A DNA stretch of 64,000 bases from an archaeon (GTDB taxonomy: Archaea > Nanobdellota > Nanobdellia > SCGC-AAA011-G17 > GW2011-AR20), in contig NZCT01000024.1 in NCBI GenBank assembly GCA_002688355.1, positions 111,762-175,761 of the forward strand. Reading direction: 5' to 3'. This document shows, piece by piece, positions 1-64,000 of this stretch (positions are counted from its first letter, which is position 1; the number at the start of each line of letters is the position of its first letter). The notes beneath the pieces are model-generated. The model was given only the letters and a program-made list of their open reading frames with translations. It made no database searches and was not told the origin of the DNA. The position numbers and the translations under genes are program-made.

Positions 1-1656
1 TAAACCATGTAAACTTAATATTCTAACTTTCTCTGCTATCGCATCATCATTTGTTAATAATGCTCCACCTTCTCCAGTTGTTATATTTTTAATTGTATAA
101 AAACTAAAACAAGTTATATCTGCTATTGTTCCAACATTTCTTCCTTTATACTGTGCACCAATTGAATGAGCTGAATCAGAAATAACCTTTAGATTATGTT
201 TCTTGGCTATCTCCATAATCTCATCCATCTGACAAGGTTGTCCTGATAAATCAACAGGAATAATAGCTTTTGTTTTCTCTGTTATTTTTTCTTCTATTTT
301 AGTAACATCAATATTTAAAGTCTCTCTATTTATATCTACAAAAACTGGTTTAGCACCAACATGTATTATCATACTAGCTGTTGAAGGCCAAGTTATTGGC
401 GTAGTAATTACCTCATCTCCTTGTTTAATATCCAATGCTGCTAAAGCTAAATGTAAAGCACCTGTACAAGAATTTAAAGCTACAACATTTTTAATGCCTG
501 TATATCTTCTTATTTTTTCTTCAAATAATTTAGTTTTAGGGCCAGTAGTAATCCACCCAGATCTTAATGTATCTATAACTTCCTTTTCTTCATTCTCAGA
601 TATTGTAGGTAAAGCAAAAGGTAAGAAATCTGATCTTATTGTTTTTCCCGTTACATTTGCAGGAGTATCTAGTAAATTTTTAATTGTTTTAATACTATAA
701 TATTTTGTATCTTCTGTATCTTTAATTGTATTATCTAAAATTTTCTCCTTTATCTCGCGAGAGCCAGCCTCTATTGAATAATCTGCAGTATAGCCTAAAA
801 CATTAGTTATCTTATCAAAATTAACATTATAATCTCTAGAATCTTGATCTGCTGGAACCATTTCCACTACAGAATTTTCCACTACAGAATTAATTGCTTT
901 AGCAATATCTTTAACCTGTAAATTTAAATCATTGTTACCAACATTAAATATTTCTCCTTTGACTTTCTCTTGATTTGCTTCTAATACTGTTATGAAAGCT
1001 TTTGAAATATCTTTTGTATGAACATTAGGCCTCCATTGATCCCCACCTAGCACAAATATCTTACCCTCTTTTATTGCATTCTTAGTCATCACATTAACTA
1101 CCAAATCAAATCTCATCTTAGGAGAATAACCAAATGCAGTCCCATTTCTCAATATCGTAGGATGAAAATTTTCATCGTACATTTCTAATAGTATATCCTC
1201 ACCTTCTAGTTTTGTCTTAGCATAAAGAGAAACAGGTTGTTTAGGTGAATTCTCATCTAATTGTTTTGAAATGCCAGCTCCATAAACACTACAAGATGAA
1301 GAAAATATGAATTCTTTTACATCTTTCTCTTTACAAAACTTAGCAAGTTTTTCTGTACCATCAACATTTATCTTTGTTGTATAATACGGATCTAAATCAC
1401 AAGAAGGATCATTAGACAAACCAGCTAAATGCATAACAGAGTCTATTTCATCTAATAAATTTGGATATCTTTCTATATTTTGTAAATCTCCTTTTACTAA
1501 TTCAAAATTAGGATTGTCTTTTAATTCTTCTAAAGATTCATCTCCAAAATATAAAGAATCAAAAACTCTTACTTTATGTCCTTTATCTAAAAGATCTCTA
1601 ACTAAAACAGAACCAATATACCCTGCTCCACCTGTAACAAGTACTCTTTTTGACAT
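1..1656 (-). CDS. Partial (C-terminus beyond window edge) bifunctional protein: N-terminal extended-SDR sugar epimerase/dehydratase fused in frame to a DegT/DnrJ/EryC1/StrS PLP aminotransferase domain
   Basis: Manual translation of the minus strand from ATG at 1654-1656 gives MSKRVLVTGGAGYIGS (Rossmann motif) and YAKTK (YxxxK), then continues without a stop into LPFALPTISENEEKEVIDTLRSGWITTGPK...FSFYTIKNITTGEGGALLTNDD, which are DegT-family motifs, down to position 1. The ORF track lists no separate complete minus-strand ORF here, consistent with one open frame running off the window. Confidence 0.6.
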   Translation of the reverse strand, partial: MSKRVLVTGGAGYIGSVLVRDLLDKGHKVRVFDSLYFGDESLEELKDNPNFELVKGDLQNIERYPNLLDEIDSVMHLAGLSNDPSCDLDPYYTTKINVDGTEKLAKFCKEKDVKEFIFSSSCSVYGAGISKQLDENSPKQPVSLYAKTKLEGEDILLEMYDENFHPTILRNGTAFGYSPKMRFDLVVNVMTKNAIKEGKIFVLGGDQWRPNVHTKDISKAFITVLEANQEKVKGEIFNVGNNDLNLQVKDIAKAINSVVENSVVEMVPADQDSRDYNVNFDKITNVLGYTADYSIEAGSREIKEKILDNTIKDTEDTKYYSIKTIKNLLDTPANVTGKTIRSDFLPFALPTISENEEKEVIDTLRSGWITTGPKTKLFEEKIRRYTGIKNVVALNSCTGALHLALAALDIKQGDEVITTPITWPSTASMIIHVGAKPVFVDINRETLNIDVTKIEEKITEKTKAIIPVDLSGQPCQMDEIMEIAKKHNLKVISDSAHSIGAQYKGRNVGTIADITCFSFYTIKNITTGEGGALLTNDDAIAEKVRILSLHGL

Positions 1657-1708
1657 AATACACCCAATAGTTTTCTTTTGATTAAATTTATAAGCATTAT
1701 GATGGAAT

Positions 1709-2389
1709 TCATTCAAGAAGAGAAAAAATATCATTTAAATCTCTTATTTTATCACAATCTTTTTCTGCATAAATGTCATCTTTATCAAACAAAATTGGTT
1801 TAATTCCTAAGTTTCCAGAGCTAATTATATCTTGTTCATAATCATTACCAACATATACTGTTTTTTCAGCATCCATATCATTTTTAGAAAGAACTGTCCT
1901 AAAAAATTCAGGATCTGGTTTCTCTAGTCCAACATCTGCAGAAGCTACAATAAAATCAAAATAATGAGTAATATCCAAATTTTTACAAAGTTCATGTAAA
2001 ACACTTTCCCAATTAGATAAAATACCTAATCTAAATCCTTTTTCTTTTAATTTTTCTAAAACAGAAATAACTTCTGGAAATAATACCCAATGAGCTTTTT
2101 TAAATTCACTATTTATTTCGATAGCTAATTGTTCAATATTATTCTTAATGCCTAACATGATTAAAATCTTCTTATTTTTTCCTATTAAAAATTCCTTCTT
2201 CTCTTCTTCGTTTTTTAAAGTCAATACAGATGTTTTCATATCAATGTAAAACAAAAACGCTTTCTTCATTTCTTCTTTTTTTATTTTAATATTGTGTCTT
2301 TTAAGAACATTAAGAAATACATCCTCTTTAGAAGGGTCTAACTGAACTAAAGTATCTCCAAAATCAAATAATATATTTTCATATTTCAT
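1709..2389 (-). CDS. HAD-superfamily hydrolase
   Basis: N-terminal LFDFGDTLV (DxDxT HAD motif I) and overall HAD-like layout with a C-terminal GNDYEQD motif IV-like segment. Confidence 0.6.
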   Translation of the reverse strand: MKYENILFDFGDTLVQLDPSKEDVFLNVLKRHNIKIKKEEMKKAFLFYIDMKTSVLTLKNEEEKKEFLIGKNKKILIMLGIKNNIEQLAIEINSEFKKAHWVLFPEVISVLEKLKEKGFRLGILSNWESVLHELCKNLDITHYFDFIVASADVGLEKPDPEFFRTVLSKNDMDAEKTVYVGNDYEQDIISSGNLGIKPILFDKDDIYAEKDCDKIRDLNDIFSLLE

Positions 2390-2391
2390 TT

Positions 2392-3432
2392 CTAAAAATT
2401 ATTATCAACTTCCGATTCTGCATCTTCAATAAATTTATCTTTCTCTAATGATTCTTGATAATCTTTAAAAACATAAACTTCATTCCAGTATCTTAATATT
2501 GTGCCTTTTTTATATTTCATCTCTCCAACATCTTCATTAAAAATAATTTTTCTAATCATTGCCTCAGGAGCGTTAAAACCAAGTTTAGCCCTCATGGGAG
2601 TTGTTCCAGAAACTCTTGGATTTATCTCAAAAACAGTTGGGCCTTTCTTTGTTAATCTCAGTTGAAAATTACAAGGTCCATTAGATCCAATTGCAAGAGC
2701 AGCTTTTTTAACCACTTCATTAATCTCTTCATAATCATCAACTATTGCACTAACTGTAGTACCTTCTAACAACTCACGTTTCATAGTTATACTTCCTAAC
2801 ATTTTCCCATTCAAAACAAGAGCTTCCGAAGTATATTCCTCATCATCAGGTTCTAAATATTCTTGGACAATAGGACTATCCACTATTTTCAATAAAGAAT
2901 ATAACTCATCTTTATCTTTAACTTTATGTACTCCTACTGATCCTCTTCCAACTCTAGGTTTTATTATTAAAGGAAATCCAAGCTTGTCAATCAATTGCTT
3001 AATACCATCTTCATCAGAAGCTAAAACAGTTTCAGGATAATTTAGATTATTTTCTTTAAGAAATTTATAAGTCTCAAATTTATCATTACCTATTCTAATT
3101 ACTTCTTCAGTATTTATAACAACCTTAGCTTTAGTCTTATTTTCTATAATCTCTTTATTTTTAGAAAAAATTGGTAATTCAATTGGTGGAGAAACAAAAA
3201 TTATATCTATATTTTCAGAATTACATATCTCTATTATTTTATCTAGAAATCTATCATCATTTGCTTTTGGAACAATATAACCTTTGTCTATTGTAAAAAA
3301 ACCAGTTGAGTGAGATTTTATATCAGTACCTACAATCCTACACTTTAAATTAGACATCTTAAGGGATTTAATAACTCCTTGTCCAATATTTCCTCCAACA
3401 CCTGTAATTAAAACATTAACAATTTTATCCAT
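2392..3432 (-). CDS. ATP-grasp domain protein (carboxylate-amine ligase-like)
   Basis: Rossmann-like N-terminus (VLITGVGGNIGQG), central PLIIKPRVGRGSVGV, and QEYLEP...FEINPRVSGT, typical of ATP-grasp enzymes (PurT/CarB-like fold). Confidence 0.55.
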   Translation of the reverse strand: MDKIVNVLITGVGGNIGQGVIKSLKMSNLKCRIVGTDIKSHSTGFFTIDKGYIVPKANDDRFLDKIIEICNSENIDIIFVSPPIELPIFSKNKEIIENKTKAKVVINTEEVIRIGNDKFETYKFLKENNLNYPETVLASDEDGIKQLIDKLGFPLIIKPRVGRGSVGVHKVKDKDELYSLLKIVDSPIVQEYLEPDDEEYTSEALVLNGKMLGSITMKRELLEGTTVSAIVDDYEEINEVVKKAALAIGSNGPCNFQLRLTKKGPTVFEINPRVSGTTPMRAKLGFNAPEAMIRKIIFNEDVGEMKYKKGTILRYWNEVYVFKDYQESLEKDKFIEDAESEVDNNF

Positions 3433-4288
3433 TTTTATAATCCTCTAATCCTTTTTCTAAATTATAATTTACTTTATATCCTAATTCTTCTTTAGCTTTT
3501 TCGATGTTTAATAGCATACTCGGACTTAGATCTTTCTTATCCATATCCAAAGATACTTTTAAATTACTATCTGAAAATTTTTTAATTATTAAATTAGCTA
3601 ACTCTATCATTGACGTAGATTTTCCAGAACCGATATTATAAATTCCTGTTTTTCTAGAATTCAAAGCTAAAATATTTGTATTAACCACATCCTTAACATA
3701 GACAAAATCTTGAAATCTTTTGCCTTCTTGAAATAGTTTTAAACTCTCTCCGGCCCTAACAGTTTTTATAAAAAAAGGGAGAACAGTATTTTCATTCTGA
3801 CCTTTTCCATAAACTGAAGAATATCTTAAAGAAATACATCTTAAACCATATTTATTTTTAAATATTTCACAATATCTCTCTCCAATTAATTTAGAGACTC
3901 CATAATAACCATTAGGTTCAAGTAAATCATTTTCTTGAATAGGAAAATTAACAGAGCTACCATAAACAGAAGCAGAAGAACTATTTACTAATTTTACATC
4001 TCTCTTCCTACAAAACTCTAAAACATTTAATAATCCCTTACCATTTACATTCAAACATTTCTCAGCATTTTCTACAGTGTCATTTAAAGGAATAAAAGAT
4101 CCTAAATGAAATACTGTGCCTATATCTTTAGGTAACTTATCAAAATCATCTTTATTAGTTACATCTAATTTTATTAGCTCTTCATTGCCAATAGTTGAAG
4201 TTCCTAAAACATCTAGCCCTTTATTTTTTAAACTAGCTAAAAGATATTTTCCAATAAATCCACTAGCTCCAATTACTAGAACTACCAT
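3425..4288 (-). CDS. NAD-dependent sugar epimerase/dehydratase (extended SDR)
   Basis: MVVLVIGASGFIGKYL glycine-rich NAD motif and YGVSK (YxxxK) catalytic motif. Confidence 0.7.
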   Translation of the reverse strand: MVVLVIGASGFIGKYLLASLKNKGLDVLGTSTIGNEELIKLDVTNKDDFDKLPKDIGTVFHLGSFIPLNDTVENAEKCLNVNGKGLLNVLEFCRKRDVKLVNSSSASVYGSSVNFPIQENDLLEPNGYYGVSKLIGERYCEIFKNKYGLRCISLRYSSVYGKGQNENTVLPFFIKTVRAGESLKLFQEGKRFQDFVYVKDVVNTNILALNSRKTGIYNIGSGKSTSMIELANLIIKKFSDSNLKVSLDMDKKDLSPSMLLNIEKAKEELGYKVNYNLEKGLEDYKNG

Positions 4289-4339
4289 CCAGATATAATC
4301 AAGGGTAAACTTAAAAAGTTTTACTTTGAACTTCCATAT

Positions 4340-5512
4340 ATGAAACTCTTAGTATTGACAACCACATTTTCAAGATTCAAAGGTGATTGGGTCTTACCTA
4401 GCCTAGATGTTGGTGTTAAAGAATTAGCAAAAACAAATGAGGTGCTTGTTATATCTTCTGGAGGAACAAATACTAAAGATATTGAAATTCGTGATAATAT
4501 GAAGATAATAAGATTTAATTATTTTAAAAAATCCCTACAAACTCTAACTTACACAGGCGGAATGTTAGGTTTAACAAGAAAAAGTCTACTAGCAAAGCTA
4601 CAAATTCCTTTTTTCTTAATTTCATTTATGTTAAAAGCATTTAAACATGGTAGATCTTATGATGTTATTCACGCACATTGGTCTCCATCCGCAATTATAG
4701 CAATACCTCTAAAAATATTTTACAAAAAACCAGTTGTTTTATCTTTCCTAGGCGGAGATATAAGAGCAATACCAAAATGGTTTAATAAATTAGCAATTAA
4801 ATATAGTGATGTTGTTCTAGCTCCAGTACCAACAGTACAAGAATACACAAAAGAATTAGGTGGAGAAGATAAAATATCTACTATCAAATATTGTTACGAT
4901 TATGATAGATTTGATAAAAAAGATGATATTTCTGAATTCAAAAAAGAATTTAACCTAAAAAATGAAAAAATAGTTTCTTTTATTGGAAGAATGGATGAAT
5001 TTAAAGATCCAATTACTTTTGTTAAATCTATACCCTATGTTTTAAAGAAAAACAAAAATATTAAATTCTTTATTGTTGGTTATGGATTTTTATTAGATGA
5101 TGTTAAGAAATTAGTTAAAAAATTAAATCTAGAAAAAAACGTAATAATAACAGGACCAAGAAAAGATATAAACGTAATTTTAGAAGCTTCTGACATTTTT
5201 ATTAACCTATCTCCTGAAGAAAATTTCTTTAGTGTAGCAATACAAGAAGCAATTGCAAAACATGTTCCTTGCTTATTGACAAATGCTGGTAGAACTGAGG
5301 AAATATTCACCCATAAAAAAGATTGTTATCTAGTTAATCCAAAAAAACCAAAGGAAGCAGCAGATGCTGTCATTGAATTATTAAACGATGAAAATTTAAG
5401 AAAAAAACTAAGTGAAAATGGTTACAAATTATTAAAAAAACATGGCTTTACTAGAGATGCTGTTATTGGTGGTTTAAATTCCCTATACACTAAATTAAAA
5501 AATAAGAAGTAA
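4340..5512 (+). CDS. Glycosyltransferase family 4 (GT-B fold)
   Basis: C-terminal GT4/GT1 signature region: FIGRMDEFKDP...EASDIFINLSPEENFFSVAIQEAIAKHVPCLLTNAGRTEEI. Confidence 0.65.
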   Translation: MKLLVLTTTFSRFKGDWVLPSLDVGVKELAKTNEVLVISSGGTNTKDIEIRDNMKIIRFNYFKKSLQTLTYTGGMLGLTRKSLLAKLQIPFFLISFMLKAFKHGRSYDVIHAHWSPSAIIAIPLKIFYKKPVVLSFLGGDIRAIPKWFNKLAIKYSDVVLAPVPTVQEYTKELGGEDKISTIKYCYDYDRFDKKDDISEFKKEFNLKNEKIVSFIGRMDEFKDPITFVKSIPYVLKKNKNIKFFIVGYGFLLDDVKKLVKKLNLEKNVIITGPRKDINVILEASDIFINLSPEENFFSVAIQEAIAKHVPCLLTNAGRTEEIFTHKKDCYLVNPKKPKEAADAVIELLNDENLRKKLSENGYKLLKKHGFTRDAVIGGLNSLYTKLKNKK

Positions 5513-5514
5513 TT

Positions 5515-6087
5515 TTAATTCTTAACGATTCTTAACTCATAATAAATATCATCATAAATATTTATTAAAAATTTAGACAAGAAATCTTTTAATGGAAGAA
5601 ATCTTCTAAATCCACCATAAGTAATTAACTCTTCTTTTAGCAATTTAAATTCTGCCTTAGTTTCTTTTATATCAAAAAACTTACTTGTTTTATAATAATT
5701 AAAAGAACCTTTAACAAAAAAGGATTGATGCTGTATATGACCGAAAGAACCATTAGACCATGCAAAAGGAACAAGTATTTTAATTACACAACCAGGTTTA
5801 CCAATTCTATATAATTCATCAAATACCTCCATCCTATGATCTTCTGAAATATGATTTAGAATATGCCTACAATAAATCTCATCAAATTCATTTTCTTTAA
5901 ATGGAAAAGGAGGTTTCCTAATATCGAACACCTTATCAATTCCAGGACCTTTAAACATATCAGTATTAACATATCCTTTAAGTGTATTATTTCCACTACA
6001 AAGATTTAATTTTTTTAAATCACTAGTTTTAGTAGCACCAAATTGATCATACTCTGTTTTTACATTTCTAAATATTTTTCTTAACAT
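5515..6087 (-). CDS. Putative SAM-dependent methyltransferase (Methyltransf_11/23-like)
   Basis: LNLCSGNNTLKGYVNTD motif I-like segment; the match is weak. Confidence 0.35.
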   Translation of the reverse strand: MLRKIFRNVKTEYDQFGATKTSDLKKLNLCSGNNTLKGYVNTDMFKGPGIDKVFDIRKPPFPFKENEFDEIYCRHILNHISEDHRMEVFDELYRIGKPGCVIKILVPFAWSNGSFGHIQHQSFFVKGSFNYYKTSKFFDIKETKAEFKLLKEELITYGGFRRFLPLKDFLSKFLINIYDDIYYELRIVKN

Positions 6088-6128
6088 TTTTTATTTTAAG
6101 TACCAAAAATTTATAACTATTTCCATGA

Positions 6129-6818
6129 TTAATTTTTCTTCTTTAACACAACAATAAAACCAGGAGATAAATTATTCAATAAAGAACTAGGAATTAATTG
6201 TATAATTTCTTTAGGAATAACTTGAAACTTCTCCTCTAAATAATATTTCTTCGGGTTAATCATTATTTTTTTTGTAAAATTATTCATCCTAAAGTATTTT
6301 CTGATCTTATTCTTTAACTGATTAAAAGATAATAAATAAACATCATAATCTTTATTTTTAAAAACTTGTAAATAAAAATCTGCTATTTTCTTTGGTAACA
6401 TCCCAAGAAAGGGTAAAGAGTAATGTGGTTCAATTGGAAAATATTTATTTGGTGTAGCTAAATAACATATCCCATCTTTCTTTAATGTTCTAAAAATTTC
6501 TCGTAAATGTTTCTCTTGATCTTGAACATGTTCTATAACTTGATTTGAAACTATAACATCAAAGAAATCCTCTTTAAAAGGTATTATTTCATCTTTAACT
6601 TTTTTAAATTTGTAAGTCTTTTTCTTAACCCTATAGTCAAAAGTATCAACTCCATAAACATCTTTAGAATATTTGGATAATACATTAGAAATTACTCCAG
6701 TTCCAGAACCAATATCTAATATTTTAGAATTTTTTAACTCTTTAAACTGTTCAATTACTGAAATTATCTTCCTAGCTTTTCTAGATTTCTTAATTATCTT
6801 CTTTTGTAGTTTATTCAT
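6129..6818 (-). CDS. Class I SAM-dependent methyltransferase
   Basis: KILDIGSGTGVISNVLSKYSKDVYGVD (motif I, GxGxG) followed by an acidic motif II, DVIVSNQVIEH. Confidence 0.7.
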   Translation of the reverse strand: MNKLQKKIIKKSRKARKIISVIEQFKELKNSKILDIGSGTGVISNVLSKYSKDVYGVDTFDYRVKKKTYKFKKVKDEIIPFKEDFFDVIVSNQVIEHVQDQEKHLREIFRTLKKDGICYLATPNKYFPIEPHYSLPFLGMLPKKIADFYLQVFKNKDYDVYLLSFNQLKNKIRKYFRMNNFTKKIMINPKKYYLEEKFQVIPKEIIQLIPSSLLNNLSPGFIVVLKKKN

Positions 6819-6852
6819 AGAAATTTAGTATTAGAAAAGTTATTTAAATTAA

Positions 6853-8292
6853 TTATTCTGGTGCTCTTCCAGATCCACCTGATGCTAATGCTAAAGCACC
6901 TAAAACATATTTCTTAAAAATACCCCAATTATCGATATTCATCATCTTTCTTAAGATAATCTTTGGTCTAAAGTAAAAACTTTTTAACGCCTTTCTTTGC
7001 ATTTCTTTTAATTCCTCAGACTCTCTTCCTTTTGATACCCAAGGTAATTGATCATCAGAAAAACCACCCCATGTTTGATAATTATCCCAAGTAGCAGAAC
7101 TTGAAGTTAGCTCCCCATACTTACTAGCTTCTTGATATAATTGTGTTCCAGGATAAGGAACTGTAACTGTAAATTGAGCCCAATCAGGATCTAATTCTTT
7201 AGCAAATTTAATTGTTGCTTCATCATCTTCTCTCTTTCCTCCAGGCAAACCAATCATGAAATAACCACGAGTTTCTATGCCTGCTTTTCTAGCCCATTTA
7301 AACGCGTTTTTTATTTCATCCAAAGTTGCATCTTTTTGTATTGTATCTATTATTTTTTGTGAACCACCTTCAACACCAAAGTGAATTCCCCAACAACCTG
7401 CATTTTTCATTTTCTGTAATAATTCTAAATTTACCAAACCAGCTCTTGTAATACAATCCCATGTTACTTTCTTATGTAATCCTTCTTTTATTATTGCATC
7501 ACACAAATCTTTAGTTCTTTTTTTGTTTAAAGTAAAAGTATCATCTCTAATTAGAATTTCTTTAGCACCATATTTCTCAACTAATAATTTCATTTCTTCT
7601 ACTACGCGAGGAATAGAATGCATTCTATATCCAGTCTTAGCAGTAGCACAAAAAGTACATCTATATGGACATCCTCTTGTTGTTACCATTGTATACGCAG
7701 GTAATCTTTTATAATAAGAAACAGAAGGTCTATACAATTTCATATTAATTAGCTCTCTATTTGGAATTGGGAAGAAGTCTAAATCTTGTATTTTTTCAGC
7801 AGCTTCTGTCTGTATTAATTTCCCTTCTTCTTTGTAGACAATACCTTTTATGTCCTTTAATGAAGTTTTATTCTCAAAAGCATCTAATAATCCTTTGAAT
7901 GCCGCTTCTGCTTCTCCGATAGTTACAACATCAATTGATTTTTCTTTTGCTGTTTCTAACGGCCTCACAGATGCATGAGAGCCTCCAACAATAACTTTTA
8001 TATTTGGATTTATTTTCTTAGCTGTTTTACATACTTGTAATGATTGAGAAAACATAGATGTCAACATAGCAACACCCACCACATCATAATTTCCTTTTCT
8101 TATTCGTTTCTCTAATTGTTCATTAGAAACTCCTTGAGCTTCACAATCCAGTACTCTAACTTCATGATTATGTTTATTTAAGAAAGTAGCAATATAAAGT
8201 AAACTTAATGGTTCAGATTTGGGACCTACTTTTTTCCCTAATTTTTTCCAATACCCGTTATCTAAAGAGGGCATAACTAGTAAAGCTTTCAT
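6853..8292 (-). CDS. B12-binding domain / radical SAM protein (class B radical SAM)
   Basis: N-terminal cobalamin-binding-like domain (MKALLVMPSL...VVGVAMLTSMF...VIVGGSHAS) and radical SAM cluster motif TTRGCPYRCTFCAT (CxxxCxxC). Confidence 0.75.
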   Translation of the reverse strand: MKALLVMPSLDNGYWKKLGKKVGPKSEPLSLLYIATFLNKHNHEVRVLDCEAQGVSNEQLEKRIRKGNYDVVGVAMLTSMFSQSLQVCKTAKKINPNIKVIVGGSHASVRPLETAKEKSIDVVTIGEAEAAFKGLLDAFENKTSLKDIKGIVYKEEGKLIQTEAAEKIQDLDFFPIPNRELINMKLYRPSVSYYKRLPAYTMVTTRGCPYRCTFCATAKTGYRMHSIPRVVEEMKLLVEKYGAKEILIRDDTFTLNKKRTKDLCDAIIKEGLHKKVTWDCITRAGLVNLELLQKMKNAGCWGIHFGVEGGSQKIIDTIQKDATLDEIKNAFKWARKAGIETRGYFMIGLPGGKREDDEATIKFAKELDPDWAQFTVTVPYPGTQLYQEASKYGELTSSSATWDNYQTWGGFSDDQLPWVSKGRESEELKEMQRKALKSFYFRPKIILRKMMNIDNWGIFKKYVLGALALASGGSGRAPE

Positions 8293-8330
8293 TTTATTAT
8301 AGATTTTCTAAGAGCTTATAAATTTTATGG

Positions 8331-8660
8331 CTAGGTTTTTACAAGGTCTCTTGATTTTGCTAATCTCTCTAAAACTGACCAAGCTTCTTCAAAATCTTGT
8401 CGCAAATCTGCAACATATGGAACTTTTGTAATTTCTTCTTCGTATTTTCTAAGATTAGCAAGTATATCTTTAGGTTTTAAACTACTAGCATTTATCATAT
8501 CATAATTCATTTTTGCCATACTAATTGATCTTGGATTTTCTTCCATATCCTTAAAATGGTCTATAGCATTAAGCAAATGTTTTGCATCATATACTACTTG
8601 CCCAAATGTAAAAGATTCTCCGTATATTTCCCTATATCCATCATAAGCACTATCTTCCAT
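8331..8660 (-). CDS. Hypothetical protein
   Basis: ORF only; no recognisable motif. It lies in operon position behind the radical SAM gene. Confidence 0.3.
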   Translation of the reverse strand: MEDSAYDGYREIYGESFTFGQVVYDAKHLLNAIDHFKDMEENPRSISMAKMNYDMINASSLKPKDILANLRKYEEEITKVPYVADLRQDFEEAWSVLERLAKSRDLVKT

Positions 8661-8711
8661 TTTGATTCCTCCAATATTTAAATAATCTAATCTAACAATT
8701 TATAACTCTTT

Positions 8712-10436
8712 TTATGATTTAATTTTATATAAATAAATTCCATTATTTGTTTCATATAAAATAGAATAATCTAATTCATGTTTACTTACAATATAATCTA
8801 TATTTTCAACATTTTCTACATCATCAATAACAATATTATCATTCATCCAAAAACCTATTATCGTAGAAGTCTGAAGTTCTGCATTACCACTGTAAATTGA
8901 TTCCTGTTGATTTTTATTTATAGGTCCATTATCTCTAACATCAAATAACACATTAGAAGTTTGATCTTTATCATATTCATTAAACCATTGACCTAATTTA
9001 GTTTGTTCACTATTAGTCCAATATATGTTATTATAAGAATAATTATATGCATAATTTGAAACACTTACAACTACAAAAAAGAAAACTAAGAAAACTAAAA
9101 CTTTCTTTAAATCAATATTCTTAATTAAATATTTAGCAAAGTAAATCAATCCTAAAAACACTGCTGTTAAAATTATCAAAGAAGGCCATGAAAAAAATCT
9201 CTCTACAATTAATTTTCCGTAAAAAAAATAATTAATAGCTAAATTTGAAAAACCGACCCAAGATAATGTTAAATTATTAGTCGGCAATAAAGCAATGAAT
9301 ATTATTTGAGAAGAAAATAATATGACTAAACTTGTAATAATTAAAGGATATTTTAAATTCTTCAAATAAAATTTATACAAAAAAATAACAATAAACGCAT
9401 TCAAAAATATCAAAGGTAAAACCATATCCGCATATCTTCCTATAATTTTACCAGAGAACCAAAAAAATAATGTCGGGAATATATTTAATCTTCCTGAATT
9501 ATGGTTAGCCATTATTACTAACGAAGATAAAATAGCAGAGAATGAAATTATTAAAAAGTAATTTATATTTGATTTCTTAAAAATGTTTTTAATTAACTTT
9601 AAGTTTAAAATAAAAGGGAAAAATCCTGTGCTAATAATTAAATAAGCAATATAGAAAATAAATAACGTTGCAAAAGATTCTAAACTATAAACTTTTGTAA
9701 ATGCAGTTGCCTCATAAACTTGAGGAGAAGCTAATACTCCATCTAATTTAAATCCAAAGTTTAAACCATTCCTAAAGATCCAAGGTAAACCAGCTAATGT
9801 TAATGTTAAAAAAACAACTGATCTTTTTTTAATTTCTAATTTTTTATTTAAAATTGCATAAATTAAAGCAGATAGTAAAAATGTTGGAATTAAAATTACT
9901 CCAATTAACCTTGTTAATATTGTTAACCCAATAAACAAACCTGCTAGAACATCAAACTTGTAATCTTTACTAATATAAGATTTATACAAAAAGTATATTG
10001 AAAATAAGAATAAAGTATAAAATAAATTTTCAGACATTATATACTGAGCAAAAGATAAATTTGTAGGAATTACAGAAACTAAAATTGCAAACAATAAAGA
10101 TTTTTTATCATTTAGAAATTCCTTTGCTAATAAAAAAGCTGGGAATATAATTAATGAAGACAATATTGAATTTATTACTTTAATAAAAAAGAAAACAACA
10201 GTCATATCTTTAAACAAATATGCTAATGAAATGAAAATTGGATACAAGGGAGGATTTTGATGTGAAGGTATTCCATGAATATCAAAAGTTCCAGAAGTAA
10301 TAAAACTCCTAGCCATTTCATTATAAACATAATAATCTGAATATGGTCCTGGAACGTCAATAAATGAAGATAAAAGTATTTTAACTATTACAAAAATAAT
10401 ATACAGTAAAATCAAGTATTTAGTTACTTTCTTCAT
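8712..10436 (-). CDS. Polytopic membrane protein, putative GT-C-fold glycosyltransferase (PMT/ArnT-like)
   Basis: At least 10 predicted hydrophobic helices over the first ~450 aa, then a ~120-aa soluble C-terminal domain. The architecture resembles dolichyl/undecaprenyl-phosphate-sugar-dependent GT-C transferases. No diagnostic catalytic motif was verified. Confidence 0.4.
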   Translation of the reverse strand: MKKVTKYLILLYIIFVIVKILLSSFIDVPGPYSDYYVYNEMARSFITSGTFDIHGIPSHQNPPLYPIFISLAYLFKDMTVVFFFIKVINSILSSLIIFPAFLLAKEFLNDKKSLLFAILVSVIPTNLSFAQYIMSENLFYTLFLFSIYFLYKSYISKDYKFDVLAGLFIGLTILTRLIGVILIPTFLLSALIYAILNKKLEIKKRSVVFLTLTLAGLPWIFRNGLNFGFKLDGVLASPQVYEATAFTKVYSLESFATLFIFYIAYLIISTGFFPFILNLKLIKNIFKKSNINYFLIISFSAILSSLVIMANHNSGRLNIFPTLFFWFSGKIIGRYADMVLPLIFLNAFIVIFLYKFYLKNLKYPLIITSLVILFSSQIIFIALLPTNNLTLSWVGFSNLAINYFFYGKLIVERFFSWPSLIILTAVFLGLIYFAKYLIKNIDLKKVLVFLVFFFVVVSVSNYAYNYSYNNIYWTNSEQTKLGQWFNEYDKDQTSNVLFDVRDNGPINKNQQESIYSGNAELQTSTIIGFWMNDNIVIDDVENVENIDYIVSKHELDYSILYETNNGIYLYKIKS

Positions 10437-10523
10437 ATGATTTATATTTAAAAAAAGCTTATAAGATTATCCTGAAAAGATTTTATAAATTAGTTTTATA
10501 AATTTTTCTCTTTAGTTAAAATT

Positions 10524-11468
10524 ATGAAAAATCCAAAAGTCTTTGTAATGATTCCCTCATACAATGAGGAAAAATCTATTGGTAAAGTAATAAAAGAAAT
10601 AAAATTAGCTTCTAAAGATTATAAAATATTAGTAATAAATGATGGTAGTAGAGACAATACTGTTAAAGAAGCTAAAAAAGCAGGAGCACATTATATAATA
10701 GAAAATAAAAAAAATCTAGGTTTAGCTCCAAGTTTCAAAAAAGGCTTAGATGAATGTTTAAAATTAGGTGCAGATATTATTGTTAATACAGATGCTGATT
10801 TTCAATATAATCAAAAAGAAATTCCCAAAATAGTGAAACCAATAATAGATGAAAGAGCAGATGTTGTTCTAACTGATAGAAGAGTTTTACGGTTACGCCA
10901 TATGCCCTTCGGCAAAAAATATGGGAATACACTCTCTACGTTCGTAACAAGAATAGTTTCAGGCTATCCTGTAAGAGATGCACAAAGTGGTTTTAGGGGT
11001 TTTTCAAGGGAAGCTGCTCTAAGACTAAATGTTCTTTCGGATTATACCTATGTTCAAGAAACAATCATGCAAGCTGTTGATAAAAGATTAAAAATAATCC
11101 AAATACCTTGTGAATTTAGAAAAAGAGCTGGTAAAAGTAGACTGATAAGCAATGTATTTAATTACGCAAAAAGAGCTGGTTTAACTATTGTAAAAAATTA
11201 CGTGCATTACAAACCATTAAGAGCGTTATTAACTCTATCATCATTACCGTTAACTCTAGGGTTTCTATTAGGTCTAAGATTTTTATATTTCTTTTCTCAA
11301 GGAGATAATGGTCATGTGCAATCATTAATACTATCTGCTATATTATTAATCATAGGATTCCAAATTGTTGTTCTAGCATTTATTGCAAATTCAGTAGGAG
11401 CTAATAGAAAAATAATTGAAGAAATTCTATATTTAAAAAAGAAGAAAGAATTCTCAAAAAATGAATAA
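10524..11468 (+). CDS. Glycosyltransferase family 2, dolichol-phosphate-sugar synthase-like (DPM1/GtrB-like) with C-terminal membrane anchor
   Basis: VFVMIPSYNEEKSIGKVI...INDGSRDNT...VNTDADFQY (GT-A DXD region) and two C-terminal hydrophobic helices, as in GtrB/DPM1. Confidence 0.7.
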   Translation: MKNPKVFVMIPSYNEEKSIGKVIKEIKLASKDYKILVINDGSRDNTVKEAKKAGAHYIIENKKNLGLAPSFKKGLDECLKLGADIIVNTDADFQYNQKEIPKIVKPIIDERADVVLTDRRVLRLRHMPFGKKYGNTLSTFVTRIVSGYPVRDAQSGFRGFSREAALRLNVLSDYTYVQETIMQAVDKRLKIIQIPCEFRKRAGKSRLISNVFNYAKRAGLTIVKNYVHYKPLRALLTLSSLPLTLGFLLGLRFLYFFSQGDNGHVQSLILSAILLIIGFQIVVLAFIANSVGANRKIIEEILYLKKKKEFSKNE

Positions 11469-12129
11469 AGATTACAAAGAGATGAGGAAAAAAAGTGGAC
11501 ACGAACATCTAATCTCATTATTCTACAGACCATTAACAGAAAGAATAACAAAAGTGTTACTAAAGACTCCAGTTACACCAAATCAACTTACAACCTTAGA
11601 GATACTTATGGCACTTTTAACTGGCTTCTTTTTTGCTTTAGGCGAATGGAAGTTTCTAATCATAGGTGCAATATTAGCACAATTCTCTTTGATATTTGAT
11701 CTTCTTGATGGTCAAGTAGCTAGATACAAAAAACTAAGAACCATGTTTGGTAGTTTTTATGATAAAATAGCTAACAAGATAATGAAATACTTAATGTTCT
11801 TGGGAGCAACAATAGGAGTTTATAGAATGACAGGCAGTACTATATTTTTAGTTATTGGTGCAATTGCCATTTTTAACATTACAATGATTTCATTTATTAC
11901 TCATGTAAGGCATCTTCAAGGTTATTCAAGAAATATTTCTGAACTACCAAGATCAAAAAAATACTTTATTCCTTTTGGAATGTTAACTGTAGTCGCAATA
12001 TCAGTATTCGCATTATTTAATATTTTAGACGTTTACTTATTTTTATTTGCTACTCTAGGAACATTAGCTTGGATAAAACAACTTTTCACACAATATAAAA
12101 TAGGAAAAGATATACCTAAGACTGATTAA
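11461..12129 (+). CDS. CDP-alcohol phosphatidyltransferase-family membrane protein
   Basis: DLLDGQVARYKKLRTMFGSFYDKIAN approximates the D-G-x2-A-R...G-x3-D-x3-D signature (the last Asp is replaced by Asn). The protein has multiple TM helices. The ORF overlaps the upstream GT2 gene by 8 bp. Confidence 0.5.
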   Translation: MNKDYKEMRKKSGHEHLISLFYRPLTERITKVLLKTPVTPNQLTTLEILMALLTGFFFALGEWKFLIIGAILAQFSLIFDLLDGQVARYKKLRTMFGSFYDKIANKIMKYLMFLGATIGVYRMTGSTIFLVIGAIAIFNITMISFITHVRHLQGYSRNISELPRSKKYFIPFGMLTVVAISVFALFNILDVYLFLFATLGTLAWIKQLFTQYKIGKDIPKTD

Positions 12130-13093
12130 ACTTTGATTTAAGTTTTTCCCAGATTTTTAATTTCTTCAATATATTTAATTCAGAGTGATACTTTGAAAAT
12201 ATTAATAAATTTATAATATAAATCAAAACTAATCTCAAAATAAAAGAATTAAAGATTATTGCAGCATCTATACCTATTGTACCAAATATTACAATACCAA
12301 TTAATTCACGTGCACCTAAACCAGAGATACCTATTGGAAATACAACTAAAATTATTACAGATAGTAAAGAAAATACAAAGAAGATTTCTATTATATTTGT
12401 TTGTTGTCCAAAAGCTAAGAATAAAAAAAAGAATAATGTTGACTCAACAAAATTTTTTACTAATGTAATAAGTACATTATATCTTATATATTTCTTATAA
12501 TTTTTCGTGTAGAGTTTAAAACTATTGTAAACATCTTTTACTAATGAAGCATATTTCTTAAAAATAAACTTAATTAAAAATTCTTTAAATTTCTTTGAGT
12601 TAATGATTACTGAAGATAAGACTATTACGGAGAAAATTATCAAAGGCAAACCTATAAAGAGAAAATTAAATTGTTTTAGTATAAATATTGCACCAAATAT
12701 GCTAAATATTATTTTCATAATTAAACTAATTGTTTTATCTAAAACAACAATAGTTGTAGATTTAGATAACTCTATCTTCTCTTCTTTTAAAAAATAAATC
12801 ATCAGTAAATCAGCAATTTTTCCAGGGAGAAATACTGTAAAAAATAAAACAAAGAAGTTATATTTTATTACACGAGATAATTTAATTTTCTTAATTGGTC
12901 TTGATAAAGTCCAAATGTTTATAGAAGCTAAAATATACACCAACAAAAGAGTCAGCACTATTGGTATTAAATATAAAAAATTAAAGTTCTCTAAAGTTTC
13001 AAGTAATTTAACTGGATTAATCTTATAAATTAGGAAAATTAATATCCCGATTCCTAAAATTGTTGATAAAATCTTAGAGATTTTCATTTTCAT
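12116..13093 (-). CDS. Polytopic membrane protein (UPF0104 / lysyl-PG-synthase-TM-like, flippase-like)
   Basis: Eight or more hydrophobic segments. Topology and size resemble the flippase-like membrane domains often found in glycan clusters. No motif was confirmed. Confidence 0.3.
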   Translation of the reverse strand: MKMKISKILSTILGIGILIFLIYKINPVKLLETLENFNFLYLIPIVLTLLLVYILASINIWTLSRPIKKIKLSRVIKYNFFVLFFTVFLPGKIADLLMIYFLKEEKIELSKSTTIVVLDKTISLIMKIIFSIFGAIFILKQFNFLFIGLPLIIFSVIVLSSVIINSKKFKEFLIKFIFKKYASLVKDVYNSFKLYTKNYKKYIRYNVLITLVKNFVESTLFFFLFLAFGQQTNIIEIFFVFSLLSVIILVVFPIGISGLGARELIGIVIFGTIGIDAAIIFNSFILRLVLIYIINLLIFSKYHSELNILKKLKIWEKLKSKFNQS

Positions 13094-13138
13094 GACTAAG
13101 GGATTAGTTTTAAAAGTTTTTTCTATATTCTAATTTGT

Positions 13139-13663
13139 ATGAGAGGATTTACTATATGGATAACTGGACTATCTGGATCAGGAAAAACTACAATTGCAAA
13201 TAAATTATCAGAGTATTTTGCAAAAGAAAAAATCAAACACGAAGTTCTTGATGGTGATTACTTAAGAGATAATGTTGCTCAAGATCTAGGTCACAGTGAA
13301 AAAGAAAGAGAAATGCTTAGGAAAAGAATAGTTTTTGTAAGTAAATTACTGTTAAAACACGATATACCTTGCATACTCCCTGGAGTCTATTCAACAAAAG
13401 CTATTAGATCCTACGCAAGATCAGAATTAAAGAATTTTGTCGAAGTCTATTTAAAATGCCCATACGAAGTATGTGAACAAAGAGATCCTAAAGGACATTA
13501 TAAAAAAGTAAGAGAAGGAACTCTGAAGGATTTTGTAGGATTTGATATGCCATATGAAGAACCAGAAAATCCAGAAGTAGTTCTAGAAACAGATAAGCTA
13601 AATCCAGAAGAATGTGTTAATAAAATAATAGAAAAAGTAAAATCTTTAGAGCATCTAGATTAA
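13139..13663 (+). CDS. cysC: Adenylyl-sulfate (APS) kinase
   Basis: TIWITGLSGSGKTTIANKLSEYF...EVLDGDYLRDNV matches the APS kinase P-loop and LDGDxxR motifs. The size (174 aa) is typical. Confidence 0.7.
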   Translation: MRGFTIWITGLSGSGKTTIANKLSEYFAKEKIKHEVLDGDYLRDNVAQDLGHSEKEREMLRKRIVFVSKLLLKHDIPCILPGVYSTKAIRSYARSELKNFVEVYLKCPYEVCEQRDPKGHYKKVREGTLKDFVGFDMPYEEPENPEVVLETDKLNPEECVNKIIEKVKSLEHLD

Positions 13664-13714
13664 GTTAAAATTACCCATAAAAAAGATTATAAGTATTCTT
13701 AAAATCTCAAAACA

Positions 13715-15541
13715 ATGTCAAAGAAATTATTAATTATAAATATAGATGAAAACACAAATGAAGCAAGTTCTATAATAGATAGAACAAACCAAAAAGATCT
13801 AGAAATATTATATTTAAATAATAATATCATAAACAAATCTATAAAACATAAAATATTAGATGATTTATTCAAGCCAGAATATGCTACAAAGATAGATATT
13901 GAAGCAAGAAATATAGTAAAAAAATGGTATAAACCATTTGAAAGTAAACTAAAGTACTTTGGATTAATTCTACCCCAATTAATAGAGAATAACTTTCTAA
14001 TGATGTGGTGGATTCTCTTAAAAATAGAAATAATGAAAAAATTAATTGATAGTGAAAAACCAGCTGAAATAGAAATAATAACAGAATATAAAGAAGATAT
14101 ACACATAATAGAAGAGCTAATAAAAAACAAAGAAACAAAATTCAATCATCATTTATTAAGTAAAGGGACAAAAATCCTACCAAAAGAGATATTTAAAAAA
14201 TTTTCAATTAAAGCAATTTCACACCTACAAAATATCCTATTTAAACTTAAATCTAATAAAAATAATAAAAATAATATATTAGTTCTAAGCAATTTAAGAC
14301 AATCACTTCCTTTATTAAAAGAATTAAAAAAGAATAAGAATAATGTAATCATAAGGGCTGGAGAAAATATTGGAAGATCATTATTTAACAAATATTGCGA
14401 TTATTACATAACTTTTAATGAATATTCAACTCCAAGGATAGCCAGAAAATTAAAATCTATAGAAAAAATATTACATCAGAAATATGATAACATAAAAAAA
14501 GATAAAAAATACCAAAAAGATCTTTTTTACCACATACCCTTATTTAAAGTTCTAGAAAAATATTTAACAAAAATATTCTTAGAGGATTTTAAAAATCTAA
14601 TCAAATACATAGAAATTACAAAAAATATTAAATCAAAAATAGATATAGTTGTAACTCATAATGATATAATTGCTTTTGAAAAAACAGTTGTTCAAACTGC
14701 AAACAAATTAAATATACCAACTGTAACAATGGTTGAAGGTTTCTTATCTAAAAGTAAAATAAGTAAAAATAATACTTTCGTTCCTTTCTCTTCTCAAAAA
14801 ATGGCATTGCATTCTGAAGATTTAAAAAATTTCATAATTAAAAATTACAAAATACCTAAAGAAAGATTAGTAGTTACAGGACATCCTATGTTTGATCATT
14901 ACAAAAATGAAAAACCAGCTTCAAAAGAATCTGTACATGAATTATATAATATTCCTAAAGATAAAAAAATAATTCTATATTCTGCTGAAAAATATAATAA
15001 TGATAACAAATATCAAAGTTCAATTTGGTCTGCTTACACAAAAAAACAATATTTAAGCATATATGAAGAATTATTCAAAGCAATTAAAAATAATTCAGAT
15101 GCATTTCTAATAATTAAAAAGCACCCCTCAGAAATAATGGATGGTTCTATAATTGATAATATTGCTAAAAAAGAAAAAGTAGATAATTTTATTACAATAA
15201 AACAAGCAAACTTACATGATCTAATAAATGCATCAAGTATTGTAATTGTTAGATTATCCACAATTGGATTAGAATCAATGATACTCGACAAACCAGTAGT
15301 AATAATGGACACATATTTTGACACAAATGATAATGTTGGTTACACAGAGTTTAATGCATCATTACATGCAAAAAAACCAGGAGAATTAGGAAAAATCTTA
15401 AAAAACTTATTACATGATAAAGAATTACAAAATAAATTATCAAAAAATATAAAGAAATTCATCAATTGTAATTATCCAATAAATGATGGATCTGCATCTA
15501 AGAAAATGTCAAACTTAATTAAAAATATGATCAAAAAATAA
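13715..15541 (+). CDS. Large protein with C-terminal TagF/TagB-like CDP-alcohol (glycerophospho)transferase domain
   Basis: C-terminal VVTGHPMFDHY...KDKKIILYSAEKYNND...IIKKHPSE resembles the VTGYPRND / ILYAPTWR / HP motifs of CDP-glycerol glycerophosphotransferases. The N-terminal ~300 aa is lysine-rich and of unknown function. Confidence 0.45.
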   Translation: MSKKLLIINIDENTNEASSIIDRTNQKDLEILYLNNNIINKSIKHKILDDLFKPEYATKIDIEARNIVKKWYKPFESKLKYFGLILPQLIENNFLMMWWILLKIEIMKKLIDSEKPAEIEIITEYKEDIHIIEELIKNKETKFNHHLLSKGTKILPKEIFKKFSIKAISHLQNILFKLKSNKNNKNNILVLSNLRQSLPLLKELKKNKNNVIIRAGENIGRSLFNKYCDYYITFNEYSTPRIARKLKSIEKILHQKYDNIKKDKKYQKDLFYHIPLFKVLEKYLTKIFLEDFKNLIKYIEITKNIKSKIDIVVTHNDIIAFEKTVVQTANKLNIPTVTMVEGFLSKSKISKNNTFVPFSSQKMALHSEDLKNFIIKNYKIPKERLVVTGHPMFDHYKNEKPASKESVHELYNIPKDKKIILYSAEKYNNDNKYQSSIWSAYTKKQYLSIYEELFKAIKNNSDAFLIIKKHPSEIMDGSIIDNIAKKEKVDNFITIKQANLHDLINASSIVIVRLSTIGLESMILDKPVVIMDTYFDTNDNVGYTEFNASLHAKKPGELGKILKNLLHDKELQNKLSKNIKKFINCNYPINDGSASKKMSNLIKNMIKK

Positions 15542-15542
15542 A

Positions 15543-16730
15543 ATGTCATTTAAACTAAAAGAATTTGAAGGAAAAGAATTATTAAAAGAACATAACATTA
15601 AAATTCCAAATTCTACACTAGTAGAAGATTTAGAAGATTTAAAAAATACTTCAAAAGGTGTTGTAAAAATACAAACACTCTCAGGGAAAAGGGCAAAAAA
15701 TAAAGGAATTAAAATTTGCAATTCAAAAGAAGAAATAAAAAATTATTCTCAAAGTGTTTTAGGGAAGAAAATATTAAATGAAAAAATAAAGGAATTATTA
15801 ATTGAAGAAAAAATAGATTACGAAAAAGAATACTATTTTGCATTAATATTTAACACAATAGATAAATGTCCTCAATTATTAATAAGTAAAGAAGGGGGTT
15901 CAAATATAGAGGAAAATTCTCATACAACATTTAAAAAAAATATAAATCCTCTTCTCGGGATTCAAGATAATTTATTTAACGATTTAGAAAAATTAAACTT
16001 TGAAGATATTATAAAATTAAAAGAAACTATCTTAAACTTACACAAATGTTTTGAAAAAAATGACTTAAAATTATTAGAAATAAATCCTTTAGTTTATTCT
16101 AATGAAGAATATATTGCCTTAGATTGTGTAGCAATAATAGATTCTGAAGCATTGAAAAGACATAAATTCAATTTTCCAGAAAGAATAGGGTTCAGAAAAC
16201 CAACAGATTTAGAATTAAAAGCAAAGGAAATTGACAAAGATGATTATAGAGGTGTGGCTGGAAAAACGTTTCTAGAATTAGATGGAGATATTGCAATTCT
16301 AGCCTCAGGTGGTGGAGCTTCTGTTGTTTGTATGGACGCTTTACTAAAATATAATGGAAAACCAGCAAACTACACAGAATATTCTGGAAATCCATCTCAA
16401 GAAAAAGTAAAGAAACTAGCAACTTTAACACTTTCAAAAAAAGGATTAAACGGATTATGGATAGTTGGTGGAACAGCAAATTTTACAGATATTAAAGCAA
16501 CATTTCAAGGATTGATAGATGCATTCAAAGAAATAAATCCGCAATATCCAATTGTAATAAGAAGAGCAGGTCCAAATGACAAAGAAGCATTTCAATTAAT
16601 GGAAGAAGAATCTAAAAAAAATAATTGGAATGTACATTTGTTTAACGAAGAAACACCAATGACATTAACAGCAGAAACTATTGTTTCTCTTTCACAAGAA
16701 TACAAAAACAAAAATGGCAATACTAATTGA
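15543..16730 (+). CDS. Succinyl-CoA synthetase beta-subunit-like ATP-grasp protein (acyl-CoA or citryl-CoA synthetase large subunit-like)
   Basis: N-terminal KLKEFEGKELLKEHNIKIP (as SucC NLHEYQAK..GIPVP) and C-terminal ASGGGASVVCMDALLKYNGKPANYTEYSG (as SucC GGEPANFLDVGG). Confidence 0.65.
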   Translation: MSFKLKEFEGKELLKEHNIKIPNSTLVEDLEDLKNTSKGVVKIQTLSGKRAKNKGIKICNSKEEIKNYSQSVLGKKILNEKIKELLIEEKIDYEKEYYFALIFNTIDKCPQLLISKEGGSNIEENSHTTFKKNINPLLGIQDNLFNDLEKLNFEDIIKLKETILNLHKCFEKNDLKLLEINPLVYSNEEYIALDCVAIIDSEALKRHKFNFPERIGFRKPTDLELKAKEIDKDDYRGVAGKTFLELDGDIAILASGGGASVVCMDALLKYNGKPANYTEYSGNPSQEKVKKLATLTLSKKGLNGLWIVGGTANFTDIKATFQGLIDAFKEINPQYPIVIRRAGPNDKEAFQLMEEESKKNNWNVHLFNEETPMTLTAETIVSLSQEYKNKNGNTN

Positions 16731-17598
16731 TGAAAACACAAAAGTTCTAGTACAAGGAATAACTGGAAAAGAAGGTTCAAAATCAACCAAAGATATGTTA
16801 GACTATGGAACAAAAGTTTTATGTGGAGTCACTCCAGGGAAAGGTGGGCAAGAAGTTCATGGTATCCCAGTTTACAACACAATAAAAGAAGCACTAAAAG
16901 AACATGATGTAAATACTTCAATAATTTCCGTTCCCCCTTTAAGAGCTAAAGAAGCTGCATTTGAAGCTATTGAAAATAATATTCCATTAATAAATTTAAT
17001 ATCAGAACAAATACCAATTCATGACACTTCAAAGATTTTACAATATGCAAAAGAAAAAAATATTAGAATTGTAGGACCTTCATCTATTGGCATTATTTCT
17101 CCTGGAAAAGCTAAAATTGGTTATATTGGTGGATCTGAAAATAAATCATTCTTGCAAGGGAATGTAGGGATCATATCTAAATCTGGAGGGATGTGTTCTG
17201 AAACAGCACTAATATTAAAACAAAAAAACATTGGTCAAAGTACAGTTCTTGGAACTGGAGGAGATGAATTACTTGGAACTGATTTTGTAGATGCTTTAAA
17301 ATTGTTTAGAGATGATAAAGAAACTAAAGCAATCGTTTTATTTGGAGAAATTGGTGGCTCTTACGAAGAAGAAGCAGCAAAATATATAATAGAAACAAAA
17401 TATGAAAAACCAGTTATAGCGTTTATCTCAGGAAAATTTACTTCACAATTTCCTAACATAACATTTGGTCACGCTGGTGCAATAATAGAAGGTAACAAAG
17501 GAACAAGAGAAAACAAAATAAAAGAGCTTAAAAAAGCGGGGGTTCTAATAGCAGAAGTACATCATGAGATTGCTGATTTAGTTAAAGGAGTAATGTAA
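16714..17598 (+). CDS. Succinyl-CoA synthetase alpha-subunit-like CoA-binding protein
   Basis: MAILIDENTKVLVQGITGKEGS...KVLCGVTPGKGGQEVHGIPVYNT and phospho-His loop FGHAGAIIEGNKGT. The start is taken at ATG 16714 (MAILID) rather than the track start at 16681, giving a 17-nt overlap with the upstream gene. Confidence 0.7.
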   Translation: MAILIDENTKVLVQGITGKEGSKSTKDMLDYGTKVLCGVTPGKGGQEVHGIPVYNTIKEALKEHDVNTSIISVPPLRAKEAAFEAIENNIPLINLISEQIPIHDTSKILQYAKEKNIRIVGPSSIGIISPGKAKIGYIGGSENKSFLQGNVGIISKSGGMCSETALILKQKNIGQSTVLGTGGDELLGTDFVDALKLFRDDKETKAIVLFGEIGGSYEEEAAKYIIETKYEKPVIAFISGKFTSQFPNITFGHAGAIIEGNKGTRENKIKELKKAGVLIAEVHHEIADLVKGVM

Positions 17599-17599
17599 A

Positions 17600-18331
17600 A
17601 TGGAATGGAAAACAAAAATATCAAACTTTAATGGTAAAGATGAAACAGTGAAAGGTTTTGATTTAAATGATTTAATCGGAAAAGTTTCTTTTTCTGAAAT
17701 GATATTTATTTTACTAAAAGGAGAAAAACCTAAAGAAAATGAAATAAAATTAATGGATGCAATTTTAGTTGCTACAGCAGAACATGGAATAAATACTCCT
17801 TCAACATTAAGTGCAAGAGTATCAGCATCAGCAACACATAATCTAATCTCTTCCTTAACTGCAGGAATTTCTTCAATAGGCCAATATCATGGAGGTGCAA
17901 TAGAATCATTAGCACAAATACTACAAGAAAATAATTCAAAATCAGCAAAAGATATTGTACAAGAGTTCACAAGTAAAAATCAAAGACTTCCTGGCTTTGG
18001 TCATAAAATATACGAAACAGATCCAAGAGCAGTAAGATTATTTGCAGTAGCAAACGATCTAGGAATTAATAGCACTTACACAAAATTAACAAAAGAACTT
18101 GAACAAGAACTTGAACAAGTAAAAGGTAAAAAATTATGTATAAACATTGACGGTTGTTTAGCAGCATTAATATCTGAATTAAACTTCAATTGGAAAATTG
18201 CAAATATATTTTTTGTTTTACCAAGAATCTTAGGTCTAACAGCACATATTCAAGAAGAAATAGAAGAAGAGAAACCATATAGAAGACTAAACCAAGAGGA
18301 TATTAAGTATGAGAGTAATAGCAACAGTTGA
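17600..18331 (+). CDS. Short citrate-synthase-family protein (citryl-CoA lyase-like)
   Basis: ILVATAEHGINTPSTLSARVSASATHNLISSLTAGISSIGQYHGGAIE and GFGHKIYETDPRAVRL match the citrate synthase catalytic-domain motifs (GPLHGG and GFGHRVYK..DPR). The 243-aa size matches citryl-CoA lyase or the ACL C-terminal domain rather than a full citrate synthase. Confidence 0.6.
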   Translation: MEWKTKISNFNGKDETVKGFDLNDLIGKVSFSEMIFILLKGEKPKENEIKLMDAILVATAEHGINTPSTLSARVSASATHNLISSLTAGISSIGQYHGGAIESLAQILQENNSKSAKDIVQEFTSKNQRLPGFGHKIYETDPRAVRLFAVANDLGINSTYTKLTKELEQELEQVKGKKLCINIDGCLAALISELNFNWKIANIFFVLPRILGLTAHIQEEIEEEKPYRRLNQEDIKYESNSNS

Positions 18332-19043
18332 AGCAAGAATGGCAGCAACAAGACTTCCAGGAAAAGTCTTGGCAGATATAAAAGGTAAACCTGAATTACA
18401 AATATTTCTAGAAAGAGTAACTAAAGCAAAAAAAATTGATGATATAATCGTTGCAACAACAACAAATCCAAAAGATATAGAAATTGTTAATCTATGTAAA
18501 AAATTAAACGTTAAATATTTTAGAGGTTCTGAAGAAGATGTTCTCTCTCGAGTACTAGCAGCAGCTAAATCTTTAAATGCAGATATAATAGTTGAACTAT
18601 GTGCAGATGATCCTTTCATGGATCCAACAGTAATAGATGCAGCAATTGAACATTTCCTAAATAATGACTTTGACTATATGTCTAATTTTCATCCACTAAC
18701 TTTTCCACCAGGAATAGGTGTACAAATTTTTCCATTAAAAGTTTTAGATGAAATAGATAAGTTAACAAATAATCCGTATGATAGAGAAAATGTAACATGG
18801 TACATATATCACAATAAAGACAAATACAAATGCGGTAATTATCCAGCTCCAAAACATTTAGCAGATCCAAAAACAAAACTAGATTTAGATTATCCAGAAG
18901 ATCTTGAATTTATAAGAAAGGTATTTGATAATTTTGATGATATTCATTTCTCATTAAGAGATGTTTTAGATTTACTAGAAAAAAATCCAGAGTTAAAAGA
19001 GATTAATGCTAACAGATATGTTGGTGATGAAAGATACGAATAA
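18309..19043 (+). CDS. CMP-sugar synthetase / acylneuraminate cytidylyltransferase family (NeuA/PseF/LegF/SpsF-like)
   Basis: MRVIATVEARMAATRLPGKVLADIKGKP matches the N-terminal motif of CTP_transf_3 cytidylyltransferases. The start overlaps the upstream gene. Confidence 0.65.
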   Translation: MRVIATVEARMAATRLPGKVLADIKGKPELQIFLERVTKAKKIDDIIVATTTNPKDIEIVNLCKKLNVKYFRGSEEDVLSRVLAAAKSLNADIIVELCADDPFMDPTVIDAAIEHFLNNDFDYMSNFHPLTFPPGIGVQIFPLKVLDEIDKLTNNPYDRENVTWYIYHNKDKYKCGNYPAPKHLADPKTKLDLDYPEDLEFIRKVFDNFDDIHFSLRDVLDLLEKNPELKEINANRYVGDERYE

Positions 19044-19577
19044 TTATTTCTTTATTTTTCCATAATGAACTAAATCATAATATTTTCCATTCTTTAACAT
19101 TCCATCCTTAGATATTCCTTCCTTTTCCATACCACAATTTTCTGCTAATTTTTGCATACCAATATTTTCTATATTAGTTCCACAATATAATCGATGTAAG
19201 TTCATTTTACTAAACCCATAATCCATAATTAATTTCCAAGCTTCTTTTCCAACACCAGTTCCCCAATAATCTTTCTCCCCAATTATTATTGCAATCTCAG
19301 CATTGCTATCTTTTTTATTAATTTTCTGTAAAGAAATGTTTCCAATATGTCTATCATTATTCTTATCAATTATAGCAAATACCAAAGTATGTTCAGAATT
19401 TCTAACAGATTTAACATATTCTAATGTTTTCTCTTTTGTATTTACAACTTCACCATGTCCATTATATTTACAAACTTCCTTATCATTAAACCATTCTGGA
19501 TAATTTCCTTCAACATCAGATTCCTCAATCTGTCTAAGATAAATATTTTCTCCAATTAATTTAATATCTTCAGTCAT
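19044..19577 (-). CDS. GNAT-family N-acetyltransferase (RimL/Acetyltransf_3-like)
   Basis: HIGNISLQKIN...AEIAIIIGEKDYWGTGVGKEAWK, a GNAT acetyl-CoA-binding motif A-like region. Confidence 0.6.
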   Translation of the reverse strand: MTEDIKLIGENIYLRQIEESDVEGNYPEWFNDKEVCKYNGHGEVVNTKEKTLEYVKSVRNSEHTLVFAIIDKNNDRHIGNISLQKINKKDSNAEIAIIIGEKDYWGTGVGKEAWKLIMDYGFSKMNLHRLYCGTNIENIGMQKLAENCGMEKEGISKDGMLKNGKYYDLVHYGKIKK

Positions 19578-19628
19578 AAGATAATCACAATAGTGAAATT
19601 TATAACCTTTTCTAAGTAAATTTTAAAA

Positions 19629-20654
19629 ATGGAAAAAGAGTATAAAATTGGGATTATAGGACTTGGTAGAGTAGCTAATGAATTTGATAATGATCCAAAA
19701 AGAAAAGTAATCTGGAGTCATACAGGAGCTTATTCTAATAATCAAAAATGTAAACTAACTGCAATATGTGATTTAGATCAAGAAAAACTAAATAATTGCG
19801 CAGAAAAATATAATGTTCCTAAAACTTACACAGATTATAATGAAATGTTACAAAAAGAAGATTTAGATATTCTAAGCATTTGCACTTGGAACTCAACACA
19901 TTATCCAATTTTAAAAGCAGCAGTGGAAAATGGAGTAAAAGCAATATACTGTGAAAAACCAATAGCAAATAATCTAAAAGAAGCTGATGAAATGATAAAA
20001 CTATGCAAAGAAAATAATGTAAAACTAATGATTAACCATTGGAGACGTTTTGATGGTCTACATCCAAAAGTAAAAAAATACATTGATTCAGGTAATCTAG
20101 GAAATGTACAACAAGTTAACTTTTATTATACAGCAGGCATTGCTAACTCAGGATCGCATATGTTTGATCTACTAAGATATTTATTTGGAGATGTTTCCTG
20201 GATTGAAGCTCATTATAAAACTCAAGATGAAGATCCAAATATTGATGGACTCATAAAATTCAAGAATAATCTTCTCTGCACAATCCAATCCCTGGACGTA
20301 GATAGTTACACAAGATTTAACTTAATAATTTTTGGTACAAAAGGAAAAATAGAAATCACAAGAAATGGTTTTGACCTTGATATGTATGAAGCAAAACAAA
20401 GTGATAAATTTTCAGAATACAAAGAACTATACAAAATACCTTCAACAATAAATTTCAAAGAAGAAAGTCATATGGAACATGGAATTGCTCATTTAATAGA
20501 TTGTCTAGAAAATAATAAAACACCAATATCTAGTGGAAAAGATGGTCGTGAATCTTTATCATTAATCTGTGCTTTTCATGAATCTGCAAAAGAAGATGGT
20601 AAAAGAATACAAATACCTTTAAAAGAAAGCAACATAGAAATAAAATCGAAATAA
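19629..20654 (+). CDS. Gfo/Idh/MocA-family NAD(P)-dependent sugar oxidoreductase (WbpB-like)
   Basis: MEKEYKIGIIGLGRVANEF N-terminal Rossmann motif, ...CEKPIANNLKEADEM, and typical length. Confidence 0.7.
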   Translation: MEKEYKIGIIGLGRVANEFDNDPKRKVIWSHTGAYSNNQKCKLTAICDLDQEKLNNCAEKYNVPKTYTDYNEMLQKEDLDILSICTWNSTHYPILKAAVENGVKAIYCEKPIANNLKEADEMIKLCKENNVKLMINHWRRFDGLHPKVKKYIDSGNLGNVQQVNFYYTAGIANSGSHMFDLLRYLFGDVSWIEAHYKTQDEDPNIDGLIKFKNNLLCTIQSLDVDSYTRFNLIIFGTKGKIEITRNGFDLDMYEAKQSDKFSEYKELYKIPSTINFKEESHMEHGIAHLIDCLENNKTPISSGKDGRESLSLICAFHESAKEDGKRIQIPLKESNIEIKSK

Positions 20655-20655
20655 A

Positions 20656-21909
20656 ATGGCAAACCTAGCAATAAATGGAGGAGAAAAATTTAGAAAAGAA
20701 CCTTTTCCAAAACATCCAATAATTGGAGATGAAGAAAAAAAAGCAGCCCTAGACGTTCTAGAAAGAGGGGAATTATCAACATTTTTAGCTTCTCCAGGAC
20801 AATACTTTCTTGGTGGTAAAAAAATAAAAGAATTTGAAGATTATTGTAAAAATTATTTTAATGTAAAACACGCAATATTAATGAATTCTGCAACAGCTTG
20901 TTTACATGCTTCTCTTCCCGCTATCGGGGTAAAAGAAGGAGAAGAAGTCTTAGTTACTCCTTATTCTATGTCATGTAGTGCAACTTGTGCTTTAATGAAC
21001 AACACAGTTCCAATATTTGTTGACGTTAATGAAGAAAATTTCTCTATAGACCCAAAAAAAATAGAAGAGAAAATTACAGAAAAAACAAAAGCAATTATTG
21101 TTGTGCATTTATTTGGAGGTCCAGCAAACATGGATGAAATTATGGAAATTGCAAAAAAACACAACTTAAAAGTTATTGAAGACTGTGCTCAATCTCCTGG
21201 TGGAACATACAAAGATAAATTATTAGGAACAATTGGTGATTGCGGATTATTCTCATTTACAGAAACAAAAAACATTACAGCAGGTGAAGGTGGATTATTA
21301 ATAACAAATGATGATTCTATAGCAGATGTAGCTCAATTAATAAGAAATCATGGTGAAGCTGTTATAGTAGATCAGCCAAGAACTTATAGTTCCACAATTT
21401 TAGGCTACAATTATAGAATGACTGAGATAGATGCAGCAATTGGTTTAGAACAATTTAAAAAATTAGATTCTCTTAATAATCAAAGAATAAAATTAGCTGA
21501 GTATCTATCTGAAAAAATAAAACAAGAAGTTCCAGGAATTACTCCTTATTTAAATAATGAAAATGGTAAAAACGTTTATTTTATTTTACCTTTCAAATAT
21601 TCTGAATCTAAAGTAGGAATACCAAGAGATAAATTCATAGAAGCTTTAAACGCAGAAGGAATTCCATTTGGTTCAGGTTACGTAAAACCTCTTTACCTAA
21701 GTCCAATATTTCATGAAAACAAACATTTTGCATTAAAACATTTTGCTTCTCATATAAGTTACGACAAAGGTATTTGTCCAACTGTAGAAAAATTACATGA
21801 AAAAGAAATTATCTTAACATTAATAGCAAGACCTCCAGCAACTCTAAAAGATATGGATGATATTGTTGAAGCAATGAAAAAAATCATTGAAAATAAAGAA
21901 GAATTATAA
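20656..21909 (+). CDS. DegT/DnrJ/EryC1/StrS-family PLP-dependent sugar aminotransferase (WbpE-like)
   Basis: AINGGEKFRKEPFPKHPIIGDEEKKAALDVLERGELS...CAQSPGG...FSFTETKNITAGEGG (PLP-lysine region). Confidence 0.75.
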   Translation: MANLAINGGEKFRKEPFPKHPIIGDEEKKAALDVLERGELSTFLASPGQYFLGGKKIKEFEDYCKNYFNVKHAILMNSATACLHASLPAIGVKEGEEVLVTPYSMSCSATCALMNNTVPIFVDVNEENFSIDPKKIEEKITEKTKAIIVVHLFGGPANMDEIMEIAKKHNLKVIEDCAQSPGGTYKDKLLGTIGDCGLFSFTETKNITAGEGGLLITNDDSIADVAQLIRNHGEAVIVDQPRTYSSTILGYNYRMTEIDAAIGLEQFKKLDSLNNQRIKLAEYLSEKIKQEVPGITPYLNNENGKNVYFILPFKYSESKVGIPRDKFIEALNAEGIPFGSGYVKPLYLSPIFHENKHFALKHFASHISYDKGICPTVEKLHEKEIILTLIARPPATLKDMDDIVEAMKKIIENKEEL

Positions 21910-22230
21910 CTAACCGATACATATTGATTCCAATTCACCTGTAAAAACAGATTCTTTTTTCAATTTTTGAAACCTTTTATATTTTTCTGTAAAAGGAATC
22001 TTAGGTTTATTCAATGATAATAAAGCAAAATCCATTCCCCTAAGATGTAAAGTTTCAGTCCACATACGTTCTATCTCATGATGAGTTTTCTCTCCATCAA
22101 AATCTTTTCCAGTTTCTTTAAGGTAATTAACTAAATTTCTAAAAGAAGAAACTCCTTCAGGACTAAAAGGATAGCTAGAAGAGAATTCTGTTAATAATTT
22201 AGAATATCTATCTTGATTATATTTTTCCAT
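21910..22230 (-). CDS. Hypothetical protein
   Basis: ORF only; no motif recognised. Confidence 0.3.
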   Translation of the reverse strand: MEKYNQDRYSKLLTEFSSSYPFSPEGVSSFRNLVNYLKETGKDFDGEKTHHEIERMWTETLHLRGMDFALLSLNKPKIPFTEKYKRFQKLKKESVFTGELESICIG

Positions 22231-22279
22231 ACTAAAATAATGATGGGAAATCTTATAAGTTTAACGTAACTGATTAATT

Positions 22280-22684
22280 CTACTTAGAAAAAAGATAATC
22301 GGCATGTTTACAATCATTACAATTCTTATTTATACAATTACCAGAAGTTAATCCATATTTTATTCCCCATGATTTAGCTTTATTGAAAACATCTGTTAAA
22401 TCTTTACCTTTCTTAGTTAAAGCATAAACAACAGAAAGTGGATTTTTTTGAATAATTTTCCTTTCAACAAGAGAATGTTTTCCAAGTTCTTTCAATCTTC
22501 GAGAAAGAATCCTATTTGTTGGGTTCTTCAATCTAATTTTAAGATTGTTAAAACTAGTCATGTCATTATGATACAATTCTTGTAAAATAAGAATAGTCCA
22601 TTTCTTTCCAACCAATTTATGGATATCTAACACAGCACATTCCATAGGTATACAAAGAGATACTTCCCTTTTAAATATTATCAT
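22280..22684 (-). CDS. HxlR-type winged-helix transcriptional regulator with C-terminal Cys-rich tail
   Basis: KKWTILILQELYHNDMTSFNNLKIRLKNPTNRILSRRLKELGKHSLVERK matches the HxlR/DUF24 wHTH pattern. The C-terminus has CINKNCNDCKH. Confidence 0.5.
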   Translation of the reverse strand: MIIFKREVSLCIPMECAVLDIHKLVGKKWTILILQELYHNDMTSFNNLKIRLKNPTNRILSRRLKELGKHSLVERKIIQKNPLSVVYALTKKGKDLTDVFNKAKSWGIKYGLTSGNCINKNCNDCKHADYLFSK

Positions 22685-22699
22685 GAAGTAAATTTTCCC

Positions 22700-24217
22700 A
22701 TGGCTCTCGAAACTTTAACCACAACAAATGAACAAGATAGAATAGTTAAATCTAAAGTACCAATAACACCAACTCTAGAAAAATTACTTAACCCAAATCT
22801 TCACAAAAAAGAGCCTATTTTTACAAGTCCTTTAAAAAAACCAAAAGAAGGGGAAAAAGTTTACGATCTTTCACCAGAACAAATTAAAGCAATTCAAGAA
22901 CTAAGAGGAGCAGTAGTTGATCTACATCCAGGAATGGGTGGCGTTGTTCCCAGTAAACTAATACAAATGATTGAAGATGGAATTCCAGTTACTTCATTAG
23001 ATTTTATGATGACAAAAGGATGTAACTTTGAATGTACATGGTGTTATGCTGGTTCAAGTCCATTTGCTACAGAATTTCTTCCTTTTAATAAACTAGAATC
23101 TATAACTCAAGAAGCTGCAGATATTGGAGTCAGTTTATTTATTCTTACTGGTGGTGAGCCTCTTACATATAAAGATCCTGCTTTAGGAAAAGTAAACCAT
23201 AGAGGAGAACATTTTTTCAAAGTTGTTGAGATGATCAAAAATACATACGAACGACAAGGAAAAGAAGCTAAAATTTTAACATTTGATGATGTAGCTTTAA
23301 TCAATGAAAGGATTGCAGAACAATTTGCACATTACAAAATAGGATTATGTACAAAAGGCGACACGTTACATCCTGAATTACAAGATTATAAAGTAAACCA
23401 AGTCGGAGCCTTTAAAAAAATGGAAAAAGGTAATGAAAATTTAATAAAAGTGGGTTATGGGAAAAACCCTGATCTAAGAAATGTAGTTAATTCTGTTTTT
23501 GACCATACAACTTTTGATGGAATGCCAGATCTACATATGTTAGTCAAAGAAAGAGGATTTGATCATTCAATAGTTCCCATTCATTTTTGTGGAAATGCTG
23601 GGGATGAAGATCAAGAAGCAGGGATTCACTCACCCCACGTCAAAGTTCTATATGATCTTCTTTCTAAAGTTGATGAAAAATATTTTGATGAACACTGGGA
23701 ACCTTGGTCAGCATTTACATATAATAAAACCTGTAATAGAAATTTATCAGGCCTTCATATAAGAGCAAATGGTGATGTAACTTCATGTTCAGAATCTCCT
23801 GGAAGAGATGAAACAGACAGGTATACATTTGGCAATATATTTACAGATGAAAATTTCTCCTTAGAAGAATTAGCTTTTAGTAATCGTCTTGCAAACTATA
23901 GAACAGAATTCGCAGAAGGATCTGGAACATATGTATGTGCACCAGATATTTGTGATTTAAATGCTAACGATCTATGCCGAGGTGGATGTGCAGTAAGATC
24001 AGCATATTCAGGTATTAATTATGAAACAGGTTTAATTGAAGAAGGAACAGATGTTCACAATTACAGCACACATAGAGAAGATCCTTTATGCCCAGCATGG
24101 ACAAAACTTGCATTAACACAAGGCATTCTAAAAGAAGGTTTACTTTCAGCTATTCATGAAAGATTGCTTGAAAAAAGTGAAAAATTAGATATTAAAGATT
24201 TTCCTAATCCTTACTGA
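22700..24217 (+). CDS. Radical SAM protein with C-terminal SPASM/twitch-like Cys-rich domain
   Basis: MMTKGCNFECTWCYAG (CxxxCxxC), then GGEPL. The C-terminal region has seven Cys (TSCSESPG...VCAPDICDLNANDLCRGGCAVRS). Confidence 0.7.
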   Translation: MALETLTTTNEQDRIVKSKVPITPTLEKLLNPNLHKKEPIFTSPLKKPKEGEKVYDLSPEQIKAIQELRGAVVDLHPGMGGVVPSKLIQMIEDGIPVTSLDFMMTKGCNFECTWCYAGSSPFATEFLPFNKLESITQEAADIGVSLFILTGGEPLTYKDPALGKVNHRGEHFFKVVEMIKNTYERQGKEAKILTFDDVALINERIAEQFAHYKIGLCTKGDTLHPELQDYKVNQVGAFKKMEKGNENLIKVGYGKNPDLRNVVNSVFDHTTFDGMPDLHMLVKERGFDHSIVPIHFCGNAGDEDQEAGIHSPHVKVLYDLLSKVDEKYFDEHWEPWSAFTYNKTCNRNLSGLHIRANGDVTSCSESPGRDETDRYTFGNIFTDENFSLEELAFSNRLANYRTEFAEGSGTYVCAPDICDLNANDLCRGGCAVRSAYSGINYETGLIEEGTDVHNYSTHREDPLCPAWTKLALTQGILKEGLLSAIHERLLEKSEKLDIKDFPNPY

Positions 24218-26340
24218 GCAAAAGTAGATGTATGAAAAACATGATCTTCCATTTTAGTTTCATATTTCTCTTCAGAAGATTCAACTTGATAAAATAAATC
24301 GCTTATTCTCATATATTCACTCATTTTCCTTAAAGTAAAATTCAAATTAACATTCTTAAATTGATTAATATTACTGTTCAAAGCTTCAACTTGATCATTA
24401 GGTAAATAAAATTTATAATTAATCTTTCCAGCATATTCGTGTAAATTTTTATGATAAGAATCTCGTTTCCATTTTAGCACATCAAAATCAAATTCATTAT
24501 GCTTTTCTATTTCAATTTTAAATTCCTTTTCAATATCTAAACCACTAAAATTAACTCTTAACATGCTTTCAAATTTAATAATATTATCCACAGCAGTTTC
24601 ATAATCTAAAGAAGGACTTTTCTTAGAAATTAATTCTTTAGCTATCTTTCCTAAGTAAATATCAAATTCATTTGGACAATCAGTTATAGTCTTAAAAGTA
24701 TATTGGAAATTTAACTTGCCAAATCCGCCATTCTTTAACTTTTCAAATTCTTCCTCTTTACTATAATGTTCTATTAATTCTTCTTTTGTATCAAACCATT
24801 CTCCCCTAGAGTCGTTATCAAACTCTTTTAATAATTTTTGAACTTCCTTAGGAGCGTTTTCAATATTTTCCATTACAGCAATTAAAAAATCCATAGGATT
24901 AATATCATAAGATTGAATATATTTTAACAAACCCCTATAGTATTTATAATTCCAAGTAAATTGAACTAACCATTGTAATTTCCTAAAGAAAAACAATTCT
25001 TCTTCTGACATATGTTTAGTCGACTTAACCATTTCTTCATATTCAAAAGATTTATACCCACCGTAAGTACCAAAACAAGTATCTATTAATCTAAACTTAG
25101 TCTTAATACCATTTCTTTCCCTATACTCAGGAAGAGACATCTCAGCTCCATTTAACAACCTACAATGATAAACAATTATCTGTCCAGCATCCATATCCAT
25201 TAACTCTCTTAACGCGTTTAAATGACTCTCCTTAGTCTCAAAAGGCATTCCTAGCACCATTTCAGCATCTGAATCAATACCATTATCATGAAAAAAAGTT
25301 AGTAATTCCTTATATGCATCTTGACTAATATTATCTCTTCTAATTTCCTTTAAGGTTTCTAAATTCATAGATTGTAATGACGCATCAACACTTGCTAGCT
25401 CCCCCAACATAGTTGCAATTTTCTTTATCCCATCACTTTTATTCTTAGCCCAAAATGTTGTAACTTTCCTCGGGTAACTGTGTTTATCACTTAATTCCCT
25501 CATTATCTTAGAAAATTCATAATCCCTCTCACTAAAGATTCCAAAATTAGAATCAGAAATACACAATATGTTAGTATTCTTTGTTTCTTCTACTTTTTTA
25601 GCAATATAATAAAACTCTTCTTTTATTCTATCAAATGGAAACATAGCCATCTTCTGATAATCTAAATCTCCCCATACGCAAAAAGTACAAGGATATGGAC
25701 ATCCTCTATTTGTTTCTAAATTAGGAATTAAATTATCCTCAAAAAATTCATCCATTACTCCAGTTAAATACGGAGAAGGTATAACACTAAGATCTTTAAT
25801 TACAGGAGTTTCTTCTCCTCTAATAACTTCATCTTTTTCTTTATCATAATATGCAGTATCTTTTATTACACTTTTTTTCATAAGATTAATGTCTTTATTA
25901 CACTCAAAATATTTCTCTAAAAGATTAACAAATCCAGGTTCTCCTTTATGAATTACATAAAAATCTAAATTATTTTGTTTTTGTAAATAATCTTTTATTA
26001 AATCTGGTCTTATGTGTATATTCGGTCCACCCATTACAGTCATTATTTCAGGATGTTTACTTTTTACATATTTTAACAAATTAATATTTAAATTCTCATT
26101 CCAAGCATAATTACTCAATCCAAGAATATCAGGAGGATTTTTCTCAATCTCTTCTAATAATTTATCTGGGTATTTAAATAATTTAACTGTTAGTTTATCG
26201 CCATAAATTTTATTCAGATATGCTTTAATATATCCAATATTAATTGGAAACATAAAAGGACCTTTACCAACATAATTATGTACAAGATCAGCAAAATAAA
26301 TTACAGTATTTTCTTTTTTAGATTGATTATTCATATTCAA
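24211..26340 (-). CDS. B12-binding domain / radical SAM protein (class B), 709 aa with a long C-terminal extension
   Basis: N-terminal B12-binding-like region (ILGLSNYAWN...TVMGGPNIHI), radical SAM motif TNRGCPYPCTFCVWG, and ~250 aa of additional C-terminal sequence. Confidence 0.7.
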   Translation of the reverse strand: MNMNNQSKKENTVIYFADLVHNYVGKGPFMFPINIGYIKAYLNKIYGDKLTVKLFKYPDKLLEEIEKNPPDILGLSNYAWNENLNINLLKYVKSKHPEIMTVMGGPNIHIRPDLIKDYLQKQNNLDFYVIHKGEPGFVNLLEKYFECNKDINLMKKSVIKDTAYYDKEKDEVIRGEETPVIKDLSVIPSPYLTGVMDEFFEDNLIPNLETNRGCPYPCTFCVWGDLDYQKMAMFPFDRIKEEFYYIAKKVEETKNTNILCISDSNFGIFSERDYEFSKIMRELSDKHSYPRKVTTFWAKNKSDGIKKIATMLGELASVDASLQSMNLETLKEIRRDNISQDAYKELLTFFHDNGIDSDAEMVLGMPFETKESHLNALRELMDMDAGQIIVYHCRLLNGAEMSLPEYRERNGIKTKFRLIDTCFGTYGGYKSFEYEEMVKSTKHMSEEELFFFRKLQWLVQFTWNYKYYRGLLKYIQSYDINPMDFLIAVMENIENAPKEVQKLLKEFDNDSRGEWFDTKEELIEHYSKEEEFEKLKNGGFGKLNFQYTFKTITDCPNEFDIYLGKIAKELISKKSPSLDYETAVDNIIKFESMLRVNFSGLDIEKEFKIEIEKHNEFDFDVLKWKRDSYHKNLHEYAGKINYKFYLPNDQVEALNSNINQFKNVNLNFTLRKMSEYMRISDLFYQVESSEEKYETKMEDHVFHTSTFAQ

Positions 26341-26358
26341 AAGAAATTAAAACAGTAT

Positions 26359-27405
26359 TTAAACCTTATCCCAAGTTATTCCTTCATCTTCTTTTATATC
26401 TCTCTTAGCTTCTCTTCCTACTATAACATCTAAATATCTAGGATGTAATCCTTCTAAAGATCTTTTCCTCCCAACCATATAATCTTCTATTTTAGTTCCC
26501 ATGGGAATATCAATATTTGCTACAATTCTCCTTCTTCCAGATTGCATAGCATAAATCTCTTCTCCAGTTATTTTCCTAACCTCTGATCCAAGAGATAATC
26601 TAACTTCCTTAATACCATCTGTCATTTCCTTTAACTCAATAGGATCTACAGAAATAGGATGATCAGGTGCACCTTTAATATTCTTATCAATTGTAAAATG
26701 TTTTTCAATTAACTTAGCACCCAAAACAGAAGCTGCAATCGGAATATGAATTCCTAAAGTATGATCAGAAAGTCCAACAGGTTGTTCAGGAAAAACTTTT
26801 TGTAAAGTTTGCATAAATTTAACATTAGCCTGATCTGCTGGAGTAGGATATATAACCATACAATGCAATATAATAACATCGTTATTTCCTTCATTCTTAA
26901 TAGCATTAACAGCTTCTTCAACTTCTCCAATATTACCCATTCCAACAGAAAGTATAATTGGTTTATTTTTCTTAGCAATATATCTCAAAAAAGGAATATT
27001 TGTTAAATCAGTGGAAGCAATTTTATACGCAGGAACCTCTAACTCTTCTAAAAAATCTACACTTTCTTCATCAAAAGGAGTAGATAAAAAAACAATATTT
27101 TTTTCTTTACAATAACTTACTAATTCTTTCCACTCATCTTTGCTTAAATCGTCCTGAGTTTCATATAAACTACTTTGCGTAGTTCCTTCAGCATTCTTTT
27201 CCCAAAATCTAGGAACTGTTTTAGTAACTAATTTACTTGAAGTAAATGTTTGAAATTTAATTGCGTCAGCACCACCTTCAGCAGCTTTTTCTATTAATTG
27301 CTTACCTCTCTCAAGAATACAATCATGATTGCATCCTGCTTCGGCAATTACATAAGTAGGATTATCTCCTCCAATAGATTTTTCCCCTATTTTTATTTCC
27401 CTCAT
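26359..27405 (-). CDS. N-acetylneuraminate/pseudaminate/legionaminate synthase family (NeuB-like) with C-terminal SAF domain
   Basis: MREIKIGEKSIGGDNPTYVIAEAGCNHD (NeuB N-terminal signature), TIM-barrel core, and C-terminal antifreeze-like SAF segment ANIDIPMGTKIEDYM. Confidence 0.8.
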   Translation of the reverse strand: MREIKIGEKSIGGDNPTYVIAEAGCNHDCILERGKQLIEKAAEGGADAIKFQTFTSSKLVTKTVPRFWEKNAEGTTQSSLYETQDDLSKDEWKELVSYCKEKNIVFLSTPFDEESVDFLEELEVPAYKIASTDLTNIPFLRYIAKKNKPIILSVGMGNIGEVEEAVNAIKNEGNNDVIILHCMVIYPTPADQANVKFMQTLQKVFPEQPVGLSDHTLGIHIPIAASVLGAKLIEKHFTIDKNIKGAPDHPISVDPIELKEMTDGIKEVRLSLGSEVRKITGEEIYAMQSGRRRIVANIDIPMGTKIEDYMVGRKRSLEGLHPRYLDVIVGREAKRDIKEDEGITWDKV

Positions 27406-27437
27406 AGAAAAAATATCAAAGAAATAAATATTTAAAG

Positions 27438-28421
27438 CTATTCATTAAAATTACGCTTAACTATATCTACAACTCTATCTAGTCCTTTACCATCAACTAA
27501 TTCTTGTCCCTTTTTATTCATTTTTTCTCGTAAATTATAATCACTATTTAATTTATTTACTTCATTTCTCAACTCTTCTTCTAAGATTTTAGTTCCCAAT
27601 CCTAAATAAACACTTGTTCCAAATTCAACAAATAATTTGTTTCTATTATCCTCTAATTCATTCTGCGCTAAAACTAATATAGGTAATCCAGTTGCAGCAC
27701 ATTCAAAACTTGTATATCCCCCCGAAACAATACCCACGTCTGCGTTTAACATTAATTTAGATAAATCACTTAACCCTTCATGTAGATTAACATTCTCATA
27801 ATCAGAGTTTATCTTTTCTAGTTCATTTTTATATTTAAAATTAGGAACCATAACAATATCTAATTCTAAATTAGAATCCTTCAAAGCATTAACAGTCTTT
27901 AATGTTAAGCTATTCAAATCTGAACCTCCAAAACAAACAAAAATTCTTTTATTCTCTTTATTCAAAATTCTTTTAGGTAGATTTTTATAAGAATCACTCA
28001 ATAAAGCATATTTAGGCCCATAGTAATATTCTTTTCTAGAGCCAGGATATAAAGAATTAATAACAACATTAGCAATGTTTCTAGTGTCAGTTTCTTGAGA
28101 ATGCTCCATATTTATAATAAAAATATTATTCTCTTTTAACAATTCCATATACGCCTTATTAGCATATAATAAATCATTAAAAACAACATTAGGGTTATAT
28201 TCCTTAATCAATTCAATTTGGCTTTTAATATCATCAAAATCAACTTCTTTAACATTATATCCTCTATCTTTAACAACATTCATACCTAACTTTGATTCTG
28301 AAGACATAACAAATAAAACTTCAATTTCGTCTTTGATTTTGTCAGCAATTCTCAAAGGGGTAAAAGTATGGCCCATTCCAACTTTATTATTCCCTTCTAC
28401 TCTAAAAACTATTCTTTTCAT
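27438..28421 (-). CDS. PseG-like UDP-sugar hydrolase (GT-B-like, pseudaminic acid pathway)
   Basis: MKRIVFRVEGNNKVGMGHTFTPLRIADKI matches the PseG N-terminal GxGHxxR motif. The size is 327 aa. Confidence 0.55.
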   Translation of the reverse strand: MKRIVFRVEGNNKVGMGHTFTPLRIADKIKDEIEVLFVMSSESKLGMNVVKDRGYNVKEVDFDDIKSQIELIKEYNPNVVFNDLLYANKAYMELLKENNIFIINMEHSQETDTRNIANVVINSLYPGSRKEYYYGPKYALLSDSYKNLPKRILNKENKRIFVCFGGSDLNSLTLKTVNALKDSNLELDIVMVPNFKYKNELEKINSDYENVNLHEGLSDLSKLMLNADVGIVSGGYTSFECAATGLPILVLAQNELEDNRNKLFVEFGTSVYLGLGTKILEEELRNEVNKLNSDYNLREKMNKKGQELVDGKGLDRVVDIVKRNFNE

Positions 28422-28455
28422 AATAACACTAGAATAAATATTTTTATAAAACTAA

Positions 28456-29403
28456 TCAAACTGTTATTTCTTTAGTTTTTTTAACCCATTCAACAGTTTC
28501 TTTTAATCCAAAATTTAAGTCATATAATTGTGTATATCCTAATTCATCATTAGCTTTACTTATATCTAAATAATTATGTTTTAAATCTCCAGTAAAAGGC
28601 CCAGAATATTCTGGTTTAACATCTTTATCTAAGAAGTTATTTATAATAAAAACTAATTCATTTAAACTTGTAGGAATACCACTTCCAATATTAATTATTT
28701 CTCCGTCAAAAGCGTCATTATTCAAAGCTTGAACATTAGCATCAACCACATTTTTTACATAAACAAAATCTCTTGTCTTAATTCCCTCACCCCAAATAAC
28801 AGGATTTTCATTATTCAAAATTTTATCAATAAATTTAGGAACAGCTGCAGCATAATGCGTCTTTAAATCTTGTCTAGGTCCAAAAACATTACTTAATCTT
28901 AATATCACAGTTCTCAAACCGTAAGTTTCATGAAATAATTTACAATAATATTCTCCAAGTAATTTTGTAACAGCATAAGTGGATTTTGGCATAGGAACAA
29001 AATTCTCTTTTAAAGGTAAAACCGGATTTTCTCCATAAACAACAGAAGAACCTGCAAATAAAAATCCCTTAATATTATTTCTTCTAGCTGCTTCTAAAGC
29101 ATTATACGTTCCGTTAATATTAACATTATGATATTCAATAGGATTCTTTATAGATTCTAAAATGTACTTCAACGCCGCGTAGTGTAAAACATAATCAAAA
29201 TCCTTAAATTCCTTTTCTAAAAATTCTAAATCTGTAATATCACCTTCAACAAATTCAAATTTATCTTTAACATTCTCTAAATTATTTAAATCTCCATTAC
29301 TCAAATTATCTATAACTTTAACTTCATGACCATTAGTTATCAATTCTTCAACTACATGACTTCCAATAAATCCTGCTCCCCCTGTAACTATTACTTTTGC
29401 CAT
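28456..29403 (-). CDS. NAD-dependent sugar epimerase/dehydratase (UDP-glucose 4-epimerase-like)
   Basis: MAKVIVTGGAGFIGSHVVEEL and YAVTK (YxxxK). Confidence 0.75.
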   Translation of the reverse strand: MAKVIVTGGAGFIGSHVVEELITNGHEVKVIDNLSNGDLNNLENVKDKFEFVEGDITDLEFLEKEFKDFDYVLHYAALKYILESIKNPIEYHNVNINGTYNALEAARRNNIKGFLFAGSSVVYGENPVLPLKENFVPMPKSTYAVTKLLGEYYCKLFHETYGLRTVILRLSNVFGPRQDLKTHYAAAVPKFIDKILNNENPVIWGEGIKTRDFVYVKNVVDANVQALNNDAFDGEIINIGSGIPTSLNELVFIINNFLDKDVKPEYSGPFTGDLKHNYLDISKANDELGYTQLYDLNFGLKETVEWVKKTKEITV

Positions 29404-30663
29404 TTATTTGTAAGTTAACCCTCCAACTTTTACTTCATCTTTAAATTTTTTCAATAATTCTCTTAACTGATCTTCATTAAGGTTACTATGATCAATATTA
29501 ACATAATACTCCCCGCCTTTACCAACTTGAAAATATTTACTCCAATCAGAGTTTTCTGGTTTCATAATTTGTATACCATATTTTTCAGGATCTTCCCACA
29601 AAGGAGTACTTGGATAAGGTGTTAAAATATAAGCATCAGCATATTCCAAATTTAAACTTCTAGCAAAATTAATTGTATCTATAGCCGTCTCCCAAGTTTC
29701 TCCAGGCAAACCAATAATAAAAAATCCTTTAACTTTAATACCTGCTTTATGACACATTTCAACACCTTTTCTTTGTATATCCACTGTCATATACTTCTCC
29801 ATTTTTTTTAATACTTCATCATTTCCACTTTCCAATCCTAAACTTACAATATCGCAACCAGCATTTCTTATACTATAACATAGTTCTTGTGTCAATAAAT
29901 TAGCTCTCGTAGTACATCTCCAAGTGATATCTTTTTTAGGGAAATTTTCTGTAATCAGATTACATAGTTTTAAAACCCTATCAAATTTAAATGTGAAAAT
30001 ATCATCTCCAAAATAAAATCCCCTTATATCAAATTTATCATATAACAATCTCATCTCTTTAATAATATTCTCTGGGCTTCTTGCTCTCCATTTTTTAATT
30101 TTAGCAGATCCACAATAAACACAACTAAAGACACATCCTCTTGAGGTAACCATAACAACAGCCTTCTTACCATTTAAATCCATATCATATTTTCCCATGT
30201 TAAGATTATCATAATCTGGGAAGGGCAGTGCATCTAAATCTTCAATAGGTTTAGAAATAATAAGTTTAGTTTCATCACCTCCCAAAATTTTTTTAATAGC
30301 TTCTTCTCCATCGCCAACAACTAAATGATCAAAAGTTTCGTTACTAGTTTTTTCAGTAGGCATATCTGTAATATGATTACCTCCTGCAATTAATTTTATA
30401 TTTGGATACAATTCTCTTATTTTTTTAGCTAGTTTTATACAATCAAAATAATTTGGTGTTGAAACACTAAAACAAACATAATCATAATTATTCTTTAAAT
30501 TTTCAAATAAATATTCTTCATTATCATGATTTAAATCAATTAACTTAGAATTATAACCTAATTTTTTACAATAAGAATCCAATAAAGCTAATCCTAATGG
30601 CAATCTATCTCCTTTTTTATCTAAAAACTTATCTTCAGGATTAACAAATAAAATTGATTTCAT
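29404..30663 (-). CDS. B12-binding domain / radical SAM protein (class B), immediately downstream of pepM
   Basis: N-terminal B12-like domain ([11 protein letters not shown]) and [14 protein letters not shown] (CxxxCxxC). Its stop abuts the next ORF and its start overlaps the pepM fusion gene by 4 bp. Confidence 0.75.
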
Positions 30664-31979
30664 TTTTCTTTTATCATCCCATTCCCATCAGGGATTAAAT
30701 TAATTACTTGTTTTATTGGCATACACAAATCTTCAACTTCATGTGCCCTTTCATTTCTTAAAATAGATTCTGAAACTTTAACCATTGCTGGATACGCTGA
30801 CCTAAGTAAATGATTTGCATAGATTACCATATTAATTCCGTTATCAGCGAGTTCTTTTTCTGTTATATGTGAATATGTTGAAGGCACAACAACCAATGGA
30901 ACTTTATTTTCAAATTCTTTATACTTTTGACAAAATTCTTTAATTTCATCAAAGCTCTTTTCCTTACTATGTATCATTATAGCATCAGCTCCAGCTTCAA
31001 TATATGCCTTAGCTCTCCTTAACGCATCATCCATACCTTTCTTTAGAATCAGACTTTCAATTCTTGCTATAATCATAAAATCTTCTGTTACTTGTGCTTG
31101 TTTACCAAATTTTATTTTATTTGAAAAATCTTCTATTGTATCTTGAGTCTGCTCTACATCAGTTCCATATAAAGAATTTTTCTTTGAGCCAATTTTATCT
31201 TCTATTATAACAGCAGAAATTCCTAATCTCTCCAAAGATTTAACTGTAAAAATAAAATGTTCTGCTAATCCTCCACTATCACCATCTACAACTATTGGTT
31301 TTGTAGTAACTTCCAAAATCTGTTCAATAGTATTTATCCTTGATGTAACGTCAACAGTTGCAGTGTCTGGTTTTCCTTTTGATGTTGAATCAGTTAAACT
31401 GCTTTCCCATATTCCATCAAATTCTCTTAGCTCTCCATTATCTAAAGTAATATTAGTTTTTTCAGCTATTAAACCAGTTAAACCATTATGAGCTTCTAAA
31501 ATTCTTACAATTGGTTTTGCAGCCAATAATCTTCTTAATTTGTTTTTTCTAAGTTCAGGAGTAGTTCCCATTTCCATCATATTTTGTATTAAATCTGTTG
31601 TAGAAACATCTCTTGTGTATTCAGGTTCGATTAATTTTCCACCCCATTCTTTCATTGCTTCAACAATATCATCTCTTTTACCTTTTTGAATTCCAGTCCT
31701 CCAATCCGTACCGTGAACCATGAAATCTGCTTTTAATTTTCTAACATTAGGAACATAATCCCATGTTTCTTGAGGAATAACTTCCTTAACACCTTTTAAA
31801 TTTTCTACAACAACTTTTCTTTGTTCAAAAGTTAAAAAAGGAAGCCTCTTATAATTCGCAATAGCTTTATCTGTAAGTAAACCGACAGTTACATCTCCTA
31901 ATTTTCTCGCTTCTTTAATTATATTAAGATGACCATGATGAACTGAATCACCACTCATTGGAACATATACAATTGTCAT
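30660..31979 (-). CDS. Cytidylyltransferase-phosphoenolpyruvate phosphomutase fusion (Fom1-like CyTase-PepM)
   Basis: N-terminal [21 protein letters not shown] (HxGH nucleotidyltransferase motif, GCT/TagD-like). From ~residue 135: [27 protein letters not shown] and [16 protein letters not shown], which are PEP mutase/isocitrate-lyase superfamily signatures including the EDK motif. Confidence 0.75.
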
Positions 31980-31993
31980 TTTATTCCTCCTTG

Positions 31994-33352
31994 TTAATCA
32001 AACCACTTTTTTGTTTCATTTGCAACTCTCTCTCCACTAGGAAGATATGATAATTCTTTTTGTGTAGAAAGATTTATTGCTCCAGATATACCTAAAGTTG
32101 CAATTCTTCCATTTTCTTCTCCATTATTTGAAAAAGCATGTCTAATAAATGGTTGAATATACATTGAATCTCCTTTACGTAAAATATCATTAAAAGTTTC
32201 TCCATTATGAATCCAACTAAAATCTAAATCAGAATCTCCATAATTATAAACATAAGTATGTAATGAATTATAAAATCCATTTTCAAGATTTTTTTCTTTA
32301 GAAAGAACTTCTATCTCAAAACCTTTCATAAAAGGCATTTTAGAACTTCTAGCTAAAGGATGTAATCTATAATTTTTATTCTCTGCATTAGGATAAAAAT
32401 ATCCTTCTTCTTCATCTTTACGTTTTACTACAACAACTTCTTCATTTGGTTTATAGTCAGGAATCATTAAATCACTAATTTCAATATTTAACACATTAGC
32501 AATTTTCTGTAAATCCTCAAAAGACTTATCTTGATTTTCATCTAAAATTCTATCATCTATTGTTCCATCTAAATCTCTTAAACTTTCTAAAGAAATTCTT
32601 TCATTATCCATATGTTGTTTGATTAATTGACTAACTGCTTTGTTATGATTTCTATAATCTAATGTAAATCCTTCAATAGCTCTTTCACCTAACGCATAAA
32701 ATTCTTTTTGTGCTCTACTTATATCCCCTCCAAATGTAACAGCAATAATAAGAGCTTCGTCTTCTTTACTTCTATTAGTAAAACTATGTGGCCAAAAAGG
32801 TGTTATATAATTAGAATCACCAGTATTCATCTCTTCACAATATCTTTTCCCATTCACTTCATAATAAAAATTAACAGGGCCAATAAAAAAAGTCATTTGA
32901 TGCATAAAATGTCCATTATTATAAGCTACATCAAGATTATTTGGATCACTATTCTCAACATATCTTAATTCTTTAATCCATTCTGGTTTAAAACCACTTA
33001 GCTTTGACATTGCTGTATCTCTATAATCATAATAATCTGTTCTTTCTCCAGTTTTATCTTTTCTATCAAATATTCTACTTGTTTCTTTAGATTCTTCTTC
33101 TCTCATTATTCTTACACCATTTTTACAATCATCTTCTATAAGGTGCAAATCAGAAACATCAATAGGATAACTTAAGCCAATCTTATTTATCAATTCATAT
33201 GTTTCCTCCTTTTTACAATCCCCAGATAATATTGAATTTAGTTTTCCAGCATCCATTCCAACCTCTGTAGCACAAGCTTCTGGAGTTCTCTTTAAATCAT
33301 TTAATTCACTTAATATTCTTGAACCAACTAATTTTAAAAAATCGTCTGTCAT
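31994..33352 (-). CDS. HEPD/MPnS/HppE-family non-heme-iron bicupin oxygenase; candidate methylphosphonate synthase-like enzyme
   Basis: 452 aa with an N-terminal HTH-like segment and cupin core [22 protein letters not shown]...ITPFWPHSF. By direct count the motif residues are H148, Q152, F162, I183 and H189, a 2-His-1-Gln pattern. The gene lies inside the pepM-ppd-adh operon. Confidence 0.6.
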
Positions 33353-34128
33353 TTTCCCCTCCCGTTTGCCTTATCAAAATCTTGAACAGTATCAAACTCT
33401 TTCCAATTTCCCTGAATTATTGTACAGTGTATTTCTTCATTCTCATCTATTAATTCTTGGAAAATATCAGTTATGTAAGCTTTTTGCCATTCCTTTGTAT
33501 TTTGGAATGAATCTAGTTTCTGTAACTTTAAATTTAGTCTATCAAAATGTTTTAAAAAGATTTCTATGCCTTTATAGGTAAATTTCCAAAGTCCAATAAA
33601 CTCTCCTTGTCTATTTTTAGGTGTTTCATGAGTAAAAATATGTTTTCCAATCTTCATAATTTTTTGATTATCATCAAAAATAACATTTTCAGCTTCATCA
33701 ACTGGATGATCTGTTCTTCCTTCATAATAATCTTGCCAATCAATATCAACAACAGCGCTAATATGTTCTTTAGATATTTTTAATTTATTAACAACACTTG
33801 AACCATACCAAATATCAGAATAGCTTATTATAACATCTTCTTTTTCATTTTTAGCTTCTTCTAATTTTTCCCTTGCACAAATTAAAGAATGTAAAATGTT
33901 AGTGTTCCCAAAATCTATATTTTCAAAATATGTTAATTCTGGAAAAATAATCTTTTCTTTTTTATATCCTCTTATTACAGATATATCATTTACCCCATTT
34001 TCTCGTAAAACATCTAAAATATTCTGAAGAATTGGTTTACCTCTAATTTTTAACATGCATTTAGGCGTATCCTCCGTTAAAGGTCTTAACCTTGTAGAAG
34101 GTCCTGCTGCAATAATTATTGCCTTCAT
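33349..34128 (-). CDS. LicC-like nucleotidyltransferase (CTP:phospho-alcohol/phosphonate cytidylyltransferase family)
   Basis: MKAIIIAAGPSTRLRPLTEDTPKCMLKIRGKPIL closely follows the LicC/sugar-NTase N-terminal motif (GxGTRL). Confidence 0.65.
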   Translation of the reverse strand: MKAIIIAAGPSTRLRPLTEDTPKCMLKIRGKPILQNILDVLRENGVNDISVIRGYKKEKIIFPELTYFENIDFGNTNILHSLICAREKLEEAKNEKEDVIISYSDIWYGSSVVNKLKISKEHISAVVDIDWQDYYEGRTDHPVDEAENVIFDDNQKIMKIGKHIFTHETPKNRQGEFIGLWKFTYKGIEIFLKHFDRLNLKLQKLDSFQNTKEWQKAYITDIFQELIDENEEIHCTIIQGNWKEFDTVQDFDKANGRGK

Positions 34129-34171
34129 TCAAAAACAAAAATAAGCAAAATTTATAAGTCTGACTAAAGAA

Positions 34172-35317
34172 TTACATTTCTATCGTACTTAGAATTACAT
34201 TAACATCTTCTTCTGTTGGAACTTCAATACTATTAAACATTCTTTCTGGCGTGAAACCTTCTTTTGTTATTATAGATTTATCGTCAATTTTTGCATCTTT
34301 TAAAGTTAAAGGAGCACCTATTTGGGATTTTAAAGATTGGATACTATCATATAAAATTTCGAAATGATTTTTATTAATCGAAGGGAATATATATTCAACA
34401 AGACCATTTAATTTTTTTCTCACTAAATCAGATCTATCATAGTTAAATTTCAAAATTTCTGGTAAAGTCAAAGCGCAAGCAAACCCATGTTCTAAATCAA
34501 AATGAGCTGTCATTGGATAAGAAAGTGAATGTGCAGGACCTGTAGTTGTCCTACTTATAGCTATACCAGACCATAAACTCGCATACATCATTCTTTCTCT
34601 AAATTTAACTTCGTTAGGGTATTTATAGGTTTTTTCTAAATAACCAAATACTTCAGCTATATTAGTTGGAATAAAATTATCAGTTAAAGAGTTAGAATTT
34701 TTATTAAAATAAGCTTCAAATAATTGAGTCAACGCATCTAATCCAGTTGCTGCAGTGATTTTCCCAGGTAAAGATAAAGTTAATTCAGAATCTAAAATAG
34801 CATAATCAGGACTAACTATATATTTTTCAGGGCCTCCAAAAGATTGTTTCCTTTTATCTTTATAAAAAACAGAAAAAGGTGTAACTTCTGAGCCAGTACC
34901 AGCAGTAGTAGGGATAGCTACAAAAGGGACTTGTTTCTCTTTTATTTTACCTTGAGTAAAGTCTCCATTAAAACCCAAAATTGAAGTATCATTTCTATAA
35001 ACACAAGAAATAATTTTTCCAATATCCATCACAGCACCACCACCTGCACCTATGACCATATCAGAATCATATTCTATCAATTTTTCTAAAGCGTCTTGAA
35101 CTCCTTCAAGTGTTGGAGAACCTTCAACATTATTATAAACAAAAACATCTCTACCATCTAACAAATTTTTCGTTACATCTAAAAATCCTGATTTTTCAAA
35201 AGAATTCTTTCCAGTAACAAGAAATATTCTTTTTGCATCATGTTCTTGAATTATTTCTTTTAATTGATAAAGTCCATTTTCATTGCATATTTTTGTTGGA
35301 ATATTAAAATATTTCAC
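34172..35317 (-). CDS. Iron-containing (group III) alcohol dehydrogenase; candidate phosphonoacetaldehyde reductase
   Basis: GAGGGAVMDIGK glycine-rich Fe-ADH motif, with His-containing metal-site region HSLSYPMTAHFDLEHG. Its position between ppd and pepM matches the FomC/PhpC arrangement. Confidence 0.7.
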   Translation of the reverse strand: MKYFNIPTKICNENGLYQLKEIIQEHDAKRIFLVTGKNSFEKSGFLDVTKNLLDGRDVFVYNNVEGSPTLEGVQDALEKLIEYDSDMVIGAGGGAVMDIGKIISCVYRNDTSILGFNGDFTQGKIKEKQVPFVAIPTTAGTGSEVTPFSVFYKDKRKQSFGGPEKYIVSPDYAILDSELTLSLPGKITAATGLDALTQLFEAYFNKNSNSLTDNFIPTNIAEVFGYLEKTYKYPNEVKFRERMMYASLWSGIAISRTTTGPAHSLSYPMTAHFDLEHGFACALTLPEILKFNYDRSDLVRKKLNGLVEYIFPSINKNHFEILYDSIQSLKSQIGAPLTLKDAKIDDKSIITKEGFTPERMFNSIEVPTEEDVNVILSTIEM

Positions 35318-36378
35318 TTTATTGCTTCCATAAATCTCTTAGTTATTTCTTCAGGTAATAATTCAATTCTCTCAATATCTTCTAGATTGCCTTTCTTAAC
35401 ATTAACTAATAAAAAATTAGGGCCATCCAATTCCAATAATTCTTTAATAACCTTTTCTAAATTCTCCTTATCATTAACTTTTCTAGAGTTTGTATATCCA
35501 CAAGCTAAAGCAATATCTTTAATCTCAGTTGTATTTGATGTAGTTCTTTGTCCTCCTGTAGAAGACCAAGATTCATTATCTAAACAAATATGTAAAAAAT
35601 TCTTAGGTTTAATATTTCCAATTGTAGATAAAACTCCAAGATGCATTAAAGCAGCACCATCACCATCTAAAACAATTATTTTCTCTTTAACTTCTTTAGC
35701 AATACCCAATCCAATAGATGAAGCATGACCCATTGAACCAATAACATAAAAATTTTTAGGAGCATCATCCGCTTTATTTAACTCTCTTGAGATCATTCCA
35801 GTAGTAGAAATTCTAATCATATCTTTTGTATTATTTGCTATTAATTCTACAGCGTCATATCTAGACATTTCGTAATTTGTTTTATGTTGAGATTCATATT
35901 TTTCTATAAATTCAGGATTAACAATTAAAGCTACTGTACTTGTATTTTCCAATTCATCATTAGCCCATTTAATATCATCAAAAGATTCTAAAACTTTAGA
36001 TTTAATATTAGCTAATTCTAAAAACTCTTTAGTATTCTCCCCCATATACCAATGTTCAGGAGCATCTTTTTTATTAGCAGGATTACCTCTCCATCCAACT
36101 AATAATAAACTTTTAGTGTTGTACAAATTATTCAAAGAAGTTTGAGGGTTAATTAAATTCCCAATACCAGCATTTTGCATCATTACAACAGGTTTTTTCC
36201 CAGTTAAATAAGAACCAGCACCTCTTGAAAAAGCTAAACCTTCATTAACATCAGGAATATATTCATTTTTCAAAGTATCTAAATAATTAAAAAATCCACC
36301 AAATGAAGAATCAGCAACACCCATAAAAGGACCAAAATTATATTTTTTCAATTCTTGATACAATTCTTCAGGTTTCAT
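35314..36378 (-). CDS. Phosphonopyruvate decarboxylase-like thiamine-diphosphate enzyme
   Basis: TPP-binding motif GSMGHASSIGLGIAKEVKEKIIVLDGDGAALMHLG (GDG...N). The 354-aa size and gene context with pepM support the call. Confidence 0.7.
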   Translation of the reverse strand: MKPEELYQELKKYNFGPFMGVADSSFGGFFNYLDTLKNEYIPDVNEGLAFSRGAGSYLTGKKPVVMMQNAGIGNLINPQTSLNNLYNTKSLLLVGWRGNPANKKDAPEHWYMGENTKEFLELANIKSKVLESFDDIKWANDELENTSTVALIVNPEFIEKYESQHKTNYEMSRYDAVELIANNTKDMIRISTTGMISRELNKADDAPKNFYVIGSMGHASSIGLGIAKEVKEKIIVLDGDGAALMHLGVLSTIGNIKPKNFLHICLDNESWSSTGGQRTTSNTTEIKDIALACGYTNSRKVNDKENLEKVIKELLELDGPNFLLVNVKKGNLEDIERIELLPEEITKRFMEAIK

Positions 36379-36390
36379 ATAGTTTTTTAG

Positions 36391-37149
36391 ATGGAAATGT
36401 TTAAAAGTTTATTCCATAAATGTCTACAAATGGTAGAGTCAATTAAAAAACTAAGAGAAATTTGCCAAAAACCTGTAACTTTTAATTCATTTTATCAAAG
36501 AATAATGGCAAGAAGATTTTCCATTTACTTAGTATGGTTATTAATTCCTTTCAAAGTTTCTGGCAATCTAGCATCTTTCTTAATGTTATTAACTGGAATA
36601 ACTGCATCAATATTTTTTACAGTCGGAAGTTACTGGTTTTACGTTATCGGAACTTTACTTTTACAGTTATGGTTTGTCCTAGATCACGCAGATGGTGAAT
36701 TAGCACGTTACTGGAAAAAAGCATCTACAAAAGGTATTTTCATCGATAAACTAACTCACCATATTGTCCATCCATTAATTTTCTTAGGATTAAGTATTGG
36801 ATTATACAAACAATTTAACAATCCTATAATGTTAATCTTAGGTGCCTTTACAGCATATTTTCTATTACTTCAAGATCTAATAAACATAGATAAAGTTGAA
36901 GCCATTAGAATAGCTTCTAAAATTAAAACTAAAAATAACAAAGAAGAAAAATTAACTCTAAAAAATTCTTTATTTACAAAAGTTACTTCTGTAGTTTACA
37001 AAATACCAGGTTTAATGAACATAGTAACAATTTCAGCTATTTTAAACATATTACACTTTACATTTTTCTTTTATGCAGTAACATTTCCAATAATGATATT
37101 ACTAAAATTAATTTACAATTTAAAAATTCCAGAGGAACAATTTAAATGA
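36391..37149 (+). CDS. CDP-alcohol phosphatidyltransferase-family membrane protein
   Basis: FVLDHADGELARYWKKASTKGIFIDKLTHH approximates D-G-x2-A-R...G-x3-D. It has several TM helices and is divergently oriented from ppd with a 12-bp gap. Confidence 0.5.
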   Translation: MEMFKSLFHKCLQMVESIKKLREICQKPVTFNSFYQRIMARRFSIYLVWLLIPFKVSGNLASFLMLLTGITASIFFTVGSYWFYVIGTLLLQLWFVLDHADGELARYWKKASTKGIFIDKLTHHIVHPLIFLGLSIGLYKQFNNPIMLILGAFTAYFLLLQDLINIDKVEAIRIASKIKTKNNKEEKLTLKNSLFTKVTSVVYKIPGLMNIVTISAILNILHFTFFFYAVTFPIMILLKLIYNLKIPEEQFK

Positions 37150-37658
37150 AAACCTTAGATTTAGGTTGTGGACATCATAAAGTAAAAGGAGCATTTGGTG
37201 TAGATTTTATTAAATTACCAGGAGTTGATTTTGTCTGGGATTTGAACAAAACATTACCAAAAGAATTTCATAATGAATACGATGTAGTTTACTCAAATGG
37301 TGTAATTGATCATCTTGGAAATCCTCTAAATTTTTTAGAAGGATGTAAAAAATACCTAAAGAAAGATGGGAAACTAATAACTATTGTCGATAACGGAGAT
37401 TATTGGAGATATCACTTACATCTAGGAAATTATCACGCGGACTTGTGGGAAAAAGATTTTCCAGATCATCCTGAAACACATCATAAAATGTTATTTCAAA
37501 TGAAACACATAGAAAAAATATTAAAATTATTAGATTTTAAAGTAACAAATAAAAAATACATAAGACTAACAGGAACTTGGAAAGATTATCATATAGATTA
37601 TTTATTGCCAAAATTTATTGGCTGTAATTTCATGAAAATAGAAGCTATAAAAAATTAA
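37146..37658 (+). CDS. Putative SAM-dependent methyltransferase
   Basis: MKTLDLGCGHHKVKGAFGVD (motif I, LDLGCG). Confidence 0.45.
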   Translation: MKTLDLGCGHHKVKGAFGVDFIKLPGVDFVWDLNKTLPKEFHNEYDVVYSNGVIDHLGNPLNFLEGCKKYLKKDGKLITIVDNGDYWRYHLHLGNYHADLWEKDFPDHPETHHKMLFQMKHIEKILKLLDFKVTNKKYIRLTGTWKDYHIDYLLPKFIGCNFMKIEAIKN

Positions 37659-38626
37659 AATTTTTGCTTGCCTGAAAAAAATCCTTTCCAAAAACCAAAT
37701 ATTGTTATTATATCCTTAAAAAATTTAAAAAAAGGAACTAAAATTATTCTAACATCCTTAACATGTTTGTAAACACTAAAAGTATATTTTCCAATTAAAA
37801 TTAAAATAAGAATTATAGCTATAATATCAAAAACAGGAACAAACAGTGCTAAATATAAAAAAGTTGAAGTTATAGGATTCCAATATTTACTAGAAAAACT
37901 TTTCTCCCCATATCTTGCAAAATTAACACCAGAAGCCTCCGCTAATGGTAATGCTTTATCAAATAACTGTTTCTTCAAGGATAAATTATAAAACCCGTGT
38001 AAATGTAATAAACTAACTTTTGCAGTTTTTATTTTGTATTTTCTTTCCTTAATCTTCCACATTAAATCAGTATCCTCTCCAGCAATTCTAAAAGTTTTAT
38101 AATCATATAATCCTACTTTAAGCAATAATTTTTTATTAAATAAAGTTGGTCTTCCTTCTTTCTGTTCATCTTTTAGACTAACTTCATAATCTTTTACCAA
38201 AACAACTTTACTCCAAAAATCAAACTTATTCCAGTAATTTTTAGGTATAACTAATTTTGAAGCTACAACCCCAATTTTCTTCGAAGAATTATATGTTTTA
38301 ACTATTTCATTAAGCCAATTATTATCAGCAAGAACACAATCACACCATATTATACATAATAACTTATATTTAGAAATTTTAATAGCTTTATTCAAAGATC
38401 TAGCTAAACCAATATTTTTCTTATTTTTAATTAATTTAATATTTTTATATTTAGAGATTGTTCTAACACTATTATCCTTAGATTTATCATCTACAACAAT
38501 TATCTCAACTTCTCCATTATATTTTTGATTTTGAATAGATTCTATGGCTTTGCCTATAGTATTCTTTGCATTATAATTTGGAATTATAAAAGATACATTT
38601 TCCATAGAATTCCACTTAAAGAACAA
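37655..38626 (-). CDS. Glycosyltransferase family 2 with C-terminal TM helices
   Basis: VSFIIPNYNAKNTIGKAIESIQNQKY...EIIVVDDKSKDNS (GT-A), with a hydrophobic C-terminal region. Confidence 0.7.
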   Translation of the reverse strand: MFFKWNSMENVSFIIPNYNAKNTIGKAIESIQNQKYNGEVEIIVVDDKSKDNSVRTISKYKNIKLIKNKKNIGLARSLNKAIKISKYKLLCIIWCDCVLADNNWLNEIVKTYNSSKKIGVVASKLVIPKNYWNKFDFWSKVVLVKDYEVSLKDEQKEGRPTLFNKKLLLKVGLYDYKTFRIAGEDTDLMWKIKERKYKIKTAKVSLLHLHGFYNLSLKKQLFDKALPLAEASGVNFARYGEKSFSSKYWNPITSTFLYLALFVPVFDIIAIILILILIGKYTFSVYKHVKDVRIILVPFFKFFKDIITIFGFWKGFFSGKQKF

Positions 38627-38655
38627 TTCTTAAGTTTTTCTAAATAGAATTTTAT

Positions 38656-40218
38656 ATGGTAAAAATAGGGTTAATAAAGAACGAATATGGATGGAAAAGA
38701 ATATTAGAACAGGAAAAAACACCTTGGGAAATCGCTAATTTAGCTAAAATTAATGAATACCCATTCTTAATATTAAATTCCACAAAAACATCAAATACAG
38801 AAAAAAAACAAATTAAAAACTATATAAAAGATGGAGGAATTATTTTAACAGATTTATCCTCTTTAAATACAATATACAAAAGTAAAAAAATATCAAAAGT
38901 TTACATAAAATCAATTAAAGAAAACAATAATTTATTTAAGAATATTCAAAAAATAAACATAGAAAATTATGGCTATAAATTAAAGAATAAAGAAGTAAAA
39001 ATACATAAATTCAAAATTGGCAAAGGGTTAATCATAGCTCTTCCATTCAATTTAAATTCCTTAATGAAAGATAGTAGATCAAAAAGACAATATCTTCCAT
39101 CTCCACATTCTGCATTAAAAGAAAACATTTCAATAGTTTCAAAAGGAGATTTAAGAAGATTAATCATAAATTGTTTCCACTACATATATTCAATTAAAAA
39201 AACTCCATATGTTCATTTATGGTATTATCCAAATAATTATAATTCAGTATTTACGTACAGAATAGATTTAGATATATTTAACAAAAATGAAATTAATAAT
39301 ATAATAAATGTAATAAAAAACAACAATAAAATAAAGTTAAATTGGTTTATTTCTGTTATAAATTCTAAAAATCATGAAAAAGGAATATTAAAACTACATA
39401 ATTTAAATCAAGATATACAATCTCATTCTTATAAACATTTAGTCTTTAATTCTCTAAAAGAAAATTACAAAAATATCCTAGAATCAAACAGATTCATTTC
39501 AAAATTTAAAGAAAAACCAATTGGATTTGCAGCACCCTTTGGACATTGGAATGAACCTCTAAATGAAGCATTAAAAAAATTAAATTACAAATATAGTTCA
39601 GAATTTTCTTTAAGTTATGATGACTTACCTTTTTATCCCTCTTCAAAAAATAACAAATCAAAAATATTACAACTCCCAATATATCCAACTTGCGTTGGTT
39701 TACTAGAAATGCAACTATACACAAAAAATAAGATGAAATCCTATTTTGATTATTTAATAGATATGCAGTATAGAAAACAAATGCCTTTATTTTTATATGA
39801 TCATCCAAACAATGGAATAGGTAAACATCCTAAAATTTTAGAACATATCTTAAAAAAAATAAAATCTTTAAATAACGTATTAATTACTGATTATCTCCAA
39901 TTTTACAATTGGTGGGAAAAAAGAGAAAAGATAAAGTATAGCATTTCATTATCAAAAAACAATTTAAAAATAATTACGAATAATAAAGATAAAGATATTT
40001 ACATAAGAATAATTCTCCCTAATAACAAAGAAGCTAGAATAATTCTAGAAAATAAAACTATAAAACTAAAAGAAATTAAAATAAAAGAAATTCCAATATT
40101 CAAAGATAATAAAATAACGAATATTAATATTCTAAAATCAAAATTATTATTTTCAGTCTATTACTTAAAAATACTAATAAAAGCACTAAAGAGAAAATTT
40201 TTATCTAAAATTTTATAA
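38656..40218 (+). CDS. Hypothetical lysine-rich protein, possible polysaccharide-deacetylase-like (CE4) domain
   Basis: Weak NodB-like features (TYRIDLD..., SHSYKHL HSxxH-like motif, FAAPFGHWN). Assignment is uncertain. Confidence 0.25.
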   Translation: MVKIGLIKNEYGWKRILEQEKTPWEIANLAKINEYPFLILNSTKTSNTEKKQIKNYIKDGGIILTDLSSLNTIYKSKKISKVYIKSIKENNNLFKNIQKINIENYGYKLKNKEVKIHKFKIGKGLIIALPFNLNSLMKDSRSKRQYLPSPHSALKENISIVSKGDLRRLIINCFHYIYSIKKTPYVHLWYYPNNYNSVFTYRIDLDIFNKNEINNIINVIKNNNKIKLNWFISVINSKNHEKGILKLHNLNQDIQSHSYKHLVFNSLKENYKNILESNRFISKFKEKPIGFAAPFGHWNEPLNEALKKLNYKYSSEFSLSYDDLPFYPSSKNNKSKILQLPIYPTCVGLLEMQLYTKNKMKSYFDYLIDMQYRKQMPLFLYDHPNNGIGKHPKILEHILKKIKSLNNVLITDYLQFYNWWEKREKIKYSISLSKNNLKIITNNKDKDIYIRIILPNNKEARIILENKTIKLKEIKIKEIPIFKDNKITNINILKSKLLFSVYYLKILIKALKRKFLSKIL

Positions 40219-40240
40219 ACCCTTCCAATTTGTAAATCAT

Positions 40241-41254
40241 ATGATCCTAGAGCAAAATTTTAAAGATTTTTACAAAGGTAAAGATGTAATAGTAACAGGT
40301 GGTTGTGGTTCAATAGGTAGAGAACTAGTAAAGCATCTTCTTAAATGTGACATTAAAAAAGTAAGAATTTTTGATCAAAACGAATTTAGCATACACAAAC
40401 TAAAAACTGAACTAGGGGAAAGCGAAAAAATAGATTATATAATAGGCAATATCAGAGATTATGACAGTATAAGATCATCTATGAAAGGTGCAAATATAGC
40501 ATTTCACACAGCAGCATTAAAACATGTTCCATTTTGTGAAACAGACCCTATAGAAGCTGTGAAAACAAACATAATTGGAACACATAATTTGATTGAAGTT
40601 GCAAAAGAAGAAAATCTAGAAAAAGTAATATTCATAAGTACAGACAAAACAGTATACCCCATCTCAGTAATGCCTGCAACTAAACTTTTATGTGAAAAAT
40701 TAGTGTTAAACACAAGAACATTTGATCTACCAACAAAATTTACTTGCGTCAGATTTGGGAATGTCCTAAAATCAGATGGTTCTGTTATTCCTTTATTTGT
40801 TGATCAAATAAAAAAAGGTTATATAAATATAACAGATGATAGGATGAGTAGATTTTTTATGTCATTAGATGATTCTGCAGATCTTGTTTTAAAATCAGCT
40901 GTAGAAGCACAAGGTGGAGAAATATTTGTATTAAAAATGAAATCACTAATGATAAAAGATTTAGCAGAATCACTAATAGAAGAATTTACACCCAAAATAA
41001 ATAAAAGTCCTGAAGATATAAAAATAAATTATATTGGTGCTCGATCTTCTGAAAAATTATATGAACAACTTATGAGCGATGAGGAAGTTCCTTATGCTGA
41101 AGATTTAGGAGATAGATTTGTAATTAGGAAAAATGGCCAATATAATAAAGATAGTAAAATAGACAAAAGTCTTTTCATATCTGAATATAGTGAAAAACTT
41201 TCTAAAGATGAAATAAAAAAGATGTTTTCAGAAATTAATTTATTAGAAAATTAA
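40241..41254 (+). CDS. Polysaccharide biosynthesis CapD/PglF/PseB-like UDP-sugar 4,6-dehydratase (Polysacc_synt_2)
   Basis: KDVIVTGGCGSIGRELVKHLL and MPATKLLCEKL. The Met-for-Tyr replacement in the SDR YxxxK position matches what is described for PglF-type dehydratases. Confidence 0.6.
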   Translation: MILEQNFKDFYKGKDVIVTGGCGSIGRELVKHLLKCDIKKVRIFDQNEFSIHKLKTELGESEKIDYIIGNIRDYDSIRSSMKGANIAFHTAALKHVPFCETDPIEAVKTNIIGTHNLIEVAKEENLEKVIFISTDKTVYPISVMPATKLLCEKLVLNTRTFDLPTKFTCVRFGNVLKSDGSVIPLFVDQIKKGYINITDDRMSRFFMSLDDSADLVLKSAVEAQGGEIFVLKMKSLMIKDLAESLIEEFTPKINKSPEDIKINYIGARSSEKLYEQLMSDEEVPYAEDLGDRFVIRKNGQYNKDSKIDKSLFISEYSEKLSKDEIKKMFSEINLLEN

Positions 41255-42303
41255 TTTAAAAGATCTTTATAACATTTAATCATTCTATCTGTAGCAACTT
41301 CCCATGTAAAATTATTCAAGATGTGTTCTCTCAATTTATTATCTTTATCTTTCTCATATGCTAGTACAAGTTTCTTTTCAATATCTTTATCATCAAAAGG
41401 ATCAACATAATGAGCATAATTTTCAAAGTATTCTTTTGGGCTACCTCTTGAAGTAATTAATATATTAGCTCCAGCCAAACCACCTTCTAAAACAGATAAT
41501 CCTGGATTCTCTAACCAAGAAGGTAAAGCAACCATTTTAGCTGCCGCGTACGCAGAACCAAGCATAGTGCTATCATGATCAAACCTATCCAAGAAAATTA
41601 TATCTTTATTATCTCCTGCTTCTTTAACACATAATTTATAATATTCATCTCCCTCTTGATAATTTTTACCTCCAACAATAACTAATGGGTACTTTAACTT
41701 ATTAACAATTTTAATTAATTTATGAACATTTTTTCTTGGTTCTATCCTTCCAGTATACAAAATAAAATCTTTTAATCCATATTTCTCTACAAATTCTTTT
41801 GAATCAGAATCATAAAATCTTCTATCTATAGCATAAGGAATTACCCTATATTTATCTTTATTTAATTTATAAGAATTATCTATAACATCTCTTTCAGCCT
41901 TTGAATCTGTAATTATTCTATCAGCCATATTTAACATTTTAGAAGCATATGTAAATCTATTAAAAAAAGGAGTATTATGCGTTAAAGCGTAACCACCCAA
42001 TTTTACTTTGTCTTTAAAGTTAGTTCCACTCTTAAAAGCAAATTTCAAAGATGGCCAAGAATATATTGGTGTAATTGCTATAGGAACTTTTTTATTATGT
42101 GCAACATTTATCACATCATAACAATTATTTGATAATCCAAAATTATGTAATATATCAAAATCTTCTAATTTATCATTCCACTGATCAAATAATTTTACAT
42201 CAATTCCTTTCTTTAACAAAAATTCCTTAGTTTTACTTAACAAAATCTCCCCCCCACCAGGAGCTTGAAATCCACTATTATTAGAATTAAGTAAAATTTT
42301 CAT
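41251..42303 (-). CDS. Glycosyltransferase family 4
   Basis: C-terminal GT-B motifs TGRIEPRKNVHKLIKIVNKL and ALPSWLENPGLSVLEG. Confidence 0.65.
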   Translation of the reverse strand: MKILLNSNNSGFQAPGGGEILLSKTKEFLLKKGIDVKLFDQWNDKLEDFDILHNFGLSNNCYDVINVAHNKKVPIAITPIYSWPSLKFAFKSGTNFKDKVKLGGYALTHNTPFFNRFTYASKMLNMADRIITDSKAERDVIDNSYKLNKDKYRVIPYAIDRRFYDSDSKEFVEKYGLKDFILYTGRIEPRKNVHKLIKIVNKLKYPLVIVGGKNYQEGDEYYKLCVKEAGDNKDIIFLDRFDHDSTMLGSAYAAAKMVALPSWLENPGLSVLEGGLAGANILITSRGSPKEYFENYAHYVDPFDDKDIEKKLVLAYEKDKDNKLREHILNNFTWEVATDRMIKCYKDLLN

Positions 42304-42304
42304 C

Positions 42305-43384
42305 TTAATATATATTTTTCAATGTGTCTAAAATCTTTACAGCCGATTTACCATCTCCAAAAGGATTTTCCCAATTAGTATCTCTACCCATCATAGTTTC
42401 AACAGATTCTAAAATTTTATCAGGATTTAAACCAGCTACAATATTGCTTCCCACATTTACTGTTTCAGGTCTTTCAGTAGTTAATCTCATAGTAACACAA
42501 GGAATTTTTAATATACAAGCCTCTTCTTGTATTCCACCAGAATCTGTAATCATAAGTCTAGCATTAGTTTCTAATTGTAAGAATTCTAAAAATCCGACAG
42601 GCTCTATAATTTTAATACATTCAGGGATTTTCAAATTAAAAGTATTAATCATTTTCTTAGTTCTAGGATGTAACGGCCATACAATCGGAAGCTTATATTT
42701 TTGATAAACCATATCCATTGCTTTCAAAATATTACTTAAAGTTTCTTTATCATCTACATTTTCTCCCCTATGTGCTGTTACTAAAAAATATTTTTTCGCT
42801 TCTAAATTTAATTTTTCTAAAAGACTTTTATCTTTATTAGCAATTTCCATGTTTTGATAAACAGAATCAACAATTGTATTTCCAACAACATGAATTCTTT
42901 CTTCATTAGTTCCTTCATCAAGTAAGTTTTGCTTAGCCCCCACAGTAGGAGCAAAATGATAATCGGCTAGCTGTCCTATCGCAATTCTATTTGTTTCTTC
43001 TAACATTCTTAAATCATCACTTCTTAAACCTGCTTCAATATGACTTATATCTATACTAGCTTTTGCAGCAGCCAATGCACCAGCAAATGCACTAGTTGGG
43101 TCTGCAAAAACTATCATGTTATCTGGTTTTTCTTTTTGTAAAACATCAAAAGCTCTTTTACTCATAAAACTAATCTGTTTCTTAAAAGAATCATACCCAC
43201 ATTCAAGATTATACTTAGGAGGATTCAAATTTAGCTCCTCAAAAAACAATTTATCCATATCATATGAATAATGCTGATTAGTATGTATAACAAAATGATC
43301 AATATTTCTATTTACCAACTCTCTAAATACAGGCGCAAGCTTAATAATTTCAGGCCTTACTCCAAGAATGACACCAATCTTCAT
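42305..43384 (-). CDS. wecB: UDP-N-acetylglucosamine 2-epimerase (non-hydrolysing, WecB/WbpI-like)
   Basis: MKIGVILGVRPEIIKLAPVFREL, HIEAGLRS, HVVGNTIVDSV and ITDSGGIQEEA are classic WecB-family motifs. Confidence 0.8.
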   Translation of the reverse strand: MKIGVILGVRPEIIKLAPVFRELVNRNIDHFVIHTNQHYSYDMDKLFFEELNLNPPKYNLECGYDSFKKQISFMSKRAFDVLQKEKPDNMIVFADPTSAFAGALAAAKASIDISHIEAGLRSDDLRMLEETNRIAIGQLADYHFAPTVGAKQNLLDEGTNEERIHVVGNTIVDSVYQNMEIANKDKSLLEKLNLEAKKYFLVTAHRGENVDDKETLSNILKAMDMVYQKYKLPIVWPLHPRTKKMINTFNLKIPECIKIIEPVGFLEFLQLETNARLMITDSGGIQEEACILKIPCVTMRLTTERPETVNVGSNIVAGLNPDKILESVETMMGRDTNWENPFGDGKSAVKILDTLKNIY

Positions 43385-43414
43385 AAGATTTAGGTTTCAA
43401 AAAATTATATAAAT

Positions 43415-44389
43415 CTATTGCTGGCTTTTATAGTATTCAACAGTTCTTCTTAACCCTTCTTCTAAAGAAATTTTTGGTTCCCATCCTAACAAATTTTTAG
43501 ATTTAGAAATATCTAATCTTTGTTTAACAATACTATCTCCTGGCCTTAATTCTGAAAAAATCAAATTAGATTGACTATTTGTAAGATTTTTAATAGTCTC
43601 CGCTAATTCCTTGATACTTGAGCTAGTACCGGAACCAAAATTAAAGCTTTCTCCAAAAACATTTTCAGATTTACCAAGTGCCAACAATCCTCCAATAATA
43701 TCATCAATATAAATAAAATCTTTCCCTTGTAATCCTCCACCATCTAATTTTAAATCTTCATTTTTTAAAGCACGTTCAGTAAAAATATGAACAACATTGT
43801 TCCCTTGTCTTGGCCCATATACATTAAAGAGTCTAACTACCACCACAGGTACTTCATAATTAAGAGAATATGATCTACAAAAGATTTCAGAGGATACTTT
43901 ACTATCAGCGTAAGGATTTCTTGGGTCAGGAAAGTCACTTTCTTTCGCTACTTCTTTTTTACCATAAACTTCCGAGGTAGAAGGAAATACTAATATCTCA
44001 AAATCAGAGTCTTCCTTATCTTTAATCAGTCTAATAGACTCTAAAACATTGATAGTTCCCATAAAATTAATATTAAGAACTTCTAAAGGGTTTTTAATAG
44101 AATATCCAACATTATTATTAGCAGCTAAATGATATATTATTTGGGGTTTATTTTTAACAATCAAATCTATTGTCTCTTTATCAGAAACATCACCAACAAT
44201 AACTTCTTTTAATTTATTTTCAATATGGCCAATATTTTCTAATTTTTCTTTATGAACATAAACAGAAACAGAAGCCCCTAAATCTACTAATTTTTCAGTT
44301 AGATGACTTCCTATAAAACCGTCTGCCCCAGTTATTAATACTCTCTTTCCGCTGTAAAATCCATCATCCATATATGCATAGTAAATCAA
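43415..44389 (-). CDS. NAD-dependent sugar epimerase/dehydratase (extended SDR)
   Basis: KRVLITGADGFIGSHLTEKL and YADSK. Confidence 0.75.
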   Translation of the reverse strand: MIYYAYMDDGFYSGKRVLITGADGFIGSHLTEKLVDLGASVSVYVHKEKLENIGHIENKLKEVIVGDVSDKETIDLIVKNKPQIIYHLAANNNVGYSIKNPLEVLNINFMGTINVLESIRLIKDKEDSDFEILVFPSTSEVYGKKEVAKESDFPDPRNPYADSKVSSEIFCRSYSLNYEVPVVVVRLFNVYGPRQGNNVVHIFTERALKNEDLKLDGGGLQGKDFIYIDDIIGGLLALGKSENVFGESFNFGSGTSSSIKELAETIKNLTNSQSNLIFSELRPGDSIVKQRLDISKSKNLLGWEPKISLEEGLRRTVEYYKSQQ

Positions 44390-44422
44390 ATATTTTAAAA
44401 ATGCTATGATTAGCTATTAATT

Positions 44423-45295
44423 ATGAACTTTGCCTATTCCATCTTAAAAATACCTTACCAAGGTTTTAAGAGGATTTACAGAAAATTAAGACTACTAAAG
44501 AATAAAAATTTGTCCAAAGTAAATAAAAATCTTTTAGTAAAAAAATTTAAAGAAATAGGTTTAAAATCAAATATGAATTTATATGTTCATTCTTCATTAA
44601 GTTCTTTTGGTTATATAGAAAATGGTCCAAATACAGTTATTGAAGCTTTAAAAGAAGTTGTAAATAATGGAACAATCATGATGCCAACATTTACACATCC
44701 AAAAGAAATCTTTACGTTAGCTGATTTTTGTTGGACTGGATCCATACCAGAAACATTTAGAAAACAAGAAAATACATCAAGAAGTATTCATCCATTACAT
44801 TCAATTTCCGTACAAGGAAATAATACAAAGTATTTAACGAAAGATCATGAGAACAGCAAAGCATCTTTCGATGAAAATTCTCCTTTCAAAAAATTCATAG
44901 AGTTAGAAAATTCATATATTCTAATGTTGGGAACAGAAAATAATAGCATGATCCATTATATTCAAAATAAGCTCAATTTTCCAAATTTATTCTTATCAGA
45001 AACAAAAAAAACTAATTTTAATAATAGAACAATAGAATCAAAACAACATCATCCAGAATTATCTATAACATACATTTACAAAAACAAAAAATGTTCTGAT
45101 GTAGATTTTCTAGTTAATATGTACAGAGATTTAAAATTTGAAGAAAGAGAAATAATGAAAACAGTAAAAATAGGGAATGCTACTTGTCGTTTAATTGACA
45201 CAAAAGATTTTATAAAATTTGGTACACCCTATTTAGAAAAAAATATGGAAGAATACAAACAAAAATATTCAGAATTAAAAAATGGAACCAACTAA
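44423..45295 (+). CDS. AAC(3)-family (Antibiotic_NAT fold) N-acetyltransferase-like protein
   Basis: LYVHSSLSSFGYIENGPNTVIEALKEVVNNGTIMMPTF resembles the N-terminal signature of aminoglycoside 3-N-acetyltransferase-fold enzymes. In this context it is probably an amino-sugar N-acyltransferase. Confidence 0.45.
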   Translation: MNFAYSILKIPYQGFKRIYRKLRLLKNKNLSKVNKNLLVKKFKEIGLKSNMNLYVHSSLSSFGYIENGPNTVIEALKEVVNNGTIMMPTFTHPKEIFTLADFCWTGSIPETFRKQENTSRSIHPLHSISVQGNNTKYLTKDHENSKASFDENSPFKKFIELENSYILMLGTENNSMIHYIQNKLNFPNLFLSETKKTNFNNRTIESKQHHPELSITYIYKNKKCSDVDFLVNMYRDLKFEEREIMKTVKIGNATCRLIDTKDFIKFGTPYLEKNMEEYKQKYSELKNGTN

Positions 45296-46172
45296 ATCCT
45301 ACCACATTATAGCAGATGGTTACAAAACAATAAGAATTAAATCTTATAATCCAAATACACCGAAGATTTCATCTACAGAAAAAGAATTTCTAAAAAAATT
45401 TATCAAAGAGCAAAGTGAAAAATCAAAGTCTGTAGGAGGTTCTTTCTATGATGGTTCTTTGGTAGGTGCTCTAATTGATTCAATTAAATTGAAGGATAAA
45501 GAAATTAGTTTTGATACACAACAAATAAAATACTCTCAGCATACAGGGTTATACAGAAATTCTCATAGCTCAAAAATTCAAGCAGTATATGTAAACAGTC
45601 TAGTTATAACAGATGATAATATGCTTGTTTTTGGTAAAACTCAAGCTACAGAACATGATTGGATGAATCGTTTAGGAATTCCTGCTGGAGGATTACAAGA
45701 AAGCCCAGATGGTTCACCATCCTTAGGCTCAACAATATACGCAGAACTAGCTGAAGAAATAGGGATTGCACCAGAGCATCACATAAAAAAAGGAGGAATC
45801 ATTCCAGGGTGGATCAGTGGAGCAAGTAAAAGAGAAAAAAATTATCATTTAACAGTATCCTTTATAACATCTTTAAAATTAAGCCAAAAAGAGATGACAT
45901 CTTGGTTTAAACAATGGAAAAACTCAGTAGAAAATAACATAAAATCAATTAAGGTAGAATTTAAAGATTTGGAGTTTATCCCTAATGATTATAATCATTT
46001 AAAAAAATTTATTGTTGAACAAAATAAAATGGGAAACAAATCAGTTATACTCCCAAAAACTTTAGATGTTTTAGAAGAATGGGTAACAACATATAAATGT
46101 GATATAAAAAATTTAGGGAAAAATAAGGGATTATATTTACCACAACCAAAGTTAAAAAATGGAACCAGTTAA
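45282..46172 (+). CDS. Hypothetical protein with Nudix-like box
   Basis: GGLQESPDGSPSLGSTIYAELAEEIGI approximates the Nudix box Gx5Ex7REUxEExGU. Assignment is weak. Confidence 0.3.
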   Translation: MEPTKSYHIIADGYKTIRIKSYNPNTPKISSTEKEFLKKFIKEQSEKSKSVGGSFYDGSLVGALIDSIKLKDKEISFDTQQIKYSQHTGLYRNSHSSKIQAVYVNSLVITDDNMLVFGKTQATEHDWMNRLGIPAGGLQESPDGSPSLGSTIYAELAEEIGIAPEHHIKKGGIIPGWISGASKREKNYHLTVSFITSLKLSQKEMTSWFKQWKNSVENNIKSIKVEFKDLEFIPNDYNHLKKFIVEQNKMGNKSVILPKTLDVLEEWVTTYKCDIKNLGKNKGLYLPQPKLKNGTS

Positions 46173-46575
46173 ATTCTCAGAATTAAAAGAAGGAATGAAA
46201 GGAACTTATTCTAAAAAAATAACTCAAGAAGATGTAGACGCTTTCATAAAAATATGTGATGATGTAAATCCAATACACGTAAGTGAAGAATTCGCAGCTA
46301 AAACACCATTAAAAACAAAAATAGTTCATGGTATTCTAACTTCAAGTTTAATATCAAATGTTGTAGGAACAAAAATTCCAGGCCCGGGTTCAATATGGTT
46401 AGATCAAAATTTAAAATTCTTAAAACCAGTATACATTAACGACGAGATAACAGCAACATCAGAAATACTAGCAAAACTAGATAGACAACAAGTCATGGTA
46501 AGAACAACATGTACAAATCAAGATGGAGAAATAGTCATAGAAGGAACTGGTTTACATAAAATGTTAAATCCTTAA
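46159..46575 (+). CDS. MaoC-like hot-dog fold dehydratase
   Basis: DDVNPIHVSEEFAAKTPLKTKIVHGILTSSLISNVVGTKIPGPGSIWLDQNLKFLKPV shows the MaoC/(R)-hydratase signature. Confidence 0.65.
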   Translation: MEPVKFSELKEGMKGTYSKKITQEDVDAFIKICDDVNPIHVSEEFAAKTPLKTKIVHGILTSSLISNVVGTKIPGPGSIWLDQNLKFLKPVYINDEITATSEILAKLDRQQVMVRTTCTNQDGEIVIEGTGLHKMLNP

Positions 46576-47294
46576 ATAGACAATCCACCATTAACATTTA
46601 TTACTTGTCCTGTAACATAATCATTTGTCAATAAAAATATTACAGAATGTGCAATTTCTTCAGCTTTTCCCACTCTCTTCAAAGGTATATTCTCTAAAAA
46701 TTTACTTAAAACATCTTCAGGAATAGCACTTCCTAATCCTGTATCTATAACACCAGGAGCTACCGCATTAACAGTAATTCCTTTACCAGAAACTTCTCTA
46801 GCTAATGCCTTCGTAAAGCCAATAACACCTGCTTTAGCTGCAGAATAATTTGTTTGTCCAAAGAAACCTATTTGTCCAGAAACACTCGATATATTAATAA
46901 TTTTACCATAATTATTCTTAAGCATTTCCTCTACAACAGGTTTAGTAACATTAAACATACTATTCAAATTAGTATCAATAACTTTATCCCATTCTTCCTT
47001 TCCCATGTTCTTAAAAGTCTTATCTTGTGAAATTCCAGCATTATTAATTAAAAAATCAATTTTCCCATATTTAGAAATTATACTACCAATCATTTCTTTA
47101 CATTCTTCAACATTACAAACATCTGCCTTAAAAGTCATTCCATTAGTTAATTTAGAAACTTCTTCTGCATTGTCCTTATCCTTAGAATAATTTACTATAA
47201 CTTTACAACCTTTTTTAGCTAATTCCATAGCTATTACTTTTCCAATACCTCTAGAAGATCCTGTTATTAATGCAATTTTATCTTTTAATTTCAT
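46572..47294 (-). CDS. Short-chain dehydrogenase/reductase (FabG-like 3-oxoacyl reductase)
   Basis: KIALITGSSRGIGKVIAMELAKKG, NNAG, and S...YSAAK catalytic triad region. Confidence 0.75.
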   Translation of the reverse strand: MKLKDKIALITGSSRGIGKVIAMELAKKGCKVIVNYSKDKDNAEEVSKLTNGMTFKADVCNVEECKEMIGSIISKYGKIDFLINNAGISQDKTFKNMGKEEWDKVIDTNLNSMFNVTKPVVEEMLKNNYGKIINISSVSGQIGFFGQTNYSAAKAGVIGFTKALAREVSGKGITVNAVAPGVIDTGLGSAIPEDVLSKFLENIPLKRVGKAEEIAHSVIFLLTNDYVTGQVINVNGGLSI

Positions 47295-47307
47295 TTTATT
47301 TCCATTG

Positions 47308-47565
47308 TTAGTCAGATCTACAACTTAATTTTCTTAAAGATTCTATTGATGGTTTAGTTTCACAACTAAGTTTATTTATAGAATCAATTAATAGATTAAG
47401 CTGATCATTTAAAATTTCATACATTACATCTTGTTTAGATTCTGGTAGTAAAGAAATTTCATCCATAGGCAATAATAACAAGTCATGTATTTCGCATATT
47501 TCTCTTTCATTATACTTTCCATCATATTTATTTGTTAAATAAGATAATATATTTTGATCTGCCAT
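47308..47565 (-). CDS. Small acidic hypothetical protein, possible acyl-carrier-protein-like
   Basis: 85 aa; LLPMDEISLLPESKQDVMYEILNDQ loosely resembles the ACP DSL...VELVM region. It lies between the FabG-like and FkbH-like genes. Very tentative. Confidence 0.25.
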   Translation of the reverse strand: MADQNILSYLTNKYDGKYNEREICEIHDLLLLPMDEISLLPESKQDVMYEILNDQLNLLIDSINKLSCETKPSIESLRKLSCRSD

Positions 47566-47603
47566 AACTATAATTTATATGAGAAATATTTATAAGTTTA
47601 TTC

Positions 47604-48638
47604 TTATTTTCTTTCAATATCCAACCAATTATGATATTCAGGTAATTCATCTTGAAGTGAATAACCATAAGTTATCTCATTTTCCTTCTTATTAATAACT
47701 TTAAATCCTCTTTTTAAATACAAAGGTTTCATCCTCCAATTACTCTCAATCTCTTTTAAGATACCTTTAATATTTTTAGCACCTTTTTCTTTAGCATAAT
47801 TCATTATAGCAATTAGCAAAGCACTTCCAATACCTCTTCCCATTGTTCTGCATGAAACAGTTAAATCTTTTATCTCCCATTCACTTGTTCTCGTATCAAC
47901 CATAACTTCAGCAATCAAACCATAATCGCCAAATTTATCATTTAATTCAGCAACGAAAATTTCTATTTCTTTATCATCATAAGATTTCTTCAATTTATCA
48001 AATTCATATCTATTTCCCGTAACGTTTAATTCATTAGTTCTATTAAATAATTGAACAACTCTTTCCCAATCTTTCTCCTCAACAGTTCTTATAGTCATTT
48101 TTATTCCACAATTCTTCAAAAAATCCTTATAATTACCATCTCTATTCTCTTCAGCTTGCTCTCTATCTCTCTGTTCTTTCAATAAACTAACTCTATTCTT
48201 GTCAGCATCAGTCTCACTATCCAATTTCATAAAATCTAAATCTAAGATATCTAAAGGATCTTTTACTTCAATAATATTTAACCCAGGAATTTGAGATGAA
48301 ACTTCAGCTCTTTGAAATGCATCATCATCCACAAAACAAATCTCCTTAGCGGTTAAATTATATTTCTGCATTAATTTTTTAATATTATCAGATTTCAATC
48401 CCCAATTTATTTCAGCACTATCAAAATATTTCTTAATTCCAAATCTCTCAAGCATCTTATCAGCATCTTCATAATAGTTCTTACTACAAATACTATTTTT
48501 TATATCTCTTTTAGTAATTTCTTTTAAAGTTGCCTCAGTCCCAGGTTTTAATTTAACATTATCTCTATCTTTATAGAAAACAGTTCCATCCCATAATGTA
48601 TTGTCCAAATCCCATACAACTAGTTTTACTTTTAACAT
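47604..48638 (-). CDS. FkbH-like HAD-IIIC phosphatase domain fused to GNAT-like domain
   Basis: MLKVKLVVWDLDNTLWDG (HAD motif I, typical of FkbH/IIIC). The C-terminal GNAT-like segment reads TMGRGIGSALLIAIMNYAKEKGAKNIKG. Confidence 0.55.
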   Translation of the reverse strand: MLKVKLVVWDLDNTLWDGTVFYKDRDNVKLKPGTEATLKEITKRDIKNSICSKNYYEDADKMLERFGIKKYFDSAEINWGLKSDNIKKLMQKYNLTAKEICFVDDDAFQRAEVSSQIPGLNIIEVKDPLDILDLDFMKLDSETDADKNRVSLLKEQRDREQAEENRDGNYKDFLKNCGIKMTIRTVEEKDWERVVQLFNRTNELNVTGNRYEFDKLKKSYDDKEIEIFVAELNDKFGDYGLIAEVMVDTRTSEWEIKDLTVSCRTMGRGIGSALLIAIMNYAKEKGAKNIKGILKEIESNWRMKPLYLKRGFKVINKKENEITYGYSLQDELPEYHNWLDIERK

Positions 48639-49756
48639 TTTAATGCTTCTATTGGTGCTAATTTATTACCAGATAAAAATTCAATAGCTGCTCCACCTCC
48701 TGTGGATACATAAGTAAATTTACTCTTCAATTTATTTAAAACTGTTTCGGTGTCTCCTCCACAGATTATTATAGTCTTATCACTATTAGCTAAATATTTT
48801 CCTAACTCTAAAGTTCCTTTAGCAAATTCCTCTTCTTGATAATAACCTAAAGGACCACTAAAAATAACTGTATTTGCCTTATCTAAATATTCCTTAAACA
48901 ATTCAATACTTTTAACTCCAAGGTCCAAACCTTCACAATTAATATCAATATTCTCAATATCTAAATTAATATTTTTATCTTCATTCTTACAATTAATATC
49001 AATTGGTAATATTATTTTCTTACTTTTCATTAACTCTCTTGCATCATCTAAGAAATTATCATCACTAAAACTTTTCCCAATTTCATATCCTTTTGCTTTC
49101 AAAAAAACATAAGCTAACGCACCACCAACCAATAAATAATCAACTTTCCTTAACAACTTAAAAATTAAAGGAAATTTGGTTGATATTTTAGATCCTCCAA
49201 TAATTCCTACAATAGGTTTCTCCTTATTTTCTAAAGATAAATTAGAAATTTCTTTTTCAACTAACAATCCCATACAGTTAGGAATATATTTTTGTACAGA
49301 AACAGTTGAAGCATGTTCCCTATAACTACCAAATGCATCATAAACATAAATCTCTCCATGTCTTGAAAGTTTCTTAGCAAATTCTTGATCATTCAATTCT
49401 TCCTCTTTATGAAATCTTAAATTTTCAAGTAAAACAATTTTCTTATCACTAGGAATCTCAATATCAATACAATCATCCATTTTTACAAGATCTATTTCAA
49501 GAATCTCTTTTAGTCTTTCAGAAATCTTATTCATTTTCAATTTCTCATCAAAACCATTAGGTCTTCCCAAATGACTCATTAAAACAATTTGTTTACAATT
49601 ATTATCAAGAATATATTTGATTGTAGAGATAGATTCTCTAATCTTATTATCAGAAATTATTTCTGCTCCTTCATCTAATGGAACATTAAAATCAACTCTA
49701 ATCAAAACTCTTTTTCCTTCAAAATTAAAATCTTTAACAGTCTTTATATCATTCAT
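48632..49756 (-). CDS. pgk: Phosphoglycerate kinase
   Basis: KRVLIRVDFNVPLDEGAEIISDNKIRESISTIKYILDNNCKQIVLMSHLGRP matches the PGK N-terminal signature. C-terminal GGGAAIEFL matches the PGK GGGA motif. Its stop overlaps the FkbH-like start by 7 bp. Confidence 0.75.
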   Translation of the reverse strand: MNDIKTVKDFNFEGKRVLIRVDFNVPLDEGAEIISDNKIRESISTIKYILDNNCKQIVLMSHLGRPNGFDEKLKMNKISERLKEILEIDLVKMDDCIDIEIPSDKKIVLLENLRFHKEEELNDQEFAKKLSRHGEIYVYDAFGSYREHASTVSVQKYIPNCMGLLVEKEISNLSLENKEKPIVGIIGGSKISTKFPLIFKLLRKVDYLLVGGALAYVFLKAKGYEIGKSFSDDNFLDDARELMKSKKIILPIDINCKNEDKNINLDIENIDINCEGLDLGVKSIELFKEYLDKANTVIFSGPLGYYQEEEFAKGTLELGKYLANSDKTIIICGGDTETVLNKLKSKFTYVSTGGGAAIEFLSGNKLAPIEALKC

Positions 49757-49807
49757 TAAAATACAGTCAATACCAAGACTTAAAAATATTTTTAATTCAT
49801 TTATCCT

Positions 49808-50935
49808 ATGAAAATAGGTTTTTTAATAGAAAATTTCTACCCAACAACAGGTGGAGCTGAAAATAATTGTTTTTACTTAGCTAAAGAACTGTCAAAAAAT
49901 CATGAAATTCATATTTATACATCTAAACCAGAAAACACAAAAAGTTACGAAATTATTAACAATCTACATATTCACAGATATAAAACATTATTCAAATACA
50001 AATATTATCTAAGCTTTACACCAGGATTAATAAAAGTAATAAATACTGATTTAGATATACTACACATCCATAGTCTAGGTTTTCCTTATCATGATTTAAT
50101 AATTCTACTACTTAAATTATTCAATAAAAATGTGAAATTAGTAAACACACCACATGGCCCGTTCATGGCTCTTACCATTTATCCTTTACATTTAAAATTA
50201 ATAAAAAATATAACAGAACGCCTAGAAAAACCAATAAATAATCTTTACGATAAAGTAATTCAAGTTAATCCTTACCAATATCAATGGATGACAACTCTCG
50301 GAATTAAAAAAAATAAAATAGAATTTATTCCAAATGGCATTGAAGAAGATTCCTTTAATAAAATAAATGAAAAATTAGATTTAGAAAAACAATTAAAAAA
50401 TAAAACTGTAATATCTTACATAGGCAGAATTGACAAATACAAAGGCTTAGATCAAATAATAAAACTACTACCAAAATTTAAAGATTTAATATTTATTGCA
50501 ATAGGCCAAGACGTTGGAGATAAAAAAAGACTAGAAAATCTATCAACAAATCTAAAAGTCCAAAACCAAATTATCTTTACAGGAAAAGTTTCAGAAGAGG
50601 AAAAACTAAGAATACTACAAATATCAAATTTATTTATCTTACCAAGTGATTGGGAAGCATTTGGAATTGTAATGTTAGAAGCAATGGCTCAAGAGAATAT
50701 AATAATCTCAACAACCACAGAAGGTGGAAAATTCTTAATAAAAGAAAATGAAAACGGTTTTTTATATGATTTTAACAATTTAACCCAATTAGAATCCATC
50801 TTAAACAAAATACTAAAAAACAAAAAACAACAAGAAATCATAATTAAAAACAATCTAAAAAAATCAAAAGAATTCTTATGGAAAAATATATCCAAAGATC
50901 TAGAAAAATTATATCAATCATTAGCCCATAAATAG
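49808..50935 (+). CDS. Glycosyltransferase family 4
   Basis: MKIGFLIENFYPTTGGAENNCFYLAKELSK, with C-terminal GT-B motifs (EAFGIVMLEAMA). Confidence 0.65.
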   Translation: MKIGFLIENFYPTTGGAENNCFYLAKELSKNHEIHIYTSKPENTKSYEIINNLHIHRYKTLFKYKYYLSFTPGLIKVINTDLDILHIHSLGFPYHDLIILLLKLFNKNVKLVNTPHGPFMALTIYPLHLKLIKNITERLEKPINNLYDKVIQVNPYQYQWMTTLGIKKNKIEFIPNGIEEDSFNKINEKLDLEKQLKNKTVISYIGRIDKYKGLDQIIKLLPKFKDLIFIAIGQDVGDKKRLENLSTNLKVQNQIIFTGKVSEEEKLRILQISNLFILPSDWEAFGIVMLEAMAQENIIISTTTEGGKFLIKENENGFLYDFNNLTQLESILNKILKNKKQQEIIIKNNLKKSKEFLWKNISKDLEKLYQSLAHK

Positions 50936-50965
50936 CTATATAAAATTATTTCTTGACCAAATACT

Positions 50966-52093
50966 ATGAAAATTGCCCATATATGTCCATTCTACAAACC
51001 ATCTATAGGTGGAGTAGAACAAGTTGTAGAAGAATTAGGTAAAAGACAAATCTCAAAAGGAAACGAAGTTCATGTCTTTACTTCAGATTGGGATAAAAAC
51101 ACTAGGATTAAAAAAAAATACGAGCTTATAGATGGAATACACGTACATAGATCTTATCATTTTTTTAAAGTTGCTAATTTCGCAAGTTTTTGGCCATCTG
51201 TTTTTCTAAAACTATACAAACAAAAATTTGACATCATTCATACACATGTATTTGGTCATCTTCATGTTTTCCTTGCGTCGTTAGTTGGAAAATTAACAAA
51301 TACAAAATTAGTACACACAACACATTGTCCATGGACTAATATAAATAGATCTTTCTTAGGAGAATTATTAATTAAATTAACATACAGCACTTTCAGTAGT
51401 TTAGCTTTAAACTGGAATAATAAAATTATAGCAATAACGCCTTGGGAATTAAAATTCATTAAAAAATATACTAAAACACCAATAGAAGTAATCCCAAATG
51501 GTGTGGATCAATTATTATACAAACAAATTAAAGATAATAATTTCAAAAAAGAACATAACGTAAAAGATAAACTAGTTTTATTCTTTGGAAGATTTAACAT
51601 TACAAAAGGTCCTGATAAACTAGTTATAGTAGCAAAAGAAATTCTAAAAGAAAGAAAAGATATTGATTTTATTTTTGTAGGTCCAGATGAAGGGATTAAA
51701 GATAAAGTTATCTCTCTAGCCAAAGGTGTAAAAAAAATACAAATCTTAGCTCCAATAAGAGATAGAAAAAAAGTAGCAGAAATGTATCAAGCAGCAGATG
51801 TTTTCGCTATGCCATCATTTAGAGAAGGTCTTCCACTAACTTTATTTGAAGCCATGGCATCTCAAGTACCAGTAATAGCTTCTCCAGTAAATGGAATACC
51901 TTATGAAATGAAAGATGATTACAATGGTTTCTTAGTAAAATATAATGATCTAAAAACTTTAAAAGAAAAAATCATAGCAGTTCTAGATAATAAAACTCTA
52001 TCAAATAAATTTAGAAAAAATAATAAAATCACAGCAGAAAAATATAATTGGGATATTATCGAGGATAAAACAAATAAAATTTATCAAAACTAA
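50966..52093 (+). CDS. Glycosyltransferase family 4
   Basis: MKIAHICPFYKPSIGGVEQVV... and C-terminal PSFREGLPLTLFEAMASQVPVIAS. Confidence 0.7.
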   Translation: MKIAHICPFYKPSIGGVEQVVEELGKRQISKGNEVHVFTSDWDKNTRIKKKYELIDGIHVHRSYHFFKVANFASFWPSVFLKLYKQKFDIIHTHVFGHLHVFLASLVGKLTNTKLVHTTHCPWTNINRSFLGELLIKLTYSTFSSLALNWNNKIIAITPWELKFIKKYTKTPIEVIPNGVDQLLYKQIKDNNFKKEHNVKDKLVLFFGRFNITKGPDKLVIVAKEILKERKDIDFIFVGPDEGIKDKVISLAKGVKKIQILAPIRDRKKVAEMYQAADVFAMPSFREGLPLTLFEAMASQVPVIASPVNGIPYEMKDDYNGFLVKYNDLKTLKEKIIAVLDNKTLSNKFRKNNKITAEKYNWDIIEDKTNKIYQN

Positions 52094-52815
52094 ACTAATC
52101 CTTTCTTTTTAATTTCCCAATAATCAAAAGGTCTTTTCAAATATAAATGTTTACATTTAACATTAGTATCTAAATAAAATTTAACCCCTTCTTTAGCTAA
52201 ATCAAAACCTAACCATCTATCATCCCATGAATCTATCTTCTCATCATATCTAAATTTTATTTTCTCCATTACTTTCTTACTTAAAAAAACACAACCCATA
52301 CCAGAAAATGCTATCTCAATTAATTTATCATTCCAAGTTTCCTCATCATTCAAATACCTAACATCTCCCCAATGTCCTTGATTTTTATTCATAAAGGCCC
52401 ATGCAAAAGGCATTACTTTATTTTCTCCATTAGGCAATTGATGATGTCCAAAGTACAAACCAGAAATTGCATCTTTCCCTCTAAAAAGTAATTTTTCTAA
52501 AACATCTTTAGGAACTATAATATCTTGATCTAAAACTAACAAATAATCAAAATTATTACTTAGCATATATTCTCTTAATTTATTATGAGCTTCAATAACT
52601 CTTGCTCTCATCTTCTCTAAATATGGTATTCTTCTAACATTTACATCTAAAGACTTTATTTTATTAAAGAAATTTTCTTCTTTTGAATTATCTACAAGTA
52701 AAATTTCATAGTTCTTGTAACTTAAATTTCTTATCCTCTCTAAGAACTCGTCAAAACAATATTCATATAAATTACATACTGGAACTCCAATTAAAACTTT
52801 AGGTGTACTTTCCAT
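52090..52815 (-). CDS. Glycosyltransferase family 2-like (GT-A) protein
   Basis: LIGVPVCNLYEYCFDEFLERIRNLSYKNYEILLVDNS...LVLDQD. A GT-A N-terminal pattern with DxD. Confidence 0.45.
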   Translation of the reverse strand: MESTPKVLIGVPVCNLYEYCFDEFLERIRNLSYKNYEILLVDNSKEENFFNKIKSLDVNVRRIPYLEKMRARVIEAHNKLREYMLSNNFDYLLVLDQDIIVPKDVLEKLLFRGKDAISGLYFGHHQLPNGENKVMPFAWAFMNKNQGHWGDVRYLNDEETWNDKLIEIAFSGMGCVFLSKKVMEKIKFRYDEKIDSWDDRWLGFDLAKEGVKFYLDTNVKCKHLYLKRPFDYWEIKKKGLV

Positions 52816-52857
52816 AAAATAAATTAAACAATAAAATTAATAAAACTTTATAATAAA

Positions 52858-52941
52858 CGCCGACGCTCGGATTTGAACCAAGATATCCTTTCGGAAACCA
52901 GCTCTCAAGGCTGGCGCAATACCGGATTATGCGACGTCGGC
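52858..52941 (-). tRNA. tRNA-Ser: tRNA-Ser (anticodon UGA) with long variable arm, no intron, CCA not encoded
   Basis: The reverse complement reads GCCGACG-UCGCAUAAUCCGGUAUUGCG-CCAGC-CUUGAGA-GCUGG-UUUCCGAAAGGAUAUC-UUGG-UUCAAAU-CCGAG-CGUCGGC-G. The 7-bp acceptor stem pairs, the anticodon loop has UGA centred, there is a 16-17 nt variable arm, and the T-loop is UUCAAAU. Confidence 0.8.
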
Positions 52942-52984
52942 ATAGTATAAAATAGAAAATAGAACCTTATAAATTTTTAGGTAA

Positions 52985-53641
52985 CTAGTTACTTGGTAAA
53001 ACATTTAAAAGAGTGTAAGCAAGTTTATCAGCTGCTTTAATTAATTCATCAGAGTCCTTACCCTCAACTATAATACATTCATCTTCAGATGTAACTGAAG
53101 TTGTTTCTCCAATTCTAAACAATATAACACCTATCCTTGAACTAGTACTCTTACAAGTCTTAACAGGTCTAGAAGTACCAGTCTCAACAGTCGTAGCAAC
53201 TTCTGTAGGAATTTTAAATATACCCCACTCAGCATTACCCACTACTCTTCCAACTTCAACTGTAGCTAAAACAGCCTTAGCGTCTAGTTCTGGATTTATA
53301 GTTATAAACAACTTTTCCTTACTAATTATTTTTTTTCTTACATCATCCTCTATAAATAAATCCTCTAATTCTTTAGGTCCATTCCTAAAAGAAGTATCAT
53401 AAATATGCCCAATTCCTTGAAAAACAGTATATGTAGTCAATTTATGCATAGTTAGCTCATCATTAATTTCTCTTGTTGTAAAAGGGAATTTCTCTCCTGT
53501 TTCTTTATTTTTATAAGAATACTCATTATCAAAGAAAACACCACCAATAAGATAAATGCTCCCTAATAAAACTATAAAAAACACTATAACATACATGAAA
53601 TTATTTATTCTTCTATTCTTCAAACTAGTTTCTTCATTCAT
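52985..53641 (-). CDS. Hypothetical membrane-anchored protein (single N-terminal TM helix)
   Basis: N-terminal hydrophobic segment FMYVIVFFIVLLGSIYLIGGVFF followed by a ~180-aa soluble domain. The gene is downstream of and co-oriented with the S-layer-like gene. Confidence 0.3.
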   Translation of the reverse strand: MNEETSLKNRRINNFMYVIVFFIVLLGSIYLIGGVFFDNEYSYKNKETGEKFPFTTREINDELTMHKLTTYTVFQGIGHIYDTSFRNGPKELEDLFIEDDVRKKIISKEKLFITINPELDAKAVLATVEVGRVVGNAEWGIFKIPTEVATTVETGTSRPVKTCKSTSSRIGVILFRIGETTSVTSEDECIIVEGKDSDELIKAADKLAYTLLNVLPSN

Positions 53642-54189
53642 TCTATCCCTAGGAATCTATAGTTTAATTTATCAATGTATCTATCAAGTTCAATATCATC
53701 ACCTTGTAAAACTAGGCACTTATTATCAATATAACTCTCACTTTGATTATCTTTTTTTAAGTATATAGCATCACTATTACAATCTCTAACAGGAATATCT
53801 AAATCACAATTCTCTTCCCCACTACACGCAAATACAGGCCGTATGCTTAAAGATGTTAGCCCAACTGCAGTTTTCTGCATCAAGAAATTAAAGCTCTCAT
53901 CATTATCTTCTGGGTCAAATATAATATACATTTTATCTGTAAAAAAACTAAATTCAGGAACTATAATATCCACTAATGTATCAGGAAGATAACTAAAAAC
54001 AACTTGCACTCCATTTCTATCAACAAACCAAAGACCATTATTAGCTTGTTGTATCTCTACTCCATTTACATTAACAGAATTACCATTATTACCACTAGAA
54101 TCATTTCCATAAGGTAAAATAAAACCTAACACACTACTTACCATTAAAAATATAATAATTGAACCAAAAATAATTTTTTTCTTGTCCAT
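53638..54189 (-). CDS. Hypothetical secreted/anchored protein (N-terminal signal/TM)
   Basis: MDKKKIIFGSIIIFLMVSSVLGFIL signal/anchor segment, then an Asn/Gly-rich linker, with Cys pairs in the C-terminal half. Confidence 0.3.
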   Translation of the reverse strand: MDKKKIIFGSIIIFLMVSSVLGFILPYGNDSSGNNGNSVNVNGVEIQQANNGLWFVDRNGVQVVFSYLPDTLVDIIVPEFSFFTDKMYIIFDPEDNDESFNFLMQKTAVGLTSLSIRPVFACSGEENCDLDIPVRDCNSDAIYLKKDNQSESYIDNKCLVLQGDDIELDRYIDKLNYRFLGIE

Positions 54190-54240
54190 AGTAAATTAGA
54201 AAATCTAAACATTAAAAAAACTTTCTCTTAAAATTTAAAA

Positions 54241-54268
54241 AATATAATAAAAAAAGAAAAAAGGGTGG
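54241..54268 (-). terminator. Oligo-T tract terminator candidate downstream of the S-layer-like gene
   Basis: Immediately after the TAA stop (54272-54274) the minus strand reads AGCCACCCTTTTTTCTTTTTTTATTATATT. Consecutive T tracts are typical of archaeal intrinsic termination. Confidence 0.4.
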
Positions 54269-54271
54269 CTA

Positions 54272-56521
54272 TTAAGCCGATGTTACAATTGTTGGACTTG
54301 ATGCTGTTCCAGCAACTTTAACTGAAGTTCCACTCAATTGTGAACTAAATGCGTTGTAGCTTTGTAAGACTTTTGCTGCTCTTCTTGTATCGTCTCCAGT
54401 CCATCCAGAAACAACCAATGCAACATTATCTCCATTGTCCTTTATTTCAAGGACAGCTTCACCTTCTTGTAGTCCAGAGTCTGCTCCGTATGCCGGATAA
54501 GTCTTTCCTAAGAACTGTGCACTTAGTCTATTTACAGCAGGTCCACCAATCAAAATTAAGTTATGGTTTGCTGGCGTAGTAACTTCTGTGTCTAACATTG
54601 CGTCAGGCGCTGTAGCATATGTAGAAATCGCTGCTCCACCACTACTTCCACCACTAACAACAGTTGCTCCAGTTCCTGGTTTAACAACTACATTTACTTG
54701 TACTTGATCTCCAGGTATGCTTAATTCAACTCTATCACTTGCACCATTACTCTTTGGGTCTTTGATGATAGTACCATATCTCGTTCTATGGTTCTCATCT
54801 TTAGTACCAACATTAGTACCTTCCCAATTAACTTCTCCAGCTTCTTCACTAGATTTAGTTGCTCCTAATTGAGTTACTCCACCTGACGAATTAGTCCAAG
54901 ACGTATAGAGTGTATCTCTTTGTGCAGTTAAGTCATCAGTTGAATCTCCAACAGCATCCAGTTGCAATACCCAACCTGTAATATTTGCAGTTCCAGGTGG
55001 TTGACCAGTAGGCGTATTTGTTCTATTCAACACTAAGTTTGTAGATTTTGTATCGTCAAACTGAATCTGAGCAAATCCAACACCACTAGTTGCATTACCT
55101 GCAAATGTCTTCTTCTTCAAGTCTTTATCGTGATAATATACACCATTATCAGTCAACCATAATTCTTTTGTTTCTTTATCAGCTGAGATATTACCCAAAC
55201 CAGATCCAGATTGAATTAATTTTATCTGATCATCTTTTTGTGCCTTAACATGTAACACATTTGCATTTGAAAGACCAGGTACTTTAGTATCTGAAGTCAA
55301 GTCTATACCTTCCACTAATTCCAGTGTAAGATCAAAGTAGTTATCATCTGCAACAGTTAAACTGTCAAGACAAATACTTACATAGCTGTTTGGTAAGTCA
55401 ATACAAGAACCTTGTTCAATAGCATCAGAATCTGAGCCATCTCTATAGTTCCAATCATTTTCTATACCAATAAATGATCCCGAATTAGATGCATTTATTT
55501 GAGCTGTGTATGAATTACTAACAGTTGTTGTTCCTTTAGTATTCAAATTTCCAAGGTCCCAAATCCATTTTGGATCATCCTCATCTTCACCGATGTATTC
55601 ATCTCCATCAGAATAACTTTCAGTAGCGTCTTTACCAACTACTAAAAATGCTGATCTCTCAGCTTTATCATCTGTGTAGAATGTATCATCGTTTTTAATC
55701 TCTAGTCCATTAACGGTTTTAGTTGTATCTGCAGAAACTGATTCTTGTGTTCCGTCAACATCAACAAGAACATTACCACCAGAACCTACTTCTTTCAAAG
55801 TGATAGTTTTACCCTCAACGTCAATAGTATCATCTATTTTTACAAAGTATTCAGATCCTACATTTGCTGTAAATTTAGTTGCTGAATCAATAGATGTTAT
55901 CTTTAGAGATTTTCCTAAAAATTTAATATCTAAAGCATCACTTGATGATGTTGTATTAATTTGGATTGTTTCATCAAACGCATAATAATATTTTATAGCA
56001 TCTGATACAACTTCCATAACTACATTGTCTTCATAGTCATCATCTGTAGCTGTTAAACTTGTTTCAGCACTCACATTATTTAAATTGTTTACACCTAATT
56101 CAAGTCTTTCACTTACATCATAGTCACTTCCTTGGAAACTAATTGTAGTATCCAAAAGTGTAGAAATATCACTATCTGTCAAACTTCTTTCAACTTGATT
56201 TCTTGCAGCAACATTACTTCCAAGAGGAATATCTTCTGTTACTCCACCTGCAACTGTTACTGTTCCACCACCACTTGTTCCTGGAACAGGTACTGCACTT
56301 AAACTTGTTGCAATGTCTGTTAAAGCTAAATTATCAATACTTTTAGCATCGTCACCAACAACACCTAGATAATCAAATTTTTTGTCTGCTGTATTAACAA
56401 ACGGTGCGGGATAGTTACCCAAATCAGCTTGAGCTAAAGCCCCTGTAAGAGACATTCCTAGCATTGCTGCACCAGTAGAAATAGCACTAATTTTTTTAAT
56501 CATACTCTTTATATTTTGCAT
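54272..56521 (-). CDS. Secreted surface (S-layer-like) protein, about 750 aa
   Basis: Probable start is MQNIKSMIKKISAISTGAAMLGMSLTGALAQA, a signal peptide with AQA cleavage-site-like motif (the track ORF extends to 56548). The protein is Thr/Ser/Asp/Gly-rich with almost no Cys. The C-terminal segment NHNLILIGGPAVNRLSAQFLGK...VALVVSGWTGDDTRRAAKVLQ resembles surface-layer C-terminal domains. It has a strong upstream repeat element and a downstream T-tract terminator. Confidence 0.5.
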   Translation of the reverse strand: MQNIKSMIKKISAISTGAAMLGMSLTGALAQADLGNYPAPFVNTADKKFDYLGVVGDDAKSIDNLALTDIATSLSAVPVPGTSGGGTVTVAGGVTEDIPLGSNVAARNQVERSLTDSDISTLLDTTISFQGSDYDVSERLELGVNNLNNVSAETSLTATDDDYEDNVVMEVVSDAIKYYYAFDETIQINTTSSSDALDIKFLGKSLKITSIDSATKFTANVGSEYFVKIDDTIDVEGKTITLKEVGSGGNVLVDVDGTQESVSADTTKTVNGLEIKNDDTFYTDDKAERSAFLVVGKDATESYSDGDEYIGEDEDDPKWIWDLGNLNTKGTTTVSNSYTAQINASNSGSFIGIENDWNYRDGSDSDAIEQGSCIDLPNSYVSICLDSLTVADDNYFDLTLELVEGIDLTSDTKVPGLSNANVLHVKAQKDDQIKLIQSGSGLGNISADKETKELWLTDNGVYYHDKDLKKKTFAGNATSGVGFAQIQFDDTKSTNLVLNRTNTPTGQPPGTANITGWVLQLDAVGDSTDDLTAQRDTLYTSWTNSSGGVTQLGATKSSEEAGEVNWEGTNVGTKDENHRTRYGTIIKDPKSNGASDRVELSIPGDQVQVNVVVKPGTGATVVSGGSSGGAAISTYATAPDAMLDTEVTTPANHNLILIGGPAVNRLSAQFLGKTYPAYGADSGLQEGEAVLEIKDNGDNVALVVSGWTGDDTRRAAKVLQSYNAFSSQLSGTSVKVAGTASSPTIVTSA

Positions 56522-56668
56522 TGAACACACCTCCATGTGTTTTCCCACGTAGGGATTCGATTTTTATTATTTATTAACATTAGCCAGATAGTATTAACCT
56601 AACTCCTATGTTATCAAGTTAAAATAAAATCTGATTTATAAACATTTCTCTACTAAAACATATATGAA

Positions 56669-56720
56669 TGCCTTAATTCCCTTAAATTTTAACGAATTAA
56701 GCCTTAATACCCTTAAATTT
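56669..56720. repeat. Two copies of a 21-bp direct repeat (GCCTTAATTCCCTTAAATTTT / GCCTTAATACCCTTAAATTTA), 31 bp apart, in the promoter region of the S-layer-like gene
   Basis: Read directly at 56669-56689 and 56700-56720. The region is AT-rich with TTTAAAT-like cores, suggesting TATA/BRE-like elements or a regulator binding site. Confidence 0.45.
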
Positions 56721-56774
56721 ACATCAGGAAAGAGCATAATCACCACTTGAAAATATTGAATATTTTTTATCATT

Positions 56775-57209
56775 TTATCGTCTTTGATAACACAAATTTA
56801 AGTCTACTTCTATGTTAGTAGATAAAGGTTGTGTTGAGGCAGCAATTCTCTCTCTACACGTTCCTCTTTTCAAACTATATGGTTCGAATTCATAGTTTAT
56901 ATTATCTTCAAGGCTATTATCAAGTATTTTAGTTATTTTTTCCTTTAATTCCTCACAAGAACCACAATTTCCATTACCAATCTCATCACAATTAAGAATT
57001 TCATCTTTTATACTAACTCTATTACACAACGTTGTTTTTAAAACAGAATTTCTCAAATTATTTGCCTTTACTTCTAAAATTCTATCAGCGTCGCTGTTAT
57101 CACTAGAATTTATTTTCAAATATAAAAATAATACAAATATTAACACTAATAAAACAACTATAATAACTAACCCAAAAGATTCTATCTGTCCTTTTTTTAG
57201 TTGAACCAT
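56775..57209 (-). CDS. Archaeal type IV pilin-like protein (class III signal peptide)
   Basis: MVQLKKGQIESFGLVIIVVLLVLIFVLFLYL: a KG|Q prepilin-peptidase-type site followed by a hydrophobic helix. The C-terminal region has Cys pairs. Confidence 0.6.
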   Translation of the reverse strand: MVQLKKGQIESFGLVIIVVLLVLIFVLFLYLKINSSDNSDADRILEVKANNLRNSVLKTTLCNRVSIKDEILNCDEIGNGNCGSCEELKEKITKILDNSLEDNINYEFEPYSLKRGTCRERIAASTQPLSTNIEVDLNLCYQRR

Positions 57210-57673
57210 TTAATCTCCAATACACCAGATTTATATTCTTTTAACCCTGGGTAATACAATGAAATAGGTGTTGTTAAAATATTAACATTTTCTTTATTAC
57301 CATTATCATCATACAAAACAAATTCATTACAATCGGGATAGTTACTTGCATCACACACACCCTCGCTGTTAAGTGGATAAATTTCCCTAATTCTTATCTC
57401 CATAAAACCTAATTTTTCTAATTTTAGATTAACTAATTTACTAGTATCAATACTATTTTCTTCTTGTCCTAAGTTACTATAAACTACATTAGGATCATTT
57501 GGTAAAGTGCTTAACAAATTTAAAACTCTATTTCTCTCGAATTCATTTCCCAAATCCTCGACGCTAGCTATGTTATATCTATAAAAAATAGTTATACTTA
57601 ATATCAAAATAATACTAAATACAATTAAGACAATAATAGTTTCATTAATCTGCATTATTCCTTTTTTATTCAT
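57197..57673 (-). CDS. Archaeal type IV pilin-like protein (class III signal peptide)
   Basis: MNKKGIMQINETIIVLIVFSIILILSITIFY. Confidence 0.5.
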   Translation of the reverse strand: MNKKGIMQINETIIVLIVFSIILILSITIFYRYNIASVEDLGNEFERNRVLNLLSTLPNDPNVVYSNLGQEENSIDTSKLVNLKLEKLGFMEIRIREIYPLNSEGVCDASNYPDCNEFVLYDDNGNKENVNILTTPISLYYPGLKEYKSGVLEIKWFN

Positions 57674-57679
57674 TTTTTC

Positions 57680-58543
57680 TTAAAAAACGCCAACACAACC
57701 TTGTCCAATTAATCTTGTATTTTCCTCGTCTAAATCTTTAGCTATTTCATAATCTAAATTACTTTGTAAATTATTAATATAATCAATTACCAAATTATAA
57801 TTGCAACTAACTCTATTAATAACATTAATTTTACTTTTATAGACGTTACCAACATTATTTGTTTCTTCTTTTATTTTATCTAACAAACAAGAATAATCAT
57901 CTCCAAAGATAGCACCATATAATAATTCTCTACCAACATAAATTTTCTCTTCACCATTAACGATTACAGTTCCTTGATTAATATCTCCATTAACCTTCAC
58001 ACCTTTATTATCAAAACCACTTGCATCTAAAAATATTAATTTTCCATCATTTTTTAAATTACTAGATCTTATAACTGAAAACTTCTTCCTTATATCTTCG
58101 GGCATATTTTCTAATAGTTCTGAACTTAATGTACCAAAATCTTCAACAAAATAATACTTAGCATCATCTGGGATTATATAATAAAAACTTGAAATCTTAA
58201 AAGGTAATTTATATGGTTCATACCAAATTAATATTTTTTTATCTAGTTGCCTAGGTGAAAATATAATATTCTTCGTCTTAACTTCCCTTTCTTCTGCATT
58301 TAATTTTCCACATCTACTTGTAATTTTTACAGGCAAATTTAACGTATCAAAAGTCTTAAACGAACTTGCTTGTAAAGCTGTTAATGTATTATCTAAATTA
58401 TTAATTATTTCAGTATTAGTTTTACTCTCTTGAAAATCTTTATATTTAATTGCAAAACTAACAAAGAAAAATAAAAATAATGCTCCAACCACGACGATAA
58501 AAATCCAATTAAACTGAAATTGCCCTTTTTTCATTTTATTCAA
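57680..58543 (-). CDS. Archaeal type IV pilin-like protein (class III signal peptide)
   Basis: MNKMKKGQFQFNWIFIVVVGALFLFFFVSFAI. Confidence 0.6.
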   Translation of the reverse strand: MNKMKKGQFQFNWIFIVVVGALFLFFFVSFAIKYKDFQESKTNTEIINNLDNTLTALQASSFKTFDTLNLPVKITSRCGKLNAEEREVKTKNIIFSPRQLDKKILIWYEPYKLPFKISSFYYIIPDDAKYYFVEDFGTLSSELLENMPEDIRKKFSVIRSSNLKNDGKLIFLDASGFDNKGVKVNGDINQGTVIVNGEEKIYVGRELLYGAIFGDDYSCLLDKIKEETNNVGNVYKSKINVINRVSCNYNLVIDYINNLQSNLDYEIAKDLDEENTRLIGQGCVGVF

Positions 58544-59048
58544 CTTTACTTATCTCAACAAAATTCTCTCCATCAAGAAACTTACTTTCTAAAACAAAAC
58601 TAAATGCACCATTTATTATCCTAAAACATAATGGATTTTCACTAACTTTTAAACCATTAACATCAAAAGAATATTTATCTTTAAACGGAAGCAAGACAAC
58701 ATTATCATTTATATTTTCCAATACAATTTTTTCATCATCATTTAAATTAGTTAAATCTAAACTTTCATCTTTATTTATCACACAAATTTTACTAACGTCT
58801 TCTGGTAAAGCCAAGGGTTTCCTACTTGATCCTTTAGAATATTCTATCAAACTTCCAGGACTTTTATAAAAAATATCATTGACTTCTTTATCTAATTTAT
58901 TCTTAAAGTCAATTAACTTAGCTTCTTCACCCACATCTAAAAATTTTGAAATCATGTTAAATCCAAATATAAAAACAAACCCAACTACAACAATAATAAG
59001 AATATAAACAAAAACTTGTTGGATCATTCCTCTTTTACTTTTAAACAT
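58536..59048 (-). CDS. Archaeal type IV pilin-like protein (class III signal peptide)
   Basis: MFKSKRGMIQQVFVYILIIVVVGFVFIFGF. Confidence 0.5.
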   Translation of the reverse strand: MFKSKRGMIQQVFVYILIIVVVGFVFIFGFNMISKFLDVGEEAKLIDFKNKLDKEVNDIFYKSPGSLIEYSKGSSRKPLALPEDVSKICVINKDESLDLTNLNDDEKIVLENINDNVVLLPFKDKYSFDVNGLKVSENPLCFRIINGAFSFVLESKFLDGENFVEISKVE

Positions 59049-59123
59049 AATTTAAGAATATTAATTTTATTTATATAATTATTGAATTTCCTACATTATA
59101 CTATAACACACAATTACATTACA

Positions 59124-59735
59124 CTATAACGTATCAGAAGATACATCAAAAACATTGTATTTTATTTTTAATTTCTTTAAATCTTTAATTAAATCATTAC
59201 TTCTCTCAATTGGGATTATAAAAACACCTCTAGATATCTTTTTACCATTACTCTTTTCTATAATACCTTTACTTATGTAAGTTTTATTTTTCCTTTTTTG
59301 TTTACTACCATATAATTTCCTCCAAAGTCTAACTTTATCTTTAAATTCTCCTTTAAATTCAACTGTAAATAAAGAATAATTATTTCCTCTAATTTTTTCT
59401 TTAAATGAAGAATATAAAACTAAACCATTGCCAACTATAGATCTTTTTAAATCAGGAAAATCATCTAATTTCCCACTAATAACTCTTATTTGGTTCTTTA
59501 CATTTAAAGGTTTCCAATATTTTAAATATTTAGCTGACTGATAAAATTCATCAGTTATTTTATTAATTTTATCTTCAATATTTACCCCACTTTCGATAAA
59601 AATATCAACATCACTTTCTTTTGTTGCTTCTCCCCTAACAACACTACCAAATAAAAATATTCTATCAATTTCCTTATTATCTAAATTATACAACAAATAA
59701 GATACAAAATCATAAGCAAAACTAACTAATTTCAA
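59124..59735 (-). CDS. Minimal nucleotidyltransferase (Pol-beta superfamily, MNT-like)
   Basis: RIFLFGSVVRGEATKESDVDIFIE matches the GS-x9-11-DxD NTase signature. Confidence 0.6.
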   Translation of the reverse strand: MKLVSFAYDFVSYLLYNLDNKEIDRIFLFGSVVRGEATKESDVDIFIESGVNIEDKINKITDEFYQSAKYLKYWKPLNVKNQIRVISGKLDDFPDLKRSIVGNGLVLYSSFKEKIRGNNYSLFTVEFKGEFKDKVRLWRKLYGSKQKRKNKTYISKGIIEKSNGKKISRGVFIIPIERSNDLIKDLKKLKIKYNVFDVSSDTL

Positions 59736-60126
59736 TTTTAACTCCTAAACTTTCAATCAAATCTTTAAATTCATAAAGATAGTTTAATGTATTATCAATT
59801 AACTCCAATGGTTGTTTCTTTCCATAGCATAATATATTTCTTTTTTCTTCTATTCTAAACAACAAATCAAGAATTTTCTCTTTTCCTTCAAAATCAAAAT
59901 CTAATTTTTCTTTAACTTTGTTCTTAGATTTAAACCATTCATGTTTTAATAAATAGTCCACCTTTAAAATTCCTTTTTCATGTAAATACAACTCAAGAAT
60001 ATTTACTGCAACTAATGAAACATTAAATCCTACTGTTGTCTGCTTTTCTTCAATACCTTTATCAATAGCCCATTGAATAGCAGAAAAGCCTTCCTTAATT
60101 ATTCTTATGTGATTTTCACTTAACAT
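59722..60126 (-). CDS. Small helical protein, putative HEPN-like partner of the adjacent NTase
   Basis: 134 aa, immediately upstream of the MNT-like gene with a 14-bp overlap, which is the canonical HEPN/MNT gene order. A Rx4-6H motif was not confidently identified. Confidence 0.35.
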   Translation of the reverse strand: MLSENHIRIIKEGFSAIQWAIDKGIEEKQTTVGFNVSLVAVNILELYLHEKGILKVDYLLKHEWFKSKNKVKEKLDFDFEGKEKILDLLFRIEEKRNILCYGKKQPLELIDNTLNYLYEFKDLIESLGVKIEIS

Positions 60127-60202
60127 TTTACGTTATAATATAACATATATTTACATTATAGTATAATGTAACAATTTATAAAGATTTGGTTTTTAAAAAA
60201 AT

Positions 60203-63200
60203 TTAAAGCTTAGGATAAACACTTAAAACATTAGAAGTTTGTCCAGTAAATTCATGTTTACATAACACATGGAACACTTCATTATCATCTATTACTTGAC
60301 CATGTGTTATCATATCATTAGAAGTTAACTCTACACCATCATCAAAACTAAATTCTTTATTATCGTTACTAAATCTACAAGTTGCTTTCTCATCTGTTCT
60401 AATATTTAATATACCTCCAGATGAAGTATAAATAGCATTTACTGTAGGTATTAAACCAGTATTAACTTCTACTTCTAATAATTTTTCATCAAAATTACCA
60501 GCTAAATCTCTACACCACGTATATATATCATAACTTCCAGATTGCAACGGTAAAGATTGTGTATGTTTAACATCATCTGTAACTTCAAATTTAAACCTAT
60601 TTGGGTCTAAAAATTTAGTAAAACTATATTCACAGCTTGCCTTTCCATTCTCAGCACCTTCACTAGTCTCTAACTCTAAAATAACATCTTCAGCATAAAC
60701 TAATCCATTAGGTTTCGCAGAGTCTATCTTTAGTCCCTTAGTTCCTCTTAAATTTAAACTAGTACTCTCACTATTAATATTTCCCGCTAAATCCTTACAT
60801 CTAAAGAAGAATGTATTATCTTTATTATCTTCTAAATCTTCCAACTTTGCAGAACATGCAAATTGATTATTTCCTGTTCTTCCCTGTAAGCACGTTGTAT
60901 TAAAACCCATTAAATCATAATTCTTATCACTTGCAGAGAATCTACAACCACCTTGAGCTAATACTGGTTCATTTGTAAATACCAAAATATCTGTTTTATT
61001 CAATCCTTTAGGGATAAATGAATTATCATTAATACTAAAACCTTCTATTACTGGAGGTTGTGGATCAGGACCAGTGTCAACTTCGAATTTAATAAAAAAT
61101 GGCGCTTCTTTTTTATTTCCATTGTCATCTTTACATTTAACATAATAAATATTTTCTCTTCCGGCATATGCCAATATTTGATTATCATCAATTTGAATTT
61201 CTGTCCCTTCACTTCCTGGTGGAGATGCAGGTATATTTGCAGCATTAATAGTCATGATATGTTCTTTCTTAAGTCTAGTATCCTCAAATACTTTCATCTG
61301 ATCATATTCTAAACTTGGTGAATTATCGATTACGCATGTTGCAAATTCATTTGTTTCAACCCCAATTTTAATATTTGCAAATGGATCTAACTTTTCTTTA
61401 AACTCATAACCTTCAAAAGCACCTAATCTTGAAGGGAAAATAAAATCATTCTCCGTTTTTGGATCTACTGGTAAAAGCTTGATTGTCGGAAAAATTATAT
61501 CATTTTCATCTACCCATATACATGTTTCATTACCAACAAAAAATTCATTCTTTAATTCACATGCACGTCCTAAACTCTCACATTTATATTTTGTACATTC
61601 ATTAAAATCATTGCATCTTTCACAATTTTTTCCACCATCAGGCGGAACCCAAGCATTACATGTATATTCATAAGTTATTGTAGCATCATCAGTTCCAAAG
61701 TAATTCAAAATTAATATTAATGCCGCAACACCTATAACAGCAACTGTCGCTATAGCTGCTATTGAAGCAGGAGTACTTAATGTTGCTACTGAAGTACCTT
61801 TAACTGCCGCTGCAGTACCACCAGTAGCAAATATATCAACAGTTCCAAAACTCAAAACAGCGCCTAGAGTTCCAAATGACAAGGATCCTCCAAGGAAAAT
61901 AGCTGAAAAAGCTATTGCTCCTCCTGCAGTACCAAGTAAAATATTTGCCGCTGTTCTACCACTATCTGGTTTATCAGAATCTACAAAACTAGCAAAAGCT
62001 AAATCTAAATTATATAATTGAAAATACAAACTACCATTTAAAGGTTCTTCAACTTTATTATTAAATGGATATATTGGTAAATTAACTCCTCTAATAGATA
62101 TAATATTTCCATTTGTTTCTATAACACTAGGTTCACCATCCAATCGATCATCAGGTCCAAAAGCAGTAAATCCATTTCCCTTATCACCTAAAACATTGTA
62201 GTTAAATCCACAATCACCTAAACTTCTACAAAAATTTTGCAATCCTTCAATATACTCAGGATTTGTACAATCAGAATTTGATTGTTTTTCATAGCTAATA
62301 CTAAAAGGACCATTATACCAATATTCCTTACATGTCCAAACTCCATTCTCTCCAAAGTTCCTCTCACAACTATTTCCACTTAAATCTCCTTCAGGAACAG
62401 CTGGGCTACAAACTTTTATTGCATCATTCCAAAAACATTTTCCGAAAGCAGCTTCACCACAAGCATTTTTTCTACATAACTGTTTTTTACCACATTCAAA
62501 TCTTTCATCGTCTTTCAAATCTGAACATTCTCCAATTGCAGTTCTTGCTTCTTCTAATTCCTCGCCACTCAAACTGCAAGTTCCATCATCTTGAACATTA
62601 AGGCTCAAACACTCATCTGCATTATTAGGTTGACACTTAGCAGAACTATAATCAAAACTCAATCCACTTACACTTTTAGGGATAACTCCCTGTGCACATA
62701 TTTCATTTCTATTTTCTTGACAAGTTTCAACCTTAACTTTACCATTGAAACAACTTCTTTTATAATGCTCAGAACCAACTAAATCATTTCCTTTTCCAGT
62801 TACACCTTCATATTCACACCATTCTTCCCCATTAGCTCTAAAATCTCTTCCACTTAAATCATCTTCCCAAAATAAATTAGTATCACTAGTTTCAAGATCT
62901 TTACAACTTAAATCTCCACACCAAAATTTTAATTTATCATCTGAAACAGGAACACCATCTGGAATTCCTGTACAAATACTTCCTTTGCTAAAGTCACAAT
63001 TTCCACAAGTCAAACTTTCAACATTATTTGAATTAGCATTACAACTATCACTTGGAGAAACTCTCTTACCATCTGTCCTATAATTTGTACCATAAATATT
63101 TTCAGGATTGTTATCTGAATCGAACCAATAAACTTTTTCTTTAAAACAACCAGTATGGTGTTTTTCAGTTACTTGACACCCATATTCAGAAAAACTACAT

Positions 63201-63871
63201 AAACCATTAGGTTTAAACTCACCATTTTTACTAGAGCATTCTGCTGCTGTAGCAAAAGAACATTCATTTGGTAAAACACAACATCCTGTATTTAAACTTC
63301 TTGATTCAGATAAACAAGCATTTTCAGTAGGTACAGAAGCATCAAAAACAGTACTTAGCCTTAAGCTTCCATAATCTTTTATAGCACTTGCACATTTTGC
63401 TTGTGTTATAAAAGCGCTTCCTGTTGGTAAAGCACAACACCCTTTTTGGCAAACTTGAATAGTTTCTTTTGTACCTACATTAAACTGTCCACCTTGATCT
63501 AAACATACGCCTTTTAATGTATTTGAATTACATACTCCATCAACAATACAAACACCAGGTTTACAATCTTCAGTTTGTTCACAAGTTGTTCCACTTGGTT
63601 GTCCAGCTGTTAAATCACAATTATTAGAACTAGTATAAACACAACTTTCTCCTTTATATTCACTTTCTTGTTTAGTTCTTTGACAACAAACATTTAAACC
63701 AGTATTTTCACTAGTCCCTTGATATCCTACAAAATCTTCACTATATTCATATTCTTGAAGTTCATTAGAAGCACTTACAGGGCTTAACAAATGAATACTA
63801 AACACACTAGAAATAACTACACTAATTAAAAAAATTGCAATTACCTTTAAAATATTTTCACTTCTTTTCAT
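60203..63871 (-). CDS. Giant (1222 aa) cysteine-rich secreted/membrane protein with mid-protein TM cluster and C-terminal tandem repeat domains
   Basis: N-terminal signal/anchor MKRSENILKVIAIFLISVVISSVFSIHLLSPVSA. It is followed by ~600 aa containing ~70 Cys. A Gly/Ala-rich hydrophobic block of ~85 aa follows (ILLGTAGGAIAFSAIFLGGSLSFGTLGAV...VAVIGVAALILILNYF). The ~500-aa C-terminal region carries repeated motifs: CKDDNGN, CRFS...FRCKDLAGN, WCRDLAGN and CRFS...CKHEF. Confidence 0.5.
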   Translation of the reverse strand: MKRSENILKVIAIFLISVVISSVFSIHLLSPVSASNELQEYEYSEDFVGYQGTSENTGLNVCCQRTKQESEYKGESCVYTSSNNCDLTAGQPSGTTCEQTEDCKPGVCIVDGVCNSNTLKGVCLDQGGQFNVGTKETIQVCQKGCCALPTGSAFITQAKCASAIKDYGSLRLSTVFDASVPTENACLSESRSLNTGCCVLPNECSFATAAECSSKNGEFKPNGLCSFSEYGCQVTEKHHTGCFKEKVYWFDSDNNPENIYGTNYRTDGKRVSPSDSCNANSNNVESLTCGNCDFSKGSICTGIPDGVPVSDDKLKFWCGDLSCKDLETSDTNLFWEDDLSGRDFRANGEEWCEYEGVTGKGNDLVGSEHYKRSCFNGKVKVETCQENRNEICAQGVIPKSVSGLSFDYSSAKCQPNNADECLSLNVQDDGTCSLSGEELEEARTAIGECSDLKDDERFECGKKQLCRKNACGEAAFGKCFWNDAIKVCSPAVPEGDLSGNSCERNFGENGVWTCKEYWYNGPFSISYEKQSNSDCTNPEYIEGLQNFCRSLGDCGFNYNVLGDKGNGFTAFGPDDRLDGEPSVIETNGNIISIRGVNLPIYPFNNKVEEPLNGSLYFQLYNLDLAFASFVDSDKPDSGRTAANILLGTAGGAIAFSAIFLGGSLSFGTLGAVLSFGTVDIFATGGTAAAVKGTSVATLSTPASIAAIATVAVIGVAALILILNYFGTDDATITYEYTCNAWVPPDGGKNCERCNDFNECTKYKCESLGRACELKNEFFVGNETCIWVDENDIIFPTIKLLPVDPKTENDFIFPSRLGAFEGYEFKEKLDPFANIKIGVETNEFATCVIDNSPSLEYDQMKVFEDTRLKKEHIMTINAANIPASPPGSEGTEIQIDDNQILAYAGRENIYYVKCKDDNGNKKEAPFFIKFEVDTGPDPQPPVIEGFSINDNSFIPKGLNKTDILVFTNEPVLAQGGCRFSASDKNYDLMGFNTTCLQGRTGNNQFACSAKLEDLEDNKDNTFFFRCKDLAGNINSESTSLNLRGTKGLKIDSAKPNGLVYAEDVILELETSEGAENGKASCEYSFTKFLDPNRFKFEVTDDVKHTQSLPLQSGSYDIYTWCRDLAGNFDEKLLEVEVNTGLIPTVNAIYTSSGGILNIRTDEKATCRFSNDNKEFSFDDGVELTSNDMITHGQVIDDNEVFHVLCKHEFTGQTSNVLSVYPKL

Positions 63872-64000
63872 TCTTCAACAAAACTCCTTGTAGCATATTG
63901 GAATGAATAAGGATTATCTCTTAAATTTAAGATATACACTTTACTACCCCTCACAGCTTGTCTTTCTATCTCTACCTCACCTCTATTTCTTAACATGTAA

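What the first reader, a model, noticed from the sequence alone, without database searches (positions are those of the whole stretch)
32786..32911. 2-His-1-Gln metal-site pattern (H148-x3-Q152 ... F162 ... H189) in the 452-aa bicupin: methylphosphonate-synthase-like rather than HEPD-like
Counting directly from the translation, the cupin motif [20 protein letters not shown]...[11 protein letters not shown] places His at 148, Gln at 152, Phe at 162, Ile at 183 and His at 189. The literature on Nitrosopumilus MPnS describes iron ligation by H148, Q152 and H190, with F162 and I184 as the second-sphere residues that let Gln bind, in contrast to HEPD. My recollection of those residue numbers is good but not perfect. 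Near-identical numbering and a Gln rather than Glu at the +4 position argue that this enzyme converts 2-HEP to methylphosphonate. It is also nearly collinear with the thaumarchaeal enzyme (452 vs ~457 aa).
Basis: partly seen in the sequence, partly recalled or inferred. Interest (0 to 1): 0.85.

Follow-up and report, generated by a model that had tools for sequence, protein, structure and literature searches.

The report
Methylphosphonate synthase gene in marine archaeon
This gene almost certainly encodes methylphosphonate synthase, the already known iron enzyme that makes the ocean's methane precursor methylphosphonate; the modest news is that it sits in a tiny Woesearchaeota-like marine archaeon, a group not previously listed among producers.

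Summary
These align residue for residue with H148/Q152/F162/I184/H190 of Nitrosopumilus maritimus MPnS (PDB 6b9s, E=6e-93). That five-residue pattern is a published diagnostic for mpnS. The protein also keeps the family's invariant substrate-pocket residues, models onto MPnS at TM 0.90, nests inside an all-HQFIH clade, and scores 86 bits higher on an MPnS-type profile than on a HEPD-type profile. It lies in an operon-like run with PEP mutase, phosphonopyruvate decarboxylase and an iron alcohol dehydrogenase, which together supply 2-HEP.

One correction is needed. The Gln is not the discriminator. Class-II HEPD (S. albus) has it too, and the Glu ligand of class-I HEPD lies at the position equivalent to 184, not at His+4. 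Phe162 and Ile183 carry the argument.

The enzyme kind is known, and homologues are already annotated as methylphosphonate synthase. This copy is listed only as "hypothetical protein [archaeon]" and is about 41% identical to the characterised archaeal enzyme. The host is a 28% GC Woesearchaeota-like DPANN archaeon. The cassette sits in a surface-glycan island next to two cytidylyltransferase-type enzymes.

Verdict: a new member of a known kind, of low to moderate interest.

The parts
31994..33352 (-). mpnS-like gene: 452-aa HTH + bicupin non-haem Fe(II) oxygenase, predicted methylphosphonate synthase
   Evidence: ORF. PDB phmmer: 6b9s MPnS E=6e-93, 6b9r SaHEPD E=3e-65. AF2 model pLDDT 95.5. 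Foldseek TM 0.90 to 6b9s/6b9t. Identical to NCBI 'hypothetical protein CL617_03620 [archaeon]'.
32786..32911 (-). Metal-site segment of the N-terminal cupin, H148 to H189 (the finding's coordinates)
32909..32911 (-). His148 codon, predicted Fe ligand (= MPnS H148)
   Evidence: Invariant in 241/241 HQFIH and HQYGH homologues.
32897..32899 (-). Gln152 codon, predicted Fe ligand (= MPnS Q152). Shared with class-II HEPD, so not discriminating.
32867..32869 (-). Phe162 codon, second-sphere marker (= MPnS F162; Tyr in SaHEPD-type)
32804..32806 (-). Ile183 codon, second-sphere marker (= MPnS I184; Gly in SaHEPD-type; Glu ligand position in class-I HEPD)
32786..32788 (-). His189 codon, predicted Fe ligand (= MPnS H190)
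35314..36378 (-). Phosphonopyruvate decarboxylase (Ppd), first gene of the cassette
   Evidence: TIGR03297 331.5 bits, above the 312.5 cut-off. Homologue found in 52/80 related loci.
34172..35317 (-). Fe-dependent alcohol dehydrogenase, predicted phosphonoacetaldehyde reductase making 2-HEP. Overlaps the Ppd stop by 4 nt.
   Evidence: PF00465/PF25137. TIGR03405 Phn_Fe-ADH 192 bits, below its 424 cut-off. Homologue in 67/80 related loci.
33349..34128 (-). LicC-like nucleotidyltransferase (259 aa). Its stop codon overlaps the mpnS ATG (ATGA). Predicted phosphonate cytidylyltransferase.
   Evidence: PF00483/PF12804. Best PDB match is LicC 1jyk, E=1.5e-15. Homologue near mpnS in 55/80 loci. Fused to MPnS homologues in P0022, P0025, P0121 and P0134. 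Junction sequence.
30660..31979 (-). Bifunctional Fom1-type cytidylyltransferase + PEP mutase (439 aa)
   Evidence: TIGR02320 408 bits, above the 319.6 cut-off. EDKx5NS motif at residue 260. N-terminal domain matches the Fom1 CyTase domain 5x3d, E=4e-49.
36391..37149 (+). CDP-alcohol phosphatidyltransferase-family membrane protein, divergent from Ppd. Candidate transferase for the CMP-activated phosphonate (inferred).
   Evidence: PF01066. 63-65% identical copies lie beside Ppd in the two closest DPANN loci, L002 and L012.
37146..37658 (+). Small SAM-methyltransferase-like gene co-oriented with the CDP-alcohol transferase. Role unknown; membership of the cassette is tentative.
   Evidence: PF13489. 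78% identical copy in L002.

Best explanation
The ORF encodes a genuine methylphosphonate synthase (EC 1.13.11.73).

Inferred pathway, from family assignments:
- The PEP-mutase domain converts PEP to phosphonopyruvate.
- Ppd decarboxylates phosphonopyruvate to phosphonoacetaldehyde.
- The Fe-ADH reduces phosphonoacetaldehyde to 2-hydroxyethylphosphonate (2-HEP).
- The bicupin binds Fe(II) through His148, Gln152 and His189. It binds 2-HEP with Lys21 (from the partner subunit), Arg97, Tyr110 and Asn145. It uses O2 to cleave the C1-C2 bond, giving methylphosphonate plus CO2.

Phe162 and Ile183 pack against Gln152 and hold it on the iron. This feature distinguishes MPnS from the otherwise near-identical class-II HEPD, which has Tyr and Gly there and makes hydroxymethylphosphonate plus formate.

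Inferred from context: the product, and possibly 2-HEP as well, is then CMP-activated. Either the translationally coupled LicC-like nucleotidyltransferase or the Fom1-type cytidylyltransferase domain, or both, would do this. The activated phosphonate would then be transferred to a cell-surface glycan or lipid of a Woesearchaeota-like marine archaeon.

Shown here: sequence, alignment, fold, phylogenetic placement and gene context. Not shown: any enzymatic activity, or the acceptor of the phosphonate.
For: (1) All five diagnostic positions match MPnS: H148, Q152, F162, I183=I184, H189=H190. They also match the published criterion 'mpnS: H148 Q152 F162 I/V184 H190' (PMC9381506 Suppl. Table S2). 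PMC11978286 describes the 2-His-1-Gln triad plus Phe and Ile as required for MPn synthesis.
(2) Census of 269 homologues plus 2 PDB references: 218 HQFIH, 23 HQYGH. The query is HQFIH.
(3) NJ tree rooted on SaHEPD: the query sits in a 75-tip clade that is entirely HQFIH, and 16 of 19 HQYGH sequences are basal.
(4) Profile test independent of close relatives: 582.7 bits on the MPnS-type HMM against 496.5 on the HEPD-type HMM. The scores remain 573 against 506 after in-silico F162Y/I183G.
(5) K21, R97, Y110 and N145 align with Nm K28, R102, Y110 and N145 and are invariant or nearly so in the family.
(6) AF2 model pLDDT 95.5; TM 0.90 and rmsd 2.0 A to 6b9t, MPnS with 2-HEP and Fe(II).
(7) Complete 2-HEP supply pathway in the same tightly packed gene run: PepM and Ppd above NCBIfam equivalog cut-offs, plus an Fe-ADH. 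There are 4-nt overlaps and Shine-Dalgarno-like motifs. The cassette's G+C is native, 0.291 against 0.278 +/- 0.015.
(8) The same neighbours recur around homologues in 80 GTDB genomes: PepM 57, Ppd 52, ADH 67, NTP-transferase 55.
(9) JGI names several homologues 'methylphosphonate synthase'.
Against: No biochemical data exist for this protein or for any member of its roughly 50-60%-identity clade.

It is only 41% identical to the characterised N. maritimus enzyme. The Phe/Ile rule rests on two natural enzymes and one engineered HEPD (Born et al. 2017, known to me from memory of its abstract; the paper was not held in the library).

The fold cannot separate MPnS from class-II HEPD: TM 0.90 against 0.89-0.90.

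Three HQYGH sequences nest inside the wider MPnS-type clade, so reaction outcome has switched more than once and is not purely a clade property.

The roles of K28, R102, Y110 and N145 as 2-HEP-binding residues come from my memory, not from a retrieved source.

DPANN archaea are often associated with low-oxygen niches, the enzyme needs O2, and the oxygen level of the Tara sample was not checked.
Confidence: 0.85

Rival explanations
1. It is a class-II 2-hydroxyethylphosphonate dioxygenase (HEPD). It would use the same substrate and metal site but release hydroxymethylphosphonate plus formate.
For: It has the same fold and the same 2-His-1-Gln site. SaHEPD 6b9r matches at E=3e-65 and TM 0.89-0.90. 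The 2-HEP pathway context is equally compatible.
Against: The two positions that define the HEPD outcome are Phe and Ile here, not Tyr and Gly. The query scores 86 bits lower on the HEPD-type profile. It sits in an all-HQFIH clade.
Confidence: 0.05
2. It is an MPnS-fold oxygenase with a different physiological substrate. Candidates are CMP-2-HEP made by the Fom1-type cytidylyltransferase domain, or a methylated 2-hydroxyalkylphosphonate. In that case the cluster's end product would not be methylphosphonate.
For: The PEP mutase carries a Fom1-type CyTase domain (5x3d, E=4e-49), and in fosfomycin biosynthesis that domain makes CMP-2-HEP (PMC6697681). A B12-radical-SAM gene abuts the PEP mutase with a 4-nt overlap. 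A nucleotidyltransferase is translationally coupled, and elsewhere fused, to the enzyme.
Against: The radical-SAM gene belongs to a separate module. The set rSAM-epimerase-unknown-NeuB-rSAM709 is conserved at 60-84% aa identity in related Woesearchaeota contigs that lack PepM, Ppd, ADH and MPnS, and it occurs near only 2 of 80 other mpnS loci. Some of its homologues are fused to sugar epimerases. All residues aligned with the free-2-HEP pocket of MPnS are conserved. CyTase-PepM fusions accompany HQFIH homologues in many lineages, including SAR86 and Prochlorococcus.
Confidence: 0.07
3. It is a non-functional or mis-binned gene, that is, a decaying copy or a bacterial contig wrongly assigned to an archaeon.
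For: The gene family is spread patchily across very distant phyla, which implies horizontal transfer. The NCBI label is only 'archaeon'.
Against: The ORF is intact and full length, with every invariant family residue present. G+C is native. The gene sits on a 224-kb scaffold. On that scaffold, PGK and the radical-SAM gene have their best named hits in Woesearchaeota/Nanoarchaeota, and an archaeal-type S-layer protein is present. The closest mpnS loci are also from DPANN MAGs and share flanking genes at 57-78% identity.
Confidence: 0.03

Closest known systems
Methylphosphonate synthase MPnS of Nitrosopumilus maritimus (Nmar_0155; PDB 6b9s/6b9t)
   Same: Collinear HTH-bicupin of 452 against 457 aa. 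Identical residues at the Fe ligands (H, Q, H), at the Gln-adjacent markers (F, I) and at the aligned pocket residues (K, R, Y, N). TM 0.90. Lies beside PepM, Ppd, an Fe-ADH and a nucleotidyltransferase within a polysaccharide-type gene neighbourhood.
   Different: Only about 41% identical. It has a 5-residue insertion before the PYYEYRDT motif and lacks one residue after position 165. The host is a Woesearchaeota-like DPANN archaeon rather than an ammonia-oxidising thaumarchaeon. The PEP mutase here is a Fom1-type CyTase fusion, whereas tblastn hits in thaumarchaeal loci cover only the mutase part. The gene is co-oriented and translationally coupled with the LicC-like gene, which in Nitrosopumilus loci lies about 1.2 kb away on the opposite strand.
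Class-II HEPD of Streptomyces albus (PDB 6b9r)
   Same: Same fold (TM 0.89-0.90), the same 2-His-1-Gln positions and the same pocket residues.
   Different: Tyr163 and Gly184 in place of Phe162 and Ile183. About 32% identity. The query scores 86 bits lower on the HEPD-type profile.
Class-I HEPD PhpD of Streptomyces viridochromogenes (PDB 3g7d, 4yar)
   Same: Bicupin fold, 2-HEP substrate, Fe(II)/O2 chemistry.
   Different: 15-16% identity, TM 0.72-0.74. It uses a 2-His-1-Glu triad whose Glu lies at the position equivalent to MPnS 184. It was not detected by sequence search.
Fom1 / LicC-PntC nucleotidyl activation of phosphonates (Rice et al. 2019, PMC6697681)
   Same: The cassette contains both nucleotidyltransferase types described there: PF01467 fused to PEP mutase, and a PF00483/PF12804 LicC-like enzyme.
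   Different: The substrates tested in that work were 2-AEP and 2-HEP. Activation of methylphosphonate itself is an inference here, and no acceptor is known.

Membership tests
Methylphosphonate synthase (MPnS, EC 1.13.11.73, KEGG K18049) | Full-length homology to the HEPD/MPnS HTH-bicupin family | tested here: met
   6b9s E=6.2e-93 over residues 3-452. TM 0.90, rmsd 2.0 A.
Methylphosphonate synthase (MPnS, EC 1.13.11.73, KEGG K18049) | 2-His-1-Gln iron triad at H148, Q152, H190 | tested here: met
   H148, Q152, H189 align to these positions. Criterion from PMC9381506 Table S2 and PMC11978286.
Methylphosphonate synthase (MPnS, EC 1.13.11.73, KEGG K18049) | Gln-adjacent residues Phe162 and Ile(/Val)184 | tested here: met
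   F162 and I183 (=184).
Methylphosphonate synthase (MPnS, EC 1.13.11.73, KEGG K18049) | Conserved 2-HEP pocket residues (Nm K28', R102, Y110, N145; their roles recalled from memory) | tested here: met
   Query K21, R97, Y110, N145. All are invariant or nearly so in both MPnS-type and HEPD-type sets.
Methylphosphonate synthase (MPnS, EC 1.13.11.73, KEGG K18049) | Co-location with genes that supply 2-HEP (PepM, Ppd, phosphonoacetaldehyde reductase) | tested here: met
   TIGR02320 408 bits and TIGR03297 331 bits, both above cut-off, plus an Fe-ADH, in the same gene run.
Methylphosphonate synthase (MPnS, EC 1.13.11.73, KEGG K18049) | Catalysis: 2-HEP + O2 -> methylphosphonate + CO2 | not testable with these tools
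   Requires an in vitro assay.
Class-II HEPD (S. albus type) | Tyr163 and Gly184 flanking the Gln ligand | tested here: not met
   Phe and Ile at these positions.
Class-I HEPD (PhpD type) | 2-His-1-Glu triad with Glu at the position equivalent to 184, and Ala at 152 | tested here: not met
   Gln152 and Ile183 are present. 15-16% identity to 3g7d/4yar.
HppE (2-hydroxypropylphosphonate epoxidase) | Roughly 190-200-aa single HTH-cupin protein with a 2-His-1-Glu site | tested here: not met
   Only a weak local match: 5u55 E=0.0034; 2bnm TM 0.33 on the query. The protein is a 452-aa bicupin.

The most novel reading that the evidence does not exclude
Small-celled Woesearchaeota-like DPANN archaea of the oxygenated ocean are an unrecognised biological source of methylphosphonate. 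They would activate it as a CMP conjugate, using the LicC-like enzyme that is translationally coupled here and physically fused to MPnS in other organisms. They would then esterify it onto their S-layer or surface glycans or lipids. This would add a new archaeal lineage, and a concrete attachment route, to the 'aerobic methane paradox' cycle.
Probability: 0.4. Interest if true: 0.5.

Novelty: new member of a known kind. Interest (0 to 1): 0.3.

Why it matters
Methylphosphonate is the proposed precursor of methane made in oxygenated sea water, so knowing which organisms can make it matters for marine methane and phosphorus budgets. Published surveys that I could read list Thaumarchaeota and a 'Crenarchaeota archaeon' as the archaeal carriers, and several bacterial orders. 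No held paper links DPANN archaea with MPnS.

This window is one of at least five DPANN-labelled genomes with the full HQFIH signature, which extends the producer list. The recurrent coupling or fusion of a LicC-like nucleotidyltransferase to MPnS also gives a testable handle on how methylphosphonate becomes esterified to macromolecules. The enzyme itself is not new.

Tried and rejected
(1) Fosfomycin-like reading. The cassette has a Fom1-type CyTase-PepM, Ppd, an Fe-ADH, an adjacent B12-radical-SAM gene and a cupin, which superficially mirrors fom1/fom2/fomC/fom3/fom4. I rejected this for four reasons:
- The radical-SAM gene (29404-30663) travels with an epimerase, NeuB and a second rSAM in related contigs that have no phosphonate genes.
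- It is near only 2 of 80 other mpnS loci.
- Its relatives are sometimes fused to sugar epimerases, and it falls far below the PhpK-family cut-off.
- The cupin is a 452-aa bicupin, not HppE.

(2) Using the fold to decide between MPnS and HEPD. This was uninformative: TM 0.90 against 0.89-0.90.

(3) Reading the primary papers. Born et al. 2017 (DOI and PMC5901744) and Metcalf et al. 2012 (PMC3466329) are not held. I used secondary sources instead.

(4) A literature search for the 2-HEP-binding residue names returned nothing. A broad 'Gln152' search returned noise.

(5) Horizontal-transfer signal in base composition: none. The cassette G+C lies within the window's range.

(6) The window's own genome is not among the GTDB representatives; the best locus is 56% identical. 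Host placement therefore rests on PGK and rSAM best hits, not on a marker-gene phylogeny.

(7) The Rfam and tRNA scans found only one tRNA-Ser and nothing related to the finding.

Full report
**Observation.** The window carries a 452-aa ORF on the minus strand at 31994-33352. Its translation contains [20 protein letters not shown]...[11 protein letters not shown], with His148, Gln152, Phe162, Ile183 and His189. The codons of His148 and His189 are 32911-32909 and 32788-32786, exactly the limits given in the finding.

**Homology and residue correspondence.** A sequence search of all PDB chains returns three relatives:
- N. maritimus methylphosphonate synthase, 6b9s/6b9t, 457 aa, E=6.2e-93, aligned over query residues 3-452.
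- Streptomyces albus HEPD, 6b9r, E=3e-65.
- The epoxidase HppE, weakly, E=0.0034.

Counting along the printed alignment, query residues 106-165 carry the same numbers as MPnS. So H148, Q152 and F162 are literally the same positions. MPnS has one extra residue after about position 165, which makes query I183 equal to MPnS I184 and query H189 equal to MPnS H190. S. albus HEPD has H149, Q153, Y163, G184 and H190 at the same columns.

The recalled literature numbers are correct. Supplementary Table S2 of Lockwood et al. 2022 gives 'mpnS: H148, Q152, F162, I/V184, H190' and 'hepD: H148, A/Q152, I/Y162, E/G184, H190' as the residues used to validate these genes (PMC9381506). [quoted passage not shown] Born et al. 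2017, the primary source, was not held in the library.

**A correction to the reasoning.** That is not the discriminator. I aligned 269 homologues, taken from a 5.8-billion-protein search and from a search of 1.84 billion cluster representatives, together with the two PDB references. Gln at this column is invariant both in the 218 sequences with the MPnS pattern HQFIH and in the 23 with the S. albus HEPD pattern HQYGH. In class-I HEPD (PhpD) the Glu ligand lies at the position equivalent to MPnS 184, six residues before the second His, not at His+4 (see also the PDB title 'HEPD E176H'). The case rests on Phe162 and Ile183, and the query has both.

**Independent support for the MPnS assignment.**
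- In a neighbour-joining tree of 219 full-length family members rooted on S. albus HEPD, the query sits in a 75-tip clade that is entirely HQFIH. The 203-tip clade that also holds N. maritimus MPnS contains 184 HQFIH sequences. Sixteen of the 19 HQYGH sequences branch outside it.
- I built one profile from 63 HQFIH members that are less than 45% identical to the query, and another from 19 HQYGH members. The query scores 582.7 bits on the first and 496.5 on the second. After changing F162Y and I183G in silico the scores are still 573 and 506, so the preference does not depend on the two markers alone. N. maritimus MPnS and S. albus HEPD behave as expected in the same test.
- A further correlated position, His151 (His in 191 of 218 MPnS-type sequences, Tyr in 13 of 23 HEPD-type), also matches the MPnS type.
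- The residues that align with MPnS K28, R102, Y110 and N145 are K21, R97, Y110 and N145 in the query. I recall these as the 2-HEP pocket. They are invariant or nearly so across the family.
- An AlphaFold2 model built on a 90-sequence alignment is highly confident (mean pLDDT 95.5). It superposes on MPnS with substrate and Fe(II) at TM 0.90 and rmsd 2.0 A. It superposes on S. albus HEPD almost equally well (TM 0.89-0.90), so the fold cannot decide between the two activities. PhpD follows at TM 0.72-0.74.

**Gene context.** The gene lies in a tight minus-strand run:
- phosphonopyruvate decarboxylase, 35314-36378, TIGR03297 331 bits, above cut-off;
- an iron alcohol dehydrogenase, 34172-35317;
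- a 259-aa nucleotidyltransferase, 33349-34128;
- the mpnS-like gene;
- a 439-aa PEP mutase, 30660-31979, TIGR02320 408 bits, above cut-off.

The PEP mutase has the EDKx5NS motif. The nucleotidyltransferase stop overlaps the mpnS start (ATGA), and a GGGAGGGG motif precedes the start. The cassette's G+C (0.291) is typical of the window (0.278 +/- 0.015). The whole route PEP -> phosphonopyruvate -> phosphonoacetaldehyde -> 2-HEP -> methylphosphonate is therefore encoded.

Around homologues in 80 GTDB species genomes the same partners recur: PEP mutase in 57, decarboxylase in 52, alcohol dehydrogenase in 67 and the nucleotidyltransferase in 55. Seventy-four of the 80 homologues carry HQFIH.

**Fate of the product (inferred).** The N-terminal domain of the PEP mutase matches the cytidylyltransferase domain of Fom1 (5x3d, E=4e-49). 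In fosfomycin biosynthesis that domain makes CMP-2-HEP (PMC6697681). The 259-aa enzyme is most similar to the phosphocholine cytidylyltransferase LicC (1jyk, E=1.5e-15), the family that includes phosphonate-specific PntC enzymes. In several other organisms this nucleotidyltransferase is fused to the N-terminus of the MPnS homologue, for example the roughly 708-aa proteins P0022, P0025, P0121 and P0134. A CDP-alcohol-phosphatidyltransferase-family gene (36391-37149) lies divergently next to the decarboxylase, and is found there at 63-65% identity in the two closest DPANN loci.

The rest of the window is almost entirely surface-glycan biosynthesis, with glycosyltransferases, epimerases, NeuB and an S-layer protein. 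The likely end point is a CMP-activated phosphonate transferred to a surface glycan or lipid. That is analogous to what is proposed for N. maritimus, but nothing here tests it.

**A rival reading that was examined and set aside.** A Fom1-type mutase, a decarboxylase, an alcohol dehydrogenase, an abutting B12-radical-SAM gene (29404-30663) and a cupin resemble the fosfomycin genes. However, the radical-SAM gene belongs to a different module. The run rSAM-epimerase-unknown-NeuB-second rSAM is conserved at 60-84% amino-acid identity in related Woesearchaeota contigs that have no PepM, Ppd, ADH or MPnS nearby. It is found near only 2 of 80 other mpnS loci, and some relatives are fused to sugar epimerases.

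**Host.** The exact protein is deposited as 'hypothetical protein CL617_03620 [archaeon]' on a 224-kb Tara Oceans scaffold. The window's phosphoglycerate kinase has its best named hits in Candidatus Woesearchaeota and Nanoarchaeota. The radical-SAM gene is 82-84% identical to Woesearchaeota proteins. An archaeal-type S-layer protein is present, and the G+C is 28%.

The nearest MPnS homologues, at 52-60% identity, are in MAGs labelled Nanoarchaeota, Woesearchaeota and Pacearchaeota, interleaved with Berkiella, Phycisphaerae and Campylobacterota. Nitrosopumilus enzymes are only 39-40% identical. The family has clearly moved horizontally.

**Novelty.** The enzyme kind, its diagnostic residues and its usual neighbours are all published, and JGI already names homologues 'methylphosphonate synthase'. 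What is new is modest. This particular gene is unannotated, it belongs to a clade with no characterised member, and the host lineage (DPANN) is absent from the lists of MPnS carriers in the papers I could read and from every paper retrieved by combined searches. I rate it a new member of a known kind, with interest about 0.3. Activity, the CMP-activation step and the acceptor remain to be shown experimentally.

Noticed in passing
window 15543-18331 (+), then 18309-21909 (+): There is an ATP-citrate-lyase-like trio: ATP-grasp_2 + Citrate_bind; CoA_binding + Ligase_CoA; and a 243-aa protein matching only the C-terminal half of citrate synthase. It sits directly upstream of a CMP-sugar-type cytidylyltransferase, a GFO/IDH/MocA oxidoreductase and a DegT aminotransferase. 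This is an odd location for ACL-like genes and suggests an acyl-CoA-forming step in sugar modification.
   Followed up: no
window 24211-30663 (-); L082-L085: The five-gene module B12-rSAM(419)-epimerase-unknown(327)-NeuB-B12-rSAM(709) is conserved at 60-84% aa identity in related Woesearchaeota contigs. It is probably a nonulosonic-acid pathway with two radical-SAM tailoring steps. In those relatives the phosphonate cassette is absent, so the cassette is a variable add-on to this glycan island.
   Followed up: partly
P0022, P0025, P0121, P0134 (proteins of about 708-711 aa from other metagenomes): These are natural fusions of the LicC-like nucleotidyltransferase to the N-terminus of an MPnS homologue. 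They are a Rosetta-stone link between methylphosphonate synthesis and nucleotidyl activation.
   Followed up: partly
L063, L065, L069, L074 (MAGs labelled uncultured Methanosarcinales archaeon): These loci have HQFIH-signature MPnS homologues. Their CyTase-PepM is 64-65% identical to the window's, and in L063 and L074 a SPASM radical-SAM is 66-68% identical to the window's. An O2-dependent enzyme in a nominally anaerobic order suggests mis-binned DPANN contigs or horizontal transfer.
   Followed up: no
L014, L022, L052 (HQHTH), L015 (HQHHH), L078 (HQYIH), L079 (HQYGH): Several homologues have unusual residues at the two second-sphere positions. His/Thr or His/His occur in actinomycetes (Frankia symbiont, Pseudonocardiaceae, Amycolatopsis). 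Tyr/Ile occurs in a Chloroflexota MAG. The full HEPD-type Tyr/Gly occurs in a Marine Group I thaumarchaeote. Their reaction outcomes are unknown.
   Followed up: no
L050 versus L049: A locus labelled 'Patescibacteria group bacterium' has the same gene order, spacing and identities as a Thaumarchaeota locus. The contig is probably mis-binned.
   Followed up: no
window 60203-63871 (-) and 54272-56548 (-): A 1222-aa ORF with no Pfam match lies a few kb from a 758-aa S-layer-like protein (PF05124). The S-layer gene has the highest G+C in the window, 0.363.
   Followed up: no
window 6853-8292 (-), 22700-24217 (+), 24211-26340 (-), 29404-30663 (-): The window holds four radical-SAM genes, three of them with B12-binding domains, and two CDP-alcohol phosphatidyltransferase-family genes (11461-12129 and 36391-37149). 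That is an unusually radical-SAM-rich glycan locus for a small-genome archaeon.
   Followed up: no

Follow-up and report, generated by a model that had tools for sequence, protein, structure and literature searches.

Organization of the locus

The window analysed here, that is, the whole stretch of 64,000 nucleotides to which all positions refer, carries two genes for small polytopic proteins of the CDP-alcohol phosphotransferase (CDP-OH-PT) superfamily, designated ORF A and ORF B. The two open reading frames of the preliminary description, 36391..37149 (+) and 11461..12129 (+), are both present and both exceed the gathering score of 22 for Pfam PF01066 (CDP-OH_P_transf), ORF A with 31.4 bits (E 2.9e-7) and ORF B with 57.8 bits (E 2.2e-15). 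The first ATG of ORF A, at 36391, would give a protein of 252 aa. Given that 19 of 19 homologues and the NCBI model (239 aa) all begin at M14 (MVESIKKLREICQKP), this start was dropped and the true start is most likely 36430. ORF A had been placed in divergent orientation 12 bp from ppd; the orientation stands, while with the start moved to 36430 the distance to the ppd start at 36378 becomes 51 bp. Within this short region a TTTAAAA at 36400-36406, lying 22-24 bp from the start codons of both genes, may be a TATA box shared by ppd and A, a promoter role that stays putative because the GC content of the window is only 28%. The genes on either side are as follows.

36430..37149 (+): ORF A, His-variant CDP-alcohol phosphotransferase, 239 aa (PF01066, motif, AF2 model)
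36379..36429 (no strand): divergent intergenic region between ppd and A, 51 bp (read from sequence)
35314..36378 (-): Ppd, phosphonopyruvate decarboxylase, first gene of the operon (TIGR03297 331.5 bits, cut-off 312.5)
34172..35317 (-): Fe-dependent alcohol dehydrogenase (Fe-ADH 132.7 bits; Phn_Fe-ADH 192 bits, below cut-off)
33349..34128 (-): LicC/PntC-like nucleotidyltransferase (NTP_transferase and NTP_transf_3 matches; 4-bp overlap with the MPnS gene)
31994..33352 (-): methylphosphonate synthase (MPnS)-type cupin (PDB 6b9s score and diagnostic residues)
30660..31979 (-): cytidylyltransferase-PEP mutase (CyT-PepM) fusion (TIGR02320 408 bits, above cut-off; Fom1 domain order)
29404..30663 (-): B12-binding radical SAM enzyme adjoining PepM (B12-binding and Radical_SAM matches)

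To judge from its sequence, the operon is predicted to encode a complete methylphosphonate pathway, comprising CyT-PepM, Ppd, Fe-ADH and the MPnS-type cupin, together with a second, LicC-like nucleotidyltransferase. The Fe-ADH is likely the phosphonoacetaldehyde reductase that makes 2-HEP, a role which its position in the operon fits. The cupin is predicted to be of the MPnS type, being nearer to the MPnS of N. maritimus (6b9s, 315.6 bits) than to HEPD (6b9r, 224.5 bits). It keeps the equivalents of H148, Q152, F162, I184 and H190, which in the MPnS structure form a 2-His-1-Gln iron site and the Phe/Ile pair fixing the Gln, whereas HEPD has Tyr and Gly. The claim that the operon holds two cytidylyltransferase-type genes is borne out, as these are the Fom1-like domain of the PepM fusion, whose N-terminal region matches the Fom1 CyTase domain 5x3d at 170.5 bits, and the LicC-like enzyme, whose best PDB match is LicC itself (1jyk, 59.5 bits). 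Given this Fom1-type domain, and a LicC-like gene that overlaps the MPnS gene and is fused to MPnS in one protein elsewhere (P0072, P0075), the donors proposed earlier are plausible. 2-HEP-CMP is made jointly by Fom1, Fom2 and FomC (PMC8158854). The B12 radical SAM enzyme may, by analogy with Fom3, modify a phosphonate; against the family models it reached no specific family, neither the Fom3 nor the PhpK type. No AEP transaminase (AEPT) is found in the window operon.

Around ORF A and ORF B lie genes mostly concerned with glycans.

37146..37658 (+): small SAM-dependent methyltransferase (MT; Methyltransf_23 41.5 bits), its start overlapping the stop of A by 4 bp (ATGA)
37655..38626 (-): GT2 glycosyltransferase with hydrophobic C-terminus (Glycos_transf_2 87 bits)
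38656..40218 (+): polysaccharide deacetylase-family protein (Polysacc_deac_1 34.2 bits)
8712..10436 (-): GT-C-type polytopic glycosyltransferase, PMT_2, ArnT-like (PMT_2 39.1 bits)
10524..11468 (+): GT2, polyprenyl-phosphate sugar synthase-like, AglJ/ArnC/GtrB-like (Glycos_transf_2 83.9 bits; two C-terminal TM segments)
11461..12129 (+): ORF B, Asn-variant CDP-alcohol phosphotransferase, 222 aa (PF01066, AF2299 alignment, AF2 model)
12116..13093 (-): LPG_synthase_TM/flippase-like membrane protein (PF03706 99.4 bits), convergent with B, 14-bp overlap
13715..15541 (+): TagF-like protein (Glyphos_transf), CDP-glycerol-type phosphotransferase (PF04464 57.7 bits)
18309-19043 (strand not given): further cytidylyltransferase, CTP_transf_3

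The GT2 next to A has PgaC/IcaA as its top NCBIfam match (69 bits, far under the cut-off). The GT2 next to B had been called Dol-P-sugar-synthase-like and overlapping B. The overlap is real, the start of B covering the GT2 stop by 8 bp; its matches to AglJ (111 bits), ArnC (51 bits) and dolichyl-phosphate hexose transferase models are all below their cut-offs. The LPG_synthase_TM protein just passes the flippase-like domain model TIGR00374 (43.6 bits, cut-off 43.2). The wider context includes GT2, GT-C and deacetylase genes, an S-layer gene and a pathway for nonulosonic acid; the window holds no gene of lipid-core biosynthesis and, among its ORFs of at least 120 aa, no LicD or sulfatase-family transferase. 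Some 17 kb separate ORF B from the phosphonate operon. With a single large glycan island filling the whole region, closeness of genes counts for less here when taken by itself.

Family assignment and the variant signature

The family signature, D1-x2-D2-G-x2-A-R-x7,8-G-x3-D3-x3-D4, is kept at seven of its eight conserved positions in both proteins with an 8-residue spacer; D-x2-D-G-x2-A-R-x8-G-x3-D is complete, and the last Asp alone is replaced. In ORF A (DHADGELARYWKKASTKGIFIDKLTH) the motif reads, in 252-aa numbering, D98-x2-D101-G-E-L-A-R-x8-G115-x3-D119-x3-H123 and is invariant across 20 homologues; that of ORF B is DLLDGQVARYKKLRTMFGSFYDKIAN. The preliminary description had the final Asp substituted by Asn in one protein and by Thr or His in the other. 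Asn in B and His in A hold; the Thr of A is the residue preceding D4 in the HMMER alignment to AF2299, in which D4 falls on His. The corresponding alignment of ORF B (52 bits over 184 residues) puts Asn on D4, and hhalign of the A family against the B family aligns the His of the one with the Asn of the other. With D4 replaced, A and B are homologues with a variant signature and not canonical members.

Both AF2 models (pLDDT 83 for A, 81 for B) have the polytopic, all-helical fold of CDP-alcohol phosphotransferases, in which the signature lies on two neighbouring TM helices behind an interfacial helix. The comparison with solved structures that the preliminary description had suggested places them on the AF2299 fold, which is the closest to A by Foldseek (TM 0.65) and matches B with TM 0.78 and rmsd 2.3; AF2299, IPCT-DIPPS and PIP synthases are the top Foldseek structures for the pair. 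On sequence and model together, A and B are thus best described as predicted divergent enzymes of the AF2299/DIPPS branch. Scores against the models for canonical synthases (NF040950, NF045883 and TIGR00560, for archaetidylinositol-phosphate, PIP and PGP) are low: 37.7 bits for A and 62.8 bits for B with archaetidylinositol phosphate synthase (AIP synthase; cut-off 180), 25.5 and 55.2 bits with PIP synthase (cut-off 170), and 26 bits for B with pgsA/PGP synthase (cut-off 109). Canonical lipid synthases at lipid-biosynthesis loci, the outcome that the preliminary description had set against its own reading, are not what was found: the scores fall below the cut-offs and orthologues sit at phosphonate loci.

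The fourth Asp is presumed to be the catalytic base and a metal-2 ligand in this family (PMC6506517). Its replacement is no peculiarity of the window. The A family is large, with at least 616 clusters, all uncharacterised, and among the readable motifs of its best 150 representatives His occupies D4 in 118 of 139; across the family H, N, S, T, E, L, G, P, C and Y occur there, and with a position so variable the chemistry of the A family may differ from the textbook reaction. His was considered as a marker of phosphonate-linked members and rejected, as it dominates the whole family; PepM-linked members have H, S, E or N. In homologues of ORF B (50-65% identity) D4 is Asn in 12 of 13 and Ala in one, and D1, D2, G, A, R, G and D3 are all kept. 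The sole domain fusion found in the A family, to GINT1_N in P0278, carries little weight as an isolated example.

Gene neighbourhoods in other genomes

The divergent arrangement of ppd and A, 51-71 bp apart, recurs in every close orthologue with flanking sequence (the window and loci L001/L002, L006 and L007). An Omnitrophota bacterium has the genes co-directional, in the order PepM-Ppd-A-GT2-MT-second CDP-OH-PT-PMT_2-LPG_synthase_TM, so that the A and B modules are united. Within the flanks covered, PepM or Ppd occurs at 12 of 80 species-level A-family loci, in at least seven separate clades, and is lacking at the other 68; flanks of at least 5 kb on both sides were available for only 39 of the 80. 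The A family as a whole is therefore not phosphonate-specific. PepM itself is found in about 4% of bacterial and 1.6% of archaeal genomes (PMC8942020). A LicC-like nucleotidyltransferase is adjacent at 16 of the 80 loci, one of them also with a glycerol-3-phosphate dehydrogenase, which fits soluble CDP-X donors.

The partners of A are retained as a module: the methyltransferase in L001, L007 and L010, the GT2 in L001, L006, L007 and L010, and the deacetylase-family protein, with homologues of 592-625 bits, in L006, L007 and L010. L010 keeps the methyltransferase, GT2 and deacetylase at high conservation, while its A-like gene reaches only 37% identity and phosphonate genes are absent, as would fit an A that tracks its donor.

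For B, linkage to phosphonate genes is seen elsewhere. In L090 B is followed by LPG_synthase_TM, a CyT-PepM sharing 70% identity with that of the window, Fe-ADH and Ppd, with no TagF-like gene between B and PepM, and the GT-C enzyme has a homologue of 285 bits there. In L091 GT2-B-LPG_synthase_TM adjoins an MPnS-type cupin and PepM, the GT2 being 69% identical to that of the window. B and the LPG_synthase_TM gene (PF03706) form a convergent pair in the window and in L090, L091 and L092, whereas some 6 kb separate the two in L003; no such partner adjoins A in the window. A PMT_2 gene adjoins the second CDP-OH-PT in L005. In the loci examined, orthologues of A and B keep company with phosphonate, sulfate-activation and glycan genes and never stand beside lipid genes.

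Other transferases occupy similar positions. A TagF-like homologue, 55% identical to that of the window, lies within the phosphonate operon of L001, and Glyphos_transf genes adjoin the MPnS operons of L093 and L096. Four other MPnS clusters examined hold no PF01066 gene and have sulfatase-family or TagF-like genes instead, and it is LicD that takes the transferase slot in the closest plasmid-borne PepM-Ppd-reductase cluster. A PepM match on a Burkholderia stagnalis plasmid (H20) was considered as a CDP-OH cluster and rejected as not being one.

Comparison with known systems

The best sequence and fold matches of A and B are AF2299 of Archaeoglobus fulgidus (4o6m, 4o6n, 4q7c) and the DIPPS domain of IPCT-DIPPS (4mnd), with which they share the DG-E-x-AR core and a juxtamembrane N-terminal helix. 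DIPPS takes a soluble CDP-alcohol donor from its attached cytidylyltransferase, and the same logic is proposed for A and B. The likeness has limits, as identity is only about 17-23%, AF2299 and DIPPS keep the canonical fourth Asp and have no phosphonate link, A and B have no counterpart of the large cytoplasmic domain at the N-terminus of AF2299, and the DIPPS equivalog model gives 32 bits for A and 55 bits for B against a cut-off of 580.

A CDP-OH-PT for phosphonate transfer is not a new idea, given that clusters of a CDP-alcohol phosphatidyltransferase with PepM in Burkholderiales and Nostoc have already been predicted to make phosphonolipids (PMC8942020, PMC5987646). Proteobacterial PepM clusters (Burkholderiales, Roseomonas) share a gene set of CDP-OH-PT, HpnL-like LPG_synthase_TM, nucleotidyltransferase-PepM fusion, Ppd and second cytidylyltransferase; like A, the Roseomonas CDP-OH-PT has a divergent orientation relative to the phosphonate operon, and CDP-OH-PT proteins of the Cupriavidus and Roseomonas clusters are the best matches of A among plasmid records. 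Of the features of the Group 1 CDP-OH-PT (Burkholderiales_CDP-OH; PMC8942020), the combination of PepM-nucleotidyltransferase, Ppd and second cytidylyltransferase is found with A in the window and with B in L090 and L091, and the HpnL-like partner with B (window, L090, L091, L092) but not with A in the window. The Group 1 core of AEP transaminase and 2-oxoglutarate oxygenase (2-AEP/1-hydroxy-AEP) is absent here, with Fe-ADH and the MPnS-type cupin in its place. The Cupriavidus and Roseomonas proteins are bacterial, have a canonical D4 (DLASD, DLVSD) and are about 27-35% identical over part of A, and in an NJ tree these Group 1 proteins branch apart from it. The product of the Burkholderiales group is likewise uncharacterised (PMC8942020).

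More distant likenesses concern the reaction or the gene content. The eukaryotic CHPT1 and CEPT1 (8ero, 8gyw, 9uet), of the same superfamily, move a soluble CDP-activated head group to a lipid hydroxyl; they differ in having 10 TM helices and the canonical motif, and resemble A and B only weakly in fold (Foldseek E 0.05-0.8, TM about 0.4-0.6). The choline/ethanolamine phosphotransferases of phosphonolipid-making eukaryotes also accept CMP-aminoethylphosphonate. LicD and TagF (Glyphos_transf) fill the same slot in phosphonoglycan and teichoic acid pathways, moving a CMP/CDP-activated head group to an acceptor hydroxyl, although their folds are unrelated to the polytopic CDP-OH-PT; the window has a TagF-like gene and no LicD match. 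Like the ArnC/ArnD/ArnEF/ArnT and GtrA/GtrB/Gtr-type GT-C systems, the window combines GtrB/ArnC-like GT2, deacetylase-family, flippase-like and GT-C genes, but none of these lipid-carrier glycosylation systems has a CDP-alcohol phosphotransferase, and the likeness is one of gene content, with window scores below the equivalog cut-offs.

Proposed function and alternatives

From these neighbourhoods, A and B are good candidates for attaching phosphonate to a membrane-bound acceptor: they would move the phosphonyl head group of a CMP-phosphonate to that acceptor, a reading to which we give a probability of roughly one half. Donor, acceptor, the parts played by His and Asn, and the steps of export are inferred as follows. 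The adjacent operon would supply a cytidylyl-activated phosphonate, either 2-HEP-CMP from the Fom1-like domain or CMP-methylphosphonate from the LicC-like enzyme. At the cytoplasmic face of the membrane A and B would pass the phosphonyl group to an acceptor hydroxyl with release of CMP. This membrane-embedded acceptor would be a lipid, or else a sugar that the partner GT2 has linked to polyprenyl phosphate. As elsewhere in the family, binding of the metals and the anhydride would fall to D1, D2 and D3; His123 of A would replace D4 as metal-2 ligand or general base, and the Asn of B could serve only as ligand or hydrogen-bond donor, not as base. The flippase-like LPG_synthase_TM protein and the GT-C enzyme would carry the product outwards and hand it on, yielding an S-layer or surface glycoconjugate that bears phosphonate. 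Weighing against this reading are the missing D4, the presumed base, in both proteins, the 68 A-family loci without PepM or Ppd in the flanks covered, the distance of B from the operon in the window, the four MPnS clusters that lack a PF01066 gene, and the TagF-like gene linked to the operon in L001.

The latter leads to the strongest competitor, which is possible, with the odds clearly against it. A and B may use an ordinary CDP-alcohol such as CDP-glycerol and place its phospho-alcohol on a lipid, or on a glycan carried by a lipid, that belongs to the same surface polymer, with phosphonate attached by another enzyme, most likely the TagF-like protein at 13715-15541. This CDP-glycerol-type transferase is, by its gene linkage, an equally placed rival for phosphonyl transfer, since TagF-like genes lie in or beside the MPnS/PepM operons of L001, L093 and L096. 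PepM is missing from most A-family loci, many of which show just an adjacent cytidylyltransferase, one of them with the glycerol-3-phosphate dehydrogenase, and the window has its further cytidylyltransferase, CTP_transf_3. Against these stand the strict divergence of A from ppd in all close orthologues, the recurrence of PepM linkage in seven or more A-family clades and in the B clade, the contiguous and co-directional PepM-Ppd-A of the Omnitrophota bacterium, and the want of a TagF-like gene between B and PepM in L090.

Two further readings are each unlikely. In one, a sub-case of phosphonyl transfer to a membrane-bound acceptor, A and/or B would make a true phosphonolipid that remains in the membrane: like the choline/ethanolamine phosphotransferases, they would move a head group, here the phosphonyl group of a CMP-phosphonate, to archaeol or diacylglycerol at its free hydroxyl. 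The predictions for the Burkholderiales, Nostoc and Roseomonas clusters (PMC8942020, PMC5987646) and the constant pairing of B with a protein carrying an MprF-type lipid-flippase-like domain favour it, whereas glycan genes dominate the context, the window lacks any lipid-core biosynthesis gene, and even the Burkholderiales group has no characterised phosphonolipid (PMC8942020). It also speaks against a lipid product that DPANN archaea are in general not known to synthesise lipids of their own. In the other, no less doubtful, A and B would make no final product but load MPn or 2-HEP onto a membrane carrier (polyprenyl phosphate or a GT2-made polyprenyl-phosphate sugar), LPG_synthase_TM would flip it, and the GT-C enzyme would deliver the phosphonate outside the cell, on S-layer or surface glycans. 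Were the nucleophile a phosphate oxygen that is anionic from the outset, the lost Asp base would be understandable.

It is improbable that one of the proteins, most plausibly B, is catalytically dead and has a purely structural part, as subunit or scaffold, in the GT2/flippase-like/GT-C machinery. An Asn is unable to take up a proton as a base would, and D4 is the presumed base and metal-2 ligand (PMC6506517), but the Asn is itself conserved in B homologues and not drifting, and retention of the other seven positions argues for a working nucleotide/metal site. That A and B are canonical archaeal head-group synthases (archaetidylinositol-phosphate, archaetidylserine, archaetidylglycerol-phosphate) in the island by chance is hardly credible: AIP and PIP synthase are indeed their best NCBIfam names, yet the equivalog scores and gene context given above, together with the lost D4, rule out AIP or PGP synthase identity for either.

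Implications

Marine dissolved organic matter contains methylphosphonate and 2-HEP esters, which feed aerobic methane production, and the tailoring of surface phosphonates after cytidylylation has been described as almost unknown (PMC6697681, PMC9381506). In the full-text literature searched, no paper was found that joins methylphosphonate synthase with CDP-alcohol, nor any mention of methylphosphonate in DPANN archaea; the locus places a predicted MPnS-type pathway in a DPANN-like marine archaeon, within a surface-glycan island. It offers short, testable candidates for the attaching enzyme in the form of membrane transferases of 222-239 aa near a predicted complete MPn pathway. More broadly, a large His-variant branch of a textbook lipid-synthesis family calls into question the assumed essential role of the fourth Asp. 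Should the carrier-loading reading prove true, it would provide an extracytoplasmic lipid-carrier route for phosphonate decoration and trace the MPn and HEP esters found in marine organic matter of high molecular weight to specific enzymes, with DPANN archaea as an overlooked source.

Variant CDP-alcohol phosphotransferases A and B

Two open reading frames, both real, encode the proteins considered here:

36391-37149, plus strand: A, 252 aa, His-variant
11461-12129, plus strand: B, 222 aa, Asn-variant

Both belong to the CDP-alcohol phosphotransferase (CDP-OH-PT) family, as the preliminary description held, scoring 31.4 (A) and 57.8 bits (B) against Pfam PF01066 (CDP-OH_P_transf; gathering score 22 bits). 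The signature stretch reads DHADGELARYWKKASTKGIFIDKLTH in A and DLLDGQVARYKKLRTMFGSFYDKIAN in B; D1-x2-D2-G-x2-A-R-x8-G-x3-D3 is intact and, again as described, the last of the four aspartates is substituted in both. This residue, D4, coordinates metal 2 and is taken as the catalytic base (PMC6506517). In HMMER alignments D4 of AF2299 pairs with His of A and Asn of B, and these two residues stand opposite each other when the profiles of both families are aligned (probability 99.8%, E 2e-30). AF2299 and the Archaeoglobus IPCT-DIPPS protein are the closest solved structures by sequence. The AlphaFold models (pLDDT 83 for A, 81 for B) likewise match AF2299 best (TM 0.65 for A; 0.78 with rmsd 2.3 Å for B), ahead of IPCT-DIPPS and bacterial PIP synthases. 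Together these sequence relatives and model matches mark A and B as genuine homologues, predicted to be polytopic and carrying a variant signature.

The most likely start of A is 36430, since M14, MVESIKKLREICQKP, is the start in 19/19 homologues and in the NCBI gene model (hypothetical protein CL617_03640, archaeon; 239 aa, 100% identical). The gap to the divergent ppd gene is thus 51 bp and not the 12 bp first described. It holds a TTTAAAA element 22-24 bp from either start codon that, as only a suggestion in DNA of 28% GC, could serve both genes as an archaeal TATA box. Downstream, the start of a small methyltransferase gene overlaps the A stop by 4 bp. The reported overlap of B with a GT2 gene is also present, the upstream GT2 stop and the B start sharing 8 bp.

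In 20 A homologues, at identities as low as 27%, His123 never varies, and nor do D98, D101, G102, E103, A105, R106, Y107, G115 and D119. Searched with a profile, 1.84 billion representative proteins yielded 616 A-family clusters at E ≤ 1e-30; among the best 150, D4 is His in 118 of 139 readable motifs and Asp in only 3, and DG-E-x-AR-Y is present in 123. Across the family N, S, T, E, L, G, P, C and Y also occur at D4. Given the 616 clusters and the dominance of His, A is a member of a large, uncharacterised His-variant family. B homologues at 50-65% identity keep Asn in 12/13 cases, with Ala in one; remoter relatives have Asp or His. The D4 substitutions are conserved rather than drift. In one metagenomic protein, P0278 (814 aa), a GINT1_N domain (glucosamine inositolphosphorylceramide transferase, N-terminal) is followed at its C-terminus by a fused A-family domain, a single hint of a glycolipid-related acceptor.

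The phosphonate operon beside A

The operon divergent from A comprises:

35314-36378, minus strand: phosphonopyruvate decarboxylase (Ppd); TIGR03297, 331 bits, above cut-off
34172-35317, minus strand: Fe-ADH
33349-34128, minus strand: LicC-like nucleotidyltransferase; top PDB match LicC 1jyk
31994-33352, minus strand: 452-aa cupin of methylphosphonate synthase (MPnS) type, by comparison with MPnS and HEPD
30660-31979, minus strand: cytidylyltransferase-PEP mutase (CyT-PepM) fusion; TIGR02320, 408 bits
29404-30663, minus strand: B12 radical SAM enzyme

The two cytidylyltransferase-type genes expected here are the LicC-like gene and the N-terminal domain of the PepM fusion, which scores 170 bits against the Fom1 cytidylyltransferase domain (5x3d); in Streptomyces, Fom1, Fom2 and FomC jointly make 2-HEP-CMP (PMC8158854). 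The cupin, at 315.6 bits to N. maritimus MPnS versus 224.5 to HEPD, has equivalents of H148, Q152, F162, I184 and H190, including the diagnostic Gln, Phe and Ile; at the last two discriminating positions HEPD differs, with Tyr and Gly. The cupin is thereby assigned, from its sequence, to the methylphosphonate synthase type. The MPnS and LicC-like genes share 4 bp, and the two form one protein in metagenomic P0072 (708 aa) and P0075 (711 aa), a fusion which hints that MPn itself may be nucleotidylated. CMP-activated phosphonates are very likely produced at this locus.

The nearest A relatives from species-representative genomes bear the labels Woesearchaeota (66%) and Nanoarchaeota (63%). The window, of 28% GC, also holds an S-layer protein gene (S_layer_C, 54272-56548); its source is taken to be a DPANN-like marine archaeon. 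No literature was found linking such DPANN-like lineages with methylphosphonate; archaeal MPnS carriers in a marine survey were Thaumarchaeota and one Crenarchaeota archaeon (PMC9381506). Homologues of the cupin at 53-56% identity are labelled Nanoarchaeota and Pacearchaeota.

Gene neighbourhoods across relatives

In every close A orthologue with flanks (window, L001/L002, L006, L007), ppd lies divergent from A at 51-71 bp, and methyltransferase, GT2 and, where the contig extends that far, deacetylase genes come next. An Omnitrophota bacterium carries an A-type gene (36% identical to A) within a single co-directional run of PepM (nucleotidyltransferase fusion), Ppd, A-type, GT2, methyltransferase, second CDP-OH-PT, PMT_2 (GT-C) and LPG_synthase_TM (flippase-like, PF03706) genes, which joins two modules separated by >20 kb in the window.

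Some 17 kb separate B from the operon in the window. Close B homologues elsewhere (53-58% identity) retain Asn. B and a convergent LPG_synthase_TM gene adjoin, in locus L090, a CyT-PepM gene with 70% identity to that of the window, together with Fe-ADH and Ppd. L091 has a GT2 at 69% identity along with B and LPG_synthase_TM, next to CyT-PepM, an MPnS-type cupin and a cytidylyltransferase. The operon thus adjoins the A module in some relatives and the B module in others. In L092 and L003 B is accompanied by LPG_synthase_TM and sulfate-activation genes. The LPG_synthase_TM protein passes the 'flippase-like domain' model (43.6 bits; cut-off 43.2).

Among the best 80 of 290 A relatives in species-representative genomes, PepM or Ppd occurs within the available flanks of at least 12, a lower bound as both flanks reach ≥5 kb in only 39/80 loci. 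In a neighbour-joining tree the loci with PepM or Ppd are spread over at least seven separate clades, with H, S, E or an unreadable residue at D4. With PepM in ~4% of bacterial and 1.6% of archaeal genomes (PMC8942020), a rough estimate of chance occurrence is well under one locus in 80. A LicC-like nucleotidyltransferase lies ≤1.8 kb away in 16/80 loci; in L033 a glycerol-3-phosphate dehydrogenase gene precedes it. Judged by such neighbours, the whole A family looks like transferases of soluble CDP-activated head groups, with phosphonates one recurrent donor class. L010 has strongly conserved methyltransferase, GT2 and deacetylase neighbours (291-625 bits) but an A-like gene with a 14-residue spacer and only 37% identity, and phosphonate genes are absent from the locus, as expected if A tracks the donor and its neighbours define the acceptor.

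Several further arrangements were seen. B12 radical SAM homologues lie near A-family genes without PepM in 14/80 loci. APS kinase, at times with ATP sulfurylase, recurs beside A- or B-type genes (window 13139-13663, L003, L092, L095; 13/80 loci), which suggests sulfation of the same surface polymer as well. Bacillota MAGs (L052, L062, L066) have PepM-Ppd clusters with two tandem A-family copies (13-residue spacer, His at D4); a single copy is visible on a short Cyclobacteriaceae contig (L070). Actinomycetota MAGs (L055, L060, L063, L075, L076, L083, L084) have a conserved CDP-OH-PT pair ~1.1 kb apart, one with canonical D4 and the other with His (DGEIARW...GVFLDRVGH), with no PepM nearby.

Proposed function and alternatives

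A large PepM cluster set, 'Burkholderiales_CDP-OH' or Group 1, combines a CDP-alcohol phosphatidyltransferase, HpnL-like LPG_synthase_TM, PepM, Ppd, AEP transaminase and two cytidylyltransferases (PMC8942020); its products are predicted phosphonolipids, none characterised (PMC8942020; Nostoc, PMC5987646). The concept is thus already known. What is new is that both proteins lack D4, that the His-variant family is large, that the tie is to an MPnS pathway instead of 2-AEP and that the host is DPANN-like. Two Group 1-type clusters, on Roseomonas marmotae and Cupriavidus plasmids, are among A's six plasmid matches; their CDP-OH-PTs, unlike A and B, keep canonical D4. On the Roseomonas plasmid (p1318-3, 13956-30399; L089) this gene is divergent from AEP transaminase, LPG_synthase_TM, Ppd and PepM and adjoins a hopanoid cluster (hpnC, hpnD, hpnE, shc, hpnH); the acceptor there may be a hopanoid.

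The conserved site of A and/or B (D1, D2, D3, G, A, R) would hold a CMP-phosphonate, either 2-HEP-CMP or CMP-MPn, whose phosphonyl group would pass to a hydroxyl on an acceptor embedded in the membrane as CMP leaves; His123 of A is able to take over the D4 role as ligand or base. The surroundings of A and B resemble Arn/Gtr lipid-carrier modification systems in gene content (GtrB/ArnC-like GT2s, deacetylase-family protein, flippase-like protein, GT-C enzyme), so the acceptor may be a lipid or a polyprenyl-phosphate sugar; after export the product would decorate surface glycans or the S-layer. From homology and synteny, phosphonyl transfer by A and/or B has a probability of about 0.5, and any particular acceptor is much less probable. 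The original proposal of phosphonate transfer stands in part: synteny is strong and canonical lipid synthases at conserved lipid-biosynthesis loci were not what was found, but the family is not specific to phosphonates and there is a rival transferase.

That rival is a TagF-like (Glyphos_transf) protein at 13715-15541, with A and B the third transferase candidate in the window; LicD and sulfatase models match none of the window ORFs ≥120 aa. The transferase slot is held by differing families across lineages: after the nearest plasmid-borne PepM (same fusion, 60% identity) come Ppd, a reductase and LicD, and four MPnS clusters of other organisms lack a PF01066 gene, having sulfatase-family or TagF-like genes instead. 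A 55%-identical homologue of the TagF-like protein lies within the L001 phosphonate operon (L001 5253-7076). That this enzyme attaches the phosphonate while A and B use ordinary CDP-alcohols is a tentative alternative, set against the recurrence of PepM and Ppd beside A-family genes. A sub-case of phosphonyl transfer by A and B, with a true phosphonolipid staying in the membrane as predicted for Group 1, is rather unlikely beside the Arn/Gtr-like surroundings. It is improbable that B is an inactive subunit: its Asn cannot serve as base, but is kept in close homologues. Least credible, A and B as canonical lipid synthases would have to accommodate NCBIfam equivalog scores of 37.7 (A) and 62.8 bits (B) for archaetidylinositol phosphate synthase (cut-off 180), 25.5 and 55.2 for PIP synthase (cut-off 170) and 26 (B) for PgsA (cut-off 109), by which neither appears to be a canonical head-group synthase.

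Other genes of the island

Two unrelated MPnS operons (L093, L096) have Glyphos_transf beside Fe-ADH. In the window, the minus-strand ORF run at 56775-63871 has almost no Pfam match, a 1222-aa ORF (60203-63871) having none at all and a Polbeta/NTP_transf_2 nucleotidyltransferase (59124-59735) being the exception. Four radical SAM genes (6853-8292, 24211-26340, 29404-30663, 22700-24217) comprise one SPASM and three B12-binding types, one of the latter KedN5-like and one adjoining PepM. Nonulosonic acid pathway genes (NeuB, PseG-like; 26359-28421) lie directly downstream of the phosphonate operon. Finally, three genes at 15543-18331 resemble ATP-citrate lyase or citryl-CoA synthetase plus lyase (ATP-grasp_2/Citrate_bind; CoA_binding/Ligase_CoA; C-terminal half of Citrate_synt), an unexpected set amid a glycan island, and are directly followed by a KdsB/NeuA-like cytidylyltransferase (18309-19043).

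Follow-up and report, generated by a model that had tools for sequence, protein, structure and literature searches.

In a tiny archaeon of marine origin, a phosphoglycerate kinase (PGK) is encoded directly ahead of an FkbH-like protein, inside an island of surface-sugar genes. Does the kinase supply its neighbour, or is the pairing an accident of gene order? Characterised FkbH enzymes use 1,3-bisphosphoglycerate (1,3-BPG) via a phosphoglyceryl-S-enzyme and then a glyceryl-S-enzyme (review PMC9057759; PMC7489565), and in PKS loading modules FkbH turns 1,3-BPG and ACP into D-lactate-ACP (PMC7901079). Our analysis covers a stretch of 64,000 nt (the ‘window’), and the PGK question is limited to pgk genes within it. 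Working along the minus strand, the operon runs from PGK through the FkbH-like gene and an 85-aa ORF to a FabG-type SDR; a converging plus-strand operon carries genes for an AAC(3)-like N-acyltransferase, a 296-aa protein and a MaoC dehydratase. The features concerned are:

48632..49756, minus strand: phosphoglycerate kinase (374 aa), the operon's first gene (PF00162, E=5.7e-115)
48632..48638, minus strand: overlap of PGK stop and FkbH-like start, 7 bp (ATGTTAA), by direct reading
47604..48638, minus strand: FkbH-domain protein (344 aa), HAD-IIIC plus GNAT-fold (TIGR01686, TIGR01681)
47308..47565, minus strand: 85-aa acidic ORFan between FkbH and SDR (ORF)
46572..47294, minus strand: classical SDR, FabG / acetoacetyl-CoA-reductase type (240 aa; adh_short_C2, E=1.4e-63)
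46159..46575, plus strand (convergent): MaoC-type (R)-specific hydratase/dehydratase (138 aa; PF01575, E=4.7e-20)
45282..46172, plus strand: 296-aa protein, no family above threshold
44423..45295, plus strand: AAC(3)-fold N-acyltransferase, Antibiotic_NAT (290 aa; PF02522, E=4.8e-40)
38656-40218, plus strand: polysaccharide deacetylase (Pfam)
40241-41254, plus strand: Polysacc_synt_2 dehydratase (Pfam)
41251-42303, minus strand: GT4 (Pfam)
42305-43384, minus strand: UDP-GlcNAc 2-epimerase (Pfam)
43415-44389, minus strand: NAD epimerase/dehydratase (Pfam)
49808..52093, plus strand: two GT4 glycosyltransferases, divergent from PGK (Pfam)
5515-6087, 6129-6818 and 37146-37658: three SAM methyltransferases in the same island
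26359-27405: NeuB in the same island

The GT4 pair at 49808..52093 forms the other edge of the slot that holds the inserted PGK. The gene anatomy given in the original prediction is borne out by ORFs and profile matches for PGK, the FkbH-like protein, the SDR and MaoC (the FabG-like and MaoC-like neighbours at the E-values listed), but the ‘ACP-like’ label of the 85-aa ORF is not confirmed; the ‘several’ SAM methyltransferases assigned to the island are represented by the three located here.

The FkbH-like protein deserves its predicted HAD-IIIC/GNAT identity, scoring 217.3 bits against TIGR01686 (FkbH domain; cutoff 146.65) and 51.9 bits against TIGR01681 (HAD-IIIC; cutoff 35.75) with a GNAT signal over residues 192-318; an N-terminal cap-less HAD-IIIC phosphatase domain is joined to a C-terminal GNAT-fold domain. 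Over its whole length it can be aligned with FkbH proteins from PKS/NRPS clusters (L027, L028) at 33-34% identity, and its AF2 model (pLDDT 87.8) finds its best PDB matches among HAD phosphatase domains (3slr, MDP-1) and GNAT acetyltransferases. Conserved across 19 family members are D10, D12, T14, S52, K82 and D104-D105, together with S262-C263-R264...R268-G269-x-G271; every HAD motif is retained, and the ‘SCR’ cysteine is the only family-invariant Cys, common to PKS-type FkbH. The FkbH-specific Asp/Cys arrangement, named beforehand as a check on the assignment, is thus present, and the protein fits the sequence definition of the FkbH family. From these features we propose that it may act as a glyceryl transferase/phosphatase.

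Direct reading of the junction confirms the 7-bp overlap claimed for the PGK stop and the FkbH-like start: PGK ends ...AAA TGT TAA and FkbH begins ATG TTA AAA, with ATGTTAA in common, the start codon being correct since alignments with homologs of 344-345 aa cover the full protein (100%). The overlap is uninformative by itself, because overlaps occur in 15 of the window's 41 same-strand neighbour pairs; it is not more than chance. We do judge the adjacency of PGK and FkbH to be more than chance, since further genomes show it too, with PGKs that differ in origin.

Synteny of the island extends to other DPANN archaea (55-78% identity), and in two further DPANN lineages PGK occupies the same slot, directly upstream of FkbH. 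In the window as in L065-L067, FkbH and the same GT4 gene have PGK between them; in L030/L068, too, PGK is immediately upstream of FkbH. Orthologs of the GT4 pair (57-63% identity) directly adjoin FkbH in L029 and L031, a semiSWEET gene in L001 and PGK in L065. Among the related islands, neither GAPDH nor any other central-metabolism gene was found in this slot. Most syntenic islands (L001, L029, L031/AR20, L009) have no PGK adjoining FkbH, and a dedicated PGK is therefore optional. Among the papers searched, none has both ‘FkbH’ and ‘phosphoglycerate kinase’, in line with the novelty originally ascribed to the pairing.

In the islands with PGK ahead of FkbH, every other protein shares 45-78% identity with its window counterpart, whereas the PGKs share only 40%. 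The window PGK, whose closest non-self homolog shares 58% identity, groups with a housekeeping DPANN PGK clade (188/200 bootstraps) on a branch ~40% longer; the short PGKs of other islands form their own clade (100/100), joining another housekeeping group (142/200), and a clade uniting the two was recovered in 0/100. This separation indicates that PGK was recruited to the FkbH slot at least twice, independently, as far as can be read from the trees, and the recurrence in two lineages with different PGK ancestry strengthens the idea of a PGK dedicated to FkbH. The short form bears two deletions of ~23 aa, yet is 72-73% identical among three lineages. In both recruited PGKs the nucleotide-binding domain has diverged to an unusual degree, with the 3-PG-site residues that were checked retained. 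In the window PGK, R20, H62, R114 and R146 occupy invariant alignment columns, R65 is also kept (read in the HLGRP motif) and K190 and K194 are conserved; it has seven unique changes at near-invariant positions (H145Y, W299F, N300S, E307Q, S357A, L358I, P367A), the highest count among the 36 PGKs compared. Two of these, N300S and E307Q, affect counterparts of ATP-binding residues and might weaken kinase activity, a point against the explanation that we favour below. A conserved gluconeogenic neighbourhood, proposed as a sign of an ordinary PGK, is not present: the nearest full-length relatives lie in housekeeping contexts and the window copy is embedded in a glycan island. As a caveat, the genome may have no other PGK, and this one may work in central metabolism as well.

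The 85-aa ORF, put forward as the carrier protein, finds no support as an ACP: it is an ORFan, absent from relatives, without ACP sequence or fold signal. It has no Pfam or NCBIfam match even at E<=10, no PDB sequence match to any carrier protein, no similarity to E. coli AcpP and no match to an ACP profile made from those encoded at related bacterial loci; exhaustive phmmer of 1.84 billion representative proteins (1.84e9) returned only itself, and its AF2 model (helical, pLDDT 73) gave no Foldseek match at E<=0.001 and none to any ACP. Syntenic relatives lack it, including the closest (FkbH and SDR are 65 bp apart in L009). By our own calculation the chance of an 85-codon open frame in ~28% GC DNA is ~5e-4 per start, and we take the ORF for a probably genuine small gene confined to its lineage. 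Screening of the window turned up neither an ACP nor a PPTase (ACP profile, all six-frame ORFs of at least 40 aa; Pfam, all ORFs of at least 110 aa but one), and the ACP profile matched no archaeal (DPANN) relative locus; distant bacterial relatives show the order PPTase-FkbH-ACP-MaoC-SDR-GNAT, whereas no ACP was found in the archaeal islands. A CoA-ligase / ATP-citrate-lyase-like set is encoded in the same window, so CoA chemistry is used here. Reasoning from this absence of evidence for an ACP, we consider the glyceryl acceptor most likely to be free CoA, because no ACP or PPTase is detectable and the partner enzymes' families have acyl-CoA-using members.

As for those partners, the SDR scores 285.9 bits against PRK12824 (cutoff 269) and 289.8 bits, under the cutoff of 302.1, against TIGR01829 (AcAcCoA_reduct); the motifs TGxxxGIG, NNAG, S and YxxxK can be read in its sequence. 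Its orthologs (52-79% identity) adjoin FkbH in L001, L002, L009, L026, L041, L045, L047 and L048; in L065 and L068 the place is taken by a 287-aa extended-SDR gene, and L031 has a gap of corresponding size. MaoC carries the hydratase-2 motif F-IK-I-C-D-D-V-N-P-I-H with catalytic Asp and His, and has orthologs (56-77% identity) in every sufficiently long syntenic DPANN island; in CPR bacteria a MaoC gene comes after FkbH-ACP. MaoC and a reductase very probably act on the FkbH-loaded unit, to judge from gene neighbourhoods, because both accompany FkbH across DPANN archaea and CPR/Bacillota bacteria, a pattern that favours the predicted tailoring of a tethered acyl unit by FabG- and MaoC-type enzymes. 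We propose the SDR as the enzyme that reduces the acyl thioester derived from FkbH; against this, the usual substrates of FabG-type SDRs carry 3-oxo/3-hydroxy groups and not 2-oxo groups. The AAC(3)-like protein, the commonest neighbour of the window FkbH clade (>20 loci), has PDB matches including aminoglycoside N3-acetyltransferases, YokD and FrbF, with acetyl-CoA-dependent enzymes among those matched, and would, on our proposal, use a CoA thioester as donor to acylate a sugar amine. The 296-aa protein, whose gene sits, translationally coupled, between those for MaoC and the AAC(3)-like protein, has a faint Nudix-like signal (NUDIX, E=0.06; weak MutT/nudix PDB matches, E 0.4-1) and no tblastn match in any related locus; it is specific to the window lineage.

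A likely source of the acceptor amino sugar is the 38656..44389 block, found with the same genes in the same order (37-69% identity) in L029, L031 and L065, no Polysacc_synt_2 match being detected in L065. Pseudaminic acid (Pse) is a candidate acceptor; the conserved syntenic block holds the polysaccharide deacetylase, UDP-GlcNAc 2-epimerase and AAC(3)-like genes rather than Pse genes, and the set of FkbH, dehydratase and reductase fits lactoyl at least as well as glyceroyl/di-O-methylglyceroyl.

Taking gene identities, conserved catalytic residues, synteny and recurrent PGK recruitment together, we favour, with little more than even confidence, a two-step ATP-driven glycerate-activation unit of PGK and the FkbH-like protein, within an acyl-tailoring module for a cell-surface glycan; the substrate, carrier, order of tailoring, product and acceptor that we infer are as follows. 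PGK, running in the gluconeogenic direction, would convert 3-PG and ATP to 1,3-BPG; Cys263 in the GNAT-fold domain of the FkbH-like protein would accept the acyl phosphate, and the HAD domain (Asp10/Asp12) would remove the 3-phosphate before the glyceryl passes to a pantetheine thiol, most likely that of free CoA, giving a glyceryl thioester. MaoC and the SDR would tailor this thioester, the closest precedent being dehydration to a pyruvoyl enol and reduction to lactoyl. Last, the AAC(3)-fold enzyme would place the C3 hydroxyacyl (glyceroyl or lactoyl) on the amino group of a hexosamine-type sugar, which the conserved polysaccharide deacetylase may have uncovered.

Could PGK instead be a housekeeping glycolytic/gluconeogenic enzyme that landed by FkbH in a compact, rearranging genome, the adjacency being functionally meaningless? 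Its place inside a clade of housekeeping DPANN PGKs, the commonness of overlapping neighbours and the lack of PGK in most related islands would all suit this; we think it unlikely, given that two further lineages place a PGK of different ancestry directly upstream of FkbH, that both island PGKs are atypically diverged, that the slot is free of GAPDH and other central-metabolism genes and that the PGK product is exactly the metabolite consumed by characterised FkbH enzymes. Another view would keep PGK as a supplier, of 3-PG rather than 1,3-BPG, with the FkbH-like protein only a phosphatase/acyltransferase whose substrate is a sugar that carries phosphoglycerate, in the manner of glycosyl-3-phosphoglycerate pathways. 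Glycosylglycerate pathways do use 3-PG and a HAD phosphatase, and the HAD motifs here are intact. A simple phosphatase would have no need of the invariant Cys and GNAT pantetheine-binding loop kept within a fully matched FkbH domain, no glycosyl-3-phosphoglycerate synthase family was found beside the FkbH-like gene, and MaoC, the reductase and AAC3 imply thioester chemistry, making this quite improbable.

The tailoring enzymes might also belong elsewhere, with SDR, MaoC and the AAC(3)-like protein forming a separate (R)-3-hydroxybutanoyl-CoA route (PhaB/PhaJ-like) to an N-3-hydroxybutanoyl sugar, and PGK/FkbH independently making a glycerate/phosphoglycerate substituent. Bacterial glycans often contain N-3-hydroxybutanoyl sugars, acetoacetyl-CoA reductase and FabG head the SDR's NCBIfam matches, and the MaoC proteins are PhaJ-like. 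The island yielded no thiolase and no other source of acetoacetyl-CoA, however; FkbH, MaoC and reductase remain associated all the way from DPANN archaea to Saccharibacteria and Patescibacteria, the bacterial operon sets an FkbH-loaded ACP between FkbH and MaoC, and some islands swap the classical for the extended SDR while keeping FkbH and MaoC. We regard such a route as doubtful. That the 85-aa protein is a novel, unrecognisably diverged carrier receiving the glyceryl unit merits scarcely any credence: an acidic, predicted helical protein in which a long helix starts at Ser43, encoded directly after FkbH like the ACP of bacterial relatives by an ORF longer than chance would give in AT-rich DNA (the calculation given above), it has no homolog, PP-binding signal (Pfam, family-specific ACP profile) or ACP fold match in the searches described, no PPTase turned up in the window ORFs screened, and it is missing from all syntenic relatives, which retain FkbH, MaoC, reductase and AAC3.

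If the glycerate-activation unit that we favour is real, a glycolytic enzyme would be wired before an FkbH-type user of its product, without the usual carrier protein.

Almost the entire window is a cell-surface glycan island. The sequence comes from a Tara Oceans mesopelagic MAG (0.1-0.22 um fraction) and has a GC content of ~27%, with the closest homologs of its genes found in Woesearchaeota and Nanoarchaeota (DPANN archaea). The island encodes glycosyltransferases, sugar epimerases/dehydratases, NeuB, a CMP-sugar cytidylyltransferase and DegT, together with phosphonate genes, B12-radical-SAM enzymes, methyltransferases and an S-layer protein. A tRNA-Ser (anticodon tga; 52857-52942, minus strand) divides the glycosyltransferase block from the S-layer operon, the S_layer_C protein of which lies at 54272-56548. 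Four minus-strand ORFs follow one another in tandem, starting with phosphoglycerate kinase (PGK) and an FkbH-like protein, and three plus-strand ORFs converge upon this operon:

49756..48632, minus strand: PGK, 374 aa (PF00162, E=5.7e-115)
48638..47604, minus strand: FkbH-like protein, 344 aa (TIGR01686, 217.3 bits; TIGR01681 HAD-IIIC, 51.9 bits, cutoff 35.75)
47565..47308, minus strand: 85-aa ORF (no family match)
47294..46572, minus strand: SDR, 240 aa (adh_short_C2, E=1.4e-63; best NCBIfam matches acetoacetyl-CoA reductase and FabG)
44423..45295, plus strand: AAC(3)-like Antibiotic_NAT protein (Antibiotic_NAT, E=4.8e-40)
45282..46172, plus strand: 296-aa protein of no family (sub-threshold NUDIX, E=0.06)
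46159..46575, plus strand: MaoC dehydratase (MaoC, E=4.7e-20)

The three converging ORFs overlap successively by 14 bp each and are translationally coupled. Located between the genes for the AAC(3)-like protein and MaoC, the 296-aa ORF (45282-46172) is lineage-specific and contains a Nudix-box-like stretch (GGLQESPDGSPSLGSTIYAELAEEIGI), for which the signal is sub-threshold (NUDIX E=0.06).

The original prediction took the overlap of the PGK and FkbH-like genes as a sign of their coupling. The 7-bp overlap is present (AAA TGT TAA against ATG TTA AAA), but 15 of the 41 same-strand neighbour pairs in the window overlap as well, and coding sequence accounts for ~94% of its DNA; we have therefore dropped the overlap as evidence. 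With overlaps so common, only a comparison across genomes can argue for functional coupling.

We compared the window proteins by tblastn with 70 loci fetched from related archaea and bacteria (L001-L070). Several DPANN genomes share a syntenic order, with proteins 37-78% identical to those of the window: GT4 - GT4 - slot - FkbH - reductase - MaoC - AAC(3)-like - UDP-GlcNAc 2-epimerase - epimerase/dehydratase - GT4 - Polysacc_synt_2 - polysaccharide deacetylase. FkbH, MaoC and an SDR or extended SDR are present as discrete genes in all of the long syntenic islands; the block is incomplete in places, L001 and L068 giving fewer matches, and L031 and L065 being without a detected Polysacc_synt_2 match. 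The ‘slot’ between GT4 and FkbH is what varies: it is empty in L029 and in L031 (the complete genome of archaeon GW2011_AR20), holds a semiSWEET gene in L001, a semiSWEET gene plus PGK in L030 and L068 (the latter with an additional UDP-GlcNAc 2-epimerase gene between the GT4 and semiSWEET genes), and PGK alone in L065-L067 and the window. The island is conserved and PGK an optional insertion at a single position within it; most related islands have no PGK adjoining FkbH. We saw no other central-metabolism gene at the slot; GAPDH, the other producer of 1,3-bisphosphoglycerate (1,3-BPG), is found beside FkbH in none of the 70 loci, and was rejected as an FkbH-linked source of this compound.

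The semiSWEET protein (PQ-loop/MtN3, 89-92 aa) is encoded directly upstream of FkbH (L001 7682-7951) or of PGK-FkbH (L030 8652-8930), its gene in L030 sharing 4 bp with the start of PGK; precursor import is a possible function. The island is also a hotspot for small mobile insertions, with toxin-antitoxin-type genes (AbiEii; PIN plus RHH; PemK/MazE; HEPN/Polbeta) found at differing points in the FkbH module of relatives (L001 9621-10259 and 11153-11792; L068 13033-13610; L065 5112-6216). In related Woesearchaeota, both UDP-glucose dehydrogenase and the catalytic subunit of the A-type ATPase carry inteins (L005 5018-7723; L070 300-3503).

The PF00162 match of the window PGK extends over residues 7-363, and PGKs of the PDB match it down to E 7e-78. 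Invariant alignment columns in PGKs are R20, H62, R114, R146 and the catalytic lysines K190 and K194, with R65 read in the HLGRP motif of the window protein. The N-terminal domain residues R20, H62, R114 and R146, which we take to belong to the basic patch that binds 3-phosphoglycerate (3-PG) and 1,3-BPG, are intact both here and in a second, shorter form of the enzyme (see below). The window PGK carries seven unique changes at near-invariant positions, the most among the 36 PGKs aligned, six of them in the C-terminal nucleotide-binding domain (W299F, N300S, E307Q, S357A, L358I and P367A). Four of these, W299F, N300S, E307Q and S357A, fall in the nucleotide-site motifs (WNGP...E and STGGGAS) and are unique among the 36; the changes are conservative, and N300S and E307Q could change or lower kinase activity.

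The short form, of 344-350 aa, is found in L030/L068, in L065-L067 and as the individual protein P0243; its members are mutually 72-73% identical, ~40% identical to the window PGK, and have two deletions of ~23 residues in the nucleotide-binding domain. The short PGK (L030 8927-9964; L065 8001-9053) lies directly upstream of FkbH in both of the lineages with long enough contigs, that of P0243 being 1.3 kb. A decaying pseudogene would be one explanation for the deletions; this is ruled out by the three lineages having kept both the same length and their high mutual identity.

In a bootstrapped, distance-based (neighbour-joining) tree of the 36 PGKs, the window protein sits inside a clade of full-length DPANN PGKs (188/200 bootstraps), members of which adjoin adenylate kinase, RelA/SpoT and TruD, on a branch ~40% longer than that of its sister. 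The short PGKs form a clade of their own (100/100) that groups with other full-length DPANN PGKs (142/200). Their closest full-length relative, P0245 (50% identity), adjoins A-type ATPase and H+-pyrophosphatase genes, its grouping with them in the tree being weak (80/200). The PGK closest to that of the window, P0122 (58% identity), has the N-terminal part of a UDP-glucose/GDP-mannose dehydrogenase-like gene next to it downstream (L069 2636-2725), and may also lie in a glycan locus, the contig being only 2.7 kb long.

A single origin of the FkbH-linked PGKs is ruled out by this tree: a joint clade of the window and short PGKs is recovered in 0/100 bootstraps, with the window PGK placed inside a different housekeeping clade. 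Judged from these sequences, PGK has been recruited to FkbH at least twice, independently. As an enzyme that makes 1,3-BPG has repeatedly been inserted upstream of a family known to consume it, we consider it very unlikely that the recurrent insertion is accidental, and this is our main result. Indirectly, repeated recruitment of PGK to the position directly upstream also argues that the FkbH-like protein uses 1,3-BPG.

By sequence, the FkbH-like protein is a genuine member of the FkbH family. It scores 217.3 bits against TIGR01686 (trusted cutoff 146.65), covering model positions 3-320 of 323. Its homologs number over 1,000, those nearest to it (69-75% identity, all of 344-345 aa) being from DPANN archaea and a few Patescibacteria. 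It aligns end to end, at 33-34% identity, with two reference FkbH-type sequences taken from annotated plasmids. One is the HAD-IIIC protein inside the hybrid NRPS/PKS cluster of B. thuringiensis pBMB400, which from its gene order we take to be ZmaN of the zwittermicin cluster. The other is from a Streptomyces cassette (L028) with the order 3-hydroxyacyl-CoA dehydrogenase / phosphopantetheine-binding protein / acyl-CoA dehydrogenase / HAD-IIIC, which is how the genes for methoxymalonyl-ACP are classically constituted, as reported for ozm and fkb (PMC9057759).

Across an alignment of 19 members, spanning Actinomycetota, Bacillota, CPR bacteria and DPANN archaea, D10, D12, S52, K82, D104-D105, S262-C263-R264...R268 and N300 are invariant; the aspartate arrangement of the HAD domain, on which the original prediction had staked the assignment, is thus in place. 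HAD motifs I-IV are complete (D10-L-D12-N-T14, S52, K82 and D104-D105-D106), T14 being conserved in a six-sequence alignment. In the RGxG loop, G269 and G271 are invariant in those six sequences, whereas among the 19 G269 differs in one member and G271 in many. No cysteine other than C263, of the SCR motif, is invariant across the 19; the ‘KC’ cysteine found just before motif I in PKS enzymes is a leucine in the archaeal clade. In an AF2 model (pLDDT 87.8), the N-terminal part is a HAD domain without a cap, for which the phosphatase domain of Bacteroides BF1531 (3slr) and MDP-1 are the best PDB matches, and the C-terminal part has a GNAT fold. The model places C263 at the end of GNAT strand beta4, beside the RGxG loop, which in GNATs holds the pantetheine pyrophosphate. 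From its position and conservation we infer that C263 would be the catalytic cysteine carrying the (phospho)glyceryl thioester, equivalent to the catalytic cysteine of OzmB. The arrangement of C263, RGxG loop and HAD domain fits the published FkbH mechanism, in which 1,3-BPG gives phosphoglyceryl-S-enzyme, then glyceryl-S-enzyme, before transfer to a pantetheine thiol (PMC9057759).

In characterised pathways that thiol belongs to a carrier protein (ACP), a role that the original prediction had given to the 85-aa ORF. Our searches all speak against this: the ORF has no Pfam match at E<=10 and no NCBIfam match, finds no carrier protein in a PDB sequence search, has no similarity to E. coli AcpP by BLASTP, recovers only itself in an exhaustive phmmer search over 1.84 billion representative proteins, and is not matched by a custom ACP profile HMM built from bacterial partner ACPs. 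Nor does it hold a serine in a DSL-like context, the sequence being without a DS motif and its candidates being DEIS38 and ES43. A single-sequence AF2 model is helical but only moderately confident (pLDDT 73), with a best Foldseek E-value against the PDB of 3.9 and no ACP among the matches. There is no homolog among the 70 loci, and no counterpart in any syntenic island; in L009, the closest relative with the region intact (FkbH 73% identical), a gap of 65 bp separates FkbH from SDR. We accordingly reject the 85-aa ORF as an ACP. It is probably a real gene, as an open frame of 85 codons is improbable by chance in such AT-rich DNA (an estimated ~5e-4 per start), and both it and the 296-aa ORF are lineage-specific additions. 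Beyond this ORF, neither the window nor any DPANN locus yields a match to the ACP profile (hmmsearch --max, E<=10, filters off); the same profile recovers every bacterial partner ACP at E<=1e-16. No PPTase was found among the window ORFs scanned with Pfam.

The bacterial partner ACPs belong to more distant FkbH relatives (24-30% identity), found in glycan-type clusters of Saccharibacteria, other Patescibacteria and Bacillota. These modules (L049-L058, L061 and L064) resemble the archaeal islands in their glycan or teichoic-acid-like setting and in having a homologous FkbH in all, MaoC in most and SDR in some; their FkbH differs in most loci by an extra N-terminal domain (524-570 aa). In twelve of the bacterial loci, the gene directly downstream of FkbH is an ORF of 74-93 aa that contains a WDSF or LDS motif, the one tested scoring 21.0 bits against PF00550 (gathering cutoff 20.8). 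A MaoC gene follows the small ORF in 7/12, with SDR next in two of those seven. L049 (9042-14391), a Patescibacteria operon beside Glyphos_transf and GT2 genes and the only bacterial locus with its neighbours scanned, has the order PPTase (ACPS) - FkbH (551 aa, FkbH_N) - ACP - MaoC - SDR - GNAT-like protein - methyltransferase - GT2; it amounts to a full bacterial equivalent of the archaeal module that depends on a carrier, apparently uncharacterised, with a dedicated PPTase, and with a GNAT acyltransferase in place of the archaeal AAC(3). Since bacterial and archaeal clusters share MaoC and reductase, FkbH+MaoC+reductase is an old, conserved unit. Where the bacterial modules have an ACP after FkbH and no PGK, the window has PGK and no ACP; the archaeal version is one without a carrier protein, and with an AAC(3)-fold acyltransferase.

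Several known systems come close to the module. In bryostatin, the BryA loading module has the domain order DH-KR-FkbH-ACP, bringing together FkbH, dehydratase and ketoreductase much as in the window. For trans-AT PKS loading modules of this kind the net reaction is 1,3-BPG + ACP -> D-lactate-ACP + 2 Pi (PMC7901079). The window differs in having discrete proteins, a MaoC-type dehydratase rather than a PKS DH, and no ACP, with no PKS domains in the window proteins scanned; the product would pass to a sugar amine in the archaea, rather than to a ketosynthase. With the FkbH/OzmB/ZmaN enzymes of methoxymalonyl-/hydroxymalonyl-ACP and tetronate pathways, the window protein shares the TIGR01686 domain, length, HAD motifs, SCR cysteine and, presumably, substrate, 1,3-BPG being that of characterised FkbH-type enzymes (PMC9057759, PMC7489565). 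The partners differ: in place of ACP, FkbI, FkbK, FkbG and PKS/NRPS proteins, there are MaoC, SDR and an AAC(3)-fold N-acyltransferase, with PGK immediately upstream, in an archaeal glycan island. None of the methoxymalonyl cassette genes (FkbI acyl-CoA dehydrogenase, FkbK 3-hydroxyacyl-CoA dehydrogenase, FkbJ ACP, FkbG O-methyltransferase) is adjacent to the window FkbH, the cassette being intact in the Streptomyces control locus L028; a methoxymalonyl-type oxidation route through FkbI/FkbK/FkbG is ruled out by the missing partner genes. With ACP and other partners absent, the module is not a methoxymalonyl cassette, a tetronate operon or a PKS loading module.

The remaining comparisons are with glycan modification itself. 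Glyceroyl-type decorations of pseudaminic acid are known in Campylobacter jejuni, a flagellar glycosylation locus of which has ACPs and a KAS III (acpP and fabH paralogs near cj1302). Compared by description only, cj1302 is likewise an FkbH-domain gene inside a glycan-modification locus, noted without functional study (PMC7099621); no PGK, MaoC or AAC(3)-like partner is reported there, unlike in the window. By analogy only, the conserved pairing of a deacetylase with an N-acyltransferase beside a dedicated acyl-donor pathway recalls the logic of Nod factors (NodB de-N-acetylase plus NodA N-acyltransferase), from which the window differs in having an unrelated acyltransferase family and a C3 acyl donor, not a fatty acyl-ACP.

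In the pathway that we consider likeliest, PGK would convert 3-PG and ATP to 1,3-BPG, running in this direction because FkbH would consume 1,3-BPG irreversibly. FkbH would then form a phosphoglyceryl and then a glyceryl thioester on C263, and pass the glyceryl unit to a pantetheine thiol, most plausibly that of CoA. We favour CoA because no ACP or PPTase is detectable, because the solved (PDB) relatives of the AAC(3)-like protein all use acetyl-CoA as cofactor, as far as is known, because SDR and MaoC resemble acyl-CoA enzymes, and because an ATP-citrate-lyase / CoA-ligase-like set in the window indicates that CoA chemistry is in use. MaoC and the reductase would tailor the glyceryl thioester; by analogy, lactoyl would be at least as likely a product as glyceroyl, since the sole documented precedent for FkbH with dehydratase and ketoreductase is the PKS loading module that makes D-lactate-ACP. 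Acyl transfer onto the amino group of a sugar would fall to the AAC(3)-like enzyme. As the conserved block has a polysaccharide deacetylase (520 aa) but no aminotransferase, a de-N-acetylated hexosamine, thereby re-acylated, is a reasonable guess for the acceptor. The full scheme—an ACP-independent sugar acylation in DPANN archaea, with remodelled PGK as carboxylate activator, FkbH giving glyceryl-CoA, MaoC and SDR giving lactoyl-CoA, N-acylation of a hexosamine, and at least two recruitments—is one we put forward tentatively, as possible rather than probable; within it, 1,3-BPG would perhaps be handed from PGK to FkbH by direct channelling. What goes beyond gene identity, conservation and synteny is what we infer; the product (glyceroyl or lactoyl), CoA carrier and acceptor sugar are all proposed on this footing.

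Other gene sets of the island touch on the same theme of glycan decoration. An ATP-citrate-lyase-like trio (15543-18331, plus strand, with 18309-21909; ATP-grasp_2+Citrate_bind, CoA_binding+Ligase_CoA and a citrate-synthase C-terminal domain) adjoins the CMP-sugar cytidylyltransferase, GNAT, GFO_IDH_MocA oxidoreductase and DegT genes inside the island, and looks like a second dedicated supply line, by which an archaeon of reduced metabolism would obtain acetyl-CoA to acylate sugars. A phosphonate set (29404-36378, minus strand, plus 24211-26340 and 6853-8292) comprises a cytidylyltransferase-PEP mutase fusion, cupin, nucleotidyltransferase, Fe-alcohol dehydrogenase and TPP decarboxylase-like protein, and with three B12-binding radical-SAM enzymes suggests a methylated phosphonate glycan decoration. 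An APS kinase and two CDP-alcohol phosphatidyltransferase-family genes (13139-13663, 11461-12129 and 36391-37149, respectively; all plus strand) suggest sulfation and phospho-alcohol transfer onto a glycan or lipid carrier.

To our knowledge, FkbH enzymes have so far been described only in polyketide and non-ribosomal peptide biosynthesis, in which a carrier protein receives the glyceryl unit from them. Among the papers searched, none mentions FkbH together with phosphoglycerate kinase, in agreement with the view of the original prediction that a PGK-supplied FkbH had not previously been described for archaeal glycan modification, and none that mentions it with polysaccharide is a functional study. 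The chemistry of the FkbH enzyme is known; what is new is the archaeal glycan context without a carrier protein, and the hard-wired, twice-evolved PGK supply. Its insertion at least twice upstream of FkbH provides independent, though indirect, genomic evidence for the use of 1,3-BPG by the FkbH proteins of glycan islands, and represents the co-option and remodelling of a central glycolytic enzyme as a pathway-specific activating enzyme in organisms of minimal metabolism. The five-protein module is a concrete, testable set for the origin of C3 hydroxyacyl (glyceroyl/lactoyl) decorations on amino sugars. If true, the ACP-independent route would provide the first pathway to N-glyceroyl or N-lactoyl sugars to be defined by its genes, and a candidate answer for glyceroyl decorations with elusive genes in bacteria such as Tannerella, where the candidate gene for the N-glyceroyl group of pseudaminic acid ‘remains elusive’, as of 2018 (PMC6120980).
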